IMG/VR virus record: IMGVR_UViG_3300021387_000661 | Coordinates: 128,001 to 192,000 of that record | Source of the DNA: a virus | Taxonomy: Duplodnaviria > Caudoviricetes | DNA: 64,000 nt | Reading direction: 5' to 3' (one strand) | Part shown: piece after piece, positions 1 through 64,000 of the stretch | Position numbering within the stretch: position 1 is the stretch's first letter | Layout of the letters: every line of letters begins with the position of its first letter | The notes under the pieces: generated by a model | Database searches by the model: none | What the model was told of the DNA's origin: nothing | What the model saw: only the letters and a program-made list of their open reading frames with translations | Position numbers and translations under genes: made by a program

Positions 1-912
1 ATCTCTGAAATGAAAGAGAAACCTAAATATCTTCTTCTTGAGAATGTTGATAGGATGATCATCTCACCTGCACAGCAAAGGGGTAGGGATTTTGCTCTCA
101 TCCTACAATCATTGGTCAATCTTGGGTATAATATTGAATGGAGGGTCATTAATGCTGCTGAATATGGATTTCCCCAGAAAAGAAAAAGAATATTCCTTTT
201 TGCATTTCTTACTGGAGAATTTGAAGTAAAGAGTCCAGATTCCTGGTTATATAAAGAAGGAATCCTTGCAAAAGCATTCCCAGTAAAAGAAGATATTGAA
301 ATTGGTCTTTGGGGACTTGATAGAAGAAAATTGGATTCAGACCTGGTTTATATATCAGACCATTTCAATGAGAATAATATCATAGACCACCCATTTGAAA
401 ATGCAGGAGTTGTAATAGATGGTTATATTTCTACTACAAAGGTCAAAACAGACTATTCTGGGTCATTTATGACACTGGGAGGTGTTCTTGCCCAGGGTGA
501 TGATAGAAAGCTCATTACAGAAGACTATTATCTTTCTGATGATGAGATTGAAAAGTGGAAGTATTCCAAAGGAAACAAGTCATTTGAGAGGACAAATAAA
601 GATGGATATACATACACTTACACAGAAGGTGCAATGCCTTTTCCTGACCCTCTTGATAGACCGGCAAGGACATTGATAACAAGTGAGGTATCAACAACAC
701 CAAACAGATTCACCCATATCATAAAAGACCCAGAAACTGGTAAATTAAGGCGTCTAATCCCTCTTGAACTGGAAAGGATACAGATGTTCCCAGATAACCA
801 CACAGAGGGTATTACAGACAAAAAGAGAGGGTTTCTGATGGGTAATGCACTTGTATGTGGAATTGTGGAAAGAATTGGTAAGGAATTGAAGAGTAGAATT
901 TATGATTTATAA
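1..912 (+). CDS. C5-cytosine DNA methyltransferase, 5'-truncated by the window edge; resembles Sau3AI-type (GATC) enzymes
   Basis: Motif VI ENV (LLLENVDRMIISPAQQRGRDF), VIII QKRKRIF, IX LRRLIPLELERIQMFPD, X MGNAL; frame is open to position 1. Specificity is recalled similarity only. Confidence 0.9.
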   Translation: MSEMKEKPKYLLLENVDRMIISPAQQRGRDFALILQSLVNLGYNIEWRVINAAEYGFPQKRKRIFLFAFLTGEFEVKSPDSWLYKEGILAKAFPVKEDIEIGLWGLDRRKLDSDLVYISDHFNENNIIDHPFENAGVVIDGYISTTKVKTDYSGSFMTLGGVLAQGDDRKLITEDYYLSDDEIEKWKYSKGNKSFERTNKDGYTYTYTEGAMPFPDPLDRPARTLITSEVSTTPNRFTHIIKDPETGKLRRLIPLELERIQMFPDNHTEGITDKKRGFLMGNALVCGIVERIGKELKSRIYDL

Positions 913-922
913 ATTGTGAATT

Positions 923-1252
923 ATGGCAACCTATTTAGAATATCTGTCATTTAAATCTCGTTTGCCCTGGTACAAGAAGATTCTGTTTCCTTTGTTTTTG
1001 AATAAGAAGGAATATGATGAATATATCATGATAACAACAGAGGAAAAGACTGAACTGGATAAAGCCAGGGATCATTATTTCTTCTGTTGGAATGAGTATA
1101 TGAAAAATCCCACATATCAAACAAAGGTGAGTATGGAACATGCAAGGGATATTGTCAAGATGTATTTAAGACAGGAAAATAGGTATTATGAAGATACTTA
1201 CAGGTCAAATGAAGATGTGAATTATTTATTAAGAAGAAATATATTAGTATGA
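923..1252 (+). CDS. hypothetical protein
   Basis: ORF packed between neighbours, 4-nt overlap with the next gene. Confidence 0.6.
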   Translation: MATYLEYLSFKSRLPWYKKILFPLFLNKKEYDEYIMITTEEKTELDKARDHYFFCWNEYMKNPTYQTKVSMEHARDIVKMYLRQENRYYEDTYRSNEDVNYLLRRNILV

Positions 1253-1731
1253 AAATAACAGATAAATATGTGTTCTTCTGGAAGGAAGACCCATTTTGTA
1301 ATTTCACCAGGTGTGAGATAAATTATGATGGGAATATGTTCTCATCATCAGAGCAGATGTTTATGTGGTTCAAGGCAGATTATTTTAAGGATTATGAAAC
1401 TGCTGAAAAGATTCTGAAAACAAATGACCCCGAGACTGCAAGAAAACTTGGAAGGATGGTGAAAAACTACAATGATGCAGAATGGAATAAGGCAAGAGTT
1501 TGGTATATGTATCTGGTTGTATTACAAAAGTTTATGCAGAATGAGGATTTGAGAAAAAAACTGTGTGATCCGAAGTATGATGGGAAACAGTTTGTAGAGG
1601 CTGCTTATTATGACAGGATTTGGGGAATAGGATACAATGAGAATGATGCTCTCATCACACCAGAGTATAAATGGGGAAGAAATGAACTTGGAAAGGTACT
1701 CAATAAGGTAAGAGATTTTTTAAATAGATGA
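1249..1731 (+). CDS. NADAR (YbiA / T4 gp30.3-like) family protein
   Basis: SEQMFMWFKA..F.D, ARKLGR.V, VEAA.YDRIWGIG, GRNELGK motifs. Confidence 0.9.
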   Translation: MKITDKYVFFWKEDPFCNFTRCEINYDGNMFSSSEQMFMWFKADYFKDYETAEKILKTNDPETARKLGRMVKNYNDAEWNKARVWYMYLVVLQKFMQNEDLRKKLCDPKYDGKQFVEAAYYDRIWGIGYNENDALITPEYKWGRNELGKVLNKVRDFLNR

Positions 1732-2261
1732 AAGTAACCACATTGGATGAAATAATTGAGAAGGATGTTCCGGAAGAACTCTACTTCAAGAAGAAGGACT
1801 GGGAGAAAAGGAAATATCTCAGGACTACTCTTCCTATGATGTGTACTGTTGATGGAGATGATGTCTATCTGTTTGCTGAAGGAATCAAACCTCCACAAAT
1901 CCTGAAACAGAAAAGGACAGAAGATGAGAAGTTGAGAAGACACAGGTTCGGAGACAAGGGAAAGAAGTTTGGAAAAGGTGTCTATGCTGAACCAACAGGA
2001 GATGGATATTCTAATACACTCACCACATTCTCAATGGACAACTATGTGTGGGACAGGAACTACAAAGTAAGGGAACTGACAGACAGGGAGGCATTCAGAC
2101 TGATGGATGTGGATCCAGATGATGTTCAGAAGATATTGGATGCTGTTCCATCTAAATTCAGAAAAAAACTTGCTGGGAACAGTATTGCCGTCAATGTGAT
2201 GACTGAGATATTCAGAAATTTGTTTAATGAAAGGGTAAATCCTGAAAAACCATTATTTTGA
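1728..2261 (+). CDS. stand-alone C5-MTase C-terminal subunit (TRD + motifs IX/X)
   Basis: VRELTDREAFRLM (IX), LAGNSIAVNVM (X), TRD-like SNTLTT; no motifs I-VIII. Confidence 0.85.
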   Translation: MKVTTLDEIIEKDVPEELYFKKKDWEKRKYLRTTLPMMCTVDGDDVYLFAEGIKPPQILKQKRTEDEKLRRHRFGDKGKKFGKGVYAEPTGDGYSNTLTTFSMDNYVWDRNYKVRELTDREAFRLMDVDPDDVQKILDAVPSKFRKKLAGNSIAVNVMTEIFRNLFNERVNPEKPLF

Positions 2262-2542
2262 TTATGGAAAATGCTGTTTATTTTAAATGTAGAAATTTCA
2301 ATTTAGGTAATTGGAATGATATATTAAATATTCAAAAATCTTGGCCAACAGATGAAGTTATTATATTTAATAAAGGTACAGAAAATGAATGTGAAGTGAA
2401 ATATATGACATATTCAAGGATTGATAAATATCCAATATTTAAACTCATCAAAGGTGAGAATAAAAATGTTGAATCAGGTGTATCTGGTTATATAAATGAT
2501 ACTTTGTTTGAGTGTAAAGATGTTGTTATTATTGAAGTATGA
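2258..2542 (+). CDS. hypothetical protein
   Basis: Coupled ORF in the operon. Confidence 0.55.
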   Translation: MIMENAVYFKCRNFNLGNWNDILNIQKSWPTDEVIIFNKGTENECEVKYMTYSRIDKYPIFKLIKGENKNVESGVSGYINDTLFECKDVVIIEV

Positions 2543-2772
2543 AACCAGAAGAATTAAAAAATGGACTTGTTGTTGTCCATGTAAAGCATAACAGACTTTA
2601 CATTATTGTTGAATGTAATATGATGATGAAGGATTCTGTAAATGGATGGGTTGATGCAGTAATTTACAAACCACTGTATGATAATGAATATAACTGTTTT
2701 GTCAGGGAGAAACAATCATTCTTAGATGAATTTAAAATTGTAGAACTTAAATCCTATGTTTATAAATTTTAG
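2539..2772 (+). CDS. DUF1653-like small protein
   Basis: H.K..LY.IV...AVIYKPLY....FVRE...F..EF pattern. Confidence 0.55.
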   Translation: MKPEELKNGLVVVHVKHNRLYIIVECNMMMKDSVNGWVDAVIYKPLYDNEYNCFVREKQSFLDEFKIVELKSYVYKF

Positions 2773-2799
2773 AATTTGAAACTTATATATTAAAGTAAT

Positions 2800-3291
2800 A
2801 TGAAACATTTAGTAGTAATTGCAGAAAAAGAAGAATTGAAACTTGTTGAGCAATTGGGATATAATCATTATCCTGTTCTCATTACAGGTGTTGGTGCATT
2901 GAATGTCATTGAGGCATTGAAGGATATACCAAGGGATACAGTTATCTATAATATTGGATATGCTGGTAGTAAAAACCTTGAACCTGGTAAATTTTATGCC
3001 ATTGACAGGGTTTCACTTTATCATCAGAATGTAAAGTATGATGAACCATCATATTCATTGGGTTATATTCCTTGGGCAAAAGAAGTAGAACCTGAAGAAG
3101 ATTCATATATGAGGCCTATAAAATGTCTGACAGGAACTGATTTTGTACTTGAATCAAACATTGAAGATTGTGTGTTTGATATGGAATTGGCATATATCAA
3201 GGTATTGGGGTTTGAAAATGTCATTGCATATAAGTATGTAAGTGACAATCTTGACCTCAATCAATATAGAATCAAATTCAATGAGGAATGA
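2800..3291 (+). CDS. nucleoside phosphorylase / MTA-SAH nucleosidase-like protein (PNP_UDP_1 fold)
   Basis: ITGVGALN, NIGYAGS, TGTDFV, DMELA, YVSD motifs. Confidence 0.75.
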   Translation: MKHLVVIAEKEELKLVEQLGYNHYPVLITGVGALNVIEALKDIPRDTVIYNIGYAGSKNLEPGKFYAIDRVSLYHQNVKYDEPSYSLGYIPWAKEVEPEEDSYMRPIKCLTGTDFVLESNIEDCVFDMELAYIKVLGFENVIAYKYVSDNLDLNQYRIKFNEE

Positions 3292-3619
3292 TGTCCATAT
3301 TGTGAAGGTTGGACCCCATCAGCAGGATACAGTGATGTACACTGACGGGGTCTGCCGCTGTATCTGTGTGGGTCAGCACAACAACACCAACAGTTACCTC
3401 AAAATCTTGGATAAGGGAAGAATCAGGAAGATGACCACCAAGGAGATAGGGAGACTGATGGGTGTGGATGATTCTGATATTGATAAGATGACAGGTGTCC
3501 TTGCACCTGGTGTGGTCAATTCACTCTTTGGTAATTCCATTGTGGTGGATGTGATGACAGAGATGTTCAGGGAACTTTTTTATGAAGACAGGAAATTAAG
3601 TGAAATTAAATTGTTTTAA
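3281..3619 (+). CDS. stand-alone C5-MTase C-terminal subunit (short TRD + motifs IX/X)
   Basis: Likely ATG at 3281; HQQDTVMYTDGVCRCI (TRD-like), RIRKMTTKEIGRLMG (IX), FGNSIVVDVM (X). Confidence 0.85.
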   Translation: MRNDVHIVKVGPHQQDTVMYTDGVCRCICVGQHNNTNSYLKILDKGRIRKMTTKEIGRLMGVDDSDIDKMTGVLAPGVVNSLFGNSIVVDVMTEMFRELFYEDRKLSEIKLF

Positions 3620-3621
3620 AT

Positions 3622-3798
3622 ATGTTGACACAAGAAGAAAAGAAGACAATATGCTTGTTGTTGAGAAGGGAAACTGCTTGTGGAATGATGGATGCTTCAC
3701 GGGCAATTGATGAGCTAATAAAAGCACTTAAAATGAAACCTAAATACATTATGGATGCACCACAAAACATTAAAATAACTTGGGAATATTATGACTAA
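3622..3798 (+). CDS. 58-aa protein resembling the EF-Ts N-terminal UBA-like domain (below ORF-track cutoff)
   Basis: Hand translation MLTQEEKKTICLLLRRETACGMMDASRAIDEL...; compare EF-Ts LRxxTGxGMMDCKKAL. Confidence 0.5.
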   Translation: MLTQEEKKTICLLLRRETACGMMDASRAIDELIKALKMKPKYIMDAPQNIKITWEYYD

Positions 3799-4045
3799 AG
3801 CAGAATATTTTACAAATAAATATCATTGTCATATAAGTTGTACTCCTGAAATTGATAAATGCAAGAATTGTCCTATTTTGAGAGTACTTAAAGAAATATA
3901 TGGGGAGGAAAAAGTATGACAAAAGAAGAAGCAATCAATGAATTGAGGGAATTACTTAATTATTGGAGATACATCAAGATGTATGATAATAAAAGTGAAC
4001 AGGATGCTGTTGAATTTGCAATAAACTATATGGAGGATAAAGTGT

Positions 4046-4517
4046 ATGACTAATGATGAAATAACAAGATACATCCAGGAGAAGTGGAGTAACTATTCAA
4101 GGGGACTGGCAATGTCCTTTGCATTCAGGAAAGACAAGAACTATACTTTTGAGGATGTGAAGGATGCATTCTCATCTGGTGCCTGGGAAATAATCCAGCT
4201 TTTGATTAAGAATAATATTAATAAAGAGGATTTGAAATATGAATAAAGAAACTATTGACAGACTGGTGAAACAGTACGGAGACAGATGGATGCTCAGAGA
4301 CCTTGACTTCTTCCCTGAGAAGTTGAGTGATGCTTGTAGGATATATCCTTACAAGGTTGAGACTTTTATGAAAGTGGTCACTGGTAATGGGTTTATCTCT
4401 TTTGAAACTGAAAAAGAAGCTCTTGATGCAAGTATCCAGATTTATGAGAAAGTACTTCATAAACAAGTACCATATGGTCTTCTTCACAGGTATTATCTTA
4501 CAGATTCTGAGAAATAA
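4046..4517 (+). CDS. two small hypothetical proteins (4046-4246, 4239-4517)
   Basis: Overlapping co-directional ORFs. Confidence 0.55.
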
Positions 4518-4530
4518 TTTGTTATATTTA
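4518..4530 (+). promoter_or_regulatory. recurrent early/middle promoter motif TTTGTTAT(A/C)TTTA (representative copy)
   Basis: Also at 7034, 19099, 19557, 21791, 24444, 43432, 44495, 50338, 51363, each just upstream of a + strand start codon. Confidence 0.8.
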
Positions 4531-4534
4531 TAGT

Positions 4535-4756
4535 ATGAAGAAGTACTACAGGATCAGGAAGATGACACCCAGGGAATGTTATAGATTAATGGGTGTGGAG
4601 GATACAGACACAGATAAATTATTTGAAACAGATTTGAAAGACTCAAATCACTATAAACTTGCAGGTAATTCTATTGTTGTGGATTGTATGGTTCATATGT
4701 TTGACAAGTTGTTCTTTAACAGGAATGAACCTAAAAAGAAAATTACATTATGGTAA
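4535..4756 (+). CDS. minimal C5-MTase C-terminal subunit (motifs IX/X only, no TRD)
   Basis: YRIRKMTPRECYRLMG, YKLAGNSIVVDCM. Confidence 0.88.
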   Translation: MKKYYRIRKMTPRECYRLMGVEDTDTDKLFETDLKDSNHYKLAGNSIVVDCMVHMFDKLFFNRNEPKKKITLW

Positions 4757-5487
4757 AGAAATATACAAAAGAAAACCCATTGAGAGTGTTCACAGCATTC
4801 TCTGGTTATGATTCCCAGTGTTTGGCACTCAACAGACTGGGGATTGATTATGATTTGGTTGGTTGGTCAGAGATAGACCCTGCTGCCATCAAGGCACATA
4901 ATGCTCTGTTCCCACAGTATGCTGATAGGAATTATGGTGACATCTCCAAGATTGACTGGTCGCAAGTTCCTGATTTTGACCTGTTTACTTACAGCTTTCC
5001 TTGCACGGATCTGTCAAATGCTGGAAGACAGGCTGGATTTGATGAAGGTTCTGGTACCAGGTCATCACTTCTTTGGGAGTGTAGAAAAGCAATATCAGTA
5101 AAGAGACCTAAATATATGATGCTTGAAAATGTGAAGGCTCTTCTTTCAGATAAATTTGTTGATCTTTTTAAAAAATGGTGTGAAGAACTTGAATCATATG
5201 GTTATGTGAACTATTATGATATTCTCAATTCAAAAGATTTTGGTGTGCCTCAATCCAGAGAAAGGGTATTTGTGATCTCCATTCTCAAGACTGAAGATGA
5301 ACCAGAACCTTATTATGAGTTCCCAAGACCAATTCCACTCAAGAAGACAGTTGAAGACTTGTTGGAAGATAATGTTCCTGAAAAGTATTATATGAAGCAG
5401 GAGGTCACTGACAGATATGTTCAGACTATGAGTGTAGAACATTCAAAGGATGAGAGTGTTGAACAGCCAGATGAAGAACTATGGTAA
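4750..5487 (+). CDS. C5-MTase catalytic N-terminal subunit (motifs I-VIII)
   Basis: FSGYDS (I), SEID (II), GDISKI (III), SFPCTDLS (IV), ENV (VI), QSRERVF (VIII); ends before TRD and IX/X. Confidence 0.92.
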   Translation: MVKKYTKENPLRVFTAFSGYDSQCLALNRLGIDYDLVGWSEIDPAAIKAHNALFPQYADRNYGDISKIDWSQVPDFDLFTYSFPCTDLSNAGRQAGFDEGSGTRSSLLWECRKAISVKRPKYMMLENVKALLSDKFVDLFKKWCEELESYGYVNYYDILNSKDFGVPQSRERVFVISILKTEDEPEPYYEFPRPIPLKKTVEDLLEDNVPEKYYMKQEVTDRYVQTMSVEHSKDESVEQPDEELW

Positions 5488-5882
5488 AGAATTATAGTAA
5501 CCTCACTCTTGAAGAAATAGAATCCAAGATTGAGAAGAATGATGATATATTACATAAAATCTGGGATTCTGATGGTGGTGATTCCTGGGAAAAGTACAAG
5601 GTAAAGTGTCAGCCTTACTGGGATGATAATGAAGCACTTTATGCAGCAAAATCATTAAAAGAAACCCCGGAAATGAGTCCATTCAGTGATTTGGACAGGA
5701 AGTGTTTGATGACAATAGATAAATTTAAAGCTTATTGTGAATTTGGAGCTATTATGGACTCTGATGGTTTTGGGTATTATGCCACTGATAAGGAAGTGTC
5801 CAATATTGAGGCCAGTCCAAGAGCATTTGAAAAGGGAATTATCAGACCAGATTTTACACATATTTGTTGGTATAATAAGTGA
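5481..5882 (+). CDS. hypothetical phage protein
   Basis: Coupled ORF; DSDGFGYYA...THICWYNK. Confidence 0.6.
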   Translation: MVKNYSNLTLEEIESKIEKNDDILHKIWDSDGGDSWEKYKVKCQPYWDDNEALYAAKSLKETPEMSPFSDLDRKCLMTIDKFKAYCEFGAIMDSDGFGYYATDKEVSNIEASPRAFEKGIIRPDFTHICWYNK

Positions 5883-5883
5883 T

Positions 5884-6225
5884 ATGAATAAGAAAGCAAT
5901 AAATACCTGTGAGGACGGAACTTGCAGAACCATTGTTGCCTGGTATGCCAAAGGCGGACGAAGTAATTTCGCAGCTTGGAATGGACCAGACAGGTTTTTA
6001 ATGACAGCAGTCCTTGAAGAATATGACCCATTTGAGTGTATGGAACTTAAAGAAAGATATATAGTTGACCACCAGGGATATGGCCAGGCAAATCCAAAGC
6101 CAGGGTCTCATATGGTCATTTCATCCAGTAAGGATGTATGTACTACTTTAACTACCTTCTGTGGTCTAAACAAAGCAGTAGTTGAGGTTTATGAAGATGA
6201 TGAAAATTCAGATAGTGATAAATAA
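5884..6225 (+). CDS. putative stand-alone MTase target-recognition-domain (TRD) protein
   Basis: ATG at 5884; two TRD-like units (INTCEDGTCRTIVAWYAK...TAVLE and SKDVCTTLTT...AVVE) like the variable regions of C5-MTases; no catalytic motifs. Confidence 0.55.
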   Translation: MNKKAINTCEDGTCRTIVAWYAKGGRSNFAAWNGPDRFLMTAVLEEYDPFECMELKERYIVDHQGYGQANPKPGSHMVISSSKDVCTTLTTFCGLNKAVVEVYEDDENSDSDK

Positions 6226-6255
6226 ATTTGTTATTATTAAGAATTTATAATTAAA

Positions 6256-7011
6256 TTGATTATGGAAACTGAAAAGAAAGTATCAAGGAACTCTGAAATA
6301 TTCAGGGATGTACTGGAAAGTAAGGGTCTGACATATGCAGATGTATATAGAATCCTCAATTGTGCCGGGATAACTAAATATAATTATATCTTGGATAAGG
6401 ATGGTAATTTTATTGAACAGGAGAATGAAAAATATCTTGGTAAGAGGAGTTTTCATAGTGCTGATGATGGTGCAAGAACACCATTTGAATGTAAAGTGGA
6501 CTGTGTAGTTGGTAATATCCAGGAAGATTTGTTTTGTCTTGATAATAGGGATTTTACTCCAAATTCTGAAGCAACAAACATAAATGTGAAATCAGATAGT
6601 GGGATTACGACAGAAAAACTTGATCTCATTCATAAACCTACTGGTGCCGAGGTTGAATTAAAGACCAGTAGATGTATGGAAATAAATGAGAAATATAATA
6701 CTGTTATATACAAACATCGTGATGCGAAGTTCGCAGAATATTTGAGGAAAGGACACATTATGATTGTTGATTTTCCATATCTTAAAAAAGTTGCGGTCTT
6801 TGATTATAGGAACTTCAAGGATAAGGAAAGGGGAATTTTCAAGGGATCTGTCAATGTCATTAAACCAGATTGGGTTGATGATTGGGGAAAGCATTGGGAC
6901 ATTGTATCGATATGGTCTGGGTTGCTGATTGATTATGATATGATGAAAGGAGGTAATTATAAAATAAGCGATAAGGTTTCATATTTGGTAAATAGTAAAG
7001 GAGTCAAGTAA
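6256..7011 (+). CDS. putative PD-(D/E)xK nuclease
   Basis: KLDLIHKPTGAEVELKTS fits D-Xn-E-x-K; locally richer in CpG than flanks. Confidence 0.45.
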   Translation: MIMETEKKVSRNSEIFRDVLESKGLTYADVYRILNCAGITKYNYILDKDGNFIEQENEKYLGKRSFHSADDGARTPFECKVDCVVGNIQEDLFCLDNRDFTPNSEATNINVKSDSGITTEKLDLIHKPTGAEVELKTSRCMEINEKYNTVIYKHRDAKFAEYLRKGHIMIVDFPYLKKVAVFDYRNFKDKERGIFKGSVNVIKPDWVDDWGKHWDIVSIWSGLLIDYDMMKGGNYKISDKVSYLVNSKGVK

Positions 7012-7074
7012 TTGACTTCTTTTTTTTTAAGATTTTGTTATCTTTATACCATAAGAAACTATAATAAGTTAAAT

Positions 7075-7230
7075 ATGGGTTCAAACAAATTGATAACTGT
7101 TGTTATCCCAAGTGATGAAGAAATTGAAAGACTGAAGGAACTGGGTATTGATATAGAATCACATCTTGTCAGGGTGTTCGTTGATGAATTACATAACAGG
7201 TTACATCCTGGAGATAAAATACAAAAATAG
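7075..7230 (+). CDS. 51-aa protein, paralogue of 22878-23033
   Basis: ATG 7075 follows promoter motif at 7034; MGSNKLITVVIPSDEEIERLKELGIDIESHLVRVFVDELHNRLHPGDK. Confidence 0.75.
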   Translation: MGSNKLITVVIPSDEEIERLKELGIDIESHLVRVFVDELHNRLHPGDKIQK

Positions 7231-7236
7231 TTAGAT

Positions 7237-8401
7237 ATGAAATTGTATATTTTATTGGTGTCTGAATATTCTGGTCCTGCATTTGCATATAATGATAGTC
7301 CCTTGATATTCACTGATGAATCAAAAGTGAACAAGAAAAAGGATGAGATTGATTCTGATATAGACAAGACAGTTTATATGTATAGTGAAGATGTTGATTG
7401 TAGTCCTGGTGATTTGATATATGTCATTTCAGTAGGTCAGTATGTGGATGATGAATATATAAACAAGGAAGTTAAATTCTTCAAGACTATAGATGATGCT
7501 TATGAATATATCAAAACAGTAAAGAATACTGAAAATTATAAATTTTTATACACATCCGAATATTTTGTAAGATGAAGATATTATTGACCAATTCAATGGC
7601 AGATGAACTGCTGTATAATGAAGACCAGATAAAGAATCAGATCGGTGCATACAGACCTCATTATGACCTGGTTACAAAGAGTTATCTACCTGTCATCAAG
7701 TGTTGGCCACTTGAAGATTTCAAAGGTAAATTTAACCAGGAAAGAGAAGTTATTCCAGGAATGGAGAATGAGGTTGCAGACATTGCTCTGGCAACCATGC
7801 AGGATGATATTATTGAATATAAGGTGAGTCCTGTCATTTGGAAGAAAGGAACTCTTGATAACTACAACATCCTGATATATACTCCAAAATTTGATAACAA
7901 GACCATACTCATCACTTCTCCTAACCAGAAAGATTTCTTTGATAAGTTGAAGGAATATCAGATTGTATCAGATACTGACCTTGAAGAGAGGAACAGACAA
8001 AGAATAGCCTGGGATCCATTCATTATTAACAATATTGACAAGTGGTTCTCAAAGTACCAGGGTATTTGCACTTATATCTATCTTATTGGAGATGGTATTG
8101 CAGCTACCGGGAAATGGGACAATAAAAAGGAATGGTAGTTATGGGTTACAGAGTACCAGAAGAATATATAAACAGGAGAGATGTTCAACTACACTTCTAT
8201 TGGCCATATAATAGTATAGAAATTGAACTTTCAAAGAATATCAAGGATGTAATTGCTACTTGGCCAAAAAATAAGCAGAGAAATATTCTGTCTGATATAA
8301 AGACCTCTGTTGAGTATGCCTGTCTATTTGAACAGGCTACACATGATACTTTTGAACAGGGGTATTATCAGATTTTTACTACATTGAGACAAGTTTATTA
8401 G
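7237..8401 (+). CDS. three hypothetical proteins (7237-7575, 7572-8138, 8132-8401)
   Basis: Tightly coupled ORFs with genome-typical codon use. Confidence 0.6.
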
Positions 8402-8403
8402 TT

Positions 8404-9027
8404 ATGGAAACAAGTAAGAGAAGACCTACTATTGCGATAGATGTTGACGGGGTATTGAGGAATAACCTTGGTATCCTTGTCAAGTTGTATAATGACACTT
8501 ACAGGAATGTCTATCACAAGAATCTGGATATGACTGTTGATGATGTCAAGAAGTTTAAGGTGGAAGAATCATTCCCATTGGTGGAAGAGATGACACATGT
8601 GAAACCAAGTGACTTCTTCTTCTGTCTAAATGCAAAACAGGTGTTCCTGGATGCTCCTGCATATGACAACATCAATGATTGTATCAACAGACTGAAGGAG
8701 GTTGCAGATGTGGTCATTGTCACTTATCAGAAGGACTATACCAACAAGAAATATGCTCTTGAGTGGTTGCAGAGAAATAATATTGACCCTAATGGTATCT
8801 GTTTTGTAAGGGATAAGACATTGATACATGCAGATGCACTTATTGATGATAATGACTGGAACTTTCTTGGAACTCATTGTGGCACAGCAGTTTTGGTTAC
8901 TCAACCTTATAATGAGGATGTAAACTTAGATGAACTCATTACCAAGACCAACAGTAAGCAGATAGTGAGGGTTGATTCATTCGAGGACTTCACTGTCAAA
9001 TATCTTAATGGAGAGATAGTATTATGA
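8404..9027 (+). CDS. HAD-family 5'(3')-deoxyribonucleotidase (NT5C-like)
   Basis: IAIDVDGVL (motif I), IVT, DK...LIDD (motif IV). Confidence 0.85.
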   Translation: METSKRRPTIAIDVDGVLRNNLGILVKLYNDTYRNVYHKNLDMTVDDVKKFKVEESFPLVEEMTHVKPSDFFFCLNAKQVFLDAPAYDNINDCINRLKEVADVVIVTYQKDYTNKKYALEWLQRNNIDPNGICFVRDKTLIHADALIDDNDWNFLGTHCGTAVLVTQPYNEDVNLDELITKTNSKQIVRVDSFEDFTVKYLNGEIVL

Positions 9028-9864
9028 TACAAATAAGGACATTTACAGGTTATTCTGAAGAGGACTGTATAAGGGAAATCAATAATGAATTAAATGAAGA
9101 CCAGGTTATCAACATCATTCCTTGCAGACCAAAGGAAATGGAGGGATATGATGAATATGACAGGTGGTGTGTATATTCAATGAAAGTGATTTATAAAGAT
9201 GGTATAGTATGAAATCATGGAAGAACAAAAAAGATGGTGGAAGGGTAAAGATATTTGGTAAAGTTTATTCTCTTAAAGACCTCCAGATGATTGGTCAGGA
9301 AAAGGTTGAGGATGACCTTCTTGAATGGATAAACCAGGATTTGGATTATATCTGTGACTGCTCAACGGTGAGGTTTTTTGAGATTTACAGATGGAGATTT
9401 CAGAATAAGCAGAACCTTCAATTTGTAGATATCTATGTGAAATATTATCCTGATACAAACACCATTTCATTTAATGGTGACAAGAAGGAAGAGTTTATTT
9501 ACTATCAGAATTATAGTAAGGAAAGAGGAATAGAAAAGAATAGAGGAGAATAAAGATGAATAAACCAGAATTATTGACAAAACCCCTACAGGAGGCATTT
9601 ACTATTTCAACAACAGTGATGTTGGGTCAAGGGTTTAAAGAAATCAGGTATATCTTGGTTGAAAACAAGAAATATATTGATGGTATCTTTTACTTTGAAA
9701 ATGATGATTATGATTATATTAATGAGTTTGTTGATAAATTGAATTCTGCAAATTTGAATTCTCTCATCAATGATTTTGATTTTATCACAGGAGACACTGG
9801 ATTTATATTGTTGAGAAAATACAAGAGAGATGATACAAATAGTGATTTCATAAAAAAAGATTAA
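9024..9864 (+). CDS. three hypothetical proteins (9024-9212, 9209-9553, 9556-9864)
   Basis: Coupled ORFs. Confidence 0.55.
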
Positions 9865-9865
9865 A

Positions 9866-10216
9866 ATGGGTAGAAATATTGCGATTACGGTACCGAAGAC
9901 CATCAAATGGGAACAGTATGAGAAGGAGATAGATGCTGTCAAGGATGGTGAACAGGAGATGAATTATAGACTTCCCACTTTACCAAAGGATACAGAGGTG
10001 GGTGACAGGTGTTATGTGTGTTATAATGGTCAACTCATTGGCTGGATGGAAATAACAGGTATTTCCAAGAGGGATGGTTTTGAGTGTTCCACCACAGGTA
10101 GGAACTGGGATGAAGGAAATTACATTTCCAGGTCTGGAGAGTTCCACTATTTGAAAAATCCTGTTCCTATGAAGGGATTTATGGGGTACAGATATATTGA
10201 CAAAAATTTAGATTAA
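9866..10216 (+). CDS. possible ASCH/PUA-like protein
   Basis: GDRCYVCYNGQLIGW...PVPMKGFMGYRY pattern. Confidence 0.4.
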   Translation: MGRNIAITVPKTIKWEQYEKEIDAVKDGEQEMNYRLPTLPKDTEVGDRCYVCYNGQLIGWMEITGISKRDGFECSTTGRNWDEGNYISRSGEFHYLKNPVPMKGFMGYRYIDKNLD

Positions 10217-10416
10217 AAATAAACTATTAAAATGAACTATTATGGAAAATTAAAGAATTTAATTAATGTTTTAATTGATGAACCAACCAATGAAAACAGG
10301 AAAACACTTATTAATGAAACCTGGTTGTGGTTGGTTAATGAATATGATAGAACAGACATAAATCATATTGCTTTATTGACAACAATAAAAAATGCTATTA
10401 TTCTTACTGACTAAAA

Positions 10417-10448
10417 TTTGGATTAGTTGATTATTTTACTTATATTTG
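10417..10448 (+). promoter_or_regulatory. Bacteroidota-type housekeeping promoter
   Basis: TTTG (10417-20), 20-nt spacer, TATATTTG (10441-48) matches -33/-7 consensus; upstream of membrane-protein gene 10470. Confidence 0.7.
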
Positions 10449-10469
10449 TAGTAAAGAGATCAATGAATT

Positions 10470-10661
10470 ATGAAAAATGACATCTTATTACTTTTGACTA
10501 TTTTTATAATTGGGGCATTAAATATAGGCCTTGGTACTTCTGGACTTTTATATTCCCAATTGTGGAGTTCAAATTGGTTTATATTTTTCATCAATATTGT
10601 TATTGATGTATTTCTTTTGGTGTTCACTTATAAATTTGCAAAGAAAAGGAACATATTGTGA
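10470..10661 (+). CDS. small two-helix membrane protein
   Basis: Two hydrophobic stretches, basic C-terminus. Confidence 0.6.
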   Translation: MKNDILLLLTIFIIGALNIGLGTSGLLYSQLWSSNWFIFFINIVIDVFLLVFTYKFAKKRNIL

Positions 10662-10674
10662 AAAAGGATAAGAT

Positions 10675-11562
10675 ATGAGTTTATTTAAAATGAAAGTAAA
10701 ATTACCAAGAGAAGTTGTTATCAATGGTTTCATTGAAGATTTTTTGAATGATTTCCATTATCAGAGTACCAGGCAGAATCTGGATGTTCCTGAACTGCCT
10801 GATGATGTCATTACCAATATCATCAATGAGTATTTCAACAAGAAGACCCTCACAGAGGCAAACAGGTATATCTATGATGTACTTGATGAGTATGTTGATG
10901 GTTCTTATGAGAAGATTGATTGGAACCTGGGAAGACCTGCTGTAGAAGAGACTCCAGCATACAAGGCTTGGAGAAGGCATGCTGACATCTCATCTCTCTG
11001 GTCTGACTGTAAGAGGATGAATGGTATTGAAGAGACCTGGGTGGACTTGAATGGAAAGGCAAACACCAATGAGGAGGCAGCCAAAAAAGCAGCCGACAAG
11101 TGGTGTGAACTCATCTTTGGTTGGCATCTCCAGGACAATGGCGCAATAGATGAAGATCATGCCGGCGGGTTTATGGCCTGTGCTCTTGGTACTGTCCTTG
11201 CTAATAAAAGTAAGGAGAGGATTTCAGAAGATGTGAAGAAAAAGGCTCACAGTCTTTTCTATGAGTATTACTTGCACCAGCTTCACTACAATGAAACCAA
11301 TGACAAGAAAGACATTGATTGGCTGGTGGAGAACCTTCCTGATGATGACAAGAAAGACCCCTTTGACTGGAGGTACTTTGAGTTCAGGTGTGACCTTTAT
11401 TGTGATTATGGTCCAGGTACACCACTTTATCTCATTCTGGTGAATGCCGGTGTAGATAAGAATGCTGCTGGAAACATCTGTCCCTGGAAGACAGGAATTG
11501 ACATCAGAGCAGTGGACAATGCAGTGATGTACAATACTTATCAACATCAAGAAGAATTGTAG
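10675..11562 (+). CDS. hypothetical protein
   Basis: 295-aa ORF. Confidence 0.7.
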   Translation: MSLFKMKVKLPREVVINGFIEDFLNDFHYQSTRQNLDVPELPDDVITNIINEYFNKKTLTEANRYIYDVLDEYVDGSYEKIDWNLGRPAVEETPAYKAWRRHADISSLWSDCKRMNGIEETWVDLNGKANTNEEAAKKAADKWCELIFGWHLQDNGAIDEDHAGGFMACALGTVLANKSKERISEDVKKKAHSLFYEYYLHQLHYNETNDKKDIDWLVENLPDDDKKDPFDWRYFEFRCDLYCDYGPGTPLYLILVNAGVDKNAAGNICPWKTGIDIRAVDNAVMYNTYQHQEEL

Positions 11563-11725
11563 TTAGAAGACATTGATAATGGAAAATATTGAAGAAATTA
11601 TTGTAAAGTGTCCTTATGAACCACTTTTGAATGTACCTATAAGTTGTACTAAAAATTGTTCAAAGTGTTTATTAAAAGACATGGGTGGTATTTACAATGG
11701 TCCTTGTGGTTATATTGATTAGAAT

Positions 11726-12316
11726 ATGGAAACAAAGGTTAGACGTGTTTTTATTGAAGATGGTTCTTTTGTCATTGAAGAACCAATCAATGTCTTTGAC
11801 AAGAAGTGTCTGGGTGAATGTTGTTTGAAATGTAAATACTCTGAACTTTTATCATATAGAAGTCCAAATGGAATCGGGTGTTGGAGGGTGTCTGATGTGT
11901 GTGGTGAAGGAGACCACAGGTGGTGTATTGACAATGGAAATGAATTCAAATGTACTGATTGGATTGACAAAGAAGCAAAACTTACTCCAAATCTTGATTT
12001 CTGGGTATGCAGGTGTGATTGGGATGATTATTTTGACTTCAGGATTATTGCAGATTATGGAAGAGGACATGTGAGAGTTTCTTTTTATCAAGATGAGATA
12101 ATCATATCTGACTTGTTTGTCAGGGTGGATAAAAGAGGGGAAAGATATGGTACTGCACTTTTGGATTATGTTGATGAACTGGTACAGAAGTTTGGTAAAG
12201 GAAAACAGGCAAGCATATCTGCATTGACTAATTGGGAGAAGGAATGGTATACCAGAAGAGGATATAAGATTATAGATAAATTAGATAAAGGAAAATATAA
12301 TTATGTTGAAGAATAA
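11726..12316 (+). CDS. Cys-rich N-terminus fused to a GNAT acetyltransferase-like domain
   Basis: ISDLFVRVDKRGERYGTALL (GNAT motif A-like), WYTRRGY. Confidence 0.6.
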   Translation: METKVRRVFIEDGSFVIEEPINVFDKKCLGECCLKCKYSELLSYRSPNGIGCWRVSDVCGEGDHRWCIDNGNEFKCTDWIDKEAKLTPNLDFWVCRCDWDDYFDFRIIADYGRGHVRVSFYQDEIIISDLFVRVDKRGERYGTALLDYVDELVQKFGKGKQASISALTNWEKEWYTRRGYKIIDKLDKGKYNYVEE

Positions 12317-12692
12317 GGAAAACAGCAATACAAGTAGGGTGAAGTTCATCTCTTATACAGGTGAATACCCCAATCTCTGTTCCGGTGTTCTCACATTGGA
12401 AATAGATGGTGTACAATACAAGTTCGGACATAACTATATGGCACACCACTACAATGAAAAAACAGGCACATGGAGATATACTGATGAAGATCCGAGCAAC
12501 CCCAATTTCAATAGTTTCTGGACTTCTGGAGGTTCTGTAACTCATAATAAAAACTGGGACTGGAATGTTCAACATGGAGAATGGGAGATAGATGTAGAAG
12601 AACTTCCGGAACAGTTCTGGGATGTGGCTGATGAGATTGACGAAGTAATTAACGAAAATATTCCTGATGGTTGTTGTGGGGGATGTATTTGA
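12303..12692 (+). CDS. hypothetical phage protein
   Basis: YTGEYPNLCSG...GCCGGCI. Confidence 0.65.
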   Translation: MLKNKENSNTSRVKFISYTGEYPNLCSGVLTLEIDGVQYKFGHNYMAHHYNEKTGTWRYTDEDPSNPNFNSFWTSGGSVTHNKNWDWNVQHGEWEIDVEELPEQFWDVADEIDEVINENIPDGCCGGCI

Positions 12693-12695
12693 ATT

Positions 12696-12730
12696 AAAGT
12701 GAGGTATGTTCCTCACTTTTTTCATAAATA
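12696..12730 (+). terminator. intrinsic terminator running directly into a late promoter CATAAATA (12723-30)
   Basis: AAAGTGAGG-tatgtt-CCTCACTTTTTT; near-identical copy at 13440-13470. Confidence 0.8.
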
Positions 12731-12755
12731 CTGAATAAGAATATATTATATTATT

Positions 12756-13111
12756 ATGGAAACTGTAAAAAAAACTTTAAAGAATTCTCAAATGGTAATC
12801 AATCTAATAAATTGTTAATAGATTTATATGATGCTGTTGATGGATTGGTTGCTGATAAATTTACATTCTTGGATTTTGACCATGATGGAATGGGTTTAAT
12901 AACAACTATTGAACTTGATGATGATGAAGAAATTTATTGCATTATTAAAAAATATGAAGATGAAGGTCCACAAAGAGTAGATAAAATTAATGTTCAATAT
13001 AATTTGTCAAAACCGGGCGGTGTATTATTTTCAATTGATGGTGGTGGATATATTCCAGTTGAAAATATTGTCATTGACCAAGAATTGATAGATAATATTA
13101 AGAATTTATAG
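12756..13111 (+). CDS. late gene with a -1 frameshift in an A8 tract (12767-74); acidic protein with capsid-targeting-like N-terminus
   Basis: ATG frame stops after 20 aa; a -1 shift gives METVKKNFKEFSNG... continuous with ORF 12812-13111. Confidence 0.6.
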
Positions 13112-13119
13112 AAAAGAGT

Positions 13120-13440
13120 ATGGTAAAGACATTTAAAGAATTCATAAAAGAATCCCATACCATCCAAGTTGATTTGGATAAGGAGACTGTAACTGATGTG
13201 GAGTTGTTTGATAATGGTGATGCAAACTATTATTTCACAACTGATGAACCTCTTCCTGATAACAGTGCTACAATGGAGGCATTCCTGGAGATGGTTGACA
13301 ATACAGATGAGAGTATTGAATGGGATTATGATGGAAGCCAGGCATTTGGTAAGATGAGAAATGGGAGAACCATACAGATAGATGCTGGTGGTGATGGAGA
13401 TTTTACACACCATCTGGTCAGTGTTACAATAGTTAAATGA
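13120..13440 (+). CDS. acidic small protein, putative virion internal protein
   Basis: N-terminus MVKTFKEFIKES resembles T4 CTS MKTYQEFIAE; in a late unit. Confidence 0.65.
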   Translation: MVKTFKEFIKESHTIQVDLDKETVTDVELFDNGDANYYFTTDEPLPDNSATMEAFLEMVDNTDESIEWDYDGSQAFGKMRNGRTIQIDAGGDGDFTHHLVSVTIVK

Positions 13441-13473
13441 AAGTGAGGCAAGTTCCTCACTTTTTTCATACTC

Positions 13474-13566
13474 CATAAATACCTTGTATATTGAATTTTA
13501 AAATTACAGGTTATGTTACCTGCCTAAATTTGGTTTGAAAGAGTGGAGAATTTTCTTCACTTTTTT
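13474..13566 (+). ncRNA. putative ~80-nt late-promoter-driven non-coding transcript
   Basis: CATAAATA at 13474-81, hairpin CAGGT..ACCTG 13507-22, terminator 13538-66, no sizeable ORF. Confidence 0.35.
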
Positions 13567-13575
13567 GTTGTTTTA

Positions 13576-13630
13576 TTTGGAAATGTAAGAAAATCAAATT
13601 ATCTTTGTAATTGTAAAATACCCATAAATA
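13576..13630 (+). promoter_or_regulatory. tandem host-type promoter (TTTG-N20-TATCTTTG) and late promoter CATAAATA
   Basis: TTTG 13576-79, TATCTTTG 13600-07, CATAAATA 13623-30, upstream of 13663. Confidence 0.7.
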
Positions 13631-13662
13631 CATTATACACTTAATTTATAAAGATATAGTAT

Positions 13663-16600
13663 ATGTTAAAACCAAGAACATTTAAGGAGTTCTTAGCCAG
13701 ACTTAAAAATTTTTCTATTATTGAAGAGTCTTTTGCTGATAATGGTGAGTCCAAATTATATAATAAGATTCTTAATATCAGAAATACAAGATGTTTGGTT
13801 ATCAATGATGTGACTCTTGCACAAAAAATAGCTAAAAGAAATAAAGTCATTTGTATATATTTCAATAATGATATTCCAAAAGAACAATTGGAAGGAGATG
13901 CTATATGTGAGTATGTAAAACTTGATGTTGTTGATAGACATGCAAGTGACAATATGATTGAAGGCATCAAGTCTATTGTCTCAAAATACAACAACAAATC
14001 ATTTGATTATATCATTAGTGTGGGGTTGAAACCAGGAGAATCAGGTATGGATTATCTTGGTGTCTCATATTTTAACTATGAACTTTTGACAGCTGGTGCA
14101 TTTGAGGCAGGTATTACCAGTTTCATATCAATTGATGATATGGATGTATATGTGTCATTTGATAAAGAAGTTGAAAAGAATTATGGTCAGGGTGATGACA
14201 CAAAAAAAGGTTCTCATGTTCATATGATAGGTAAGATAGAGAATGGTATCTGGAATGGTCTTTATGGTTCAAGTTTTTCTATTTCTGAACATGAACTTGT
14301 TGAACCAAAAGAAAATTTAGATGATAGTGATAATAAACCAATTGGTGAAAATGGTGACATTATCTATGGTGAGACTGCTGATCCTGTGATTTATGCATTC
14401 GAAACAGATATTATGAATAGTATCTTACCAGATGATGAAACTGCTCTTAAAGTTGGTGATACCAATAGAGATATTGATGTTAGAATGAAAGAGTGGGGAA
14501 AACCTGGATATTACCCTGGTCTTGTACCAAAAGGACATTGGTCTGCTGTACTTGATGGGTTTGGTCCGGCTTTGGATGGTAAGATTTTCAGAGACAAATC
14601 TGTTCACAAGTTTCTGGTAAAGAAAGGGTTTGACAACATAAAGAAATTTGAGGTTGAAGGTAAGGTAGACATGCTTGGAAGACCTATTTATTATTCTAAT
14701 GAGTTTTTCAAGAATTGTACTGTTAAAGATGTTGAAGATGCTATAAATGAATTGAAACAGGCAATTTCTGATGGTAAAAATTCTATCATAAAGAAATTGA
14801 AAGATTTAAAGAAAAAAGAGAAAAATAATGTTATAATGCCTTCTCATCATAAACCTGATATGTTTACTCCAAGAGAACTTCAAAGTCAGGTTATTGATAA
14901 TTTTGAAAAAAGAATTCTTGAGACAAAACCAGGAGAACCAGTAGAGATGCTTATGTATGCAGTGATGAGGTTTGGTAAAACCTTTGTTGCTTGTGAGTGT
15001 GTGAGGTCATTATGTGGTAAAAGAAAGGGTGGAAAATTCATAATGGTTACATCTGCAAAAGTAGATGTCAAGAATGAATGGATGGAACAGGTCAATCCTT
15101 ATAAACTATATGAAAATATAGATATGTATGATGTAGAAGGATTGAAGAAAATGCTTGAAAATAAACAACCATTTGAAAGAAAAAATGGAAAAACATATAA
15201 AGATATTCAAGAATATTTCCAGGATTTCCCAGAAAAGAACATAATGTTGTTTGCATCTCTTCAGGATTTGAATGGTTCCTTGGATAAGAAGGGTATGAAA
15301 GAAAATCATAAGTATTTCTATGATACACCAATAGATATGCTTATCATTGATGAAGCACATTATGGTGCTCAATCACAAAAATATGGAAGACAGACTGGTC
15401 AGAGTTTAGAAGGCATGCTTACTCTTATGCCAAAGATGAAGTTTAAAAGTGATGCTGTAAAACTTCATCTTTCAGGTACTCCATATAAACTTATCAATGA
15501 TGGTATCTTCCAAAAAAAGGACATTATTGCCAGCTTCAGTTTTGCTGATTTAATGGATGCAAAGCAGAAGTGGATTGATGATAATATGGACAAAATTAAT
15601 GCTGGTGAGATGAAATATTCAGACAATCCATATTTTGGTATTCCAGAAATGCTTCAATATGGATACAATCTTGATTTATTCCAGTTGAAAAAATACAAGG
15701 AAGATGGATTGGATTATTCTCTTGATAGATTGTTCAGTGTTGTCAATGTTGAAGGTAAGAGAGTATTTCAATATGAAGATGATATTTATAACCTGTTTGC
15801 TGCAATAGATGGTAGTCAGAAAAATGAAAATGTCATTGAAATACTTGATCTACCAGAAGTAAAAGAAGGTAAATTATGTAGACATATTCTAGCTGCACTT
15901 CCTTCAAAGGATAGTTGTGATGTGATGGAAGAGTTTCTTACTAAATGTAAGAAGGAGACAAAAGACAAAGATGGTAATGTAAGACCTGCATTGAAAAATC
16001 TTGGTCTATATAAAGTTATCAATGTTGCCGGTAAAGAAGAGGGTGTTGAAGAGTGTGAAGAGGTTAAAAGAATGATTGCCAAGGAAGACAAGGCAAACAA
16101 CAAGACTATTACACTTACTGTTGATATGATGCTTACAGGTGTCAGTGTGCGAGAGTGGGATTGTATGTTCTATATGAAAGATGGTAAGTCTGCCCAGGCA
16201 TATGATCAGGCGAAATTTAGAATCCAGACACCATATAAGAAGAAAGCATTGGTATTTGATATTGGTGATGATTTGAAAAATGTTGATATTGCTATGGATG
16301 AAAAAGGTGATCCAGATTATGAAGTTATTGACAATAAGAGGCAGACTGTATTTGTTGATTTTTCTGCCAAGAGAATTTATGAACTTACCAGTGAAAGGTA
16401 TCATGCTCAATTAAGGGCAGATGCTGCTGCTGGTAAGAAAATATATGAACCTGTTCTTGATAAGGATGGTAATCCTGTTCTGGATGAAAATGGAGAACCT
16501 AAAAAGGTAGAAATCCCTGTTGATGAGGCAAATTCAAGTGCATATATCAAATATATGGCAAAGAGAGAAAAACCATATCTTCCTATTCTTGTTAATGAAA

Positions 16601-19050
16601 TTGGAAGTAAGAAATTGAAGAGGCAGGAGTCAAATAACATTATGGATGAATTTGCAAAATATTTTGCAAAGGACTTTGAAAATATGTCACCAGAAGAACT
16701 TCTATCCAAGCAGAAATGGTATATGCCAACAGAAGAGATGTTTGAAAAGATGGCAGGTATGCCTGATACATATGAAAGAAAAGGTGGGCACCCTTATATT
16801 AAGAAACAGGTATTTGGTGATGAGCAGAATCAAGATTCTGTTGATGGAACTACTCCATCAGAAGAAACTAATACTGATGATGGAAGTGGAAGTTCTTCTA
16901 AATCTAAACCAGCAACAAAACCATCTCTTACTATAGAAGAGAAAATTGCCAAACTCAAAAAGTATTACACTATCTGTGATACATTGATGAGAAATATCTA
17001 CATATATCTTGTTACCAGACTTGATAATGTTAAGATTCATGACTTCCATGATTTGTGCCATGACTCTATGCGTGCAGAGAATACTCAAAACTATGATATA
17101 ATTGTATCCATCTTCACAGATAAAAATCCATATGAAATGTCTTTTGACCAGAAGAAGAAGATTGTTGATGAGGTCAGAAATACTATTCAGGAATGGGTAG
17201 ATTTATATTTGAAGAAGGATCCGGAACATAAACTTCTTGAAACAATTCAGAACAAGATTGTTGCTATGTCATACAAATATGGTGAGGATAGAAAGGACTA
17301 TGACAAGATTAAGAGTGTCCTGAAAGACTTCACCAGAGGAAAAATTTCTGATACAGAAATCATTGGTGATGATGATACTCTGGCAGAGAAACTTTTTGAG
17401 AATGTTGTTATATTTAATAAGAAGGATAAGATACTTGACTGCTATGGTAGTAAGGTTGGTGAATATGCTTGGTATCTGGCAAACAAGTGGGAACACAAGG
17501 ATAAGTTCAGTATTGATAACTATTACATTATTTGTAGAAAAGGTATGATTGCTGAACTGTGTAAAGTACCTCTGTTGATTCTTGCCAGAAAGGAGGGTAT
17601 CCTTGGTTATAAGAATCAAAAGGGTATAAATGATTGGTTAAATGCTCATATTCTTGTGTTTGATCCTATGAATGAAGAAAATGTAGTTGCTGTTCCATCT
17701 AAGACTGAAAATCAGGAAGAGAATACTGTAACTACATCTTCTGAAAATTCAAAGGTTGAAATGGATTATAATAAGTTTGAGACCTTCTCTGAATTTATGA
17801 AACTCATAAATGAGGGTGTGGATCCTGATGCTGAAAGAAAGGAGAAAAGAGAAGCAAGTAAATATGAAAAAGCAGGAGGACTCTATAAACTCAAACAAGC
17901 AATACAAAAAAAATGGCCAGAAATGAAATGGAGTTTAGTTGTTGGGAATCCACCATATGGTGATAGGGAGCATGGTGGTGGAATGAATTTACATTTACAA
18001 ATAATGAAAACTGTACTTGATTTATGTACAGATAAATTGACATTTATTATGCCAAGTAAACCAATAATTAAACAATTGGAAGACCCTTGGTATTCAATAC
18101 TTGTAAATGCAGTTTGTACCAATATTACTGTTGTAAGTAAAAATATGTTCCCAAATACAACTATGGAAAATACTGCAATTTATTATTGTGATAGAACAAT
18201 TCCAGAAGATCAAATAGAAGATTCATATGATAAAAAATTAGATGTTGATGATAGAATATATGATATTTTACCTGATGTTGGAAAACTTTTTGTAGATAAA
18301 ATGGGTAAAATGTCTTCACTAAATATATTTTCAACATATAAATTGAGTAAAAAGAATGAAGAAAGTATCTTGAATGGAATAAAGAAAAAAATAGATAATA
18401 ATAATACTAAATATTATCTTAATGTTAGTCGTTCAGGTGTAAAACCTGGTGATGGTGCTCAAATATGGTTTTCAGGTACACTTGAAAAAGAAAATGTTAA
18501 AACAGCAGATGAAGAAAAAAAGTTTATTTTAACACATAGAAAAACCAAAAACATTATCATTTGCCCAACAAAAGAATATGGCGAGAACTTAAAGAATTTG
18601 ATGATAATTGGTAAAGTTTTAAGATATTCATTGTGGCTTACACAGGTTAAACAGGATATTTTGCAAGCACAATTTAAGTATGTACCAGATATAGATTATA
18701 CAATCATAGATACTGATGAAAAACTTCTTTCAGAATGTGGATTCACATTGGATGAGATAGAAAAAGTGATGAACTATCTCAAAGACTTTGACTTCACACA
18801 AAACAGGAATGATATGGTAAGAAATGCAGGTGTGAAAAGTAAACCAGACACCTCTCCATCCAGTTCAGAAGAATCTCCAAAATCTTACCTTGAACGGTTG
18901 AAGGAAACATATTCTAATCCAAGTAAGAAGATTCAAAAAAGAAGAGAAGAATTGGAATCAGAGTTTGCACATGCCAAGGAATATGGTAAAACTGAATATG
19001 ATGACTTCTGGGAATGGTTGGCATATGAGAAAATTCCTGAAGAAGACTAA
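13663..19050 (+). CDS. 1795-aa GIY-YIG(T5orf172)-like nuclease / SF2 helicase / amino-MTase fusion (single-chain restriction-modification-like)
   Basis: IYAF..KVGDT.R...R..FRDK.VH..EFF; MRFGKT, DEAH, LSGTP, MLTGVS; ILDCYGSKVGEY (degenerate motif I); VVGNPPY. Confidence 0.8.
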   Translation: MLKPRTFKEFLARLKNFSIIEESFADNGESKLYNKILNIRNTRCLVINDVTLAQKIAKRNKVICIYFNNDIPKEQLEGDAICEYVKLDVVDRHASDNMIEGIKSIVSKYNNKSFDYIISVGLKPGESGMDYLGVSYFNYELLTAGAFEAGITSFISIDDMDVYVSFDKEVEKNYGQGDDTKKGSHVHMIGKIENGIWNGLYGSSFSISEHELVEPKENLDDSDNKPIGENGDIIYGETADPVIYAFETDIMNSILPDDETALKVGDTNRDIDVRMKEWGKPGYYPGLVPKGHWSAVLDGFGPALDGKIFRDKSVHKFLVKKGFDNIKKFEVEGKVDMLGRPIYYSNEFFKNCTVKDVEDAINELKQAISDGKNSIIKKLKDLKKKEKNNVIMPSHHKPDMFTPRELQSQVIDNFEKRILETKPGEPVEMLMYAVMRFGKTFVACECVRSLCGKRKGGKFIMVTSAKVDVKNEWMEQVNPYKLYENIDMYDVEGLKKMLENKQPFERKNGKTYKDIQEYFQDFPEKNIMLFASLQDLNGSLDKKGMKENHKYFYDTPIDMLIIDEAHYGAQSQKYGRQTGQSLEGMLTLMPKMKFKSDAVKLHLSGTPYKLINDGIFQKKDIIASFSFADLMDAKQKWIDDNMDKINAGEMKYSDNPYFGIPEMLQYGYNLDLFQLKKYKEDGLDYSLDRLFSVVNVEGKRVFQYEDDIYNLFAAIDGSQKNENVIEILDLPEVKEGKLCRHILAALPSKDSCDVMEEFLTKCKKETKDKDGNVRPALKNLGLYKVINVAGKEEGVEECEEVKRMIAKEDKANNKTITLTVDMMLTGVSVREWDCMFYMKDGKSAQAYDQAKFRIQTPYKKKALVFDIGDDLKNVDIAMDEKGDPDYEVIDNKRQTVFVDFSAKRIYELTSERYHAQLRADAAAGKKIYEPVLDKDGNPVLDENGEPKKVEIPVDEANSSAYIKYMAKREKPYLPILVNEIGSKKLKRQESNNIMDEFAKYFAKDFENMSPEELLSKQKWYMPTEEMFEKMAGMPDTYERKGGHPYIKKQVFGDEQNQDSVDGTTPSEETNTDDGSGSSSKSKPATKPSLTIEEKIAKLKKYYTICDTLMRNIYIYLVTRLDNVKIHDFHDLCHDSMRAENTQNYDIIVSIFTDKNPYEMSFDQKKKIVDEVRNTIQEWVDLYLKKDPEHKLLETIQNKIVAMSYKYGEDRKDYDKIKSVLKDFTRGKISDTEIIGDDDTLAEKLFENVVIFNKKDKILDCYGSKVGEYAWYLANKWEHKDKFSIDNYYIICRKGMIAELCKVPLLILARKEGILGYKNQKGINDWLNAHILVFDPMNEENVVAVPSKTENQEENTVTTSSENSKVEMDYNKFETFSEFMKLINEGVDPDAERKEKREASKYEKAGGLYKLKQAIQKKWPEMKWSLVVGNPPYGDREHGGGMNLHLQIMKTVLDLCTDKLTFIMPSKPIIKQLEDPWYSILVNAVCTNITVVSKNMFPNTTMENTAIYYCDRTIPEDQIEDSYDKKLDVDDRIYDILPDVGKLFVDKMGKMSSLNIFSTYKLSKKNEESILNGIKKKIDNNNTKYYLNVSRSGVKPGDGAQIWFSGTLEKENVKTADEEKKFILTHRKTKNIIICPTKEYGENLKNLMIIGKVLRYSLWLTQVKQDILQAQFKYVPDIDYTIIDTDEKLLSECGFTLDEIEKVMNYLKDFDFTQNRNDMVRNAGVKSKPDTSPSSSEESPKSYLERLKETYSNPSKKIQKRREELESEFAHAKEYGKTEYDDFWEWLAYEKIPEED

Positions 19051-19072
19051 AGTTTCTTAAGTGATGATGAAG

Positions 19073-19101
19073 AAGATGAGGCATAGTTCCTCATCTTTTT
19101 T
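19073..19101 (+). terminator. intrinsic terminator; identical 29-bp copy at 19512-19540
   Basis: AAGATGAGGCATAGTTCCTCATCTTTTTT. Confidence 0.85.
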
Positions 19102-19136
19102 GTTATATTTAGGTTAAACTTAAAATTTGTATAATT

Positions 19137-19511
19137 ATGGTAAACAAACTTGAAAAGAAGTACTCAAAAGAATTACAGGAAATGACAGATGAAGAGAAAA
19201 TCTATAATGACTGGGATAAAGAATATGAAGACAGATATATAAAACTTTATAATGCCCTTGAAAAGTTTGTTAAAACAACAACAGTTAATAAAAAAGGAAA
19301 AAGAATACCTCTTATTGACAGTGTTGATGGAAAAAAGGTTAAAATTAAAGGATTAGATGGATATCTTGTTCCTTTATCAAAAGAGGAAAAGTTAATATGG
19401 AAAAAATATGAAAAATTGGAAAAATTGATGGATTTATTACTTCAATATGATGCTGAATTTGATTATAAGTATTTTGGTACAAAAAACAAACTTTTATATC
19501 ATATAAAGTAA
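19137..19511 (+). CDS. AT-rich hypothetical protein in a repeat-flanked cassette
   Basis: Own promoter motif (19099) and terminator (19512). Confidence 0.65.
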   Translation: MVNKLEKKYSKELQEMTDEEKIYNDWDKEYEDRYIKLYNALEKFVKTTTVNKKGKRIPLIDSVDGKKVKIKGLDGYLVPLSKEEKLIWKKYEKLEKLMDLLLQYDAEFDYKYFGTKNKLLYHIK

Positions 19512-19573
19512 AAGATGAGGCATAGTTCCTCATCTTTTTTTATTTATTTCCCAGGTTTTGTTATATTTACATT

Positions 19574-22500
19574 ATGAAAGATCTTGAGATATATACCCTT
19601 GCAGAATGGGACACTTTCTGGGGAGTCATCCATAACTTCCTGGGATGGGCACATATGTGTACCTATGGTCTCATATTGGAACCCAGGAGAACTAATCCGG
19701 ATGAGATGAGGAAAGAACTCCTTCAAAAGGTAGTTGAGAAAGGAGGCAGACTTCATATCTATCACATTTTTGAACCATTTGTCAATTCTGAATATCCCCA
19801 GTATCAAAGGAAGTTCTATGACAATGGTATTAGACTCATCAGGGATATTCTTAAAATAGATGGTTTGGAGGTAGAATGGGATATACCTGATGGAGAGAAA
19901 GAAACACTTCTCAATTATTCACCACCTTTGTATAATAAGATGTTTAAACAATAAAGAATATGGGTAAAAGAAGAACAGTATTTGAATGTGATTCCTGTCA
20001 TAAGGAATATAGTGAAGCAGACTACAATGACAGTGGAAGTAGAGCTGAAATCCACTTTGAAGGACAGTACTATGATGAGAGTATTGGACAGAAAACCTGG
20101 AAGGATGACATACAACTCTGTCCTGAATGCTGGGAGAAGTTGAATAAATTCCTCAAGGAAGGTATGAAAATCAACTTATATACTTGGTCAAGATTTTAGA
20201 ATATATGGAAATTAATGAAGTAAATAAGAAGCTCTATGAGAGTGCTTTTGTCTCTGATGGTACATTTGGAGACCTTGATAATTGGAAACCAGATATTGAT
20301 GAGAGGATGATAGAAGAATCCTGTGAAGATGAGAATGGTAATTGGGTACCTGCAACCCCACTTGGTTACAGGGATTACAAACTCTCCAGGGAAGAAGGAT
20401 TGAACACAGTCTTTTATGAATCTGTTCCATCCAGGACATTCACATATGAAGATGCACACAATATCAAGAGGGAAGACAACATCATCAAGAAATATGATTT
20501 AATCACCATTGATAAAAATAATTATATTGTAGTTGGTGATGATGAAACCAAGTTCTATGTTGTGGATAAGGATGACCACAAGTATTATATTGAATATCAG
20601 TTATGAGAGACTTATTAATATATGACAAAGGTAGTTTTAAACATTGTGAAGTGTCCTTGCTGTTCAGCATATGTTGAATATGATGAATCAGACATCAAGA
20701 CAGAAGAAAGGTTTTATGATGTGATGACCTATGCAGATGAGACTTATATGGCAAAAATTATCACCTGTCCTAGATGTGGCAGGAAAATAGAGATTTATTA
20801 ATATGATAGACAGTACTTATGACAAATATGTAACCATTGCCTATAATTGGGTTACAAGAAAGAAGACATTTACCACTGTACGCATATATAATCCAAGGCA
20901 TGAGATTTATGGTGAGCGGGAATTTTATGTATTTGGTATTGGTGTTTCAACATTTCTGGAAGCAAATGGATATGACTCCAAAAAGGACTGGGTGAATGAT
21001 CCCCAACTGAATCCAGATGCTGATTATAATCCAAAGAAACTCATCAAGTATATGACTGGGGATACCTGGATATCCATTGATGACCTGAAAGAGTTGTCAG
21101 ATGAGTTGAAAGCAGCAGGTGCCAGTGAAGTCTATCTTCATCCTTCTTATTGGACTGACAATAAGGCACTGTTGGACCGCTATACCCCTAATGAATGGTT
21201 GATTGTAATACCCAAATAATTATGAATGATATACATTACAAAAAGGAAGAACTTCAAAAGAAGTTAAAGATAGTTGAAGAATCAGAGAAAATAGACAAAG
21301 AAATCCAGTCCAGCAGATGTCCAGTCTGCGGTGGCGAACTACAATATGTCTTCCACCGGGGTGGTGGTGACTCCATAGTGACACCTTATTCCGCTGAAAT
21401 AAAATGTAAGAAGTGTGATATGTTCTCAAAAGTCATTAAAAGGAACTCACAACAGTCTTATCATTGGATTTCTGATGGAACAGATGAGATTTCTTTGAAA
21501 AGGGATGTGTGGAATTCTGTGAAGGGGTATGTCAAACCGGCAGATGGAAGAAAGGAGATATATGACCTTCTCATCAAGTTAAGAGACCTGTCAGAAGCAT
21601 TCAACAATATGACAGGATATCTTTATTCCGGTATATGTGCTGATGAGATAAATGAAATCATTGAGACACTTAAGAACAAATATGATGTCAATGTGAATTA
21701 TTGGCAGCCATATGATGGTAGGGTGAATTTCACAAATCTACAAAGTTTGATAGAAAAATATGAAGAGAGTGGTAAATAACCATTCTCTTTTTTGTTATAT
21801 TTACAATATGAAAGATACAGATGATGTTATTGAAGTAGTATATGTCAGGTTTGATAAAAACCTGGACTACAAGGAGGTAGTAAATTCATATCCCATTAAG
21901 AAGTTCCTGGAAAGTGCATTTGGGGACTTCCCTAATATGATTTCACCTACCAAGTTTGAGTTTGATAGGGATAAACTGGGTGAGTTTATCCAGGACCAGT
22001 ATGATAAATCACATTCTTATGTTATTGATTGGATGAATTTACCTCCTCATATTTTGGAAGCATATTGTAAAGCAATTGGTGTTGAAAGAAAGAGATGGGA
22101 TGAGGTTGAGCTTGCAGAACTTGAACCTGAAATTCTTTTGGATGACCATATTGTTGTTATTGTGAAGAAAAATAAAGTCTTGGGTGTATTTGCAACAGAG
22201 ATGGACTTTGAACATATAATTGATGAGTTATGAATTGGACAAGGGAAGATGTAATTAATAAATATAGACTTACATTAAAAGAGATTTCTGATATTGAATT
22301 CACATCTGATAAAACCAAGAGATTGAGATGGAGAGAACTCCAGAAAATCAGAAAATGGTTGGAATCAGAGATTTGTAAGTTTAAAATAGAAAAGGAAGAA
22401 TTATGATAGATTTTATTAAGCTTATTTTTATGATACCTTATTTGATGATTAAGGACATAATAACCAGTATATGTAATAAGATATATGACAGAAGAATCTG

Positions 22501-22645
22501 GAAGGGTACCAAATATCAGGGTATGAAATTTACTTTGGAATCCACTTGGGATAATTATGATAAAACTTATGCATCCCCTGTATTTGTCTTTGAGAATGGA
22601 AATAAAGTAGTGATTGACAAACAAGGTAATATTATAAATATATAA
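19574..22645 (+). CDS. run of hypothetical genes (19574-19954, 19960-20199, 20184-20606, 20803-21219, 21195-21779, 21808-22233, 22403-22645); several have CxxC zinc-ribbon motifs
   Basis: Co-directional packed ORFs; CDSC/CPEC and CPVC/CKKC motifs; real start of the 21760 ORF is probably ATG 21808 after promoter motif 21791. Confidence 0.6.
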
Positions 22646-22648
22646 ATT

Positions 22649-22897
22649 ATGATTGGATTAATTGCTAATATTGTTGGTTGGGTTGCAACCTTTTTCCGGG
22701 CTGCCGGAATGTTGATGAAAAGAGCAATGCTCGTAAAAGTGCTCGTAAGTGTGGGAAATGCTTTGTGGTTAGCCAATGGCCTACTCACCCACAATGTCCC
22801 TCTTGTGGCATCTAATGGTATCTGTCTTGCCATTATGCTCTATGAAATTATTATAACTAACATAAGGAAAAAGAAAGATGGAGGACAGGATAATTAA
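22649..22897 (+). CDS. small three-helix membrane protein (PQ-loop/YgjV-like)
   Basis: IVGWVATFF..., GNALWLANG..., PLVASN hydrophobic helices. Confidence 0.55.
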   Translation: MIGLIANIVGWVATFFRAAGMLMKRAMLVKVLVSVGNALWLANGLLTHNVPLVASNGICLAIMLYEIIITNIRKKKDGGQDN

Positions 22898-23033
22898 GAT
22901 TGTAGTACCCACACGGGAAGAGATAGACAAACTTGCTGAATTGGGTATTGATGTTGAGTCTCATCTGGTAAAGGTATTTAGGGATGAATTACACAGAATA
23001 CTTCATCCGGAAGATAAAAGAGTGTTGAATTAA
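22878..23033 (+). CDS. 51-aa protein, paralogue of 7075-7230 (not in ORF track)
   Basis: Hand translation MEDRIIKIVVPTREEIDKLAELGIDVESHLVKVFRDELHRILHPEDKRVLN. Confidence 0.75.
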   Translation: MEDRIIKIVVPTREEIDKLAELGIDVESHLVKVFRDELHRILHPEDKRVLN

Positions 23034-23079
23034 TCATACTCTATGAAGGTATAGATTATAAGCTTAATCTGATATAGAT

Positions 23080-24810
23080 ATGGCAAAAGATTGTATAATA
23101 TGTCCTTATGCTGATATTGCTCTGGGTAGTGAGAGGATAATATGTCATCATCCTATGTTTCCACAAGCCAGAGTTATCTTCCCTGGGGATATTTGTCCCG
23201 ATGAAAAGATTAAAATAGATGATATCATTGAAAAGGCATTTCTTGAAAATTCTTGTGGTGTTGCAGAATGTACGGGGTTGTCTTTTGATACATTTAAGAG
23301 GATAGCATTGTACTTTTACAATATTGGTAAAACTGATAATTATGAGTGATTATAAAGAAGTGAGTCCTCAATGGATAGATGTTATTAAAAGAATTCTTAT
23401 TAAGCTTGTTGGTTCTACATCCTGGGGACTTCATCCTGAAAATGGTTGGTCAAGACCTATGGTTATAGACTATAAGGGAGAATGGTATATGCTTGTCAAC
23501 CCCAATGAGAATAGATATTTTGAAGAGATGTATTTTGATTATTCTGATGATGTGAAGCGTGGAGATTATGTACCTATGGGTATAAAAGTTGGAGAAGAGA
23601 TATGATAACAAATGAAAAACCAATGAAAGAAAAGTGTTGTAAAGATTGCTGGCATAATTATCATTGTCCTATGCCACAGGAAGGATATGATTATAATCCT
23701 GATACTTGTCCATATAATCAGGATAATAAAAGGAGTGTAATTGATGAGTAATATGAAACAGTGGAAATTTTTATATACCTGGAAACAGAGTAATGGTGCT
23801 TTCATCAGGCCAAAGTTGAAGTGGTATTTTGGATCCTGGAGGAAGGAGGGTAATCTTCCTGTCTGGAGAAGGGGAAACACTATTCACTTTGGTAAGTACA
23901 AAGAAAGGAATGATACTTATGACTATGCCAAACTTGTGAGTTCAGAATGGACAGAAGAAGGAAAGAAGAATCATCCTATCCTTTCCAAACTGGTGAAACC
24001 AACTTATGAACTCCCTTATTGGTTGAGTTTCTATTTCTTCAATTCTGATATTATGTACAAGACCAAATGGGCAGATGATGATTATAGATATGAGTATCCT
24101 GCACACATCACTCTTGTGTTTTTTGGTCTGGCATTGTCTGTCACAGCATATATTCCAAAGATGGATGAGAATGACTGGACTTGTCAGGATGATTATTGGG
24201 AGAGTCTTTTGACATACAATCATTATGGTGGTGATATAAAGAAGACCAATGAAGTGATGGGGTGGTGGAACAAACCAGATGATGAGAACTTCAGGTTTAG
24301 GTTTCAGCCAAGATTCTTGAAAAATGAAGATGAGCGAAAACAGCTTATTGAACTTCAGGCAGATAAACTGAATAAAATAAGGGGTGGTTATGATTCAGAA
24401 GAGGGTGAATAACTTTCTTCTTTTGTTATTAGTTTGACAAGACTTTGTTATATTTAATAGGTAACAGTTAAAATTATATTACTATGAGTTTATTTGAAAT
24501 TATTTTGGTTGCCCTTTTGGGTGTTTATGTTTTATCAAGTCTTTATTTTTCCATTTCCGGAAGGATTCTTGCCTTCAAAGACAGGAAGGAAGATATAGAA
24601 AGAAGGAACAAGGATGTAGAATATGAGAATCAGTTGAACATTCTCACAAAGCGTATTGGTGAGATTGGAACAGATAACCATAATCTTAACAATGACTTGA
24701 GAGCATGGAAAGAGGCATATGTCAAGTTGCAGAGTGAGTATGAAGCCTTGAAGAAGAAATCTGAAGAATCAAAGAAGACCACAAGGAAAAAGAAAGAAAC
24801 TGAAGAGTAA
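23080..24810 (+). CDS. hypothetical genes (23080-23349, 23324-23605, 23741-24412, and 24484-24810, a membrane-anchored coiled-coil protein)
   Basis: ORF track; 24484 has an N-terminal TM helix and heptad pattern. Confidence 0.6.
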
Positions 24811-24811
24811 T

Positions 24812-25606
24812 ATGAAACAATATCTTGACTTATTGAGAGAAATCAGGGATAATGGTGTAACCAAAACAGATCGTACAGGTGTTGGTACAAAGTCCATATT
24901 TGGTCACCAGATGAGGTTTAACCTTCAGGATGGGTTTCCCCTCCTCACAACCAAGAAAGTCTTTCTAAAAGGAATTATATATGAATTACTGTGGTTTCTG
25001 AAGGGAGATACAAACATCAAGTTCCTTACAGACCACAATGTCCATATCTGGGATGAGTGGGCAGATGAGAATGGAGACCTTGGTTATGTGTATGGAAAGC
25101 AGTGGAGATCCTGGGAGACAACTGATGGAAGGGTGATTGACCAGATTTCACAGGCTGTTGATTTGATTAAGAATCATCCAGATTCAAGGAGAATATTGGT
25201 GACTGCCTGGAATCCAGCTGAGATTGACAAGATGGCACTTCCTCCTTGTCATTGTTTGTTCCAGTTCTATGTTGCTGATGGAAAACTGTCCTGTCAACTT
25301 TATCAGAGGTCTGCTGATACTTTCCTTGGTGTACCTTTCAATATTGCATCCTATGCACTTTTAACAATGATGTTGGCACAGGTATGTGGACTTGAACCAG
25401 GTGAGTTTATTCATACAACTGGAGATACACATATCTACCTGAATCATCTTGATCAGGTAAATGAACAACTTTCAAGAGAACCAAGACCACTTCCAAAGAT
25501 GATTATCAATCCTGATGTGAAATCTATTTTTGATTTCAAGTATGAAGATTTCAAACTGGAAGGGTATGATCCATGGCCAGCGATTAAAGCTCCTGTTGCA
25601 GTATGA
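24812..25606 (+). CDS. thyA: thymidylate synthase
   Basis: [35 protein letters not shown]; bacterial-type 264 aa, uninterrupted. Confidence 0.98.
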
Positions 25607-26088
25607 TTGAGAAAAATATAATAGTTGCAGTATCAGATAACTGGGCTATTGGAAAAGATGGTGAGATTCCTTGGCATATAAATGAAGATTTAAAGTATTT
25701 TCATAATGTTACTTTTGGTCATCCAGTTATTATGGGGTCAAAGACTTATGAATCAATTGGTCACCCACTTACAGATAGGGTAAATATTGTTGTAAGTCAT
25801 AAATATACTTGGGATGGTGTAATTGTTGAAAACTCACTTGATGCAGCATACAAAAGGGCAGAACAGTTTGATAACCAGTGTTTTGTGATTGGTGGTGAAT
25901 CAATTTATAGAGAAGCAATAAAATCTGCTGATAGAATATATCTTACACATATCTATGGTGAGTTTGATGCAGACACATTTTTTCCAAAGATTGATATTAA
26001 TGAGTGGAAGATGATTTCTGCATCAGATGTAAAGGTTGATAAAGAATCTGGAATACCATATAATTTTGAAATATATATAAGGAAATAA
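25603..26088 (+). CDS. folA: dihydrofolate reductase
   Basis: [36 protein letters not shown]. Confidence 0.96.
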
Positions 26089-26090
26089 GT

Positions 26091-26926
26091 ATGTGGATTA
26101 AGAATTTTTTCAATGAATTAAAGGCCTGGATAATAATAAATAAAGTATATAAAAATAACAAATCAGACTTTAATGCAATTGGTCTCAAGAAAGATTATTT
26201 TGGAAAATTATACAAAGTAATAAATAGAGATGTTTTGATTGAATTGGGTAGTGATGAAGATCAAATTTATTTAAGGAAAGAACTTGCAGAGATATGGTCT
26301 GTATTGGTAAAACACAATGTTGTGGATATCCTTGCCTATGAGCTCAAACCATTGGAGGAGGTCACACAGATTGATGAGACCCATGAAGAGTTTGAGCATG
26401 GTTATCTTGTCACCTTCACACCTGCATGGAATCTTGACAAACAATATGTCACCTTCAAGTCAGTCATCTTTGTAACACTCTTTTTTGGTGGACTTATTTT
26501 TGGTGCAGTCTGGTCAACTATCAAATATCTCATTCCATTCTTTCAGACATTGTTATGATAGCAGATAGAGAAAGATTGAAATCCCTTGGACTTGAAAAGT
26601 TCTCAAGGGATTTTGACAACATAGAGAGTCAGTGGTTGAATCTCATCTATGACCCCAACTTCAACAGGGTGGTTGAAAGATGGGTATATGAGAAGACTGC
26701 CGGCATGATGGAATGGAAGTGCGCCATCTGTGGAGAACCAATCTTGGCAGACAGGAACAGGACAGATGTGGAGAATTTTGTCTGCGAAAAATGTCGTGAG
26801 ACATACAACAATAAAAGTCCAATGGTTGACAGGAGGATATTGGACTCCAGGACTATGATGTTCAGATATTTGGAGAACAAACTATATGAGGAACTTGAGG
26901 ACAAATTAAATGGGGGAAAGAGTTAA
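26091..26926 (+). CDS. two hypothetical proteins (26091-26558 with C-terminal TM; 26555-26926 with CxxC zinc finger)
   Basis: ORF track; hydrophobic tail; CAIC/CEKC. Confidence 0.6.
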
Positions 26927-26950
26927 TCTTTTCCCCATTTCTCATAAATA
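26908..26950 (+). promoter_or_regulatory. terminator followed by late promoter CATAAATA (26943-50)
   Basis: GGGGAAAG-agttaat-CTTTTCCCC hairpin, then the motif 20 nt before the ATG. Confidence 0.75.
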
Positions 26951-26970
26951 CATATATAGTATTTTATAAT

Positions 26971-29673
26971 ATGAAGTTATATTCAGAGAAACCTGATTAT
27001 GTAAGACTGGATGATGATGTCTCTTTTCAGATATTGAGAACCAATCCAAAACTCACTACCAACACCAAGTTGATGTATGATGGTGAGAATTTATATATGG
27101 AATCTTATGATGCTAATCCTCTTTTGTCAACAATAAATTACAAGCATCATAAGGTATGGAAAACTGGTTTCTTTAACAGGGACATCAGGAACTTTCTTCT
27201 TGGAACAAATGCGGCAGCATATACTCTTGGTCAGAATGTAGATGATACCATCATCCTTGATAATTTTGACAATCAGTTTGAAAATATGTACTGGTGTGGT
27301 GTGGAATCCATCAATTCTGATGTATACCCACAGGAGATGGGTTTTGTCGCCCCTCTTTATTTGAGGAAGAAGAGACCTAATTATTTTGTCATATTCAAAA
27401 TAGATAGTCCGGCCAATACAAATATGGTTGAGACAGATGTATCATTTGATTTCAAAAAAGATGTTTTAAAGAGATTAAAAATACTTAAATCATTTGATTT
27501 GAGGGAGGGAACACCCATTGGGGATTACATAAGTAAGTATGTAGGACAGAGAGATTTTAAATATGACAGGTCTATTTATATAAACTTCTCTTCAAATGAA
27601 ATCTACTATTATGGTATTGATAAGTTTTCAGGTGTTCTGACACAGAAGGTGGAGAACATTGAAGAGGGTATGCTCAACAATGACAATACCATTTCAAAGG
27701 TTGATGCCTGGATAACATCAGGATTTGAAAGGAATAACCTCATCTTCCCTTATATACTTAATCTTGAGTTTTTATTTGATGACAAAGAAACCAAGGACTA
27801 TGAATTTGCAAGATACTTTGGTATGTATTGTAATGACATAGATCTTTATGATATGAAGGTTTTAAGAATATATAATAATACACTGACAGTAGATACCTCA
27901 ACCAGTGAAGACATATTCCTGTTGAATCCTGAAACAGCAAATGGAACAATTAGTTACATAAAGGACAAAAGGGATAATTTATATTCCATTAAGACAAAAA
28001 CAAGTCTTCCTGGATTTTACACATTATTCAGTAGTGCAAAGGAAGAGGACTTTACAGGATTTGAAAATTCATCAACATCAGTATTTGCTGAGCGTATTCC
28101 TGGTTCAGGGCGTTCCATGTTGATTTTTGAAGTCCTTTCCACCCTTAATGATATGGATACTATAAAGGTTTACAGTGGTAGTGGTAAATCATTTCTGGCA
28201 GAATTCATAGCATCAGCAGAACTGCCAAAGGGAACAAGTAATGATAAATATTTTTCCTGTAATGGTACTATTGAAGATACTGCCAAGGCCATTGCTAGTG
28301 CTTTCCAGGATTGTACTACAGATAATCTCAAGTGGATTAAAGCATTCAATATAGGAAGTAAGGTTGTCATAAGCGCAACATATTCAGGTGACAGTTTCGA
28401 TGGGATGATAAGTGTGAACCTTAATAGTATATCCAATTTCAAAATCAAAAAGATAACTGATTCATTCCTTGGTGGTTCTGATGAGGGATGTGTGTTCAAG
28501 GTATATACTGAAGACAAGGATGTATTTTTTGATAATCCTGAAAATGGAAACAGGACTGACAGGGATGGTATCAGGTATTTCAAGAGTAGTACTGGAAAGA
28601 ACAATGCTGAAATTAAGGTGGTTTTGCCATACATCAATGAGAATAATGAGATAGATGACACCTATTCCATTGTGGTTACTGATTCCAATGGCAAGTATGT
28701 GAATATATCAAAAACAGACCAGGTTGAGATAATTGATAAGTACTATGCCAAAATAGGTCTTTTGAGTTTCTTCCCGGTAAAGGATTTTAATTTTGACACA
28801 ATTTCATCACAATATGGAGAGTATGAAGTGATGGATAATGAGATTAAGAGGTCTGAAAATAATGAAATATCATTACCTTACAAAAGGTTTTATGATATAG
28901 ATAGCGGTATTCCTGTTTCCACTGAATATGAATATTATTATGAAAACATCTTACCTGAATTATCCACAGTAAGTAAAACTGTACCTTTTATAACCAAGTG
29001 GGGATACATAGATGATTCAAAGGACAGTTGTGAAAACCCATACAGACTCAATACAAGTAAGATATTTGATACTTCCAATTTCTCTGCAAATACATTTATG
29101 CAGAGTACTGACATTATGGAGTACACACATTCTATGCCTTATTATTTGGTTGATAGTGATTACCAGGAGGATAAATCATTAATGAAGAATGAATATCAGT
29201 ATATAGCAAAAACAGAAGCTGAAAACACCTGGAATGATATTGAGGGGATAAAAAATTATTTTAGTAACACAGAAACAGATAATTTTGATAATTTTTTTGG
29301 AAACACCTCATCAACTATATTCAATAATAAGAGATTCAACAAAAAATATTCCAGATTTTTACTTGGTGATGACACACATAAATCATCTACATTATTCAGG
29401 GGTGTAAAATTTGAAATTACAGAACTTAATGATGGTAAAGAAGTCAATAGTGGAAAATATAATGATTATAGATTTTCATTTTTGTATGTCCCCAAGAAAG
29501 ATGATGAGGAGAATGCACCACTACCACCTATATATTTCATAAAGAATGATGTCTTCAAATTTATTGTAGGAATCCTCTTTTTTAGAATAGAGGGTAAAAA
29601 TAACTATGCCTTCAACAAATCATATGTTTATGAAATAGGTATGGGACTTCTTAATCCTAAAGAAGGTGTGTAA
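26971..29673 (+). CDS. large late protein, probable virion structural component
   Basis: 900 aa, late promoter, adjacent to tail genes. Confidence 0.55.
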   Translation: MKLYSEKPDYVRLDDDVSFQILRTNPKLTTNTKLMYDGENLYMESYDANPLLSTINYKHHKVWKTGFFNRDIRNFLLGTNAAAYTLGQNVDDTIILDNFDNQFENMYWCGVESINSDVYPQEMGFVAPLYLRKKRPNYFVIFKIDSPANTNMVETDVSFDFKKDVLKRLKILKSFDLREGTPIGDYISKYVGQRDFKYDRSIYINFSSNEIYYYGIDKFSGVLTQKVENIEEGMLNNDNTISKVDAWITSGFERNNLIFPYILNLEFLFDDKETKDYEFARYFGMYCNDIDLYDMKVLRIYNNTLTVDTSTSEDIFLLNPETANGTISYIKDKRDNLYSIKTKTSLPGFYTLFSSAKEEDFTGFENSSTSVFAERIPGSGRSMLIFEVLSTLNDMDTIKVYSGSGKSFLAEFIASAELPKGTSNDKYFSCNGTIEDTAKAIASAFQDCTTDNLKWIKAFNIGSKVVISATYSGDSFDGMISVNLNSISNFKIKKITDSFLGGSDEGCVFKVYTEDKDVFFDNPENGNRTDRDGIRYFKSSTGKNNAEIKVVLPYINENNEIDDTYSIVVTDSNGKYVNISKTDQVEIIDKYYAKIGLLSFFPVKDFNFDTISSQYGEYEVMDNEIKRSENNEISLPYKRFYDIDSGIPVSTEYEYYYENILPELSTVSKTVPFITKWGYIDDSKDSCENPYRLNTSKIFDTSNFSANTFMQSTDIMEYTHSMPYYLVDSDYQEDKSLMKNEYQYIAKTEAENTWNDIEGIKNYFSNTETDNFDNFFGNTSSTIFNNKRFNKKYSRFLLGDDTHKSSTLFRGVKFEITELNDGKEVNSGKYNDYRFSFLYVPKKDDEENAPLPPIYFIKNDVFKFIVGILFFRIEGKNNYAFNKSYVYEIGMGLLNPKEGV

Positions 29674-29709
29674 TGATTATACTATCTGGTAATAAAATAA
29701 TATAAAATT

Positions 29710-32343
29710 ATGGCTGCTACATTAAATATTATAACTGATAGGGATAAATTCATAGAATTAGAATTAAGTGAAACTTATTTTTATTGTGTAAAAATTACAA
29801 ATCAATCAGGCGAACCCATATTAGGCGCAACTGTAACATTTAAAGAAAAAAATATTACAGAAAGGACTGGCTCTGATGGTCTTGTCCGTGTGACTGCATC
29901 TTCACAAGACCCTTATTTATGTAATATTGCTATATCTGCTATGGGGTATGAGAATAAAGATGCTACTGCTCAAAAATTTTCAACAAAAGGAATATCAGAG
30001 ACACAACTATATACAATTGTAAAACTGTCAAAATCAGCAGGGAATACTGTATATTGCTTTAAGATAAAGGTTACAAATTCTTCAGGAAAAATACCAATAA
30101 CTGGTCTAACCAAGAAGAATATAAGTGTTGACCAAAATATTCAATTTGATTTAGTGGAGGAGATTGGTACAGGAATATATATTATTAAATGTATAAATAG
30201 TGAATTAACCATCACCATTAAAAATAATGGATATTCAGAGAGTACACAAACCATTATCGGTGAACAAAATATTAAAGATGTTAAGATAACACAATTTAAC
30301 TTGCAACCAACAATAGAGGCTGTTTATTATTATGTTGTTAAAGCCCAAACAGAATCAGGTAATCCAATATCTGGTGTGACTGTACAAATAGGTGATGATA
30401 CTACTCAAATCATAACAGACCAGAATGGATTGGCATTCAAAGAATTAGGAAAAAAAGCCCAACAACCTCAATCAAAAAATGTATATGTTATAAACTACCC
30501 ATCTATATATTATATTGATAAAGAGAATAATGAAGATGTGGGATTGGTGGGAGCTACAATATCTAAAACCAGTCCTGGTTATACATTTAAATTTAAATCC
30601 AACTCTAATATCACATACAACCACAGTCTTATAATTTTTGATTATTATACAGGTGTTGTGGTAGAAGATGCAACAATTATATATACATATGACAATACTG
30701 TAATAGAAACAAAGACATCTATCAGTGGTATCACTAAATTTTCAAGTCCTTATAAAGAACTTACCATAAAAATAAGTAAACAGGGATACAAGGATTACTC
30801 AATAGTATCTACAGGATTGTCAGATACTGATGTTAATGTAATAAATTTAGACCGTGATGATGCTGTACAGATTATCTATGAAGATAACAACCCGGCAACA
30901 CATATCTATGTCAATTTATACAAATATGTAAATAATGAGTATGTAGTTCTTGGAAAATTTTATACATATGGTACAGGATATATAAAATTATTGGGAGATG
31001 GCTATTATAATTCACAGGAAGATATATATATATCTGTTCCAAATTGTAAAGTTATAGGTTCAAATAAACTTGAACGTGGTAATGTACAATACACAATAGA
31101 GAAGGATAATACTCAACAAAAACTACGATGGGACTGTAACAGGGTATCTGTCAATGGTATCAAGAAAAGTATATCCAAAGGTAATAAAGATTTGAAAACC
31201 AATGGTGAGACAAATTCAGTGGAATACAGTTCAAATGATTTCAGAATCAATATTGTTGACCCTGATTCCATTGATACATATGATGTATTTGCAAGCGCAC
31301 CAATTATAACAGATGATAATAATGGTATCACCAGTTCCATTGACATCAAATTAAAACCTGATATCAACAATCTCAGGATAAAAACCTTAAATAGATATTC
31401 TGGTTATTATAATCCTATATTCAAGGATATATTGTTTTATAGTAATTTGGAAAACTGTCCATTTTCAAATGTTAAATTTGATTACTCATATAATGACAAG
31501 TATGGAAAGTTTGGGGTTATTAACAATATGTGGTATCATAAGGTGAATGACAATAAAAACATTGAGATTATCAACACCCTGACACCATATTATCCCTTGA
31601 CTGGACAATATGCCCTTGCTCATAAAGACTATAATATCTTCAGCAGTAACTGGGATATGGATTATTATACAAGACAGATAGACATCAAGCATGCTGAAAG
31701 TTGTAAGAACATAACAAGTATGAAAGATGGTCTCTGTATGTTTGGTTCAAAATATCTCAACACACCTAGTGAAGTGGACATATGTGGATTGACATTGGGT
31801 AATGATGTAAACTGGAATGGGGAATGGAATGATGACTGGATAACCAATCCTGGAGGATGTCCCGGGGAAGTAATGTTTAAAGAGATAAACAACAGTAATG
31901 TCAGTTTCTACTTCTTTTTGAGGAAAAGAATAATAAGATTCTTCTGTGATAAACTGAAAGGAGAGTTTGCAAAATATATAAGTCCTGATAACTCATTCGG
32001 TATAACAGGTCTTGATGATGACATTGAGGAATATGTGATTAAGAACATATTGAAATTATACAAACTGGAGAAAATAAGAGTGTTTGTCAGAAGAACCAAG
32101 AAAGGTCAACATAACAACAGAATTACAAACAATTATGTCAAATATGTTGAATATGAAGACCCTGATGAAAATGACAGTAAAGAAGTCAGTGTTAAATTCT
32201 TCAAAACTCATGGATTTGTGGAATGTAACAACATCACAATGTCCAAAGAAAACAGAGATGATTTTGACAGAAAGATAGTATATAACCTACGGACAGGAGT
32301 CAAAGAAGATTTTGGATTTGGGTTTATATTGAAGAAGATATAA
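29710..32343 (+). CDS. virion protein with N-terminal tandem beta-sandwich (carboxypeptidase-regulatory/Ig-like) repeats
   Basis: Repeated GEPILGATV / GNPISGVTV / VVEDATI + TDxNG + KxGY units. Confidence 0.6.
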   Translation: MAATLNIITDRDKFIELELSETYFYCVKITNQSGEPILGATVTFKEKNITERTGSDGLVRVTASSQDPYLCNIAISAMGYENKDATAQKFSTKGISETQLYTIVKLSKSAGNTVYCFKIKVTNSSGKIPITGLTKKNISVDQNIQFDLVEEIGTGIYIIKCINSELTITIKNNGYSESTQTIIGEQNIKDVKITQFNLQPTIEAVYYYVVKAQTESGNPISGVTVQIGDDTTQIITDQNGLAFKELGKKAQQPQSKNVYVINYPSIYYIDKENNEDVGLVGATISKTSPGYTFKFKSNSNITYNHSLIIFDYYTGVVVEDATIIYTYDNTVIETKTSISGITKFSSPYKELTIKISKQGYKDYSIVSTGLSDTDVNVINLDRDDAVQIIYEDNNPATHIYVNLYKYVNNEYVVLGKFYTYGTGYIKLLGDGYYNSQEDIYISVPNCKVIGSNKLERGNVQYTIEKDNTQQKLRWDCNRVSVNGIKKSISKGNKDLKTNGETNSVEYSSNDFRINIVDPDSIDTYDVFASAPIITDDNNGITSSIDIKLKPDINNLRIKTLNRYSGYYNPIFKDILFYSNLENCPFSNVKFDYSYNDKYGKFGVINNMWYHKVNDNKNIEIINTLTPYYPLTGQYALAHKDYNIFSSNWDMDYYTRQIDIKHAESCKNITSMKDGLCMFGSKYLNTPSEVDICGLTLGNDVNWNGEWNDDWITNPGGCPGEVMFKEINNSNVSFYFFLRKRIIRFFCDKLKGEFAKYISPDNSFGITGLDDDIEEYVIKNILKLYKLEKIRVFVRRTKKGQHNNRITNNYVKYVEYEDPDENDSKEVSVKFFKTHGFVECNNITMSKENRDDFDRKIVYNLRTGVKEDFGFGFILKKI

Positions 32344-32376
32344 AAAGAAAGGGAACTGAAAAAGTTCCCTTTCTTT
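32342..32376. terminator. bidirectional terminator between convergent genes
   Basis: AAAGAAAGGGAACT-gaaaa-AGTTCCCTTTCTTT. Confidence 0.85.
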
Positions 32377-32379
32377 ATA

Positions 32380-35300
32380 TTATTGATTAGAATCAAGATT
32401 TTCATTACTAAAACCAGTTTTTGTTAAACCATAACCATCATAAAATGATATATTACCCCCAAAAGAAATTATATCTTCATCAACTAAAGATAAATCAGGT
32501 TGATTATAATTATAAAAATTCATAGATTCAATAATATTTTTAACTTTAGTTTCTATATCTGATTGTAATTCACCAAAAGGTGAAAAATTATTTATACTTA
32601 TAGATGGAATATAAATTTTAAATTCAATCCATAACATAATTGATTTAAGATATGGATTATTCTCATATGTTGCATGTCTTACGGTGATTTTATTATCATT
32701 ATGTTCAATATAAGAACCATATAATTCATACCTACAATCGAGATATAATTTACTTATAGAATTGGAGACAGTTTTTCCTCCATTACTTATTTCAAATATT
32801 GGATAATAATTAATATGTAATTTTTTATATGAATTCTCAATTTGTACACCACTTTCAAATGGAAGTTTATTTTCAAGGTTTGTACAAATATATGGATTTG
32901 AACCATTTAACCAAATTTCATCATTTTTTGCAACAATTGCTTTAAATAAGTTATAAACATTGTTAACATTCCAATCATTATTAGAAGGATTTACATATTC
33001 TTTTTCATAAAATCTTCCACAAGTAAAGTTAGATTTAGGTAATGCATTAGAAAATCTGGTACATGATGCCTTGGTAATCACTGTTTGCTGACCAGCATTA
33101 TTACCTACATCACCAGAATTCACATCATCTTGTTGTGCAAAAGCACAAGTTGGATTAATATAAATTAAATCTGTATTATTACCTGTATAAGATATCAAGT
33201 TATGAGATTTTAATAACCCAAGATTTGTTGACTTTTCATCATCAGTTTCTCCAAGATTGAATACATTAATTCTATACAGATTTGTAAGTTCTGTGGTCAT
33301 AATTGATGGTTTATAGAAAATACGACAGCTATAATTATTACCTGATGCCCCCAATGTCTTAGTATAGACTTGATTATTTTGGCTTGAACCGTTATAAGTA
33401 TAAATTAATATTGGACATACAAATACCCATCTCATATTTGATGTAGATGCATTATTAATAATATCAGATCGTTTTATCCATGTTGCTGGATTTAATACAT
33501 ATGCTTCACCATTATACATCATAGTTAGAGTAGGAACATAAAACATCTTATTTGGAAATGCAGAATTGTAATCAGCAGAACCATTAAGATTTTCATATTC
33601 ATTAAGAATTTCAAAATATATTGCATTGTTAATTGTAATGTCTGGAGCAGCATCTCCAGATACTTCCTCTTCAGACGTTAATGTACCATTAACAGTAATT
33701 CCAAAGGAACTATTATTAATACTTGTTCTTTTGGTTATTGTTCCAGAATATTGGCTAAAACTTCCATTTGTAAAATCTGCTTCAACCATTGTAGATTCTG
33801 CTATAAGTTTATCTGTTGTAATTTCACCACTTATTACAGCACCAGATGCATATAATACACCATTTTCATCAAGTCTAGTCACACCATTCTTTGATCTTAA
33901 TGTAATATTACCTGTAAGTGAAAGTCCATTATTATCAAGATTAAAATAATCTGACTTTATTCCAATCTCATTTGCATTCATATAAATGGATGTACCACTT
34001 GATGTTGCCTGTTGGACAAATACAGCATGTTTATCCTCCACACTTGTAATAATAGATGTACAAGCAATACCATTACTTACACTCTGGGAAATGGATGACA
34101 TTTCTTTTGTGATAGGGATGAGGTAGTCCTTCTCTGAATCAAGCATCAATCCATAATCATCAGCGCCTAAATAATCTTTTAAAACAGATTTATTGCTTCC
34201 ATACCTTTCATTGATGGAGTGTGCTCTATATCTTATGGTTTCATTTGATTTAGATGTAGGTGTACCATTGCTGTAAGATACTTTAACTTTATCAATTATA
34301 TATGTTGAAGGAAAGTTTGCAGTACCAGTTGGATTATATCCTATCTGTCTTGTTATACCATCACTAAGTGTAGTAATATTAAGCTTATTAACATAATTAT
34401 CAGTACTACTTATCCCTATTTTATTAACTGTTGTAAATGAATATGAAGTATCTATAGATTCTATTGAATTAAAGTCAAATGTTATATAAAATTGGAAATA
34501 TAGATACTTTTCTGTGGTTATTTTATCTGATGAATCATTTATATCTTTTATTGTTATTAATCGTTCTTCATAACTTGATATAGATAATCTCTTCGTACCA
34601 GATTTATCAATCCAAGAATATAATTGATATGTTTTCCATTCACCATCTATATCTTGTTTATATCTGATATACATATTTACTTTTGAATTATCTGTGGAAA
34701 ATTCTATATCAGCAGAGTAGTTTATTTTAATTTCATCTTTTAATGAATTTACATACATACAATATACACTATCATATATTTCAGATGTATTTGGATAATC
34801 TTCTGTAAAATTACCACACTGAAATTCTCTATTAGTATTATCATTAGAATCTGTAAAATTAAATTTAGAAGTATCTTTATTTAATCTTACAAATTTATCT
34901 TTAAATAATACATCAGAATTACCAATAAAAGTATGAGTCCAATTTGTTGGAGAAGTACTATTATTACAATCTCTATTTAATTTATATGAGAATTTATATG
35001 TATTAGATACATATGGTCTACTATCAAAATGTGATAAAATATAATAATAATCACCTGAATTGTGTATATTCACAGATGTAGGTAATTTTGTTATATCTTT
35101 CTGTCCATTACAATATTTCATAATATCTTCTACAGATATACCATATTCAGGTATGATATATACAGGATAATTTGGATCTCCAGGGGTGACTGATAATGTT
35201 CCATAATTTGGTTCACTCTTTTCTATGAGAAGATATCCTTCTTCATCTCTTAAATTATTGACATTTGCAACAACCCTATCCATAGAGGCAAAATTATCCT

Positions 35301-38300
35301 TAACATCTGCCTTGAATGTGTCCATTGCTGTAGAAATACTACCTTCAAGGTCTGTTGATGTAACATAATTTGATAAACTTCCATTTATTGCATCTAAAGA
35401 GGTATTAACAGAATTAAATTTAGAAGTAGTTGTATTCATATAGTCAGAGAATGTATGAATTTTCCCATCACTACTAACACTAACACCAGCAATTACAGTT
35501 GTAATTGCATTTCCTAAATTATCTGTTTGAATATATCCACTTAATAAAGAAGATGCAATACCAGAACATTGCAGCACTCCATTGCCATCAAAATATCCAC
35601 TTAAAGTATTGAGTCTGTTAAAATCAGTACTCAAATAATTTTTTACATTCGTTGCAATAGTTGATGTCTGATTAGTTATTGCACTATTAACAGCAGTTGA
35701 CATATCAGATGTATCAAAATACCTTGCTATGGTAATAGGGTCAGACCAAGACCCCCAACTACCATTAGTATCAGTTGTCCTTTCAGATCTCCATTCATAT
35801 TGATATGTGGAATCTGCACCCCCAGCAATGGTTGAACCATATACATTTGAAGTAGTATCACCATATCTAACTGTAAATACAGGATTATCTGAATGTAAAT
35901 TGTCATCGGGAGTATTAGATATATAACAATATGTAGCACCTTCATATCTTATATACTTATACTCATATCCCTTACCAGCAGGACCTCTCTTACCATCTTG
36001 ACCCTCTCGGATAACATATATAGTTTCCCTGTCAACAACAGTTTCCTTACCATTCTCATCATTATTATCAGCATCTACAGCAACAGTAACAGTTAGCTTA
36101 TCACCAATACTGAGGTTTGATGTTGAATAACTGAAACTACCACTTGTATATGGAGTTGAAGATTCATCATTCTTTGCAACAGAAAGTACAAATGGATCTG
36201 TTGATGATGCTGTGGAATATTCTGTTGTCATTGAACCAGTTTTTTCAAGAACTGTGAAAGTCAAATTTGGTGGGACACATTGATTATTTTGATTAAAGAG
36301 AACAGCACTGACAGATGGAATAATGGAATAAACAGATGGAAGTGTTATACCCATAAGTTTATAAGATGCCATAGCTGTAATGTCATCATTATTCTTTGTT
36401 TTTTCTAATGCAGTAACCACAAATCTTAAGTTTATTGGTTCTGATGATAATGTTGTAGGTTCATTAGAATCTAATCCATAAAGATTTATTTCTATATGAA
36501 TACTATCAACACCATTTTCTAAATCTGAAAAATCATAGTTTCCAGTTTCATTTTCATCATAGGAACTGGCATTTGTTTCTTCATTATTTTGAGAATAATA
36601 TACAGTAATATTACCACTATATGAATCTTCACCACTAATTTCACATTTTTTAATTTTTATAGGTGCACCACCTTTATACAATTTGAGATTTATGTGAAGT
36701 GTTTGGTCAGATAATAATACACCTGCTTCATTAACTTGAACTGTATCCATTTCATTATCCAATTCAAGATAAACAGCATCTGCACCTAAATCATATACAC
36801 CAATAACAAGAGGTGTAGTCCAAGTGTCAAGATTGTTGTCTGCATATGTTTTATAACTTATATTCCAAAGATACTTATATTCTGGAGTTAATTTAGGTAC
36901 TTCTGTAAATTCATCTATCCAATAAGTTATACCGGCAATATCACCAGCACCTGGGTTTTCTTTTATTTCAGGAGTTCCATGACCACCTTCTCCATTCATA
37001 TGTGGTGCAACATCACCACTTGTATGAATAATATAATAATCCTTAACATCCTTAATACCTTTATCCCAAACAGCAAGATAATGAGGGTCAAGTATCTTTT
37101 TCTTACCAGTGGAATATGTTATTACTTCTCTATTAAAAAGATATGGATTATCTTTATCCCATTCATCTTTATCAGTTTTCCAATAATCATTCCATCCATT
37201 TGGTAGGTTATTCTCTAACTCATTATATGATGTGGTGAATAAAAGATCATCAGGACTTATAGATGTATCTACATGGAAGTATTCATCAACCTGTTCAATT
37301 GCATTTGCATATACCTGCCAAAGTCTGGCAACACCACAATTGTCTGAATCTGCATCATATGTCTTTTTATCAACACCCATAAACTTTGTCCAAGTTTGAT
37401 TGGACTTATTAAATTTTCTCCAACACATCCAGACATATTTCTTTTCTGGTGTTGGTTCAATAGGTTCATCACTCCATCCATATCTGACATTATTTTCATC
37501 CTCACTTGTTGGAATAGCATCATCTTTCCTGTCTTCTTCGACTGATGTATTAGGTACATATGGAGGTTGATTATCAGGAGTTGCTTTAAATATATATTCC
37601 AAACCATGCCCATCCTGACCTTTAAAGAGTGACCAAATCCAACCTTTTTCAGTTGTACTATCACCACTTGCTGTATAATTTGCATTATCTAAATTGGCAC
37701 TATGATCTGTACCATCATCAAGATACATGAATGTACCTATCCATTCTGCTGAAGGAATATCAATATCATCTTCAACAAACTCACGGGAACTTGGAGTACC
37801 ATTGGCATATTTTATTACAAGAATCCATCTGCTACCTTCTGGTCCCTGTAATTCACCGACATCCTGCCAAGAATCACCATCCCAAAGAATCAAGTGTTTG
37901 TTCTGAGAAGTGTAACAATCACCTTCTTCCTGTTTGTTGTCATATATAGTTTTATCTGTATTGTTGAAATCATGCCAAGCGCCATTCTCATCATATTTCC
38001 ACATATAAAGCTTACCATCTGGATTTTCACCCCAATAATCATTATATGTTTCTCTTAATGATTTAGGATATACAATTAAAAGTCCATTTTTAGATGGTAA
38101 TTCAGATGCAAATTTTTCTTCAATATATGTTTGCTTTGCATTTGAAGCAGTAGTATAATTATATACTGTCTCATCACTATCAAAATAAACTTCATATATG
38201 ATTTTACCCTTTACATTAATGGATGTTCCTGGGTCACCCTTTTCACCTTGTTCACCCTTTATCCTCTTTATTACCCAGTTAGACCATTCACCATTCTTTA

Positions 38301-41300
38301 ACTGACAGGTTGCCATCAATACTGCTTTACCAGTATCATCACCAAAGGAAAGGTTCTTTCTAATCAATTCACTACTTAATTTATCAATTCTGATTCTCCA
38401 TTCTCTTTCTGCTTCATCAACATTATAAAATACATCTTTTAATACTGTTCCAAAATTAAAGTAAGTAGATTCTCTGTTCTCTCCATCTATGAAAACATCA
38501 TCTGTATATTTGCCTGATAATACATCATTGATTTGTTCAATTTCAGAACGGGATAAGTCTGTAGAACTCCATTCCACATTAAATGTAGAACTATCCACCA
38601 TTCTTTGTGGTACAGACCAAGATGTAGATGGACCATTTGTTCCTTCATCAAATTGAGCAGAAGACATCCATACAACTTCTGTTTCATCAGGAACTTGTGG
38701 TGTATCTGTCCAACTAATTCCACTTTCATCTACAGCACAATTAATTATTCCTTCATTAGTGCGCTTTAAATCATTTGGTATTGGATTTAAATATGTACCA
38801 CCTTCAGGAGTCAAATTACTTATATCTTCATCTATATGAAGAGTTATGAATGCAAATGATGTGAATTTAGAAAGACTATATTTAGACCACAATTTAGGAT
38901 ATGAGAATGGTCCCCATACCCCGGCAGACATCTTTCTTATAGAGACATATTGATATCTCAATCCAGGACCAATTGAATTTGGATTGTCAGACCAGGCACC
39001 TAATTCTGTACGCCCTGATTCTATTGCTTTATTAAATGACCACTTGTTTTTTAATTCACCCCAAGCAGTATCAAATTCTTCATCAGTATTATAATTATAT
39101 TGATTTTTTTCAGTTAATATGTTTTTAACTTTAGTTTTATTATCATCACTAAACCAATTTTCATAAGGAACAAAGTCACCAATAGAATACATTGCCTTTT
39201 CAATGTTTGAACTAATTTGTGTAGCAGTTGTCCAAACACTTGAATCTGGTGTCCATTCTTCTGGTCTTACAGTGAAGATATATTCTATACCATCACCATC
39301 TGTTCCATCTTCTCCCCAATGTGCCCAAATGACTGGTTTTGGTGCAAATGTCCAATTGGTTGTAGATGCACCAGCAGCCTTGCTTCTTGACCATACCCAT
39401 TCCTTTCTTTTACCATCTTCATCTGCAATGGCCTGGGCATTATCATACCAAATTATTGATTCTTCAGTTTCATCTGATGGGTTAAGTTTATATTTATATT
39501 CATATCCATTTACTCCAGCAGACTCAATATTGTTAAAGAAACTGTTTACAGTTTCATAATCACTCAAATTATTATATTTAGGATATTTTGGTTCATCATC
39601 ACTCAATGCATATATGAAGTGAATAGTCTCTCCATCAGCACCAGGTTGTCCCTTGTAACCTGTAATCCTAAAAGGTTCTGACCAAGAAATACAATCACCA
39701 GTTTCACTGAATGTACCTGTACACATCCATGCAATTGTTCCATCCACATCTTCATTGGTATCTCCCCAATAACCTATATGATTTGTCCAATCATCTGTAT
39801 TTGAACTTGATTCTGATGTATTATTCTTTTTAGGTAATTGACCATCTGGTAATGCATTAGATTTAAATGGTTTACTAAAGTCTGAAGCATTTAATCCCAA
39901 TGTTGGTACACCAGTCACATTCCAAAATCCTTCATATCTACCATAACTTGAATAATTATTTGGTTTTACAGGAATGGCGGCTTCACCCTCCATATTACAA
40001 TAGACAATAAAATCTCTTGTTCTTATGTTGAACTTACCCCAGAGTTTAGGTTCACTGAATGGTTCCCAAACCCTCTTACCATTGTCACCTGGTTTACTTT
40101 TACGGATAGACACCCATTCAAATGGTCTATACTTATCAACACCTGATGGGTTGTCTGCCCATTTTTTATCTTCAAAAAAGTTTATAAACCTATTCCAAAG
40201 GTCATTCCAATCAGTATCACTAATGGTTTCTGATTGTGTAAATTTAGTATGAACTTCATCCTTTATAGTATCAGTAAACCAATCTTTATTAGGATAGAAA
40301 TCCTCAAATTGATATACAATTTGATATAGACTATTCAATTGAGTATCATCAAATGTGATATTTGGATTGTCACTATTTACAAGAGGATTATGAGATGTTG
40401 CAAAGAAAATATACTCGACACCATCACCATCTGTACCATCCTCACCCCAACGGGACCAGATAGAAGGATCGCCATATTCCCACTCATCTTCTTCACTTTT
40501 TCTATGCCTTGACCATATCCATTCTATTTTGTTTTCTTCACTGATACCCTGTGGGTTGTCATACCATGTTATTGAATAAGACTCATGCTTATAATGTCCT
40601 TCAGCATCTGCCTGATCAAATATATCTTTTCTGTCTTCTTTGGTAGTATCATCATCATTAACTATCCAAGGACAATCCTCATTATCTAAAACATATTTAT
40701 TAACCAATGCATAGATATATTGTGTGTGTTCACCATCTTCACCTGGTTTGCCCTGGTCACCTGTGATTCTCATAGGTTTTGACCAGGAGATGTTTGAACC
40801 AAAGTCATCACCATCTTCCTTAAATCTACCAGTTGATACCCATTTGATCATCATTTCAACACCATCTGGATAATCTGAAGGTTTTACATCATTGTTGTCA
40901 TCTTCCCACATACCAATATGCTTATCCAGATCACACCAATCAGAACTAGAAGCCCTATATGTAAATTCATTTGGATTATCTTTGTTGACAAGTTTATTAT
41001 TAATAATGCCCCACCTTCCTTCTCCATCCGGGATTCTGTCTGGTTCCACACCTTCTGGTAAGTTACAATAAACTGTAAATGTCATTGCTGTGACATTATA
41101 ACTTGCCCAGAGTTTTGGTTCACTGAATTCTCCCCATACTTTTTCTTTTGTTCCTTCAGGAGTTGATGATTTACGGATAGACACCCACTCAAATGGTTCT
41201 GATGCTTTTGTTCCCATTGGATTGTCTGTCCAACCTTTATCAAAACCAAATTTAGTCACCCATTTGGAATTAAATTCCTCTTCATTAAATGCTTCACCAA

Positions 41301-42981
41301 GTTTATCTTGAAGAATTTGTTTAACCCTCTCCCTTTGGCCTTCTTTGTTAAACCAACCCTCACCAGGATAAAAATCATCTATGTTATAATAAATAACTTT
41401 TTCAATAGAAGTAGGATTACTTATGCCTATTCGTGGATCGAGTGATTTCTGTCTTTCTTCATCATAAAAAGCAGCATTTATGTCTTTTGATTTTGATGTG
41501 TGGAATATATACTCTACACCATCACCATCTGTACCATCCTCACCCCAGCGGGCCCAGAGTGCAGGTTCTGAATATATCCAAGTTTCTGAATCTGATTTAA
41601 TTCTTGATGCAAAATATTCTTCTTTATTGGTTTCTGATATGGATTGTGCATTATCATGCCACACTGTTCCATTATAGGTATCTGATTTGTTTGTTTCAAC
41701 TGTATCAAATAACTTCTTTTTATCATTTATAGATTCCGGATATTTAGGGTCACTTGTTAATGCATAGATAAACTGTATCTTTGTACCATCTTCACCATTC
41801 CTACCATTTTCACCAGTGATCCTGACAGGGTCTGACCAAGATATATTCTTACCATCATATCCAAACACACCTGAACTCATCCAGGTGACTGTGCCATCTG
41901 TATCAATATTTGTATCAGACCATCCTGGAGTAAGTTCATAACCAGTGCGGTTGGTTATCAACTTATCTTCATCAACATTCCACCAACCCTTTTCTGGTTT
42001 TTGTGGTTTTGTTCCATCATTGTTATAATAAACAATAAATGTTCTGGTTGCATATCCATAACTACTCCAAAGGGAAGGTTTTGAATAAGGTCCCCAATTC
42101 TTTTTTCCACTTGTTTTGTCTATACTGGATTTACGGATGGATACATATTCATATTTGTATATTGGTGTTGTTCCCAATGGTTCATCCGTCCATTCATAAT
42201 TTAAAAATCCAAATTTGGTGTTCCATAAATTTGGAAAATTATTTACATTAAGTCCTGCAGATTGATATGCTTTAAGTGCAGATGATTCATTATCTTCATT
42301 AAACCAACCTTCACCAGGATAAAAATCATCTATGTTACATATTGCTTTTTGTGCTGTATTTAAATTTGTTGTTATACTTTTATGTAAATTATTAATTTCT
42401 GAATCTGTTAATTCAGCTTTTTTCCTGATGAATATATATTCCACGCCATTGCCATCCATACCAGTCTCTCCCCAATGCGCCCACAATACAGGATACTGTG
42501 CATAATACCAAGTTGTATCATCAGCACTCTTTTTATATCTTGCCAACACATATTCATTTTTATGAACCTGGTCTACACCCTGTGGAAAACTGTACCAATC
42601 AATATTGTTATTATATGAAGAATGACCAGCTTCACTTGAAATAACCTCATCAAATAATAATTCTTTATTAACATCATTGGTTGGATAATGATAATTTGGA
42701 TTCATTACATCAGCCCTGGCGTAAATATATTCACTATTTACACCATTTGTACCGTCTTTACCATTTTTTCCATCCAGACCAGAAGGACCACCACCATGCT
42801 TGGCAATATTTTCAAAATTGGAGTTGATGGTGTCTATCATTTCACCGACTGTACTATCTTCATTAATTCTAGTCAAATTAAGATTATCTTCAATCGATTC
42901 ATCATCAACAGGTTTACCATTCCAATCTATATCACCATTATATTCAAGTCTGACAACCTTGACGCGATTACTATCTGCCAT
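32380..42981 (-). CDS. 3533-aa giant tail fibre / host-specificity protein with internal repeats
   Basis: Four large repeats (W.xWGEDGTDGDG[VI]EYIF, P.RITG..G..GEDG, WTD.P.G...EWVSIRK), short Gly-X-Y runs, C-terminal beta-rich domains; late promoter at 43009-16. Confidence 0.75.
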   Translation of the reverse strand: MADSNRVKVVRLEYNGDIDWNGKPVDDESIEDNLNLTRINEDSTVGEMIDTINSNFENIAKHGGGPSGLDGKNGKDGTNGVNSEYIYARADVMNPNYHYPTNDVNKELLFDEVISSEAGHSSYNNNIDWYSFPQGVDQVHKNEYVLARYKKSADDTTWYYAQYPVLWAHWGETGMDGNGVEYIFIRKKAELTDSEINNLHKSITTNLNTAQKAICNIDDFYPGEGWFNEDNESSALKAYQSAGLNVNNFPNLWNTKFGFLNYEWTDEPLGTTPIYKYEYVSIRKSSIDKTSGKKNWGPYSKPSLWSSYGYATRTFIVYYNNDGTKPQKPEKGWWNVDEDKLITNRTGYELTPGWSDTNIDTDGTVTWMSSGVFGYDGKNISWSDPVRITGENGRNGEDGTKIQFIYALTSDPKYPESINDKKKLFDTVETNKSDTYNGTVWHDNAQSISETNKEEYFASRIKSDSETWIYSEPALWARWGEDGTDGDGVEYIFHTSKSKDINAAFYDEERQKSLDPRIGISNPTSIEKVIYYNIDDFYPGEGWFNKEGQRERVKQILQDKLGEAFNEEEFNSKWVTKFGFDKGWTDNPMGTKASEPFEWVSIRKSSTPEGTKEKVWGEFSEPKLWASYNVTAMTFTVYCNLPEGVEPDRIPDGEGRWGIINNKLVNKDNPNEFTYRASSSDWCDLDKHIGMWEDDNNDVKPSDYPDGVEMMIKWVSTGRFKEDGDDFGSNISWSKPMRITGDQGKPGEDGEHTQYIYALVNKYVLDNEDCPWIVNDDDTTKEDRKDIFDQADAEGHYKHESYSITWYDNPQGISEENKIEWIWSRHRKSEEDEWEYGDPSIWSRWGEDGTDGDGVEYIFFATSHNPLVNSDNPNITFDDTQLNSLYQIVYQFEDFYPNKDWFTDTIKDEVHTKFTQSETISDTDWNDLWNRFINFFEDKKWADNPSGVDKYRPFEWVSIRKSKPGDNGKRVWEPFSEPKLWGKFNIRTRDFIVYCNMEGEAAIPVKPNNYSSYGRYEGFWNVTGVPTLGLNASDFSKPFKSNALPDGQLPKKNNTSESSSNTDDWTNHIGYWGDTNEDVDGTIAWMCTGTFSETGDCISWSEPFRITGYKGQPGADGETIHFIYALSDDEPKYPKYNNLSDYETVNSFFNNIESAGVNGYEYKYKLNPSDETEESIIWYDNAQAIADEDGKRKEWVWSRSKAAGASTTNWTFAPKPVIWAHWGEDGTDGDGIEYIFTVRPEEWTPDSSVWTTATQISSNIEKAMYSIGDFVPYENWFSDDNKTKVKNILTEKNQYNYNTDEEFDTAWGELKNKWSFNKAIESGRTELGAWSDNPNSIGPGLRYQYVSIRKMSAGVWGPFSYPKLWSKYSLSKFTSFAFITLHIDEDISNLTPEGGTYLNPIPNDLKRTNEGIINCAVDESGISWTDTPQVPDETEVVWMSSAQFDEGTNGPSTSWSVPQRMVDSSTFNVEWSSTDLSRSEIEQINDVLSGKYTDDVFIDGENRESTYFNFGTVLKDVFYNVDEAEREWRIRIDKLSSELIRKNLSFGDDTGKAVLMATCQLKNGEWSNWVIKRIKGEQGEKGDPGTSINVKGKIIYEVYFDSDETVYNYTTASNAKQTYIEEKFASELPSKNGLLIVYPKSLRETYNDYWGENPDGKLYMWKYDENGAWHDFNNTDKTIYDNKQEEGDCYTSQNKHLILWDGDSWQDVGELQGPEGSRWILVIKYANGTPSSREFVEDDIDIPSAEWIGTFMYLDDGTDHSANLDNANYTASGDSTTEKGWIWSLFKGQDGHGLEYIFKATPDNQPPYVPNTSVEEDRKDDAIPTSEDENNVRYGWSDEPIEPTPEKKYVWMCWRKFNKSNQTWTKFMGVDKKTYDADSDNCGVARLWQVYANAIEQVDEYFHVDTSISPDDLLFTTSYNELENNLPNGWNDYWKTDKDEWDKDNPYLFNREVITYSTGKKKILDPHYLAVWDKGIKDVKDYYIIHTSGDVAPHMNGEGGHGTPEIKENPGAGDIAGITYWIDEFTEVPKLTPEYKYLWNISYKTYADNNLDTWTTPLVIGVYDLGADAVYLELDNEMDTVQVNEAGVLLSDQTLHINLKLYKGGAPIKIKKCEISGEDSYSGNITVYYSQNNEETNASSYDENETGNYDFSDLENGVDSIHIEINLYGLDSNEPTTLSSEPINLRFVVTALEKTKNNDDITAMASYKLMGITLPSVYSIIPSVSAVLFNQNNQCVPPNLTFTVLEKTGSMTTEYSTASSTDPFVLSVAKNDESSTPYTSGSFSYSTSNLSIGDKLTVTVAVDADNNDENGKETVVDRETIYVIREGQDGKRGPAGKGYEYKYIRYEGATYCYISNTPDDNLHSDNPVFTVRYGDTTSNVYGSTIAGGADSTYQYEWRSERTTDTNGSWGSWSDPITIARYFDTSDMSTAVNSAITNQTSTIATNVKNYLSTDFNRLNTLSGYFDGNGVLQCSGIASSLLSGYIQTDNLGNAITTVIAGVSVSSDGKIHTFSDYMNTTTSKFNSVNTSLDAINGSLSNYVTSTDLEGSISTAMDTFKADVKDNFASMDRVVANVNNLRDEEGYLLIEKSEPNYGTLSVTPGDPNYPVYIIPEYGISVEDIMKYCNGQKDITKLPTSVNIHNSGDYYYILSHFDSRPYVSNTYKFSYKLNRDCNNSTSPTNWTHTFIGNSDVLFKDKFVRLNKDTSKFNFTDSNDNTNREFQCGNFTEDYPNTSEIYDSVYCMYVNSLKDEIKINYSADIEFSTDNSKVNMYIRYKQDIDGEWKTYQLYSWIDKSGTKRLSISSYEERLITIKDINDSSDKITTEKYLYFQFYITFDFNSIESIDTSYSFTTVNKIGISSTDNYVNKLNITTLSDGITRQIGYNPTGTANFPSTYIIDKVKVSYSNGTPTSKSNETIRYRAHSINERYGSNKSVLKDYLGADDYGLMLDSEKDYLIPITKEMSSISQSVSNGIACTSIITSVEDKHAVFVQQATSSGTSIYMNANEIGIKSDYFNLDNNGLSLTGNITLRSKNGVTRLDENGVLYASGAVISGEITTDKLIAESTMVEADFTNGSFSQYSGTITKRTSINNSSFGITVNGTLTSEEEVSGDAAPDITINNAIYFEILNEYENLNGSADYNSAFPNKMFYVPTLTMMYNGEAYVLNPATWIKRSDIINNASTSNMRWVFVCPILIYTYNGSSQNNQVYTKTLGASGNNYSCRIFYKPSIMTTELTNLYRINVFNLGETDDEKSTNLGLLKSHNLISYTGNNTDLIYINPTCAFAQQDDVNSGDVGNNAGQQTVITKASCTRFSNALPKSNFTCGRFYEKEYVNPSNNDWNVNNVYNLFKAIVAKNDEIWLNGSNPYICTNLENKLPFESGVQIENSYKKLHINYYPIFEISNGGKTVSNSISKLYLDCRYELYGSYIEHNDNKITVRHATYENNPYLKSIMLWIEFKIYIPSISINNFSPFGELQSDIETKVKNIIESMNFYNYNQPDLSLVDEDIISFGGNISFYDGYGLTKTGFSNENLDSNQ

Positions 42982-43008
42982 ACTGTTACTATTATTATTT
43001 TATTACAA

Positions 43009-43031
43009 TATTTATGAACTTTCCATAAATA
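43009..43031. promoter_or_regulatory. back-to-back divergent late promoters
   Basis: TATTTATG (43009-16) and CATAAATA (43024-31). Confidence 0.7.
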
Positions 43032-43035
43032 GATT

Positions 43036-43305
43036 ATGGAAAATGTGTTAAAACTCCCAGTTAATGAATACTGGTACAACTTGATTAAAAACGGTGAACT
43101 GACTCACGACTACCGTGAGATAAAACCATATTGGATAAAAAGATTGGAAGGTAAGACCTATGATGTGGTTGAATTTTATCACAGGTTCAAGAAGGAGATA
43201 CCTCCAATGAGGTTCAAATTTGAGTGGATAAAGAAAGGAAGATTGGTGAACTACAACATGGATGCATATATAATAAAGTTTGGAGAAAGAATAGATGAAG
43301 AATAA
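43036..43305 (+). CDS. ASCH-domain protein
   Basis: LKLPV..YWYNLIKNGE...YREIKPYWIKRL. Confidence 0.65.
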   Translation: MENVLKLPVNEYWYNLIKNGELTHDYREIKPYWIKRLEGKTYDVVEFYHRFKKEIPPMRFKFEWIKKGRLVNYNMDAYIIKFGERIDEE

Positions 43306-43464
43306 AGATGAAAAAGATAAAGAACTATTGGATAAGTTGATGAAAGAATATGAACAGGAACAAATGAGACTTCATCCAGAGATATATGATACAACAGATG
43401 ATAAAGAGATTATCACGAACAGATAATCTCTTTTGTTATATTTAGTATAATAATAAAATATAAT

Positions 43465-44451
43465 ATGGTATCAGTAAATTTAGAATATAACCCAGATTTT
43501 TTAAATGAAGAAGAAAGATGTGAGTATATCATTTCCAAAACTATGAAAAAACTTTGGCTGATTCAATTGGATATGGTCAATAAATTCATACAAGTATGTG
43601 ATAAATATAATCTTAAATATTGGGCTGAAGGAGGAACACTTCTAGGTGCGGTAAGACATGGTGGTTATGTACCCTGGGATGATGATATTGATCTCCTTAT
43701 GATGAGGGAAGATTATATGAAATTTCTTTCAGTTGCGGATAAAGAATTTGATTATCCTTATTATATCAATACTGGATACACAACACCATCTGGTCTTTTC
43801 ACTAAAATAAGAAGGCTTGATACAATAAGATATAAATCAATAATGGGTGTCATTCCCACACCAGAGAAGAAGGTAGTGGTTATGTTTCCTCCAGGAATCT
43901 GCATAGATATATTCTGTGCGGATAATTGCCCGAACACACATAATGAAAGAGTAGAATTTCACAGTAAACTTGAATTATCATATAGTGCATATTCCAATGC
44001 AAAGAATGTGTATAAAAGTGAATACCACAATTCATACAGACCTGAACAGGAACTTTTGGAATTGAAAAACAGAATGATTGATAAGTTGAATTCATATAAT
44101 GAACTCTGTCAGTCATATAATGATAAAGATACAGATTATATATTCAACAATGCATTTCCTCACCGTAATATAGAATCTGGACATATGAGGTATAAGGAAG
44201 ATTATGAGGATTGTGTTTACCTTCCATTTGAGATGCTTACATTAAGATGCCCAAAGGGATATGAAAGAGTTCTTGATATGGCATATACTCAAAGAACCAA
44301 GATTCCTTGGCAAACATATGCAAAGAACTTGGCATATCATGATCAATCAGGAACTCCTTTTCTTGATTTTGATAATTCATTCACAAAATATACAATTCCA
44401 TTTTATGATAAACCAGAAGACCTGGAAAAAATCCCGGTCAAATGGATTTAA
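43465..44451 (+). CDS. licD: LicD-family nucleotidyl/phosphotransferase
   Basis: GGTLLGAVRHGGYVPWDDDIDL, IDIF, PFE...PKGYE.VL...Y. Confidence 0.88.
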   Translation: MVSVNLEYNPDFLNEEERCEYIISKTMKKLWLIQLDMVNKFIQVCDKYNLKYWAEGGTLLGAVRHGGYVPWDDDIDLLMMREDYMKFLSVADKEFDYPYYINTGYTTPSGLFTKIRRLDTIRYKSIMGVIPTPEKKVVVMFPPGICIDIFCADNCPNTHNERVEFHSKLELSYSAYSNAKNVYKSEYHNSYRPEQELLELKNRMIDKLNSYNELCQSYNDKDTDYIFNNAFPHRNIESGHMRYKEDYEDCVYLPFEMLTLRCPKGYERVLDMAYTQRTKIPWQTYAKNLAYHDQSGTPFLDFDNSFTKYTIPFYDKPEDLEKIPVKWI

Positions 44452-44485
44452 AAAGAGATTGTCGGAGATGACAATCTTTTTTTTT
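44450..44485 (+). terminator. intrinsic terminator
   Basis: AGATTGTC-ggagat-GACAATCT followed by a long T run. Confidence 0.85.
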
Positions 44486-44526
44486 GTTGATGGTTTTGTT
44501 ATATTTACTATGTTAAATAGTGTGAT

Positions 44527-46371
44527 ATGGAGAAATATACAATAGAAAATCCCTTGAGAGTATTCACCACCTTTTCAGGATATGATTCACAGTGTCTTGC
44601 CTTGAAGAAAGCGGGTATTCCATTTGATTTGATAGGTTGGAGTGAGATTGAGAAGAGGGCGATAGAAGCTCACAATCTTATTTTCCCAGAATACAAAGAT
44701 AGGAATTATGGTGACATCTGTAAGATAGATTGGGAGAATGTACCTGATTTTGACTTCTTTACTTACAGCAGTCCTTGTTTTGTTGCAGGTACATTGATAC
44801 AGACAAAACAAGGTATTAAGAACATTGAAGATATTAAAGAAGGAGATGAAGTATTGACACATACAAATACTTATCATAAAGTTATTACACCCATGGATAA
44901 AGTATTTGCTGGTACATTATATCATATTAAATCTGCAAATGGTGAAGTAGTATGTACACCTGAACATCCATTTTATGTGAGAGAATTATCTTACAAATAT
45001 GTTGATAGAAAACATAATAAGGTAAGACAGTTTGGTAATCCTATGTGGAAACAGGCAAAGGATTTGTCTAAAAAGGATTATCTTGGAACACCTGTAAATC
45101 AGGAAGCAATAATTCCTGAATGGAATGGTGTTGAATTATATAACTGGGGACACAATAGAGTTAGTAATAAATTGTCAAGTCTTTTTACTAATAAAAGTTT
45201 CTGGTATCTTATGGGTAGATATGTTGGTGATGGATGGACAAATAAAACTATATACAAACCAACTGGAGAAATTAAATCAAGAGGTATAAAAATTTGTTGT
45301 AGTAAAAAGAAAGAAGAAGAAAAACTTTCTCTAATTAAAGCATTTGAAGATTGTGGTTTGAATTATTGTATAACCAATGAGAGAACTGTATATAAATTTC
45401 AAATTACATCTAAAGAAATCTGGGAATTTGTTCAAAGATATGGAAGTAAAGCAGATGGAAAATTTATTGATCAAAGTACAATAAATCTCCCCATTGAATA
45501 TCTTGAATCATTTATTAAGGGTTATCAAGACAGTGATGGATATTATCATAAGAAGAGTAATACATATGGTGTAACAACTGTAAGTAAGAAACTTGCATAT
45601 ACATTTGGGCAGTGTATAAATAAAGTTTATCATAGGGCAGTTAGAATTCAATATTGTAAATTACCTCCAACACATATTATTGAAGGTCGTACTGTTAATC
45701 AAAAGAGTTTTTATCAAGTTAGATATAAACTTGAAAACACAAAACAAGATCAATCATTTTATGAAGGTGGATATATTTGGGCACCAGTAAATACCCATAA
45801 AACAGGTATAACAACAGAACAAGTTGAGTCTTGTATTGTATATAATATGGAAGTTGATGAAGATAATTCATATGTTGCCAATAATTATATAGTACACAAT
45901 TGCCAATCATTCAGTCTGGCAGGAAAGATGCTTGGTGGTGAGGAAGGTTCTGGTACCAAGTCATCATTACTTTGGGAATGTAAGAAAGCAATTGATATCA
46001 AAAGACCCAAGTACTTGATGTTGGAGAATGTGAAGAATCTTGTATCAGAGAGGTTCATAGACACCTTCAACCTCTGGTTGAAATATCTTGAATCCAGGGG
46101 TTATACCAATTACTGGAAGGTGTTGAAAGGTTCTGATTTTGGTATTCCCCAGGACCGTGAAAGGGTGTTCTGTGTATCTATCTTGAACCCAGACGGTGAC
46201 TTTGTGTTCCCAAGGGGGTGGAAGTTGGATAAGAATACTCTTGACTTCATACAGACCAAGGAAGAGATTGGTCAGGAACTGTGGGACAAGTTGGTGGATC
46301 CTGATGAAAACATAGATATATATCTTGGAGACAATGAACAATTCAAAAAATTTGCAGGAGTACAGAAATGA
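44527..46371 (+). CDS. C5-MTase catalytic N-terminal subunit (motifs I-VIII) interrupted by an intein
   Basis: Paralogue of 4750-5487; FSGYDS, YSSP|intein|CQSFS, ENV, QDRERVF; no IX/X. Confidence 0.92.
   Translation: MEKYTIENPLRVFTTFSGYDSQCLALKKAGIPFDLIGWSEIEKRAIEAHNLIFPEYKDRNYGDICKIDWENVPDFDFFTYSSPCFVAGTLIQTKQGIKNIEDIKEGDEVLTHTNTYHKVITPMDKVFAGTLYHIKSANGEVVCTPEHPFYVRELSYKYVDRKHNKVRQFGNPMWKQAKDLSKKDYLGTPVNQEAIIPEWNGVELYNWGHNRVSNKLSSLFTNKSFWYLMGRYVGDGWTNKTIYKPTGEIKSRGIKICCSKKKEEEKLSLIKAFEDCGLNYCITNERTVYKFQITSKEIWEFVQRYGSKADGKFIDQSTINLPIEYLESFIKGYQDSDGYYHKKSNTYGVTTVSKKLAYTFGQCINKVYHRAVRIQYCKLPPTHIIEGRTVNQKSFYQVRYKLENTKQDQSFYEGGYIWAPVNTHKTGITTEQVESCIVYNMEVDEDNSYVANNYIVHNCQSFSLAGKMLGGEEGSGTKSSLLWECKKAIDIKRPKYLMLENVKNLVSERFIDTFNLWLKYLESRGYTNYWKVLKGSDFGIPQDRERVFCVSILNPDGDFVFPRGWKLDKNTLDFIQTKEEIGQELWDKLVDPDENIDIYLGDNEQFKKFAGVQK
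44776..45900 (+). mobile_element. 375-aa intein with LAGLIDADG homing endonuclease
   Basis: Starts CFVAGTLI, block B CTPEHPF, YLMGRYVGDG and FIKGYQDSDG, ends VYNMEV...YIVHN before Cys+1. Confidence 0.95.
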
Positions 46372-46835
46372 GTAAAATAAAAGATGAAAAAAAGGTAAAG
46401 GGTAAGCAGTCCAACTATGTCAATACCAATGTAAAGGAGTTTGACACAGATATGTGGGGAGAATACAATCTGTTTGGTGAGAGGATAGAGGACACAGTTC
46501 CTGAAAAGTTCCCTCATCTGGTACAGTTAGGAAATCTCCATATTGACAGGACTGGGTTCTATAATCCCCAGGATACTAGGGTGTATTCCCCTATGGGTAC
46601 TTGTCCTACACTCACATTGTCATTTAGTCCAAGGTTCTTGTTTATTGATGAAGGTAAATATAAAGTCAGGAGACTGTCTGGATTTGAGTCTATGAGGATG
46701 ATGGGTGTGGAAGATGAAGATATTCAGAAACTGGTTGATGGGGGACTCAGTAATAATCAATTGGCACAACTTGCCGGCAACAGTATTGTTGTGGATGTAA
46801 TGTCAGAATTTTTCAAGGAAATGATTAAACATTAA
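46368..46835 (+). CDS. C5-MTase C-terminal subunit (TRD + motifs IX/X)
   Basis: QDTRVYSPMGTCPTLT, VRRLSGFESMRMMG, LAGNSIVVDVM; ATGA overlap with the catalytic subunit. Confidence 0.88.
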   Translation: MSKIKDEKKVKGKQSNYVNTNVKEFDTDMWGEYNLFGERIEDTVPEKFPHLVQLGNLHIDRTGFYNPQDTRVYSPMGTCPTLTLSFSPRFLFIDEGKYKVRRLSGFESMRMMGVEDEDIQKLVDGGLSNNQLAQLAGNSIVVDVMSEFFKEMIKH

Positions 46836-46839
46836 TATT

Positions 46840-47355
46840 ATGGATGTAGTTTATTTTTCAGTGAACAATTGGTTCAGTGGTGAGAATTATCCACCTACTG
46901 AAAACTTCAAGAAATGGTTGAGTGATGACTTCAACCAGAGTTTTAGGAATGATGAGTGGTGTAAGGAGAACAAACTGTGTGTTTATTATGGTTGTGTTGA
47001 TATGAGTACTAATTATACCATATCTGCTCCTAGGGAATGGGTTGAGAAGAACTGTCCTGAACTTCTGACAGATGATGAGTACACATACATCACACAACAA
47101 AGTAAATATAAAAAGAAGTTGTTTGGTGGGTATGAAACAATCTGGGTAGATGTAGAACACAAGAAGAAATACTCTGATTTTGTCTATTCCCAGGAAGATG
47201 TTGATGAAGGAGAATGTGACAGGGTTGGAGATATGCCTTTCAGAGAGTATTGTGAGGAGAATTTTGGGTCTAAATATTATGAGACTAACTGGTGGGGAGA
47301 TGATGATGAGGATGATGAGGACTCTGATGAAGATGATGAAGAAGTAGATGGATAA
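46840..47355 (+). CDS. hypothetical protein with acidic tail
   Basis: ORF track. Confidence 0.65.
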   Translation: MDVVYFSVNNWFSGENYPPTENFKKWLSDDFNQSFRNDEWCKENKLCVYYGCVDMSTNYTISAPREWVEKNCPELLTDDEYTYITQQSKYKKKLFGGYETIWVDVEHKKKYSDFVYSQEDVDEGECDRVGDMPFREYCEENFGSKYYETNWWGDDDEDDEDSDEDDEEVDG

Positions 47356-47836
47356 CAGGCAACAGAAGAATGAAGTTGTATCATCTGATGAATGGTACAC
47401 CCCACAATGGTTGATAGATACTCTTGGTCCATTTGACCTGGACCCCTGCTCTGCAATGAATCCACCTGTTCAAATTGCGCCAGAGACATATAACATTGAA
47501 CAGGATGGATTGTCAAAGGAATGGGATAAGAATAAGGTTGTCTGGTTGAATCCACCATACAGTAGTAAACTCATCAAGGCATTTGTTCAGAAACTGGCAG
47601 AACATAATAATGGGATTGCAATAGTTGTAAACAGAACTGATAATCTTTTATTCCAGGAGGTGATTTTTCCAAAGGCAAAATCAATGATTTTTATGAGAAG
47701 AAGGGTTAAGTTCATCAATCCTAATGGAGAGTCAAGGAGTCCAATGTTTGGATCCTGTCTGATTGCATTTGGTGATGAATGTGACAAGAGATTGAGAGAA
47801 AGCGGTATAGAAGGTAAATATATAAAATTGAATTAA
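47348..47836 (+). CDS. phage DNA N6-adenine methyltransferase (Dam-like family)
   Basis: DEWYTP, FDLDPC, VWLNPPYS. Confidence 0.88.
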   Translation: MDNRQQKNEVVSSDEWYTPQWLIDTLGPFDLDPCSAMNPPVQIAPETYNIEQDGLSKEWDKNKVVWLNPPYSSKLIKAFVQKLAEHNNGIAIVVNRTDNLLFQEVIFPKAKSMIFMRRRVKFINPNGESRSPMFGSCLIAFGDECDKRLRESGIEGKYIKLN

Positions 47837-47838
47837 AC

Positions 47839-48456
47839 ATGAAAGTATTTTTAGGTGGGACTTGTGCAGAGTCCAAATGGAGGGAGAAACTGATTCCCCT
47901 TTTACAGTGTGATTATTTCAATCCAGTTGTAGAAGACTGGACTCCGGAATGCCAGGCAAATGAAGAAAGAGAGAAGTTGGTTTGTGACTATCATCTCTAT
48001 GTCATCACCCCAAAGATGCAGGGTGTGTATTCTATTGCAGAGGTTGTTAATGATTCTATAAAGTTGCAAAATAAATGTATTTTCTGTGTTACAAAAGAAG
48101 ATGATGACAGAGATTGGACAAAAGGTGAATTGAAGAGTCTCAATGCAACAGCAGAATTGATAAAGAACAATGGAGGAACTGTATTATCAGATTTGAATGA
48201 AGTTGCAGAATATTTGAATGCGGAATATGATAGGATATATTCTGGACCATCAATTGAACAGCAACTTGAATATTACAAGAAAAGATCTGAACATCTGACA
48301 AAACTCTGGAATAGACTCATAAAGGAAATCCTTCCTGATGGATGGTATTGTATGGCAAATGATACTTGGGATTGTGAAATAGAAGAATGTGATGAATGTA
48401 TTGGAAGATTACACAGACCATTTGTACAGAGATTGATAAAAAGAAAAAAGTTTTAG
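47839..48456 (+). CDS. nucleoside 2-deoxyribosyltransferase-like protein
   Basis: KVFLGGTC...WRE..FNPVVEDW...YVITP...YSIAE. Confidence 0.7.
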   Translation: MKVFLGGTCAESKWREKLIPLLQCDYFNPVVEDWTPECQANEEREKLVCDYHLYVITPKMQGVYSIAEVVNDSIKLQNKCIFCVTKEDDDRDWTKGELKSLNATAELIKNNGGTVLSDLNEVAEYLNAEYDRIYSGPSIEQQLEYYKKRSEHLTKLWNRLIKEILPDGWYCMANDTWDCEIEECDECIGRLHRPFVQRLIKRKKF

Positions 48457-48460
48457 GTAT

Positions 48461-49432
48461 ATGGATCTTGAAGAAATAAAAAGACTGTATAGGGAACATT
48501 TTCTTGAGATTGACAAGAAAGTTGAAGAGGAACATAATAAGTATAAGTATCCCGGTGATTCAAGTGAATCATTTGAGAGCTTTATGTATTTAAATAAAGT
48601 CAATGAAAATACCATCACAGAGGATATGATGGAATGGTATGCATATCATATCTGTGATAAGTCTGGATACTTTAATCCACACTCTGATTTTTGTTACTGT
48701 CCAAATATTAATAGTTATGTTAATGAGATGTTGAATAAAACATCTCTTGATTTGTTAGTGAGAGAACTTAATAAAAGTTTGGGTGCGGATAAAACACATT
48801 TTGTTATAAATGAGACAGATATTGATGATAAGGTGAATACTCTTTTAGTTATACCGGAATTATATGATGTAAAAAAAATATCAAAAACCTGTGATAAATT
48901 AATGTGGTCTTTTACATCTGTTGAAGTAGATGAACCTGGTAAGTTTATGAATCCATTCAATGTGGAAACACCATATCTGAATACAAATTATGGTTATCCT
49001 GTCATTAGAATTAAAGTTGAACCAATTAAAACCAAAAACATAACTGATTTTGTAAATAAAAATTGTAGAGGAAAAATCTATCATATTTGTACAAGGAAAA
49101 ATCTAAAATGGATTTTACAAAGTGGATTGAGAGTAAAGGGAGAAAAGAATGATTATAGATATATACAAAATAAAATCTATTTCTTCTGTGGTGAAAATAA
49201 AGATGATTTGTTCTATAATTTAAGACAAATTGCATTATCTAAAGAAATATTAAAAAATAACTGGATTGAAGATGAATATGCTCTCCTTGAGATAGATGTG
49301 AATGGTTATAACATTGATTTCTATATGGATGGTTATTATCTTGACCAAAAACCATATATAGGATACACATACAATTATTTCCCTCCAAGAAGAATAAGAG
49401 AAGTTGATAATGATGAATTAAACTGGATATAA
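48461..49432 (+). CDS. protein with C-terminal ADP-ribosyltransferase/Tpt1-like domain
   Basis: IYHICTRKNLKWILQSGL...IYFF...LLEID...YTYNYFPP. Confidence 0.45.
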   Translation: MDLEEIKRLYREHFLEIDKKVEEEHNKYKYPGDSSESFESFMYLNKVNENTITEDMMEWYAYHICDKSGYFNPHSDFCYCPNINSYVNEMLNKTSLDLLVRELNKSLGADKTHFVINETDIDDKVNTLLVIPELYDVKKISKTCDKLMWSFTSVEVDEPGKFMNPFNVETPYLNTNYGYPVIRIKVEPIKTKNITDFVNKNCRGKIYHICTRKNLKWILQSGLRVKGEKNDYRYIQNKIYFFCGENKDDLFYNLRQIALSKEILKNNWIEDEYALLEIDVNGYNIDFYMDGYYLDQKPYIGYTYNYFPPRRIREVDNDELNWI

Positions 49433-49433
49433 T

Positions 49434-49925
49434 ATGGAAAATGTAATAATTAAATTTAAAAAACTTGATGAAAATGCTGTCATACCATCCTATGCACATG
49501 ATGGTGATGTAGGCATGGATATGACTACCATAAGTGTTGAATATGTACCTGAAAAGGATATGTATATCTATCATACTGGTTTGGCATGTGAGTTGGAAAA
49601 AGGTTATGGTATGTTCCTCTTTCCAAGGAGTTCCAATTCAAAGACAGAGGCTTATTTGACTAATCATGTGGGTATTGTAGATCCTATTTATCGTGGAGAA
49701 ATACAGTTAAGATATAAGAACAGGGACAGGTATAGGAAATCCTTCTGGGAATTGCTCTCTGGGAAGATTGATATGGAAAGAGCATTGAGTAAAGCACCTT
49801 ATAAAGTTGGTGACAGGGTTGGACAAATGGTAGTCTTTCCTTATCCACAAGTACATGTACAGGTTGTTGATGAATTATCTGAAACAGAAAGAGGTACAGG
49901 TGGATTTGGATCAACTGGAAAATAA
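49434..49925 (+). CDS. dut: trimeric dUTPase
   Basis: GMD, PRSS, GIVDPIYRGEI, RVGQ, RGTGGFGSTG. Confidence 0.95.
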   Translation: MENVIIKFKKLDENAVIPSYAHDGDVGMDMTTISVEYVPEKDMYIYHTGLACELEKGYGMFLFPRSSNSKTEAYLTNHVGIVDPIYRGEIQLRYKNRDRYRKSFWELLSGKIDMERALSKAPYKVGDRVGQMVVFPYPQVHVQVVDELSETERGTGGFGSTGK

Positions 49926-49953
49926 AAAAGAGTGAGTTAATCTCACTCTTTTT
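49924..49953. terminator. bidirectional terminator (similar copy at 55397-55429)
   Basis: AAAAAAGAGTGAG-ttaat-CTCACTCTTTTT. Confidence 0.85.
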
Positions 49954-49963
49954 GTTTATCTCA

Positions 49964-50314
49964 TTATCTGCATTTCAGGACTGCATCAAACAATTCCTTA
50001 CTGGTTTTGTATTCAACACCATCACACCAGTATATAACATTTCCTTCATCATCACCATAGACTCGTGCAATACATTCCTCTCTACCTCCAGCTGGAGCTA
50101 TACCAATATTTTTTGTTCCATCTTTGAAAATATTAATTTTATCAAACTTTAATCCATCACAAAAAGCACCTGCAGTTTGATATACTAAATTTTGTTCATC
50201 ACAAAAATCACGAACCTTCAACAAAGCAAAACGTAAATGCCTATTGAGATTATTATTTCCATATCGATTTCCAAATTTAGATTCATTAATGAATTCCTCA
50301 AATTTTTTAATCAT
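49964..50314 (-). CDS. small late protein with capsid-targeting-like N-terminus
   Basis: MIKKFEEFINES; late promoter on - strand at 50345-52. Confidence 0.7.
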   Translation of the reverse strand: MIKKFEEFINESKFGNRYGNNNLNRHLRFALLKVRDFCDEQNLVYQTAGAFCDGLKFDKINIFKDGTKNIGIAPAGGREECIARVYGDDEGNVIYWCDGVEYKTSKELFDAVLKCR

Positions 50315-50367
50315 AATATCATTAAATGGTTATTGTCTTTGTTATATTTATGTAAAAGAATTTTTAT

Positions 50368-51333
50368 ATGGGTGTAGATAATTTGAAAAACATCCTGTGG
50401 GAAGAGAAATACAGACCACAGAATTTGAAGGAGTTGATTGTTCCTCAAAGAATCAGAACAATTTTTGAAAAAGGTGTTGTACAGTCTATGTTGTTATATG
50501 GTACCGCTGGTATTGGTAAGACCAGTGCTGCAAAGGCGATTTGTAAACAGTTCCAGCACAACACACTGTATCTGAATATGTCAGAGACAACAGGTGTTGA
50601 TACCATCAGGGATACAATTATGGAGTTTGCTATGAATCAGTCTATTCTCCATTATGACAATCCTATCAAAGTTGTTATCCTAGATGAGATGGATGGTATG
50701 AGCCAGCAGGCATATGCAGCCCTCCGTGCCACTATGGAAAAGTGTTCTGTAAACACCAGATTCATAGGTACTTGTAATTATATTGAGAAGATTCCAGATC
50801 CCATTCAGTCCAGGTTTTTGATGATTGATTTCAATTTCTCTGCTGAAGAAATCAATGAGGTAAAGAAAGGACAGATTTTGAGAGTGATGGAGATTTGTAA
50901 GAAAGAAGGTCTCAATATTACCAGGGAAGCTGTAGTCAAACTTGTATTGACTTATTATCCTGATTTCAGGAGTATTGTCAAAAAACTCCATAGGTTTTCA
51001 TTGGAGAACAAGACATCTATTGATGTTACAGATATCAAAGATTCTACTAGTGAATATGCAGAACTATATGAGATGATCATCACCCAGGATAATCCTGTTG
51101 AGAATTATAAGTTTGTGATGAAGAACTATTCCAACTGTATTGATGAAACTATTGCAGCACTTGGGCACCCATTCATTGAGTATATTTTGAAGTCAAGACC
51201 AAACCTTATGGGTGCAATCCCTGTGATATCTGTACTCAATGCAAAGTATCAACAGAATTTGAAGAACTGTATTGATCCTGTGGTGGTTTTATTGGCAAAT
51301 ATCTTTGAATTACAAACAGAAATTCAGAAATAA
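50368..51333 (+). CDS. sliding-clamp loader ATPase subunit (T4 gp44 / RFC-small-like)
   Basis: WEEKYRP, GTAGIGKT, VILDEMD, IQSRF. Confidence 0.93.
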   Translation: MGVDNLKNILWEEKYRPQNLKELIVPQRIRTIFEKGVVQSMLLYGTAGIGKTSAAKAICKQFQHNTLYLNMSETTGVDTIRDTIMEFAMNQSILHYDNPIKVVILDEMDGMSQQAYAALRATMEKCSVNTRFIGTCNYIEKIPDPIQSRFLMIDFNFSAEEINEVKKGQILRVMEICKKEGLNITREAVVKLVLTYYPDFRSIVKKLHRFSLENKTSIDVTDIKDSTSEYAELYEMIITQDNPVENYKFVMKNYSNCIDETIAALGHPFIEYILKSRPNLMGAIPVISVLNAKYQQNLKNCIDPVVVLLANIFELQTEIQK

Positions 51334-51405
51334 TTCAAAAAAGGTGGTTATTTGACCACTTTTTTGTTATCTTTATAACAGATTTTTTTTAATAATATAT
51401 TATAT

Positions 51406-53370
51406 ATGGGTAAAATTTATGACCTTGAGCAAAAGGGTGAAGAGAATGTAAATAATAATATTGACAATCTTATATCAGTTGGTTCAATTGTTGAGGGTTG
51501 GAAAGGTATACGGTTTAGGAATAATGAAATAAACCGTATTTATAATATTATGGACAAATCAGAGTTTCGCTCTGTTTTGCTTGTTGGTGATTATGGTTCT
51601 GGTAAGAGGACAATTATTGAGGGGTATGCACAGAAACTTGTGGACAATGCCAGAGTTGATAAAGTCATAGAAATCAATTTCAATGATATTCTTCAAAAGG
51701 CAAGAAGTGGTGACTTTGGACAGATTATAGAAGATGTGTTCAATACTGCTTGTAATGATGATGAAATCCCCATTACGCTTGTATTACCTAATCTTGGACA
51801 TCTACTTAACCTGAATTGCTTTGGTAATGCTGGTTTTTCCTTTGTAAACAATCTCATAAAGGCAATTGAGGAAGATGATTTGAGGATTATTGGAACAGTG
51901 ACAACCGATGAGTATAAGGACATTGAGAATATGTTCAAGAAAATCTTGGACTATTTTACAGTTATCAAACTCACAGAACTCACCAAAGATGAAACAGCAC
52001 AGATTCTTGAAAATGAACTTGACTATTTTAGGGGTTGTTATGATATGACATTCCCAGAAAATGTATGTGAAATCATTTGCAATAATGCAGACAAGTATAT
52101 AAAGGATAAGGTGTTTCCTGGAAAGGCAGAGAATCTTTTTGATGAGATTTGTGCAAGTATTTCCAACAAGTACAGACCGGCTGATCAGAGACTTATTGAT
52201 TTAACAGAAGACACAAAGAAACTCAGAGAAGAACTCGCCAAGGCATTGGAGGCAAATGATTACAATAAGTGTGAGGAAATCAATAAGAAGCTGGGTGAGA
52301 ATTTTGAGAAGTACAAGCAGCTTGGTGAAGAGTATTTCCCCACCATTGATGTAACTGAAGAGGATTTACTGGAGGCACTTGGAAACATTCTGGATGTTCA
52401 GATGACCAAACTTGATGAGGATAAAACCAAATTCCTTAGAGAAATGCCTGATGAAATCAAGAAGTATGTCATTGGTCAGGATTCCGCTGTAGATACTATT
52501 GTGAAGAATATCCGTAGAAACCAGTTGGGATTGAGAAAGACCAGTCACTCTGCCGGCAACTTTATGTTCATAGGATCCACTGGTGTTGGTAAGACATATC
52601 TGGCAAAACAGTTGGCAAAGTATCTTTATGGAAGTGAAGATAATCTGTTGAGGTTGGATATGAGTGAATTCCAGGCAGAGATTGATGTATCCAAACTCCT
52701 TGGGTCTGCACCTGGTTATGTGGGATACAAGGAATCTGGATTACTTGTGAAGGGTCTGGCAAAGAATGGGGAGACTGTTGTACTTTTTGATGAGATTGAA
52801 AAGGCACATCCAAAGATTTATGATGTCCTTCTTCAACTCTTGGATGAGGGATTTGTGACGGGATCTGATGGTAAGAAGGTGGATGCAACCAAGGCTCTTA
52901 TCATTTTTACATCCAATATTGGAGTAAAGGAGGCACAGAGTATGTCATCTCCTCTTGGGTTCACTTCAAATGTAGATGAGAAGAAAAGTGCAAAGAAGGA
53001 AGAGATTATCAGGAAGGCTTTGAAGAAGAGATTTTCTCCTGAATTCCTCAACCGTCTTGACAATATCTGTTACTTTAACTCATTAAGTAAGGATACCCTT
53101 AAATCAATTCTCCAGAAAGAGTTGGATGAATCCAATGTTAATATCAAGGCTATTACAGGTAAGTCCATTGTACTATCTCCGGAGGTGGAAGATTGGATTT
53201 TGGATAAGGTTGAAAAGGAAGATAATGGTGCAAGACCTATTATCAGAATTATCCAGCAGTATATTGAAGAGGTTATTACAGATATGGTCATTGAAAGTAG
53301 TGAAGTCCTCAATTTAGAAGGAACTACCCTGACAGCATATCTTGAAGATGATAAAATAATTTTAAAATAA
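51406..53370 (+). CDS. ClpC-like AAA+ ATPase lacking the N-domain
   Basis: D2 GSTGVGKT, RLDMSE, GSAPGYVGY, LFDEIEKAHP, FSPEFLNRLD, GARP; PLGF loop; D1 degenerate. Confidence 0.9.
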   Translation: MGKIYDLEQKGEENVNNNIDNLISVGSIVEGWKGIRFRNNEINRIYNIMDKSEFRSVLLVGDYGSGKRTIIEGYAQKLVDNARVDKVIEINFNDILQKARSGDFGQIIEDVFNTACNDDEIPITLVLPNLGHLLNLNCFGNAGFSFVNNLIKAIEEDDLRIIGTVTTDEYKDIENMFKKILDYFTVIKLTELTKDETAQILENELDYFRGCYDMTFPENVCEIICNNADKYIKDKVFPGKAENLFDEICASISNKYRPADQRLIDLTEDTKKLREELAKALEANDYNKCEEINKKLGENFEKYKQLGEEYFPTIDVTEEDLLEALGNILDVQMTKLDEDKTKFLREMPDEIKKYVIGQDSAVDTIVKNIRRNQLGLRKTSHSAGNFMFIGSTGVGKTYLAKQLAKYLYGSEDNLLRLDMSEFQAEIDVSKLLGSAPGYVGYKESGLLVKGLAKNGETVVLFDEIEKAHPKIYDVLLQLLDEGFVTGSDGKKVDATKALIIFTSNIGVKEAQSMSSPLGFTSNVDEKKSAKKEEIIRKALKKRFSPEFLNRLDNICYFNSLSKDTLKSILQKELDESNVNIKAITGKSIVLSPEVEDWILDKVEKEDNGARPIIRIIQQYIEEVITDMVIESSEVLNLEGTTLTAYLEDDKIILK

Positions 53371-53376
53371 AGTATT

Positions 53377-53754
53377 ATGAGAATTTCAATTTGTGGGCCA
53401 CTTGCAGAAAGTGCAATTGTAAAGGCTGAAGGTGCATTGGGAGTATCTGTAAAACTCCCTTGGCAGGAAAGTATTATTGATTATGCAGCAGAGACTTACA
53501 AGTATTTTAATGAACAAAATGTCATTTTTAAGGGATCTGCATTTGATTTTTTGACATCTGAACTTGAGGAAGGTTATGATGATGTATATGAGCAGATTGC
53601 ACTTGACACATTGAATAATGTGGATTATATTGCTGTAATCACTATGGATATGAACAAACAACTGTTGAAGGTATATAAAGAATACCAGGAATTGTATCCA
53701 GATAAGTTTCATATTTATTCATCACCAACAGAATTTGAAGTAACATTGAGATAA
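53377..53754 (+). CDS. hypothetical protein
   Basis: Packed between ATPase genes. Confidence 0.6.
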   Translation: MRISICGPLAESAIVKAEGALGVSVKLPWQESIIDYAAETYKYFNEQNVIFKGSAFDFLTSELEEGYDDVYEQIALDTLNNVDYIAVITMDMNKQLLKVYKEYQELYPDKFHIYSSPTEFEVTLR

Positions 53755-53755
53755 T

Positions 53756-55399
53756 ATGAAGTTGAAGAAAATGTCATTTAGGAATTTCAAGTCATATAGT
53801 AATGTGTTGACTGAAATTTCCTTTGGGGACAATTCTTCTCTCAATCTTATTGTTGGAGAGAATGGTACAGGTAAGACATCAATTGCTGAATGTGCCACAT
53901 ATCTCCTATATGGAAAGTTGGAAAACTTTACAGCATCTGACATTCCTAACAGAATCAATAAGGCATTCTATGGAAAAATAGAATTGGATTGTGATGGACA
54001 CCAGATTATTATAGAGAGGGGTCTTAATCCTGGTCTGTTCAAAGTTGAGATAGATGGCGAGGTCATTGACACTGCTGGTAAACTCAATGTTCAGACAATG
54101 CTTGAAGAGAATTACTATAAGATACCTTATTCTGTTTTTCATAACATCCTGGTTTTGGAGGTAGATGAGGTGAAATCACTTCTTTCTATGAGTGTTTCAG
54201 ACAAGAGGAACATCATAGATAAGATTTGTGGATTTACCATTTACAACAAATACAAGGAGTTTGCAAAGTCAGATATGAAGTCATTGGATGAAAAACTCAA
54301 TGCTAATTCTGCTTCCATCAGAACTATTAATGCCAACATTGTTCAATATGAAAGGCAGATAGAGGAGATAAAGGAGAATTCTGTCACCCAGGTAGAATTA
54401 GATGATCTTCTTCAGAAAGTAAATGAAATGAAGGAGAAGAAGGCAAAGAATGATGATATGTTGAGAAAGTTGAGGGCTGCTGGTGACCAACTCAAGAATG
54501 TAAACTATAAGAAAGCAAGTGATTATAACCTTTTAAAGAATAAGGTACAGGAGATTGAGAAGAAGATTGCATTTATTGATGTTGGAAAATGTCCAACCTG
54601 TGGTAGTTCACTTGAAACAGAAGATTTCCAGAAGTTAAGGGAAGATTTGGTGAAGCAGAAAGAAAGTTATCTCATCCAGATGGAGCAAATCAAGGAGATA
54701 ATTGGAAAGGCCAGACCAAAATTGATAGCCCTTGAAAAGAAGGAAAGAGAAATCAATGCAGATAATTATAAAATACCTCTGGCAGATGTCCAATCCGATT
54801 ATAAGTATAAAATGACCCTCAAGGACAGAGGTACATCAACTGTTGAATCATTGAAAGAAAAATTAATGAAAGACCTTGAGGTATTGAATGATGAAAAAGC
54901 AATATTGGAGAAGGAGAAGACCTTGATGGATTTCCTTACCCTTATGTTCAGTGATGGTGGTATCAAGAGATATATATCCAATAAGTATATACCTATCATT
55001 AACAATCTTATGTCAGATATGTTGACTTATATGGGTCTTGATTACACCATTACATTCAATGACAATTTTGATGCAGAGATTGTTCAAAATGGTATGAAGG
55101 TAAAGTATGCAACTTTGAGCAAGGGTCAGAAAGCCAGGGTTGATTTTGCAACCATAATTTCTTTTGTGAAATTTTTGAAATTACAGTTTGGTGAGTTGAA
55201 TCTTCTGTTCCTGGATGAACTTTTCTCACATGTGGACATCAATGGTATGAATGATATGATTGACATCCTCAAGAATTTGAGTGCTGATATGAAGTTGAAT
55301 ATATACCTCATACATCATGCAAAATTGGAGAACATTTTGTTTGACCAGGTTATGCAGACAAAGATGACAGATGGGTTCAGTAGAATTGAGTATCTATAA
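53756..55399 (+). CDS. SbcC/Rad50-like recombination ATPase (T4 gp46-like)
   Basis: GENGTGKT, coiled coil with CPTC zinc hook, LSKGQ signature, LFLDE. Confidence 0.93.
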   Translation: MKLKKMSFRNFKSYSNVLTEISFGDNSSLNLIVGENGTGKTSIAECATYLLYGKLENFTASDIPNRINKAFYGKIELDCDGHQIIIERGLNPGLFKVEIDGEVIDTAGKLNVQTMLEENYYKIPYSVFHNILVLEVDEVKSLLSMSVSDKRNIIDKICGFTIYNKYKEFAKSDMKSLDEKLNANSASIRTINANIVQYERQIEEIKENSVTQVELDDLLQKVNEMKEKKAKNDDMLRKLRAAGDQLKNVNYKKASDYNLLKNKVQEIEKKIAFIDVGKCPTCGSSLETEDFQKLREDLVKQKESYLIQMEQIKEIIGKARPKLIALEKKEREINADNYKIPLADVQSDYKYKMTLKDRGTSTVESLKEKLMKDLEVLNDEKAILEKEKTLMDFLTLMFSDGGIKRYISNKYIPIINNLMSDMLTYMGLDYTITFNDNFDAEIVQNGMKVKYATLSKGQKARVDFATIISFVKFLKLQFGELNLLFLDELFSHVDINGMNDMIDILKNLSADMKLNIYLIHHAKLENILFDQVMQTKMTDGFSRIEYL

Positions 55400-55427
55400 A
55401 AAAGAGTGAGATTGATTCTCACTCTTT

Positions 55428-55832
55428 TTAGTTTGTAACTAAATATATATCACCATCATTACCTATTGAACCATCTGGTGTCGAACTACCAGAAATATAG
55501 ACATTTACAGATGGGATTGTAATGTTACTTGTCATCATTTTATTGGCACAAGATAATGTTTGTTCTGAAGTGGATAATGTAACAGATGTTATTGTACTGG
55601 TATCAACACTTATAGTTGCTGAATCTGCATAATATCCTTGTGATATAGTAACTGCTGTTGTGTCTGCTGTTAGTTTTGATGTACTGACATTTCTAGGTTC
55701 AATATTAGAAATAGCATTAGCACAATCATCAATCCTACCTGGTGAAGCAACAGTTATACCAAGTTCTGACAATTTGTTTTTTATACTTGAAGCAGCTGTT
55801 TGAATTCTTGATATTTCATTTATAATGGCCAT
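55428..55832 (-). CDS. small tail/fibre-associated structural protein
   Basis: Ser/Thr-rich; C-terminal TPDGSIGNDGDIYL motif typical of tail fibres. Confidence 0.5.
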   Translation of the reverse strand: MAIINEISRIQTAASSIKNKLSELGITVASPGRIDDCANAISNIEPRNVSTSKLTADTTAVTISQGYYADSATISVDTSTITSVTLSTSEQTLSCANKMMTSNITIPSVNVYISGSSTPDGSIGNDGDIYLVTN

Positions 55833-55842
55833 AATCTATATA

Positions 55843-56445
55843 TTATTTTTTAATTATTTTTCCTTTAATATTTGAGTATTTTCTGTATTCAAAATCAGCA
55901 AATACTAAAAATGGTTTGTTTGTTAATTCCAAATCTCCTTCAATTTCTGGTGATATTCCAGATATATCCTTAATATGTCTACATCCAACTATACAATAAT
56001 TTCCTCCTACTTTTTGGGGGGATCCATCAAGAGACTCTAATAATAGATTGACATTAGCAGAAAAATTACCACCAACTATTTCCGGTCCACCAATAAAGTT
56101 TCTTATTTTGTTTTCATAAATTACAAAATCACCAGTTACCTCATTTGGTGAATTTTCAAGTGTATCAAGATTAAGGTCACTCAACCATATTGTTCCATCA
56201 ATCTTTCCAAACTTGAAAGGTAATTTTTTATCAACCAAATCAAATGGTTTTACCATAATATTTCTATGAATATCAAGAGAAAAATCTGAATTGATTGTAT
56301 ATTCACCTTCTTTTAAATTATGTCTTTCAATGAACTCTTTAATTGGTTCTAATTGCCAACTATCCTCATCTTTATATTCCTTACCATTACCCCTTCTTCT
56401 GATGTCACCCCAGACAGATTCAGATATTTCGCTTAATCTTTTCAT
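55843..56445 (-). CDS. late protein: ESVWGDIRRRGNG leader plus LRR-like (LxSLxGSPxxVGGNF) repeats
   Basis: LDTLENSPNEVTGDF, FIGGPEIVGGNF, LESLDGSPQKVGGNY; late promoter at 56461-68. Confidence 0.7.
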   Translation of the reverse strand: MKRLSEISESVWGDIRRRGNGKEYKDEDSWQLEPIKEFIERHNLKEGEYTINSDFSLDIHRNIMVKPFDLVDKKLPFKFGKIDGTIWLSDLNLDTLENSPNEVTGDFVIYENKIRNFIGGPEIVGGNFSANVNLLLESLDGSPQKVGGNYCIVGCRHIKDISGISPEIEGDLELTNKPFLVFADFEYRKYSNIKGKIIKK

Positions 56446-56528
56446 ATACTCTTTACTATATATTTATGAGAATAAAAAATGGATTTCACAGTAAATGTGA
56501 AATCCATCGAAATATATAGATATGTGTA

Positions 56529-57428
56529 TTATGTTGTTAAAATGTACCAGGCACCAGACATATCTTTAAGTTCTTGGATTATGTTTTCTTTCTCTGTTGA
56601 ACCTTCATTGGCAATTGCCTCAACATTGACAGATATATTACCTGGCATCTGATATGAGAATGCACCAAGGATTCTACTCAACTGGACTTTACAGTCAGCA
56701 ATAACATATCTACGGAATAGGTCATCATTATACAAATCACAATCAGGAACTCTCACAAGTACATCAAGAATGACATCACTCTTTGGAAGTTCACCAAGGA
56801 ATCTCAAATTGTTTGTCAACCTGTTATATTTGAAGGAGATCATATTCTGGAAGATTTGTCTTGATATATCCAGGAATGCCTCTGTACAGATATAGTACAT
56901 GGTATTGTCAGCAGAGACTGCCATAGTCCTGTCATATACAGACTGATAGACCATCCTATGAAGACTTACATCACCGGAGTTCTTACCAAGGAGACCAGTG
57001 TTCCAACCACTTTCGCCGGACCACCCCCCCAGAGAATAAACACCAACTACAGAAATAACACCGTCTGGAAGAACATATGTCCCTCTTGTATGTCCAGTAT
57101 TGGGTTCTTTACCTTCTCCTTTCTTGAATTTTGCTGTTACCTTATTATCTCCTGGACCATCCATGGAATGAATACCCCTCTGGAATGAATGCTTTCTTAT
57201 TTCTGATTCAGGTATGGCTATAAACATTTCTTCAGACGCATCCTCATAACTTTTGTAGAACATTGTCTTGGCATTTTTAGTCAACTGGGCAATGGATTCA
57301 GCAGGGATGGTAAAGGGTATTGCACCATTCACAGACATTTCATTTTGAATACTCTCAACAAAGTCATTCAGGCACTCAACCTCATCTATATCAGAACAAT
57401 TAACTAATGTACTTACTTTTGATGCCAT
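56529..57428 (-). CDS. neck/head-completion protein (T4 gp13-like)
   Basis: YVLPDGVISV, FKYNRLTNNL, RRYVIA...MPGNISVN pattern; late promoter 57451-58 inside the upstream gene. Confidence 0.65.
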   Translation of the reverse strand: MASKVSTLVNCSDIDEVECLNDFVESIQNEMSVNGAIPFTIPAESIAQLTKNAKTMFYKSYEDASEEMFIAIPESEIRKHSFQRGIHSMDGPGDNKVTAKFKKGEGKEPNTGHTRGTYVLPDGVISVVGVYSLGGWSGESGWNTGLLGKNSGDVSLHRMVYQSVYDRTMAVSADNTMYYICTEAFLDISRQIFQNMISFKYNRLTNNLRFLGELPKSDVILDVLVRVPDCDLYNDDLFRRYVIADCKVQLSRILGAFSYQMPGNISVNVEAIANEGSTEKENIIQELKDMSGAWYILTT

Positions 57429-57430
57429 AG

Positions 57431-58396
57431 TTATAATTTACTTATATAAGTATTTATGATACTTTTACATTCATTAATGTCTGTTGTAAATACTTCCAAA
57501 TAATTTAATTTATTTTCTTTTGCAATAGTTCTTTTATTAACATCCCTGACTGTCCAATTATATATTGCTTCTGTGTAAAATTTTGTATTCTTATTTTCCC
57601 ACAGTTTAATTTTTTCTAAATCATCTGGATTGGATTTATTAAATGGATGCCTTCCATGTGTCCAGGATCCTTGTATTTCTATATATAATTTTAATTCTGG
57701 TATGTAAAAATCACAAGAAAATGGATATGAATTATCTTTATGTTGTCTTTCAACAGATGGGTATAATTCTTTCAACCAATTATAACAATCTGTTTCAATT
57801 TTTGATGTACCAAATGTATGATTTTTTCTTTTTGTTTCAAATTCATGTTGTTTCCTTTGTTCATTTATTTCAATAGAATATTCTTTCCACTTTTTTGTTT
57901 TTGCATAATTATTTACACCATATTTTTCTATACAAGTATCTGCTGCTTTATTTCTATTGTTATAATTTCCATTACCATATTTTAATTCTTTAGTTTGATA
58001 ACTATGTTCTTTATGTCTTTCAGATTGATTAACACATTTTGTACTACAATATTTTTTATATCCTTCCTTAAATGATTCCATAGTACATCTTTTCCCACAA
58101 ATTGGGCATATACCCAATCTTAATTCATAATCATTTTGAAGAAAATGCCATAATTTTTGACAAAATCTCCAAGTCTTTGATTCCTCTGGAAATGAAATAC
58201 CTTTATATTGTTGATATAATTCTGGAAAGAATTTCAAAAATCCACCATTTAGTTTGTTATTAGTATAAGATTCACAAACTAAATTACCACTTTTATCTTT
58301 ATTTAATTTAGTAAGAAAATAGAACACATCAGATTTATTTGTTCTATCAAAAGATTCAGGAAAACCATAGTCTTCCAAAGAATTAAACTTTTTCAT
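57431..58396 (-). CDS. free-standing endonuclease (Zn ribbon + Vsr/DUF559-like PD-(D/E)xK), homing-endonuclease-like
   Basis: CPICGK...YCSTKC, TCIEKYGVNNY, FSCDFYIPELKLYIEIQGSWTHG. Confidence 0.8.
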   Translation of the reverse strand: MKKFNSLEDYGFPESFDRTNKSDVFYFLTKLNKDKSGNLVCESYTNNKLNGGFLKFFPELYQQYKGISFPEESKTWRFCQKLWHFLQNDYELRLGICPICGKRCTMESFKEGYKKYCSTKCVNQSERHKEHSYQTKELKYGNGNYNNRNKAADTCIEKYGVNNYAKTKKWKEYSIEINEQRKQHEFETKRKNHTFGTSKIETDCYNWLKELYPSVERQHKDNSYPFSCDFYIPELKLYIEIQGSWTHGRHPFNKSNPDDLEKIKLWENKNTKFYTEAIYNWTVRDVNKRTIAKENKLNYLEVFTTDINECKSIINTYISKL

Positions 58397-58454
58397 AATT
58401 ATCGGTTAATTTTATATAGAAGGAGACTGCCAGATCTCCTATACTATATTTATG

Positions 58455-58552
58455 AAAAATGGGAAATGAAATCAATCATTTCCCAATAGAGTTTGACTTG
58501 AAACTGGCATTTACAAGTCATTGTGGAATAACCGATAAGACCACAGAACTCT
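58455..58552 (-). ncRNA. putative two-loop small RNA antisense to the endonuclease mRNA leader
   Basis: Late promoter 58558-65, three-way junction (closing stem plus two hairpins), intrinsic terminator 58455-87; loops complementary to 58399-408 and 58428-33. Confidence 0.65.
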
Positions 58553-58560
58553 TAATATAT

Positions 58561-61087
58561 TTATGATACTTTTTCCAATATAGGATTATCAACAACAGCA
58601 AGGAATGTGTCTATCAAATCCACAACAGACTTATTGGTAGGTTTTTTCTTTGGTTTGAGATATATCCTGGATCTAAGTCTTGATGTAGTAAGTATATAAT
58701 TATTACTCAACATCCTTTCCAAATTCACATATTTATCAAAAAGAGTTGGTGATGTTGCCATTGAAACAACACTGTTATCTTTTTTAGATATTTCTATTAT
58801 CAATGTCTTTATCCTACCACCAATGGATTCAATTGGTATGAATATCTCAATGATATCACTATCCGTTATTGATAGTCTTCCACCAATTTTTTCATTGATT
58901 TTCTTGCTCTTTGGTTGATAGTGTTCTGAAAGATATACAAAGAATTCTTCATAACCAAAATGGTCAATGTCATCCTCTTTCTTGATGTCAGAACCATTAC
59001 CTCTTTTTCTAATGTCACCCCATACAGATTCATCTATATTCTTTATTAGTATTGGTTTTTCTGCATTTGTAGATATGGTATCTATCACATCAAGAAGCAG
59101 TTTATTTGAAATAGTATTATCTTTTGATTTGATGTAACTTAAACCACTTGGATCTCTATATATTTTAAAATTATCTGTTAATTCTTTATAGAAACCTACA
59201 CATTCTTTCTCATTGGCAAACAAAATGATTTTATTTATATCGCCATCTGTATAATATGCAACAAGTCTATGAACATTATATCTATACATAAACATTGGTA
59301 ATGAAAAATATAGATAATTATTTTCTGTACTACTTTTTAATGGTAATACATGTACATTTGGATCTTGATGATATATTGTATATATATAATCAAACATATC
59401 ATCTCTATCAAGATGTTCAATATCATCCTCTTTTTTGACATCAGTTCCATTACCTCTTTTCCTAATGTCATTCCATACTGATTCATCTATATATGTCTTA
59501 AAATCTGGTATCATATCTTCTCAATTAATTTACATATTCTGCTATCCTTCACCCTTTCCAAAAGGAAATCAATCAGACTGATAAAAAATGTATTTGTCAC
59601 TTCACTTCCATCCTTTGGTTTAATCTTAATGTAATGTGATGATATTATATTACCTTGTTTGTTTATAACATCTTCAAGGGTAAAATGATATTTCAAAAAA
59701 TTATATAAATCTGGTGCCCAGTCTTTCAGAGCAGGACTTATAGATATATATGTTTCAGTATTTAAATGTTTAATACTTAAATATAATGTTTGTGGATTAT
59801 CCTTACCAGAATAATCCATTAAAACAGGAACACTTAATGTCACATCATTTACCCTGACCTGTTTTCTTTCAAAAAAAGCATTACCCTTTGCTGATTGTTT
59901 ATAATGAGTGTCTATATAATCATATAAACCATCAATATCCAACAAATCAATGTCATCCTCTTTCTTGATCTCAGAACCATTACCCCTTCTTCTAATGTCA
60001 TTCCAGATAGATTCTTTGACTATCCTTTCAATTGCTTTTGATGGACCAATTTGAGCATTATCTAAAATGAAATTAATTACTTCAATGAAGAATGAATTTG
60101 TTATTTTACTTCCATCCTTTGGAGATACAATATAATATATATGGTTTCTTCCTTTATCAGATTTCAGTGTAAATTTATCTTCTAATTTGAGTAATAAACC
60201 TTTCTGAAAACTATAAGGTAAAGTATAATTTATACACACCATTTGACCAAGATTAGCATATTCCCAATCCTTACCTGTTAATTTTTTTAAAGTGTTACTA
60301 TATTTTTTGGTATCAAAATACATTGTACAGTTATTATTCCCAGCAATAGGGACAGTAATTCTTCCATATTCTGGTGAGTTTTTTATTTCATATACATTCC
60401 AAGGTGATGGTAAAACTTTATAATAATTAATCAGATAGTCATACATTTCATCTCTATCAAAAGAATCAATGTCATCCTCTTTCTTGATGTCAGAACCATT
60501 ACCCCTTCTTCTAATGTCATTCCATATTGATTCACCTATGTATGTCTTAAAATCTGGTATCATTTCTTTTCAAGTATTTTTAATATTTTGTTGTTATTAT
60601 CTGTGGTGTTGTTCAAGATGAAATCAATAAATGCTTCACAAAATTTAGAAGTTATTCTACCATCCTTTGGTTTTATTTCAAAATCAATCCAATGATCCAT
60701 TCCATCAAATGTGGATATCTCTGGTGAATAAGTATCTTTAATTTTATCAAACAGTTGATTGATATCATCTTTAATGTGTGTCACAAACTTTCTTAATGAT
60801 TGTGTTGTATATCTATCTGGATCAATTGAAGCAAAAGTTATTTTATTTTTATATATTTCTACTGATGAATATGAATTTAACCCGATAACCTTGTAAATTG
60901 GTATATGGATATAATCATTTTTGAACTCAATATCATCCATACCCACAAAACCAACAAAATAATGTACACTTATAAAATTATAGATATCATCAAGTATATC
61001 TTCATTCTTGACATCAGTACCATTGCCTCTTTTCCTGATGTCATTCCATATTGATTCTCCTATATATGTCTTAAAATCTGGTATCAT
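58561..61087 (-). CDS. three tandem paralogous genes (60560-61087, 59511-60563, 58561-59514) holding five repeat units
   Basis: Each gene starts MIPDFKTYI(G/D)ES(I/V)WNDIR(K/R)RGNG; internal second copies in the two longer genes; shared PKDG...FIDFIL-like unit ends. Confidence 0.85.
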
Positions 61088-61779
61088 TATCCTATCTTTA
61101 TTTTCTTTGAGAAATCATTTGGAGTAATTTGCTGAATTGGCTTCGATGACTGACCATCCGATGTGAAATGTGTATGTTCATTGAAAACCTTCATCAACTT
61201 ACTTCCCATAATGAGCTTTTCCTCTGCATCTGATGTTAATTTTATATTATCACAATCTATTTTAACAGCTGCATCAGTATGAATGGTTATATCATTTGTG
61301 GAAGTGTCTATTGAAAAACCGGCATTATTTTTTGTCTTGATTTCCAATAGATTGTATTTAGGCATTGATATAAGATTACCATTACACTCTATTGTAAGAC
61401 CCTTCTCTGGAAGATAATAAATCTTCATATAATCCTTTGAACCATCTTCATTATAATCTTCTGAAAATGCAACAATCTTCACTTTGTCACTGTCTTCTGC
61501 ATTATCATGAAGAAGGTCTTTCACATTCCCCCTTATTTCTACCGGACCATAATATGTGATGTTGTATGTGTCCTTTACATCAACATATACCCTGTCTCCA
61601 ACCTTGGGTACTGAATAACTACCAGATGTTGGATTCGGGCCAGGAAGTGCCCAAGGAAGATCATCGTCAAGTATAACATATTGGCCTCTGATTTTCTCTG
61701 TGTGTAATCCAAAAACCCTTATCTGACATCTATTTTTGAACTTTGGATCATAATTATTTACAACAATTCCTGTTTTCAT
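61087..61779 (-). CDS. baseplate central spike (gp5 N-terminal OB-fold / gpV-like), no lysozyme domain
   Basis: GIVVNNYDP...RCQIRVFGLH..LPWA..SVPKVGDRVYV; C-terminal HTH (HxH) motif. Confidence 0.8.
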   Translation of the reverse strand: MKTGIVVNNYDPKFKNRCQIRVFGLHTEKIRGQYVILDDDLPWALPGPNPTSGSYSVPKVGDRVYVDVKDTYNITYYGPVEIRGNVKDLLHDNAEDSDKVKIVAFSEDYNEDGSKDYMKIYYLPEKGLTIECNGNLISMPKYNLLEIKTKNNAGFSIDTSTNDITIHTDAAVKIDCDNIKLTSDAEEKLIMGSKLMKVFNEHTHFTSDGQSSKPIQQITPNDFSKKIKIG

Positions 61780-61780
61780 A

Positions 61781-61823
61781 CATAAATATTTTGTAAAGTG
61801 TCACTAATACATAGATATTTATG
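61781..61823. promoter_or_regulatory. face-to-face late promoters for terminase (+) and spike operon (-)
   Basis: CATAAATA 61781-88 and TATTTATG 61816-23. Confidence 0.7.
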
Positions 61824-61852
61824 GACATTTTTTATACAACTATATATTTTTT

Positions 61853-63739
61853 ATGGCTCAAGCACAAACACAACAGAATACTGTCAAGAAAAATATAATA
61901 TGGAGTACACAACTAGTGGACAACTGGATGTGTGATCATGCTGACGGTACATTCCATAAGGAAAATCCCTGGCTTGATGGACAAGTTGGAGTAAAGCGAG
62001 CAGGACTCTCATTTGAATATACACATGAAGAAATAGAAGAACTAACAAAATCTGCTAATGATGTGATTTATTTTGCCAATCATTATGGGTATTGTATGCA
62101 TGGTTCACAGGGTTATAAACCTATCACATTGAGGGATTATCAGGAAGAGATGTTACATAGTTATGCAGAAAATAGATTTACTTGTTGTATGTCATCAAGA
62201 CAAGTTGGTAAAACAGTTGTGGCTGCTCTTTTCCTTCTCCATGAAGCAATTTTCAATGTTGACAGAAACATAGGTATCGCTGCGAATAAACTCGCAACGG
62301 CAGTGGAAATTATGGATAAGATTAAAGAGATTATGGATTATCTTCCATTCTTTATGAAACCAGGAATCAAGGTCTTCAACCAGACTATGATAGTATTTGA
62401 GAATGGTTGTAGAATCATTGCCCAGGCAACTACGAAAAGGTCTTTCATTGGTTTTACTATCCATACTCTTTATTGTGATGAGTTTGCACATGTTGAACCA
62501 CACATCCTTGATGAGTTCTATGAAAACATCATGCCTACTGTTTCTTCAATGGATGACTCAAAAATTATCATCACTTCAACACCTAATGGATATAACAAGT
62601 TCTTTGACATCTACCAGGGTGGTGTTGATGGTACTAATTCATATCATTCATTGAGGGTCGATTGGTGGCAGGTACCTGGAAGAGATGATGAATGGAAAGA
62701 AAAAACCATTGCAGATTGTGGTGGAGAAGATGAGTTTATGAGACAGTTTGGTAATTCATTCCTCTCAACAGGTAACACACTGCTATCCCCAGACAGTTTG
62801 GCAAAACTTCAGAAAAACAGAATAAGGTTTATTAGAAAAGACATACCAGAAGTAGAAAGAAACTGGGAAGATGAGTTCAGAGGCCTTCTTTTCCATCCTG
62901 ATTTTGATGTGGATGAGTTCAGGAACAAAGACAAGAAATGGGTGTTGAGTATAGACCTGTCTGAAGGTGGTGGAGGAGACAATTCTATTCTTAATTTCTT
63001 CAATTTGAGGATGAAGAATAAAGAACTATTGAAGAAAGACCTCAATGATTCTGATAAGGAAATAAAGAAATCGGATTACTTCCAACTTGTACAGGTTGGT
63101 AGGTTTAAGAGTAATATCATATCTCTTGAGAAACTTGCAAAACTTACCTATATATTGGTAATGAATGTGATAGGTCCTGACAATATCAGACTTGTTGTAG
63201 AATACAATGCCTTTGGTAGTGAGTTTTTGAGACTTCTTCAGACTGTCTTTGGCGATAAGAATGACTTTGATCCATCTTGTGTATTGAAGTTCTACCATTC
63301 AAGTGATGCAAAAACCAGGAAGTATGGACTTAAGGTAAGACCTGATAATAAACCTATTATGTGTATTACCTTAAAGGGTATGATTGCAAATGACAATATC
63401 ATAGTCACTGATGATGACACTGTGGGTGAATTTGAAGTGTTCAGTAAGGTTGGTGGCACCTGGAAGGCAAGTAGAGACCATGATGACCTTGCAATGTCAA
63501 CTGTTGATGTGACTGCAATATTTGATCACCCATATTTTGATGTTATGATGGAAGAGATTATGTGTCTTGAAGAAAATTCTGAAATATACAAACTCTATGA
63601 ATCAAGTATGGATGAGAAGTTTGGTAATCTCTATGACAATTATCAAAACCTTAATCAAATACAAAGAGAGGATCCAGATTTCAGATATAGGGGTAATGAT
63701 TTTGGCGGTTACTTTGGAAATAAAGGAATATATCAATAA
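61853..63739 (+). CDS. terL: terminase large subunit (T4 gp17-like)
   Basis: LRDYQ, SRQVGKT, LYCDEFAH, ITSTPNG, IDLSEG, HDDLAM. Confidence 0.96.
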   Translation: MAQAQTQQNTVKKNIIWSTQLVDNWMCDHADGTFHKENPWLDGQVGVKRAGLSFEYTHEEIEELTKSANDVIYFANHYGYCMHGSQGYKPITLRDYQEEMLHSYAENRFTCCMSSRQVGKTVVAALFLLHEAIFNVDRNIGIAANKLATAVEIMDKIKEIMDYLPFFMKPGIKVFNQTMIVFENGCRIIAQATTKRSFIGFTIHTLYCDEFAHVEPHILDEFYENIMPTVSSMDDSKIIITSTPNGYNKFFDIYQGGVDGTNSYHSLRVDWWQVPGRDDEWKEKTIADCGGEDEFMRQFGNSFLSTGNTLLSPDSLAKLQKNRIRFIRKDIPEVERNWEDEFRGLLFHPDFDVDEFRNKDKKWVLSIDLSEGGGGDNSILNFFNLRMKNKELLKKDLNDSDKEIKKSDYFQLVQVGRFKSNIISLEKLAKLTYILVMNVIGPDNIRLVVEYNAFGSEFLRLLQTVFGDKNDFDPSCVLKFYHSSDAKTRKYGLKVRPDNKPIMCITLKGMIANDNIIVTDDDTVGEFEVFSKVGGTWKASRDHDDLAMSTVDVTAIFDHPYFDVMMEEIMCLEENSEIYKLYESSMDEKFGNLYDNYQNLNQIQREDPDFRYRGNDFGGYFGNKGIYQ

Positions 63740-63887
63740 TATGTCAAGAGTTAAAGTAACAGAATATAAAGGTTTTTTAATTATATATGGTCCTTTATTT
63801 AAAAGAATTGAAACTATAGATGGACCATATAGTTTTCGTACAATAAAAGAAGCAAAGAAATATATAGATGAAAATTTATTGAATAAT

Positions 63888-63917
63888 GAAAAAAAGGAGG
63901 ATTAATCCTCCTTTTTA
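63888..63917. terminator. bidirectional terminator
   Basis: AAAAAGGAGGA-ttaa-TCCTCCTTTTT. Confidence 0.8.
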
Positions 63918-64000
63918 TTTTATTCCCAATCCTTTCTTTGCCATATATGCAACCATTTCAGCATATGACATTGTCTTTTCTCCATGTATATTATTCGAGT

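Follow-up and report, generated by a model that had tools for sequence, protein, structure and literature searches.

Separate catalytic, closing and TRD genes in a phage probably encode several multi-subunit C5-methyltransferases

In the multispecific C5-methyltransferases (C5-MTases) of Bacillus phages, one catalytic core is combined with several short TRD modules that each recognize a target of their own and all lie in one polypeptide, and these enzymes protect the phages against several restriction systems. In Type I restriction-modification, a separate specificity subunit, HsdS, directs a catalytic methylase, and a TRD swap changes specificity. M.SPRI, M.Phi3TI, M.Rho11sI, M.H2I and M.phiBssHII are Bacillus phage enzymes of the multispecific kind named in titles in PMC8936443. 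M.AquI is a C5-MTase naturally composed of two chains (Karreman & de Waard 1990; Pinarbasi et al. 2002, via PMC3404938); its alpha chain has motifs I-VIII together with some of the variable region, its beta chain the remainder and motifs IX-X, and the two genes are adjacent (PMC3404938). M.EcoHK31I depends on two chains, of which one is very small (Lee, Kam & Shaw 1995, via PMC3404938), with motifs I-VIII, the TRD and motif X on the large chain and only motif IX separate (PMC3404938). The natural circular permutants M.BssHII, M.Alw26I, M2.Eco31I, M.Esp3I and M2.BsaI consist of one chain each, with the permutation inside the variable region and, in most, the order TRD-IX-X-I..VIII (PMC5944983). 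M.BspRI/M.BsuRI, M.HhaI and M.SssI have been split artificially (PMC3404938, PMC5944983), and complementation between the detached N- and C-terminal fragments of monomeric C5-MTases has been seen in E. coli (PMC3404938).

We compared these systems to a phage that carries catalytic motifs, motifs IX-X and TRDs on separate genes. A profile search with PF00145 over the window (the whole 64-kb stretch of DNA analyzed here) and the whole 345-kb phage genome returned exactly seven matches genome-wide: a complete enzyme (full0), two catalytic halves (N1 and N2) and four closing halves with motifs IX-X (C1-C4). The same seven pieces are present in the relative G002. Together with the TRD protein T and neighboring features, they are located in the window as follows.

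1..912, + strand: full0, 3' portion of a single-chain C5-MTase that is complete as a whole gene (within the window, PF00145 E 5.3e-30)
1728..2261, + strand: C1, 177-aa closing half carrying a TRD of its own, motifs IX-X and C-terminal ..PLF (PF00145 258-323)
2800..3291, + strand: compact MTA/SAH-nucleosidase-like gene in the island (AF2 model, pLDDT 70.7)
3281..3619, + strand: C2, 112-aa closing half carrying a short TRD, motifs IX-X and C-terminal ..KLF (PF00145 266-322)
4520..4530, + strand: promoter-like motif TGTTATATTTA upstream of C3 (motif count in the window)
4535..4756, + strand: C3, closing half of 73 aa with motifs IX-X only and C-terminal ..TLW (PF00145 E 1.1e-9)
4750..5487, + strand: N1, 245-aa catalytic half carrying motifs I-VIII and C-terminal ..ELW (PF00145 E 1.6e-51)
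5481..5882, + strand: inserted ORF of 133 aa, PHROG 14149 (insertion between N1 and T)
5884..6039, + strand: T module A, TRD with core GTCRTIVAWYAKGG and tail AVLEEY (HMM search)
6040..6225, + strand: T module B, TRD with core VCTTLTT and tail AVVEVYEDD (like standalone proteins elsewhere)
44497..44507, + strand: promoter-like motif TGTTATATTTA upstream of N2 (motif count in the window)
44527..46371, + strand: N2, second catalytic half, 614-aa precursor (PF00145 E 1.8e-40, two stretches)
44776..45900, + strand: N2 intein of 375 aa, residues 84-458, with a LAGLIDADG domain (Pfam matches, boundaries)
46368..46835, + strand: C4, closing half of 155 aa with a TRD and motifs IX-X (PF00145 270-324)

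Catalytic motifs I-VIII are found in N1 and, after subtraction of the intein, in N2; motif IX (R.LT.RE..RLMG) and motif X (GNS) lie on the separate chains C1-C4. An earlier note on this DNA had listed the split pieces correctly, among them four separate motif IX/X halves, all of which match PF00145, C4 (19.7 bits) falling just below the 22-bit cut-off with motifs IX and X visible. Both catalytic halves that it described as having motifs I-VIII only are confirmed, but the intein in N2 had been overlooked, and the complete C5-MTase ending at 912 was missing from the inventory. The full0 gene starts ~330 nt upstream of the window and as a whole covers PF00145 positions 2-323; its orthologue in G001 contains an intein at the motif IV site also used in N2. 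Each piece has a start (ATG) and a stop of its own; in several, an overlap with the preceding stop codon resembles translational coupling. The coupling proposed earlier is visible as ATGA overlaps at 1728 and 46368 and ATGGTAA overlaps at 4750 and 5481, and the C2 start ATG (3281) lies inside the 3' end of the preceding gene. A promoter motif had also been claimed before position 4535, and indeed TGTTATATTTA at 4520 is repeated across the window (10 exact copies on the + strand; 17 observed versus 6.3 expected with at most one mismatch), with a further copy at 43434. The ORF at 5481-5882 occurs only in the window and in L001, N1 adjoining T directly in L002 and L003, and is no part of the MTase enzyme.

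The splits are retained in the syntenic relatives L001, L002, L003/L045, L039, G001 and G002, where every piece is a separate ORF. Four to five related giant phages keep all pieces as separate ORFs, and dN/dS against relatives is 0.02-0.23 for every piece (dS 0.4-2.5), matching the low level of the complete enzyme. The earlier note had named neutral evolution of the fragments, or their being pieces of a gene that is intact in close relatives, as outcomes that would overturn its reading; we found purifying values in place of the one and conserved splits in place of the other. N1 and N2 would each be inactive alone, because they are without motif X and the small domain: motif X would complete the SAM pocket, and the small domain would consist of motif IX and a TRD.

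The exteins of N2 total 239 aa and contain motifs I-VIII, so that the C5-MTase features are complete after intein removal; they share 92-96% identity with orthologues that have no intein (dN/dS about 0.05). In motif IV, the insert separates the Pro from the catalytic Cys, with boundaries (slashes) YSSP/CFVAG...IVHN/CQSF, corresponding to C84...HN458/C459, and its excision in the sequence generates a seamless YSSPCQSF as in the intein-less orthologue. In Pfam it matches Hint_2 with 34.4 bits (cut-off 28.4), LAGLIDADG_3 with E 5.5e-4 and Intein_splicing with E 1.2e-8 and 35.4 bits (cut-off 35.8). By these sequence features it is a homing-endonuclease intein, and splicing is predicted. The split between N2 and C4 is conserved in G001 and G002 (C4 dN/dS 0.03-0.06), and the ATGA-overlapping pair has the adjacent alpha (I-VIII) and beta (IX-X) genes of an M.AquI-type heterodimer. 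Spliced N2 and its coupled partner C4 would thus form an M.AquI-like two-chain enzyme of exactly the same layout. The phage differs from M.AquI in having four beta-type versus two alpha-type chains, with a beta-type chain (C3) that has no TRD, a TRD that forms a third chain, and an intein in the alpha chain (N2) of the AquI-like pair.

N1 spans PF00145 profile positions 6-225 and aligns to M.HhaI residues 12-199. Its FPC (83-85), ENV (126-128) and QSRER (168-172) motifs are invariant in 22 relatives, and its motif I, FSGYDSQ, is a variant kept throughout the family. C3 covers PF00145 positions 271-322 without a TRD, and its gene lies upstream of its catalytic partner N1; dN/dS is 0.09-0.13 for N1 and 0.08-0.23 for C3. 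In the window, the two genes use different frames and have 7 nt in common; in L001 and L002 they lie 1-1.4 kb apart. In-frame fusions resembling C3-N1 exist in L013, L016, L018, L042 and L059, none with a TRD in the chain; in L042 and L018 this single TRD-less chain measures 287 aa. ORFs of 45-130 aa encoding TRD modules flank the fusions in all but the short L018 locus. C3 and N1 are unlikely to be sufficient for activity, judging from their sequences, because neither chain has a TRD. The gene for T is downstream of both, giving the order IX-X, I-VIII, TRD. The known permutants likewise have IX-X ahead of I-VIII, as in C3 followed by N1 and in the fused chains of L042, L018 and L059, but in the phage the TRD comes after motif VIII on its own chain, and the fused relatives contain no in-chain TRD. 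The window locus is not a circularly permuted single-chain C5-MTase, C3 and N1 being in separate frames with the TRD downstream on its own chain. M.EcoHK31I resembles the phage system in that a C5-MTase is split over two chains, one of them tiny; here, however, IX and X share one chain and the TRD is apart.

The TRD-like ORF without catalytic motif noticed earlier at 5884-6225 turned out to encode two TRD modules of ~55 aa each in tandem, again without any catalytic motif and without a Pfam or PHROG family. An HMM of module A locates it within the single-chain MTases of L009/L011 and L010, in cis and flanked by motifs VIII and IX (domain E 1e-15 to 1e-18), and matches many ORFs of 45-70 aa; proteins like module B stand alone elsewhere with 56-65 aa. 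Four matching modules are arranged in tandem ahead of motif IX in P0018, and tandem in-cis modules of the T kind also occur in L060. A profile search for TRD modules returned 324 clusters of proteins 23-130 aa long; none belongs to a Pfam family, and no name other than 'hypothetical protein' is listed among them. All three distant hits that we inspected (3/3) have a catalytic half of 233-242 aa on one side and a closing half of 92-232 aa on the other, and the same arrangement of catalytic half, mini-TRD genes and closing half is seen in L004, L005, L024, L025, L032, L037, L046 and L047. Such arrays, as recognized by sequence, are widespread; in the literature, we found no paper on this split-gene MTase architecture. 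The tandem modules in P0018 and L060 are reminiscent of the multispecific Bacillus phage enzymes, but here and in hundreds of metagenomic clusters the module or module pair is its own gene. The window contains no M.SPRI-type multispecific single chain, its TRDs being on C1, C2, C4 and T. The likeness to HsdS is an analogy only, in that a separate specificity subunit serves a catalytic subunit; HsdS has an unrelated fold and serves N6-adenine methylases, and we claim no homology.

We modeled the complex of N1, C3 and T, with T as the partner, alongside three controls. Complex modeling had been proposed earlier as a check, and it placed T on N1+C3 with an ipSAE of 0.77, above the controls (best of three, 0.13). 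Of 80 solved complexes, 58 attain this ipSAE mark, as do 2 of 110 mismatched pairs; these counts are only rough here, since the alignments were our own and three chains were modeled. The runs share at least 81% of contacts, with moderate confidence for T (pLDDT at least 57; 57-61). Only module B is docked: the T tail (98-103, module B) pairs with C3 4-10, and T 85-88 contacts N1 167-169 (motif VIII), so that the VCTT of module B is predicted to lie at motif VIII. The good score may be due to the chains jointly resembling solved monomeric C5-MTases (M.HhaI, M.MpeI). The three-chain enzyme suggested earlier (4535 + 4750 + 5884) gains support from this control-passing model, from the TRD-less C3-N1 fusions beside mini-TRD genes, from the homology of module A to the in-chain TRD of single-chain relatives and from the widespread catalytic / mini-TRD / closing arrays. 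In such an enzyme, N1 would be joined by C3 for motifs IX-X only and by T as the DNA-reading TRD. The terminal β-strand of a T module (AVVEVY or AVLEEY) would be added to the strand just ahead of C3 motif IX, and the T-[LIV] recognition loop would enter the catalytic cleft. Since T has two modules, the N1+C3 core would have two specificities. Artificial splits are laboratory two-piece constructs, whereas this split is natural, conserved and in three pieces, with alternative partners.

C1 aligns with M.MpeI residues 313-389 and is 81-92% identical in four relatives (dN/dS 0.05-0.10); C2 is 72-92% identical in relatives (dN/dS 0.07-0.20). N1, C1, C2 and C3 share an invariant terminal L[FW] that is absent from N2, C4 and T; 4 of the 77 window genes, these same four, end in this way versus 0.35 expected. 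By this common terminus, C1 and C2 group with N1. With two catalytic versus four closing halves in the genome, one or both of the catalytic halves must be shared by several closing halves, if all of these are MTase subunits, and from these counts we infer that C1 and C2 use N1 as their common catalytic half. On balance, we find it likely that the phage encodes a set of multi-subunit C5-MTases in which C1 and C2 share a catalytic half, most likely N1.

Gene order speaks against such sharing. In L002 and L039, C1 lies immediately 3' of the complete enzyme; C2 lies 3' of the MTAN-like gene, and neither adjoins N1. The start segment of C1, LDEIIEKDVPEELYF, duplicates the N1 tail, VEDLLEDNVPEKYYM, so that a segment following motif VIII is present in both, and C1 and N1 are therefore not cut at complementary points. 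These findings would fit a situation in which only fixed neighbor sets work (N2+C4; C3+N1+T) and C1 and C2 are not phage MTase subunits but sequence-specific DNA binders, decoys, regulators or partners of a host catalytic half. We regard this as unlikely: C1 and C2 retain motif IX and, in motif X, the GNS, which within a C5-MTase are known for structural and SAM-pocket roles; no other pieces of the island are as conserved (dN/dS 0.05-0.20 for the two); and their L[FW] terminus is common to N1 and C3, not to N2 and C4.

The remaining explanations do not invoke alternative subunits. Mini-TRD genes and extra closing halves could be silent cassettes that recombine at the DNA level into an expressed gene, as in shufflons or phase-variable hsdS. 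The conserved module ends (MKK..IN.. starts, ..EIYEDD tails) are possible recombination points, a 17-nt direct repeat is located on both sides of N1 (4749-4765, 5480-5496), and P0018 resembles in-frame fused mini-genes in which each module still has its initial Met. This seems highly improbable, however, given pieces with their own starts and stops and several coupled-type overlaps, an identical gene order in five relatives and no recombinase gene noticed beside the island; no shufflon repeats were found at the MTase islands, nor any long or inverted repeats, paralogous stretches reaching at most 48 nt at 74-85% identity. Joining of the pieces into single chains after transcription or translation, by introns, split-intein trans-splicing or programmed frameshifting, recalls the inteins of this gene family (N2; the G001 orthologue of full0), but deserves even less credence. 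No Rfam intron or RNA family was detected in the whole window at gathering score or in 1-7500 at E<=1, no Hint/intein match in Pfam at the ends of N1, C1-C4 or T, and no G or C run of at least 7 in either island; the order IX-X, I-VIII, TRD would yield no canonical chain, and unrelated ORFs separate the pieces in the window and in relatives. That the fragments are decaying, functionless remnants of duplicated MTase genes has next to no credibility for us: fragmented MTase genes are frequent in genomes and some relatives contain real breaks, such as a frameshift within the catalytic half of L043 and L044, but the low dN/dS at high dS already contradicts decay, the motifs are intact and ORF boundaries are identical in five genomes.

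In the set of multi-subunit enzymes that we favor, C1 and C2, each with its own TRD and motifs IX-X, would be alternative closing subunits for one catalytic half, most likely N1, and each would add one further specificity. The pieces thus probably assemble in several combinations that shield the phage DNA from several host restriction enzymes; together with the complete enzyme at the window start, they would generate several methylated motifs and protection from several host restriction systems. The gene at 2800-3291 may contribute to this. Sequence searches of Pfam and PDB gave no match for it, but its predicted structure has MTANs as best Foldseek matches (4qfb, E 2.9e-6, TM 0.64), consistent with this fold, and an SAH-nucleosidase-like protein encoded in the island would clear the inhibitory product. 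The gene has PNP_UDP_1 as its Atlas lead and is conserved in L001-L003.

The source virus record comprises 344,746 bases at 94% completeness (CheckV), and the G+C content of the window is ~33%. We found no near relative of the window among 50,697 GenBank phage records, and bases 1-8000 had no DNA match in GenBank phages. PF00145 gives exactly seven matches in the whole genome, corresponding to two catalytic halves of C5-methyltransferases (MTases) with motifs I-VIII (N1 and N2), four closing halves with motifs IX-X (C1 to C4) and one complete single-chain enzyme. N2 and C4 form a second island, and the other pieces cluster at the window start:

~330 nt upstream of the window to 912: complete C5-MTase
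1728-2261: C1, closing half; last 55-65 profile positions of PF00145 only (motifs IX-X)
3281 (best start, ATG) to 3619: C2, closing half; last 55-65 profile positions of PF00145 only (motifs IX-X)
4535-4756: C3, closing half; last 55-65 profile positions of PF00145 only (motifs IX-X)
4750-5487: N1, catalytic half, 245 aa; PF00145 positions 6-225, E 1.6e-51
46368-46835: C4, closing half; end of the PF00145 profile (motifs IX-X) at 19.7 bits, narrowly missing the 22-bit cut-off

N1 aligns with residues 12-199 of M.HhaI. The free-standing protein T (5884-6225) belongs to no family in Pfam or PHROG. The ORF listing and the Pfam search bore out every piece named in the earlier note, and the start/stop overlaps between pieces are as first described there.

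We scanned IMG/VR with N1 and obtained 47 loci, 5 of which (L001, L002, L003/L045 and L039) belong to related giant phages that have kept the island. Its order in these relatives is complete enzyme, C1, MTAN-like gene, C2, C3, N1 and T, all as separate ORFs; the MTAN-like gene was not found in the L039 island. C1 and C2 are the most conserved island pieces. The N2/C4 split is identical in the related genomes G001 and G002; in G001 the two genes are not fused, being separated there by an unrelated 128-aa ORF. For each piece, dN/dS is 0.02-0.23 at dS 0.4-2.5 (Nei-Gojobori), with 0.07-0.12 for the complete enzyme. As the dN/dS values and the separate ORFs show, the fragments neither evolve neutrally nor are parts of a gene that is intact in close relatives. 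Rfam searches returned no introns or other RNA families (gathering score over the whole window; E<=1 over 1-7500), and neither island contains G/C runs of at least 7 that could form a slippery site or homopolymer switch. As judged from ORF conservation, dN/dS and the lack of an intron, repeat or homopolymer switch, decay of the pieces is excluded and their joining after transcription appears unlikely. A shufflon-type rearrangement was rejected as well, with long or inverted repeats absent and only short paralogous coding similarity present. In L043 and L044 (5938-6922), a frameshift near residue 75 breaks the catalytic half, and some metagenomic split forms may therefore be defective or assembly errors.

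The earlier observation of a split MTase stands with respect to its pieces, but N2 is not the plain catalytic half it was taken for, an intein having been overlooked. The 614 residues of N2 consist of a 239-aa catalytic half and an intein of 375 aa that carries a LAGLIDADG domain. The intein boundaries read YSSP/CFVAG...IVHN/CQSF, so that the catalytic Cys of motif IV takes the +1 position after the intein. Removal of residues 84-458 leaves a seamless junction and 92% identity to the intein-less G002 orthologue. Homologous inteins occupy the same site in two related phages, and all three share the ..HN/C terminus:

44776-45900 (window): intein before the catalytic Cys (motif IV), in N2
4666-6474 (L039): homologous LAGLIDADG intein at the same site, in the N1 orthologue
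3549-1159, minus strand (G001, L050): homologous LAGLIDADG intein at the same site, in the complete-enzyme orthologue

The presence of homologous inteins in three paralogous C5-MTase genes of related phages looks like homing between paralogues. Inteins have been reported in mycobacteriophage N6/N4 MTases, and the same survey lists none in C5-MTases (PMC5050341).

A search of 1.84 billion representative proteins with T returned only 18 matches, most of them 56-65-aa proteins that cover one half of T, the first or the second; T therefore consists of two modules, A (5884-6039) and B (6040-6225). The core of each module contains a T-[LIV] dipeptide and is followed by a tail of the form V(L/V)E(E/V)Y and acidic residues. 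An HMM of module A matches many stand-alone ORFs of 45-70 aa and also segments inside single-chain MTases, in the position of their target-recognition module (TRD):

residues 264-315 (L009/L011): in-chain module between motifs VIII and IX
residues 195-241 (L010): in-chain module between motifs VIII and IX

Because the same profile finds both the in-chain TRD position and stand-alone ORFs, T is, by homology, a genuine TRD detached from its enzyme. One of the 18 matches of T, the metagenomic closing half P0018 (415 aa), carries four tandem, Met-initial modules (MKEQ../MKDQ..) ahead of motifs IX-X, and it looks as if stand-alone mini-genes had been fused through loss of their stop codons. With a module profile we retrieved 324 clusters, whose proteins measure 23-130 aa, lack any Pfam family and are listed under no name other than 'hypothetical protein'. 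We examined three distant profile matches, on 64-77-kb contigs, and each sits among 3-8 small ORFs, with a PF00145 catalytic half of 233-242 aa on one side and a closing half of 92-232 aa on the other. A single-module search of genome contigs yielded four loci; prophage-like copies are present in a Clostridium genome and in two MAGs, one from Prevotellaceae and one, with the permuted order, from Bacteroidales. In the 50,697 GenBank phage records, T and a common mini-TRD both lack a protein match, and N1 homologues are mostly single-chain or plain two-chain enzymes (e.g. Javan172).

The 47 loci comprise several natural arrangements of these parts. Ordinary single chains of 347-704 aa account for 23 loci and separate catalytic and closing halves for 14; the 5 giant-phage islands are counted apart, and in L007 the contig ends after a catalytic half and one mini-TRD. 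Between the halves, 2-6 mini-TRD ORFs are found in L004, L005, L024, L025, L032, L037, L046 and L047. In the remaining 4 loci (L013, L016, L018, L042), C3 is fused in frame to N1 in a 287-335-aa chain with no TRD, and in L013, L016 and L042 this fusion is flanked by mini-TRD ORFs, on one side or on both.

We modeled a complex of N1, C3 and T, with T as the scored partner. The ipSAE was 0.77 (0.77, 0.79 and 0.76 in individual runs) and the best control reached 0.13; among 80 solved complexes 58 attained the mark used, and among 110 mismatched pairs 2 did, a calibration that is rough here (own alignments, three chains). Contacts agreed between runs to at least 81%, with a pLDDT of at least 57 for T. 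In the model, the module B tail (T residues 98-103, AVVEVY) is predicted to pair with C3 residues 4-10 (YYRIRKM), the strand directly preceding motif IX, and T residues 85-88 (VCTT) would contact N1 residues 167-169 in motif VIII. The predicted interface also includes N1 residues 197-230 and leaves module A undocked. Since the three chains resemble solved monomeric C5-MTases, the score indicates that threading them as one enzyme is possible and is no proof of binding.

In addition to a TRD of its own, each of C1 and C2 retains motif IX and, in motif X, the GNS. C1 aligns with residues 313-389 of M.MpeI, including the TL motif. We infer that N1 is the catalytic half common to C1 and C2, because the genome encodes four closing but two catalytic halves, with C4 coupled to N2, and because an invariant L[FW] end groups C1, C2 and C3 with N1. 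This end follows a variable hydrophilic linker in all four or five relatives:

2247-2261: L[FW] end of C1
3605-3619: L[FW] end of C2
4742-4756: L[FW] end of C3
5473-5487: L[FW] end of N1

Only these 4 of the 77 window genes end in L[FW] (0.35 expected), and N2, C4, T and the complete enzyme have no such terminus. In single-chain and closing-half relatives the terminus reads ..QLSLF, ..QLTLF or ..QLKLF, resembling the bacterial beta-clamp-binding motif QL[SD]LF; the two models searched for a clamp partner, PF02768 (beta-clamp) and PF09116 (gp45-clamp), are unmatched in the phage genome. Two observations count against a shared catalytic half or at the least leave it in doubt: the start of C1 is a copy of the terminal segment of N1, and C1 adjoins the complete enzyme, whose end it overlaps, in L002 and L039.

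Support for the modular, multi-subunit reading of the earlier note comes from the conserved pieces and the selection on them, the homology of the TRDs, the fused and atomised arrangements seen in nature, and one complex model with controls. C5-MTases are textbook monomers, and to our knowledge M.AquI and M.EcoHK31I are the only multi-chain forms. The multispecific Bacillus-phage enzymes carry several TRDs within one chain, and we know of no multispecific C5-MTase built otherwise. In contrast to both, the DNA-reading module here would be a separate ~55-aa protein, and our full-text literature search found no account of a C5-MTase with a free-standing TRD subunit. M.AquI and M.EcoHK31I are natural two-chain enzymes, detached fragments of monomeric C5-MTases complement in vivo, and split MTases have already been used for programmable cytosine methylation (PMC3404938). 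In the natural circular permutants a single chain is permuted inside its variable region, most of them having the order TRD-IX-X-I..VIII (PMC5944983). We lean slightly towards the view that the C5-MTases of many phages belong to a class not described before, in which the specificity subunits are exchangeable. The core, with motifs I-VIII and IX-X in two chains or one permuted chain, would lack a TRD and be programmed in trans: free-standing TRD proteins of ~55 aa would plug in by beta-strand addition beside motif IX. Methylation specificities could then be acquired, dropped and shuffled by phages as single mini-genes, and in this family C1 and C2, as whole TRD-IX-X subunits, would also compete for the same catalytic half. 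Enzyme activity and an anti-restriction role of the kit are inferences as well. If true, having one mini-gene per specificity would account for phages keeping up with diverse host restriction systems, the 324 clusters would represent a large unannotated family, with no Pfam family and two module queries unmatched in GenBank phages, and programmable cytosine methylation would gain a plug-in design that is ready to use.

A short motif, TGTTATATTTA, precedes C3 and also N2. It has 10 exact plus-strand copies in the window, and 17 copies with at most 1 mismatch were observed versus 6.3 expected:

4520, 17406, 19101, 19559, 21793, 24446, 43434, 44497, 50340, plus strand: copies of TGTTATATTTA

A start codon lies 15-30 nt downstream in the 3 cases looked at, and the motif is a candidate phage promoter element. 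N1 is exactly flanked by a 17-nt direct repeat, TATGGTAAAGAA(A/T)TATA, at 4749-4765 and 5480-5496. The C3/N1 and N1/ORF5481 junctions have an identical stop/start overlap (..LW stop / MVK..), and the N1/T junction in L002 and L003 has a similar one. Repeat and overlap may mark how ORF 5481-5882 was inserted.

Several neighboring genes accompany the two islands:

923-1252: ORF between the complete enzyme and C1
1249-1731: NADAR gene between the complete enzyme and C1 (PF08719, E 2e-39)
43465-44451: LicD-family gene (PF04991)
47348-47836: Dam-type N6-adenine MTase (PF05869)

ORF 923-1252 has a homologue in L001 and is absent from L002 and L039, and the NADAR gene has no match in L001, L002, L003 or L039. 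Inside the methyltransferase island, and conserved in L001-L003, gene 2800-3291 encodes a compact 163-aa protein with a predicted MTA/SAH-nucleosidase fold (model pLDDT 70.7; best fold matches MTANs, E 3e-6, TM 0.64). Pfam and PDB sequence searches were empty for this gene, the similarity being visible by fold search only. The predicted fold would fit removal of SAH, a product inhibitor of the MTase. A hypermodification route was rejected, as the genome contains no Tet/JBP gene. ORF 6256-7011 (251 aa) closes the island and is conserved in a few metagenomic clusters; its AF2 model (pLDDT 65), examined for a possible restriction nuclease, gave only weak PD-(D/E)XK-type matches (SPARDA nuclease, DpnI, Hjc) at E 0.014 or weaker. 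The N2/C4 pair is flanked by the Dam-type and LicD-family genes. A 3533-aa ORF on the minus strand (32380-42981) contains repeated segments and probably encodes a virion or fibre protein.

Follow-up and report, generated by a model that had tools for sequence, protein, structure and literature searches.

Organization of the locus

The locus lies within a 64,000-nt stretch of phage DNA (hereafter the window; positions 128,001 to 192,000 of IMGVR_UViG_3300021387_000661), which belongs to a genome of 344,746 bp with a GC content of 34.7%. In the order of transcription, the following features were distinguished:

58561-59514, minus strand: upstream gene for a 317-aa protein, the left flank of the insertion site
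58558-58565, minus strand: P1, a late-type promoter CATAAATA (from sequence and motif statistics) that precedes the predicted small RNA
58455-58552, minus strand: predicted small RNA of about 95-98 nt, composed of a closing stem, hairpin 1, hairpin 2 and a terminator
58552-58547 and 58493-58488, minus strand: closing stem of a three-way junction (AGAGTT / AACTCT)
58522-58545, minus strand: hairpin 1, with the 14-nt loop TCTTATCGGTTATT at 58540-58527
58538-58529, minus strand: the specificity seed of loop 1, TTATCGGTTA, inside the 14-nt loop of hairpin 1
58494-58520, minus strand: hairpin 2, displaying TGCCAG at 58509-58504 (loop 2)
58455-58485, minus strand: intrinsic terminator, with a 10-bp stem (58485-58460), a 6-nt loop and a T-run (58459-58455)
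58447-58454, minus strand: P2, the CATAAATA promoter of the nuclease mRNA (from sequence and motif statistics)
58421-58440, minus strand: 5′-terminal leader hairpin with loop TCTGGCAG, including the kissing site CTGGCA at 58433-58428
58399-58408, minus strand: leader target TAACCGATAA, which pairs with loop 1 and ends 2 nt before the AUG
58396-58394, minus strand: ATG start codon of the nuclease gene
57431-58396, minus strand: nuclease gene, 321 aa (Pfam and PHROG matches), with DUF7487, a four-Cys element and, at the C-terminus, a nuclease domain resembling Vsr
57451-57458, minus strand: P3, the gp13 promoter (CATAAATA), which lies within the 3′ end of the nuclease ORF
56529-57428, minus strand: T4 gp13-like neck gene (PHROG match; Pfam PF26809 in related loci)

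A first-pass annotation of this DNA had placed the promoters, stems, loops, terminator and leader elements, and all its coordinates matched on the minus strand. The genome is also CpG-poor, as it had stated, with an observed/expected ratio of 0.19. P1 overlaps the stop codon of the upstream 317-aa gene.

Promoters and fold of the predicted small RNA

T4-type late promoters can be recognized as TATAAATA-like octamers that are enriched before genes, above all virion genes, and oriented toward them, and this is how CATAAATA is distributed in the genome. Seventy of its 85 copies (82%) are intergenic in a genome of which 8.7% is intergenic, and 66 of the 85 are found at most 120 nt upstream of a start on the same strand, with a spacing mode of 15-36 nt. 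Point variants of CATAAATA did not show this start-directed placement. Judged by its distribution, CATAAATA behaves like a true promoter signal of this phage, which agrees with the late promoters claimed earlier at both P1 and P2. With T4 spacing, the +1 of P1 falls on 58552, i.e. on the first base of the closing stem, and that of P2 on 58441, one base ahead of the leader hairpin. P1 is conserved in all 10 homologous loci (see below), where it occurs in three different upstream contexts, and P2 is invariant across all of them. At one of these loci, L016, the upstream gene is divergent and there is no co-directional neighbour, so that read-through from an upstream gene is impossible there.

Folding of the 103-nt RNA stretch gave a minimum free energy (MFE) of -32.5 kcal/mol (z = -5.1) and reproduced the three-way junction that had been drawn in the first-pass annotation; none of 200 shuffled versions folded equally well. 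The terminator was called also by a terminator scan (2 sites found vs. 0.2 expected). An Rfam scan of positions 58000-59000 at E values up to 10 returned only noise, with no match to RF01695 (c4), and nothing resembling the RNA gene appeared in a search of GenBank phage DNA. The small RNA belongs to no Rfam family, and a description of it in a paper was not found.

Pairing of the RNA loops with the nuclease leader

Both loops of the predicted RNA are complementary to sites in the leader of the nuclease mRNA. The seed of loop 1 and the leader target form an exact 10-bp match (TTATCGGTTA / TAACCGATAA), loop 2 and the loop of the leader hairpin an exact 6-bp match (TGCCAG / CTGGCA), and the two contacts stand in nested antiparallel order; the perfect complementarity noted earlier for these sites, including its order, was borne out when the sequence was checked. 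The 10-mer of the leader target is unique in the 344,746-bp genome, and the duplex energy of the observed loop 1 was reached by 1 of 1000 shuffled versions of it. All four interacting sites were predicted to be single-stranded, with an opening cost of at most 1.5 kcal/mol, and the duplex energies at the accessible sites were -12 and -8 kcal/mol. In the MFE fold the local hairpins are retained; the loop-to-leader pairing spans the terminator and joins segments about 120 nt apart. Shine-Dalgarno sequences are not enriched in the genome (9.5% vs. a background of 11.4%). Pairing in cis of a U-tract/CAUAA with UUAUGAAAAA was considered as the main mechanism and rejected, as it is not kept in L016 or L017.

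Covariation among homologous loci

Gut and rumen metagenomes yielded ten homologous loci, representing six specificity classes; protein look-ups led to every true relative, in assemblies of ENA and Logan. No relatives were found when IMG/VR was scanned with protein patterns of the nuclease and of the upstream gene. Four contigs matched in an inverted-repeat pattern scan of IMG/VR, but these carry an unrelated ATCGGTTAC iteron array, and matches to a pattern of the scaffold in IMG/VR and JGI metagenomes proved to be due to chance when checked by nhmmer. Across the ten loci the order of P1, hairpin 1, hairpin 2, terminator, P2, leader hairpin, target and start is conserved, the promoter motif and the terminator of the predicted RNA both being kept.

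The first-pass annotation had proposed a search of the upstream regions of homologous nuclease genes for compensatory changes between loops and leader, and such changes were observed at both sites. Duplexes of loop 1 with the leader site had a mean energy of -11.4 kcal/mol within a class vs. -4.6 kcal/mol between classes. The cognate assignment of loop 1 to leader was the single best of the 720 permutations of the six classes and gave p = 0.0002 in another test, with only about six independent specificity classes available for the comparison of seed and target. The helix of loop 1 with its target has at least five positions with double-sided changes; it varies in length (9-17 bp) and register, includes single-base bulges and ends 0-6 nt before the start codon. 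Between L014 and L018, the upstream gene, scaffold, terminator, P2 and leader hairpin show 98-100% identity, and the differences fall at loop 1 and its target, in matched fashion. At every locus loop 2 and the leader loop are complementary, and the covariation of the two comes from a single event, a compensatory C-G to U-A change in L016 (TGTCAGA / TCTGACA). Covariation of seed and target is expected of a trans-acting antisense small RNA.

The stems of the scaffold covary as well. In an alignment that was itself fitted to the covariance model, 100% of the cells in the intramolecular stems were paired, 15 of the 31 pairs were doubly changed and 0 of 500 shuffles were as good. In the terminator stem, 7 of 10 pairs are changed on both sides across the loci, and the stem of the leader hairpin covaries as well (AGGAGA/TCTCCT here, AGACAA/TTGTCT in L016, AAGGT/ACCTT in L017). 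The covariance model (R1) picked up the non-seed members L163 (E 1e-10) and L017 (E 5e-4) and found one copy only in its own genome. It did not detect the more distant L016, which was assigned by synteny, its matched loops and its own fold, predicted independently to be alike.

These comparisons bear on what kind of signal the matched sites represent. A 23-codon frame can be read from an ATG at 58521 across hairpin 2 and the terminator, and a small protein might be encoded here; this was rejected because L016, L017 and L163 lack the frame or have a different one, no frame is conserved, and the changes in the stems are compensatory, not synonymous. Chance complementarity in AT-rich DNA is excluded by the shuffles and permutations, and we consider an explanation by either of the two barely credible. 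Matched sites might also arise at the level of DNA, as inverted copies of a protein operator, e.g. for an autorepressing nuclease, that change together as the specificity of the protein changes. I-TevI does bind over its own late promoter, at an operator similar to its homing site (PMC2988022), and the site pairs here change along with the nuclease allele. Nevertheless, we regard this explanation as very improbable. The sites always lie in loops or in the open leader, next to hairpin stems that covary; the variable length and register of the helix and its single-base bulges also speak against an operator, as do two independent A-to-G changes opposite U (L013 and L180), which yield G.U pairs that would be mismatches in DNA and so fit RNA pairing, not a DNA repeat. 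Moreover, the second pair of sites is loop-to-loop, and neither site overlaps a promoter. The covariation indicates that the loop-leader pairings are real and selected, and there is good support for a masking of the translation start by RNA-RNA pairing.

The nuclease and its mobile cassette

The nuclease was modelled by AF2 with a pLDDT of 91. Residues 195-321 could be aligned with Vsr (1cw0; Z 10.1, rmsd 2.9 Å, 111 aligned residues) and with the homing endonuclease I-Bth0305I (3r3p; Z 9.4, rmsd 2.8 Å, 93 aligned residues), at a sequence identity of only 16-18%. Foldseek alone gave E values above 0.05, the Vsr fold becoming clear only upon re-alignment, and a profile search of PDB sequences with the nuclease returned no significant relative. 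By the model, the protein has a catalytic fold like that of Vsr and I-Bth0305I, and the likeness includes invariant acidic and His residues (D229, E240, H247 and D259, invariant in 28 sequences). Like that of I-Bth0305I, the gene is carried by phages, exists in several copies and is not always present. It differs from the two in its N-terminal two thirds (DUF7487 and the four-Cys element), for which there is no solved relative, and from I-Bth0305I in being free-standing, not intron- or intein-borne. GenBank phage DNA gave only matches of about 70%, within the nuclease ORF, to Prevotella Lak megaphages.

Comparison of filled and empty sites showed that the cassette is one indel of about 1.1 kb, comprising the RNA gene, terminator, P2 and nuclease, in front of the gp13-like gene, which is its conserved neighbour in all loci. 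The right flanks of the filled and the empty site are 99% identical, L180, which has the cassette, encodes the identical gp13 protein to L181 and L184-189, which lack it, and covariance model R1 matches filled loci only. P1 corresponds to the resident gp13 promoter of the empty sites, while P3 is the right-hand copy of a ATCATAAATA repeat flanking the cassette; its distance to the gp13 ATG, 22 nt, lies within the genome-wide mode of 15-36 nt. The gene is thus present or absent at a fixed site between conserved genes, as is typical of homing endonucleases. Since a Vsr-fold enzyme is encoded on a presence/absence cassette, the nuclease is plausibly selfish.

Association with a nuclease raises the question of whether the RNA could be its cofactor or guide, or that of another protein, addressing DNA or RNA at the end of the element. 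The first-pass annotation had named an RNA cofactor that addresses DNA as its alternative, and this part found no support. The RNA does travel with the nuclease, and a TnpB gene stands nearby in L016, a mere reminder of RNA-guided nucleases in these phages. Yet within 345 kb the seed matches only the leader of the gene itself, the target is in every case adjacent to the start codon, and the RNA persists in loci where the nuclease gene is broken. The enzyme has a Vsr fold with a zinc-binding element, and nucleases of this type are not known to use guides. We hold a guide function to be extremely improbable.

Five paralogues of the nuclease are present in the genome. A similar UCUGG-containing leader loop occurs also in paralogues that have no small RNA, and the loop may have another role; for their UCUGGUAAA leader loops, no intergenic complement that could represent a partner RNA was found.

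Proposed mode of action

We propose that a mobile, homing-endonuclease-like cassette has entered the late promoter region of the gp13-like gene in a jumbo phage of the gut and rumen (345 kb), and that the stretch acts as its control module. Transcription from P1, the left promoter copy, would yield an RNA of about 95 nt that ends at the intrinsic terminator and displays two single-stranded loops on a three-way junction, P2 would start the nuclease mRNA, and P3, inside the end of the nuclease ORF, would serve gp13. Loop 2 (UGCCAG) may kiss the loop of the 5′-terminal hairpin of the mRNA, and loop 1 would form the helix of 9-17 bp that ends 0-6 nt before the start codon. Because the genome does not use Shine-Dalgarno sequences and would need an open, A/U-rich leader, this helix should block 30S binding, leaving translation of the nuclease low while gp13 is still made from P3. 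Most likely, the RNA holds down the amount of nuclease made. It would accumulate mainly as a free antisense RNA that acts in trans on P2 transcripts and represses them, and the same contacts could form in cis on RNA that reads through the terminator. We estimate at roughly 60% the probability that the RNA acts as a free trans-acting antisense RNA, like c4 of phage P1, and not only in cis.

Against this stands a purely cis-acting mask, a more elaborate version of the T4 device, in which the loops pair with the leader only on transcripts from P1 or further upstream that read through the terminator, P2 transcripts are unmasked and translated, and the terminated short RNA is a by-product. Every feature fits this account equally well, except that P1 and the terminator are conserved. 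Two sites in nested antiparallel order are suited to folding within one molecule, and T-even homing-endonuclease genes follow the same logic, with a late promoter placed after the mask and ahead of the start (PMC2988022). The nuclease paralogues and the more distant L019 use a simple cis pairing of the promoter CATAAATA with TATTTATG at the start codon, and a cassette downstream of P1, the resident gp13 promoter, may need protection from it. However, masking P1 transcripts while P2, of the same class, fires would gain little, and a strong, covarying terminator between mask and target removes most of the masked transcripts. Short seeds on stable loops together with a kissing contact are the design of fast bimolecular antisense RNAs and are needless in cis; the short RNA, if stable, would in any case pair with the P2 mRNA at the energies given above. 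We therefore view an action in cis only as possible but rather unlikely.

Against our own proposal, P1 and P2 share one promoter class, which provides no obvious temporal logic, and a repressor co-expressed 1:1 with its target is an unusual design.

The pair of loop 1 and leader may further be a programmable address that defines ‘immunity groups’ of cassettes, a suggestion we regard as doubtful. If it held, the RNA of each cassette would silence only its own nuclease allele, in mixed infections an incoming cassette would or would not come under the control of the resident one, and the matched islands within otherwise identical DNA would be driven by diversifying selection. P1/P7 heteroimmunity and plasmid incompatibility would be analogues.

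Comparison with known regulatory systems

In the homing-endonuclease genes of T-even phages (I-TevI, I-TevII, I-TevIII, segB and Aeh1 mobE), leaders sequester the ribosome-binding site and a late promoter is nested within them (PMC2988022). The present locus resembles these in having a plausibly selfish nuclease in a T4-like phage, an upstream RNA complementary to the translation start, a late promoter between the masking segment and the start (P2, 58454-58447) and, as the likely purpose, low translation of the nuclease. In T-even phages, however, the mask is one local hairpin acting only in cis on early/middle read-through RNA. Here the segments are carried on loops of a separate folded domain with two contacts, an intrinsic terminator separates this domain from its target, and the upstream promoter belongs to the late class as well (P1 and P2 share the CATAAATA core). 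A contiguous local hairpin of mask and start, as in the T-even type, was not found, the MFE fold keeping the local hairpins.

The c4 antisense RNA of phages P1 and P7 is a same-strand small RNA located just upstream of its target operon, with two short complementary segments, one of them over the start of the first gene. It is cut from a longer precursor and controls an antirepressor operon in a temperate phage, and its variants show matched changes in RNA and target (P1/P7 heteroimmunity). Our RNA, too, is encoded upstream on the same strand and has two short segments that are complementary to the leader, the translation start included, and its specificity classes resemble the matched P1/P7 variants. 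It differs in lacking any sequence or structure match to RF01695 (58000-59000), in having its own predicted terminator that defines the 3′ end where c4 comes from a precursor, and in its target, a nuclease in a lytic-type jumbo phage and not an antirepressor operon. The reference for c4 as an antisense RNA (Rfam RF01695) is Citron and Schuster 1990, cited in PMC8198154 and PMC2864571.

The proposed mechanism, with loop-loop nucleation and a second contact at the translation start, also has the likeness of two-site kissing regulators. Such antisense regulators are OxyS-fhlA, CopA-CopT and RNA I-RNA II, and in IstR-1/tisB the antitoxin gene lies beside its target. Here, too, short seeds are borne on stable stem-loops and extended complementarity is not needed; those RNAs act on host or plasmid genes, not on a nuclease of 321 aa as here. 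In type I systems the toxin is a small membrane peptide, and the antitoxin is usually encoded on the opposite strand or divergently. With a 321-aa Vsr-fold nuclease in place of a small-peptide toxin, the locus is not a type I system, and the term ‘antitoxin-like’ of the first-pass annotation is an analogy only. Finally, the account of Millard et al. 2010 given in PMC12197685 describes the antisense RNA CfrI of cyanophage S-PM2, which links psbA and the homing endonuclease F-CphI. According to that account, CfrI is likewise a non-coding RNA tied to a homing-endonuclease gene in a T4-like phage; as described there, it is an opposite-strand antisense RNA of a few hundred nt, in contrast to the same-strand, two-loop RNA aimed at a leader here.

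Implications

Published control of phage homing endonucleases comprises cis hairpins, promoter choice and autorepression by the protein. A cassette with its own folded RNA gene, whose seed co-evolves with the leader of the nuclease, would add a layer of antisense RNA to these. The RNA would also be a phage-encoded small RNA whose target is clear, of which there are very few. The hosts are probably Bacteroidota, which to our knowledge use neither Shine-Dalgarno pairing nor Hfq. The six natural classes of seed and target on a nearly constant scaffold are a ready-made test of orthogonality, and they could serve as a compact, chaperone-independent set of translational repressors for gut Bacteroidota. 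The analysis also marks the exact boundaries and the promoter arrangement of a mobile element in abundant jumbo phages of the gut and rumen.

The small RNA element and the nuclease leader

On the minus strand, a 164-nt spacer separates a 317-aa gene from a 321-aa gene. Every element that the first-pass annotation had described here was found in its place, as listed below.

Elements of the small RNA and the nuclease leader (all from sequence; the terminator also from an independent terminator call)
58565-58558, minus strand: P1, promoter before the small RNA, CATAAATA
58552-47 with 58493-88, minus strand: closing stem
58545-22, minus strand: hairpin 1, loop TCTTATCGGTTATT
58520-494, minus strand: hairpin 2, displaying TGCCAG
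58485-55, minus strand: terminator
58454-47, minus strand: P2, promoter of the nuclease mRNA, second copy of CATAAATA
58440-21, minus strand: leader hairpin, loop TCTGGCAG
58408-399, minus strand: leader target site, TAACCGATAA
58396, minus strand: nuclease ATG

The 103-nt piece has an MFE of -32.5 kcal/mol (z = -5.1). Both RNA loops had been described as perfectly complementary to leader sites, and the two complementarities, 10 bp for loop 1 (hairpin 1) with the site before the AUG and 6 bp for loop 2 (hairpin 2) with the loop of the leader hairpin, are indeed exact. The 10-mer occurs once in the whole genome, shuffled loops equalled the observed duplex energy in 1/1000 trials, and the predicted opening cost of all four pairing sites is at most 1.5 kcal/mol. 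By T4 spacing, the predicted +1 of the small RNA coincides with the opening base of the closing stem, and that of the nuclease mRNA lies one base ahead of the leader hairpin.

Late promoters

The genome carries 85 copies of CATAAATA, 70 of them intergenic, though intergenic DNA makes up 8.7% of the genome. Most copies (66/85) aim at a same-strand start no more than 120 nt away, mostly at 15-36 nt, and the motif is found ahead of tRNA genes too. No intergenic or start-directed bias was observed for its single-base variants in this genome. Given this distribution, we accept CATAAATA as a predicted late promoter signal of T4 type. Eight copies in the whole genome lie only 4-5 nt ahead of a start codon, and by T4 spacing the late mRNAs made from these would have no leader or almost none. 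At 13474-13570 of the window (plus strand; genome 141474), a hairpin and a strong terminator come after CATAAATA, and no ORF begins within 180 nt, so that this is another candidate small RNA driven by a late promoter; a comparable promoter-hairpin-terminator unit lies outside the window at genome position 202148 (minus strand).

Covariation between loops and leader

Relatives were gathered by protein searches with the nuclease and the T4 gp13-like protein, followed by contig look-ups. These gave 10 distinct loci of the same layout (ours, L013, L180, L014, L018, L173, L163, L170, L017, and L016), whose nucleases share between 83% and about 48% identity with our own. A covariance model of the small RNA, R1, built on four loci, retrieves L163 (E 1e-10) and L017 (E 5e-4), finds a single copy in our own genome and gives no match in cassette-free loci. 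In an alignment fitted to the model itself, all cells of the 31 pairs hold standard base pairs, 15 of the pairs have double-sided changes, and 0/500 shuffles were as good. L016 is missed by R1, yet folds by itself into the same two hairpins and terminator. Unrelated IMG/VR contigs, matched only through a common 10-mer, contain ATCGGTTAC iteron arrays in both orientations (L009 1255-1389, L012 1875-2009), probably an origin or operator region.

The loop 1 and leader-site combinations fall into six classes.

Loop 1 seeds and leader sites by class
Ours, L013, L180: seed TTATCGGTTA; site TAACCGATAA
L014: seed TTCGGTTGT; site ACAACCGAA
L018, L173: seed AACTGTTATT; site AATAACAGTT
L163 (L170 similar): seed TAAACTATTATT; site AATAATAGTTTA
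L017: seed GGTTATTTT; site AAAATAACC
L016: seed AAATGGTTATTTT, core of a 17-bp duplex; site AAAATAACCATTT

Mean duplex energy was -11.4 kcal/mol within classes vs. -4.6 kcal/mol across classes. A check for compensatory changes between loops and leader was positive: with class representatives, the true assignment of seeds to sites ranks alone best among all 720 permutations, and the loop 1/leader helix shows double-sided changes at no fewer than five positions, with G.U pairs arising from two independent A-to-G changes opposite U. This helix always stops 0-6 nt ahead of the start codon. The loop 2/leader-loop pair is invariant (TGCCAG / CTGGCA) in all loci but L016, where a C-G to U-A change (TGTCAGA / TCTGACA) keeps and lengthens the pairing. 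The comparison of L014 with L018 is the most telling. They are 98-100% identical across the upstream gene, RNA scaffold, terminator, P2 and leader hairpin. Only loop 1 and its target break this identity, as two small islands whose differences match each other; beyond, identity of the nuclease bodies falls to 55-65%. On these comparisons, the predicted loop/leader pairing is validated by covariation.

A mobile cassette ahead of gp13

An identical gp13 protein follows the RNA and nuclease unit in L180, directly follows the upstream gene in L181, L184-189 and also L177, and follows an unrelated 150-aa ORF in L175, L176, L178, and L179. Empty sites have ATCATAAATA plus 22-25 nt ahead of gp13. At filled sites this 10-mer flanks the ~1.1-kb insert on both ends, so the small-RNA gene belongs to the mobile unit. 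The left copy is P1 and the right copy is P3 (57458-57451), the gp13 promoter, located inside the final nuclease codons. The former gp13 promoter would thus now drive the small RNA, with the cassette bringing a replacement promoter for gp13. As in the T4 seg and mob genes, where the promoter of the downstream gene is embedded likewise, the nuclease ORF holds the promoter of downstream gp13 (PMC2988022). The small RNA is retained where the nuclease gene is split (L163 2501-3485, L169 1483-2494) or its start codon lost (L170, near 1484), with intact scaffolds of 52-114 bits.

The neighbourhood also varies. The 317-aa upstream gene (58561-59514, minus strand) consists of two tandem units, each opening with an ...ESVW.DIRKRGNG... 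motif, and relatives have single units of 155-172 aa at this position. In L016 (804-2003), from a 337.6-kb relative, TnpB / IS605 OrfB and NT5C genes replace the usual upstream neighbour. Just past gp13, L014 (2498-4417) and L169-L172 (3474-5393) carry a second, 639-aa DUF7487 + Mom-like gene, whose late promoter sits within a terminator-like hairpin; the window has a 200-aa ORF instead. This gene is another presence/absence nuclease cassette, on the other side of gp13.

The nuclease, the phage and its host

The nuclease matches DUF7487 (weakly) and PHROG 'homing endonuclease' families and has five paralogues in the genome; no paper on DUF7487 was found. In a confident AF2 model (pLDDT 91), the C-terminal domain superposes on Vsr (Z 10.1) and the I-Bth0305I catalytic domain (Z 9.4); the residues D229, E240, H247 and D259 do not vary, nor do four cysteines. 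With this Vsr-like fold, the invariant residues and the indel polymorphism, a putative free-standing homing endonuclease is the best reading. A hairpin (GGAAGAC / GTTTTCC) with a T-rich tail lies within nuclease codons 7-13 (58359-58376, minus strand), in a part that L014 and L018 share at ~88% identity, the rest of the ORF having diverged; this is possibly an RNA element, or simply a conserved N-terminal motif. Two paralogue loci, L005 and L002 (genome 69521-69629 and 84959-85083), have a covarying leader hairpin with UCUGGUAAA in the loop vs. UCUGGCAG here, and their start codon lies in TATTTATG, complementary to the promoter's CATAAATA. As no RNA complementary to their leader loop was found elsewhere in the genome, the UCUGG loop common to these leaders and ours may have another binding partner.

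The 344,746-bp source record (IMG/VR; window, bases 128001-192000) has an estimated completeness of 94%, encodes a T4-type large terminase, a Rad50-like ATPase, a baseplate hub and the gp13-like neck gene, and has 34.7% GC; it is CpG-poor as first described (observed/expected 0.19). Relatives come from metagenome assemblies of gut, pig and rumen-type samples, and the nuclease ORF shares ~70% DNA identity with repeated genes of Prevotella Lak megaphages. No Shine-Dalgarno enrichment was detected at start codons of this genome (9.5% vs. 11.4% background), which are preceded by A/U-rich leaders. We infer a Bacteroidota host, which fits such starts and leaders.

Mode of action and relation to known systems

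Sequence comparison lets us regard as established the RNA structure, two selected RNA-RNA contacts and their placement on an SD-less mRNA, at its 5′ hairpin and its translation start; as a natural consequence, the paired loops would block translation initiation. We predict that the small RNA acts in trans as a free RNA, and also in cis (probability roughly 0.6). A free trans RNA is favoured because P1 is conserved in three differing upstream contexts, one without a co-directional upstream gene, and because a strong covarying terminator separates the loops from their target. Fast bimolecular antisense pairing is typified by short seeds exposed on stable loops together with a kissing contact, and the presence of this design here favours a free RNA further. 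Alternatively, the loops might act solely within read-through RNA, any molecule of which would form the same contacts; the own-genome paralogues and the more distant locus L019 pair promoter with start codon plainly in cis. Because P1 and P2 belong to one class, a cis mask would have no temporal rationale, which again favours the free trans RNA. We consider action in cis only unlikely. DNA-operator, cofactor or other readings share the little that is left.

For RNA logic, the nearest system is the c4 antisense RNA of phages P1/P7, a same-strand, upstream RNA with two short pairings, including one at the translation start, and matched natural variants; the small RNA has no c4 match in Rfam. Among published systems for the gene class, T-even RBS masks, in which a late promoter is nested, come nearest (PMC2988022). 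In cyanophage S-PM2, CfrI is an opposite-strand antisense RNA beside a homing endonuclease (PMC12197685). No literature was found on a small RNA that is encoded on the same strand as a homing-endonuclease gene and targets its leader. The element represents a new RNA family, one that unites two known ideas.
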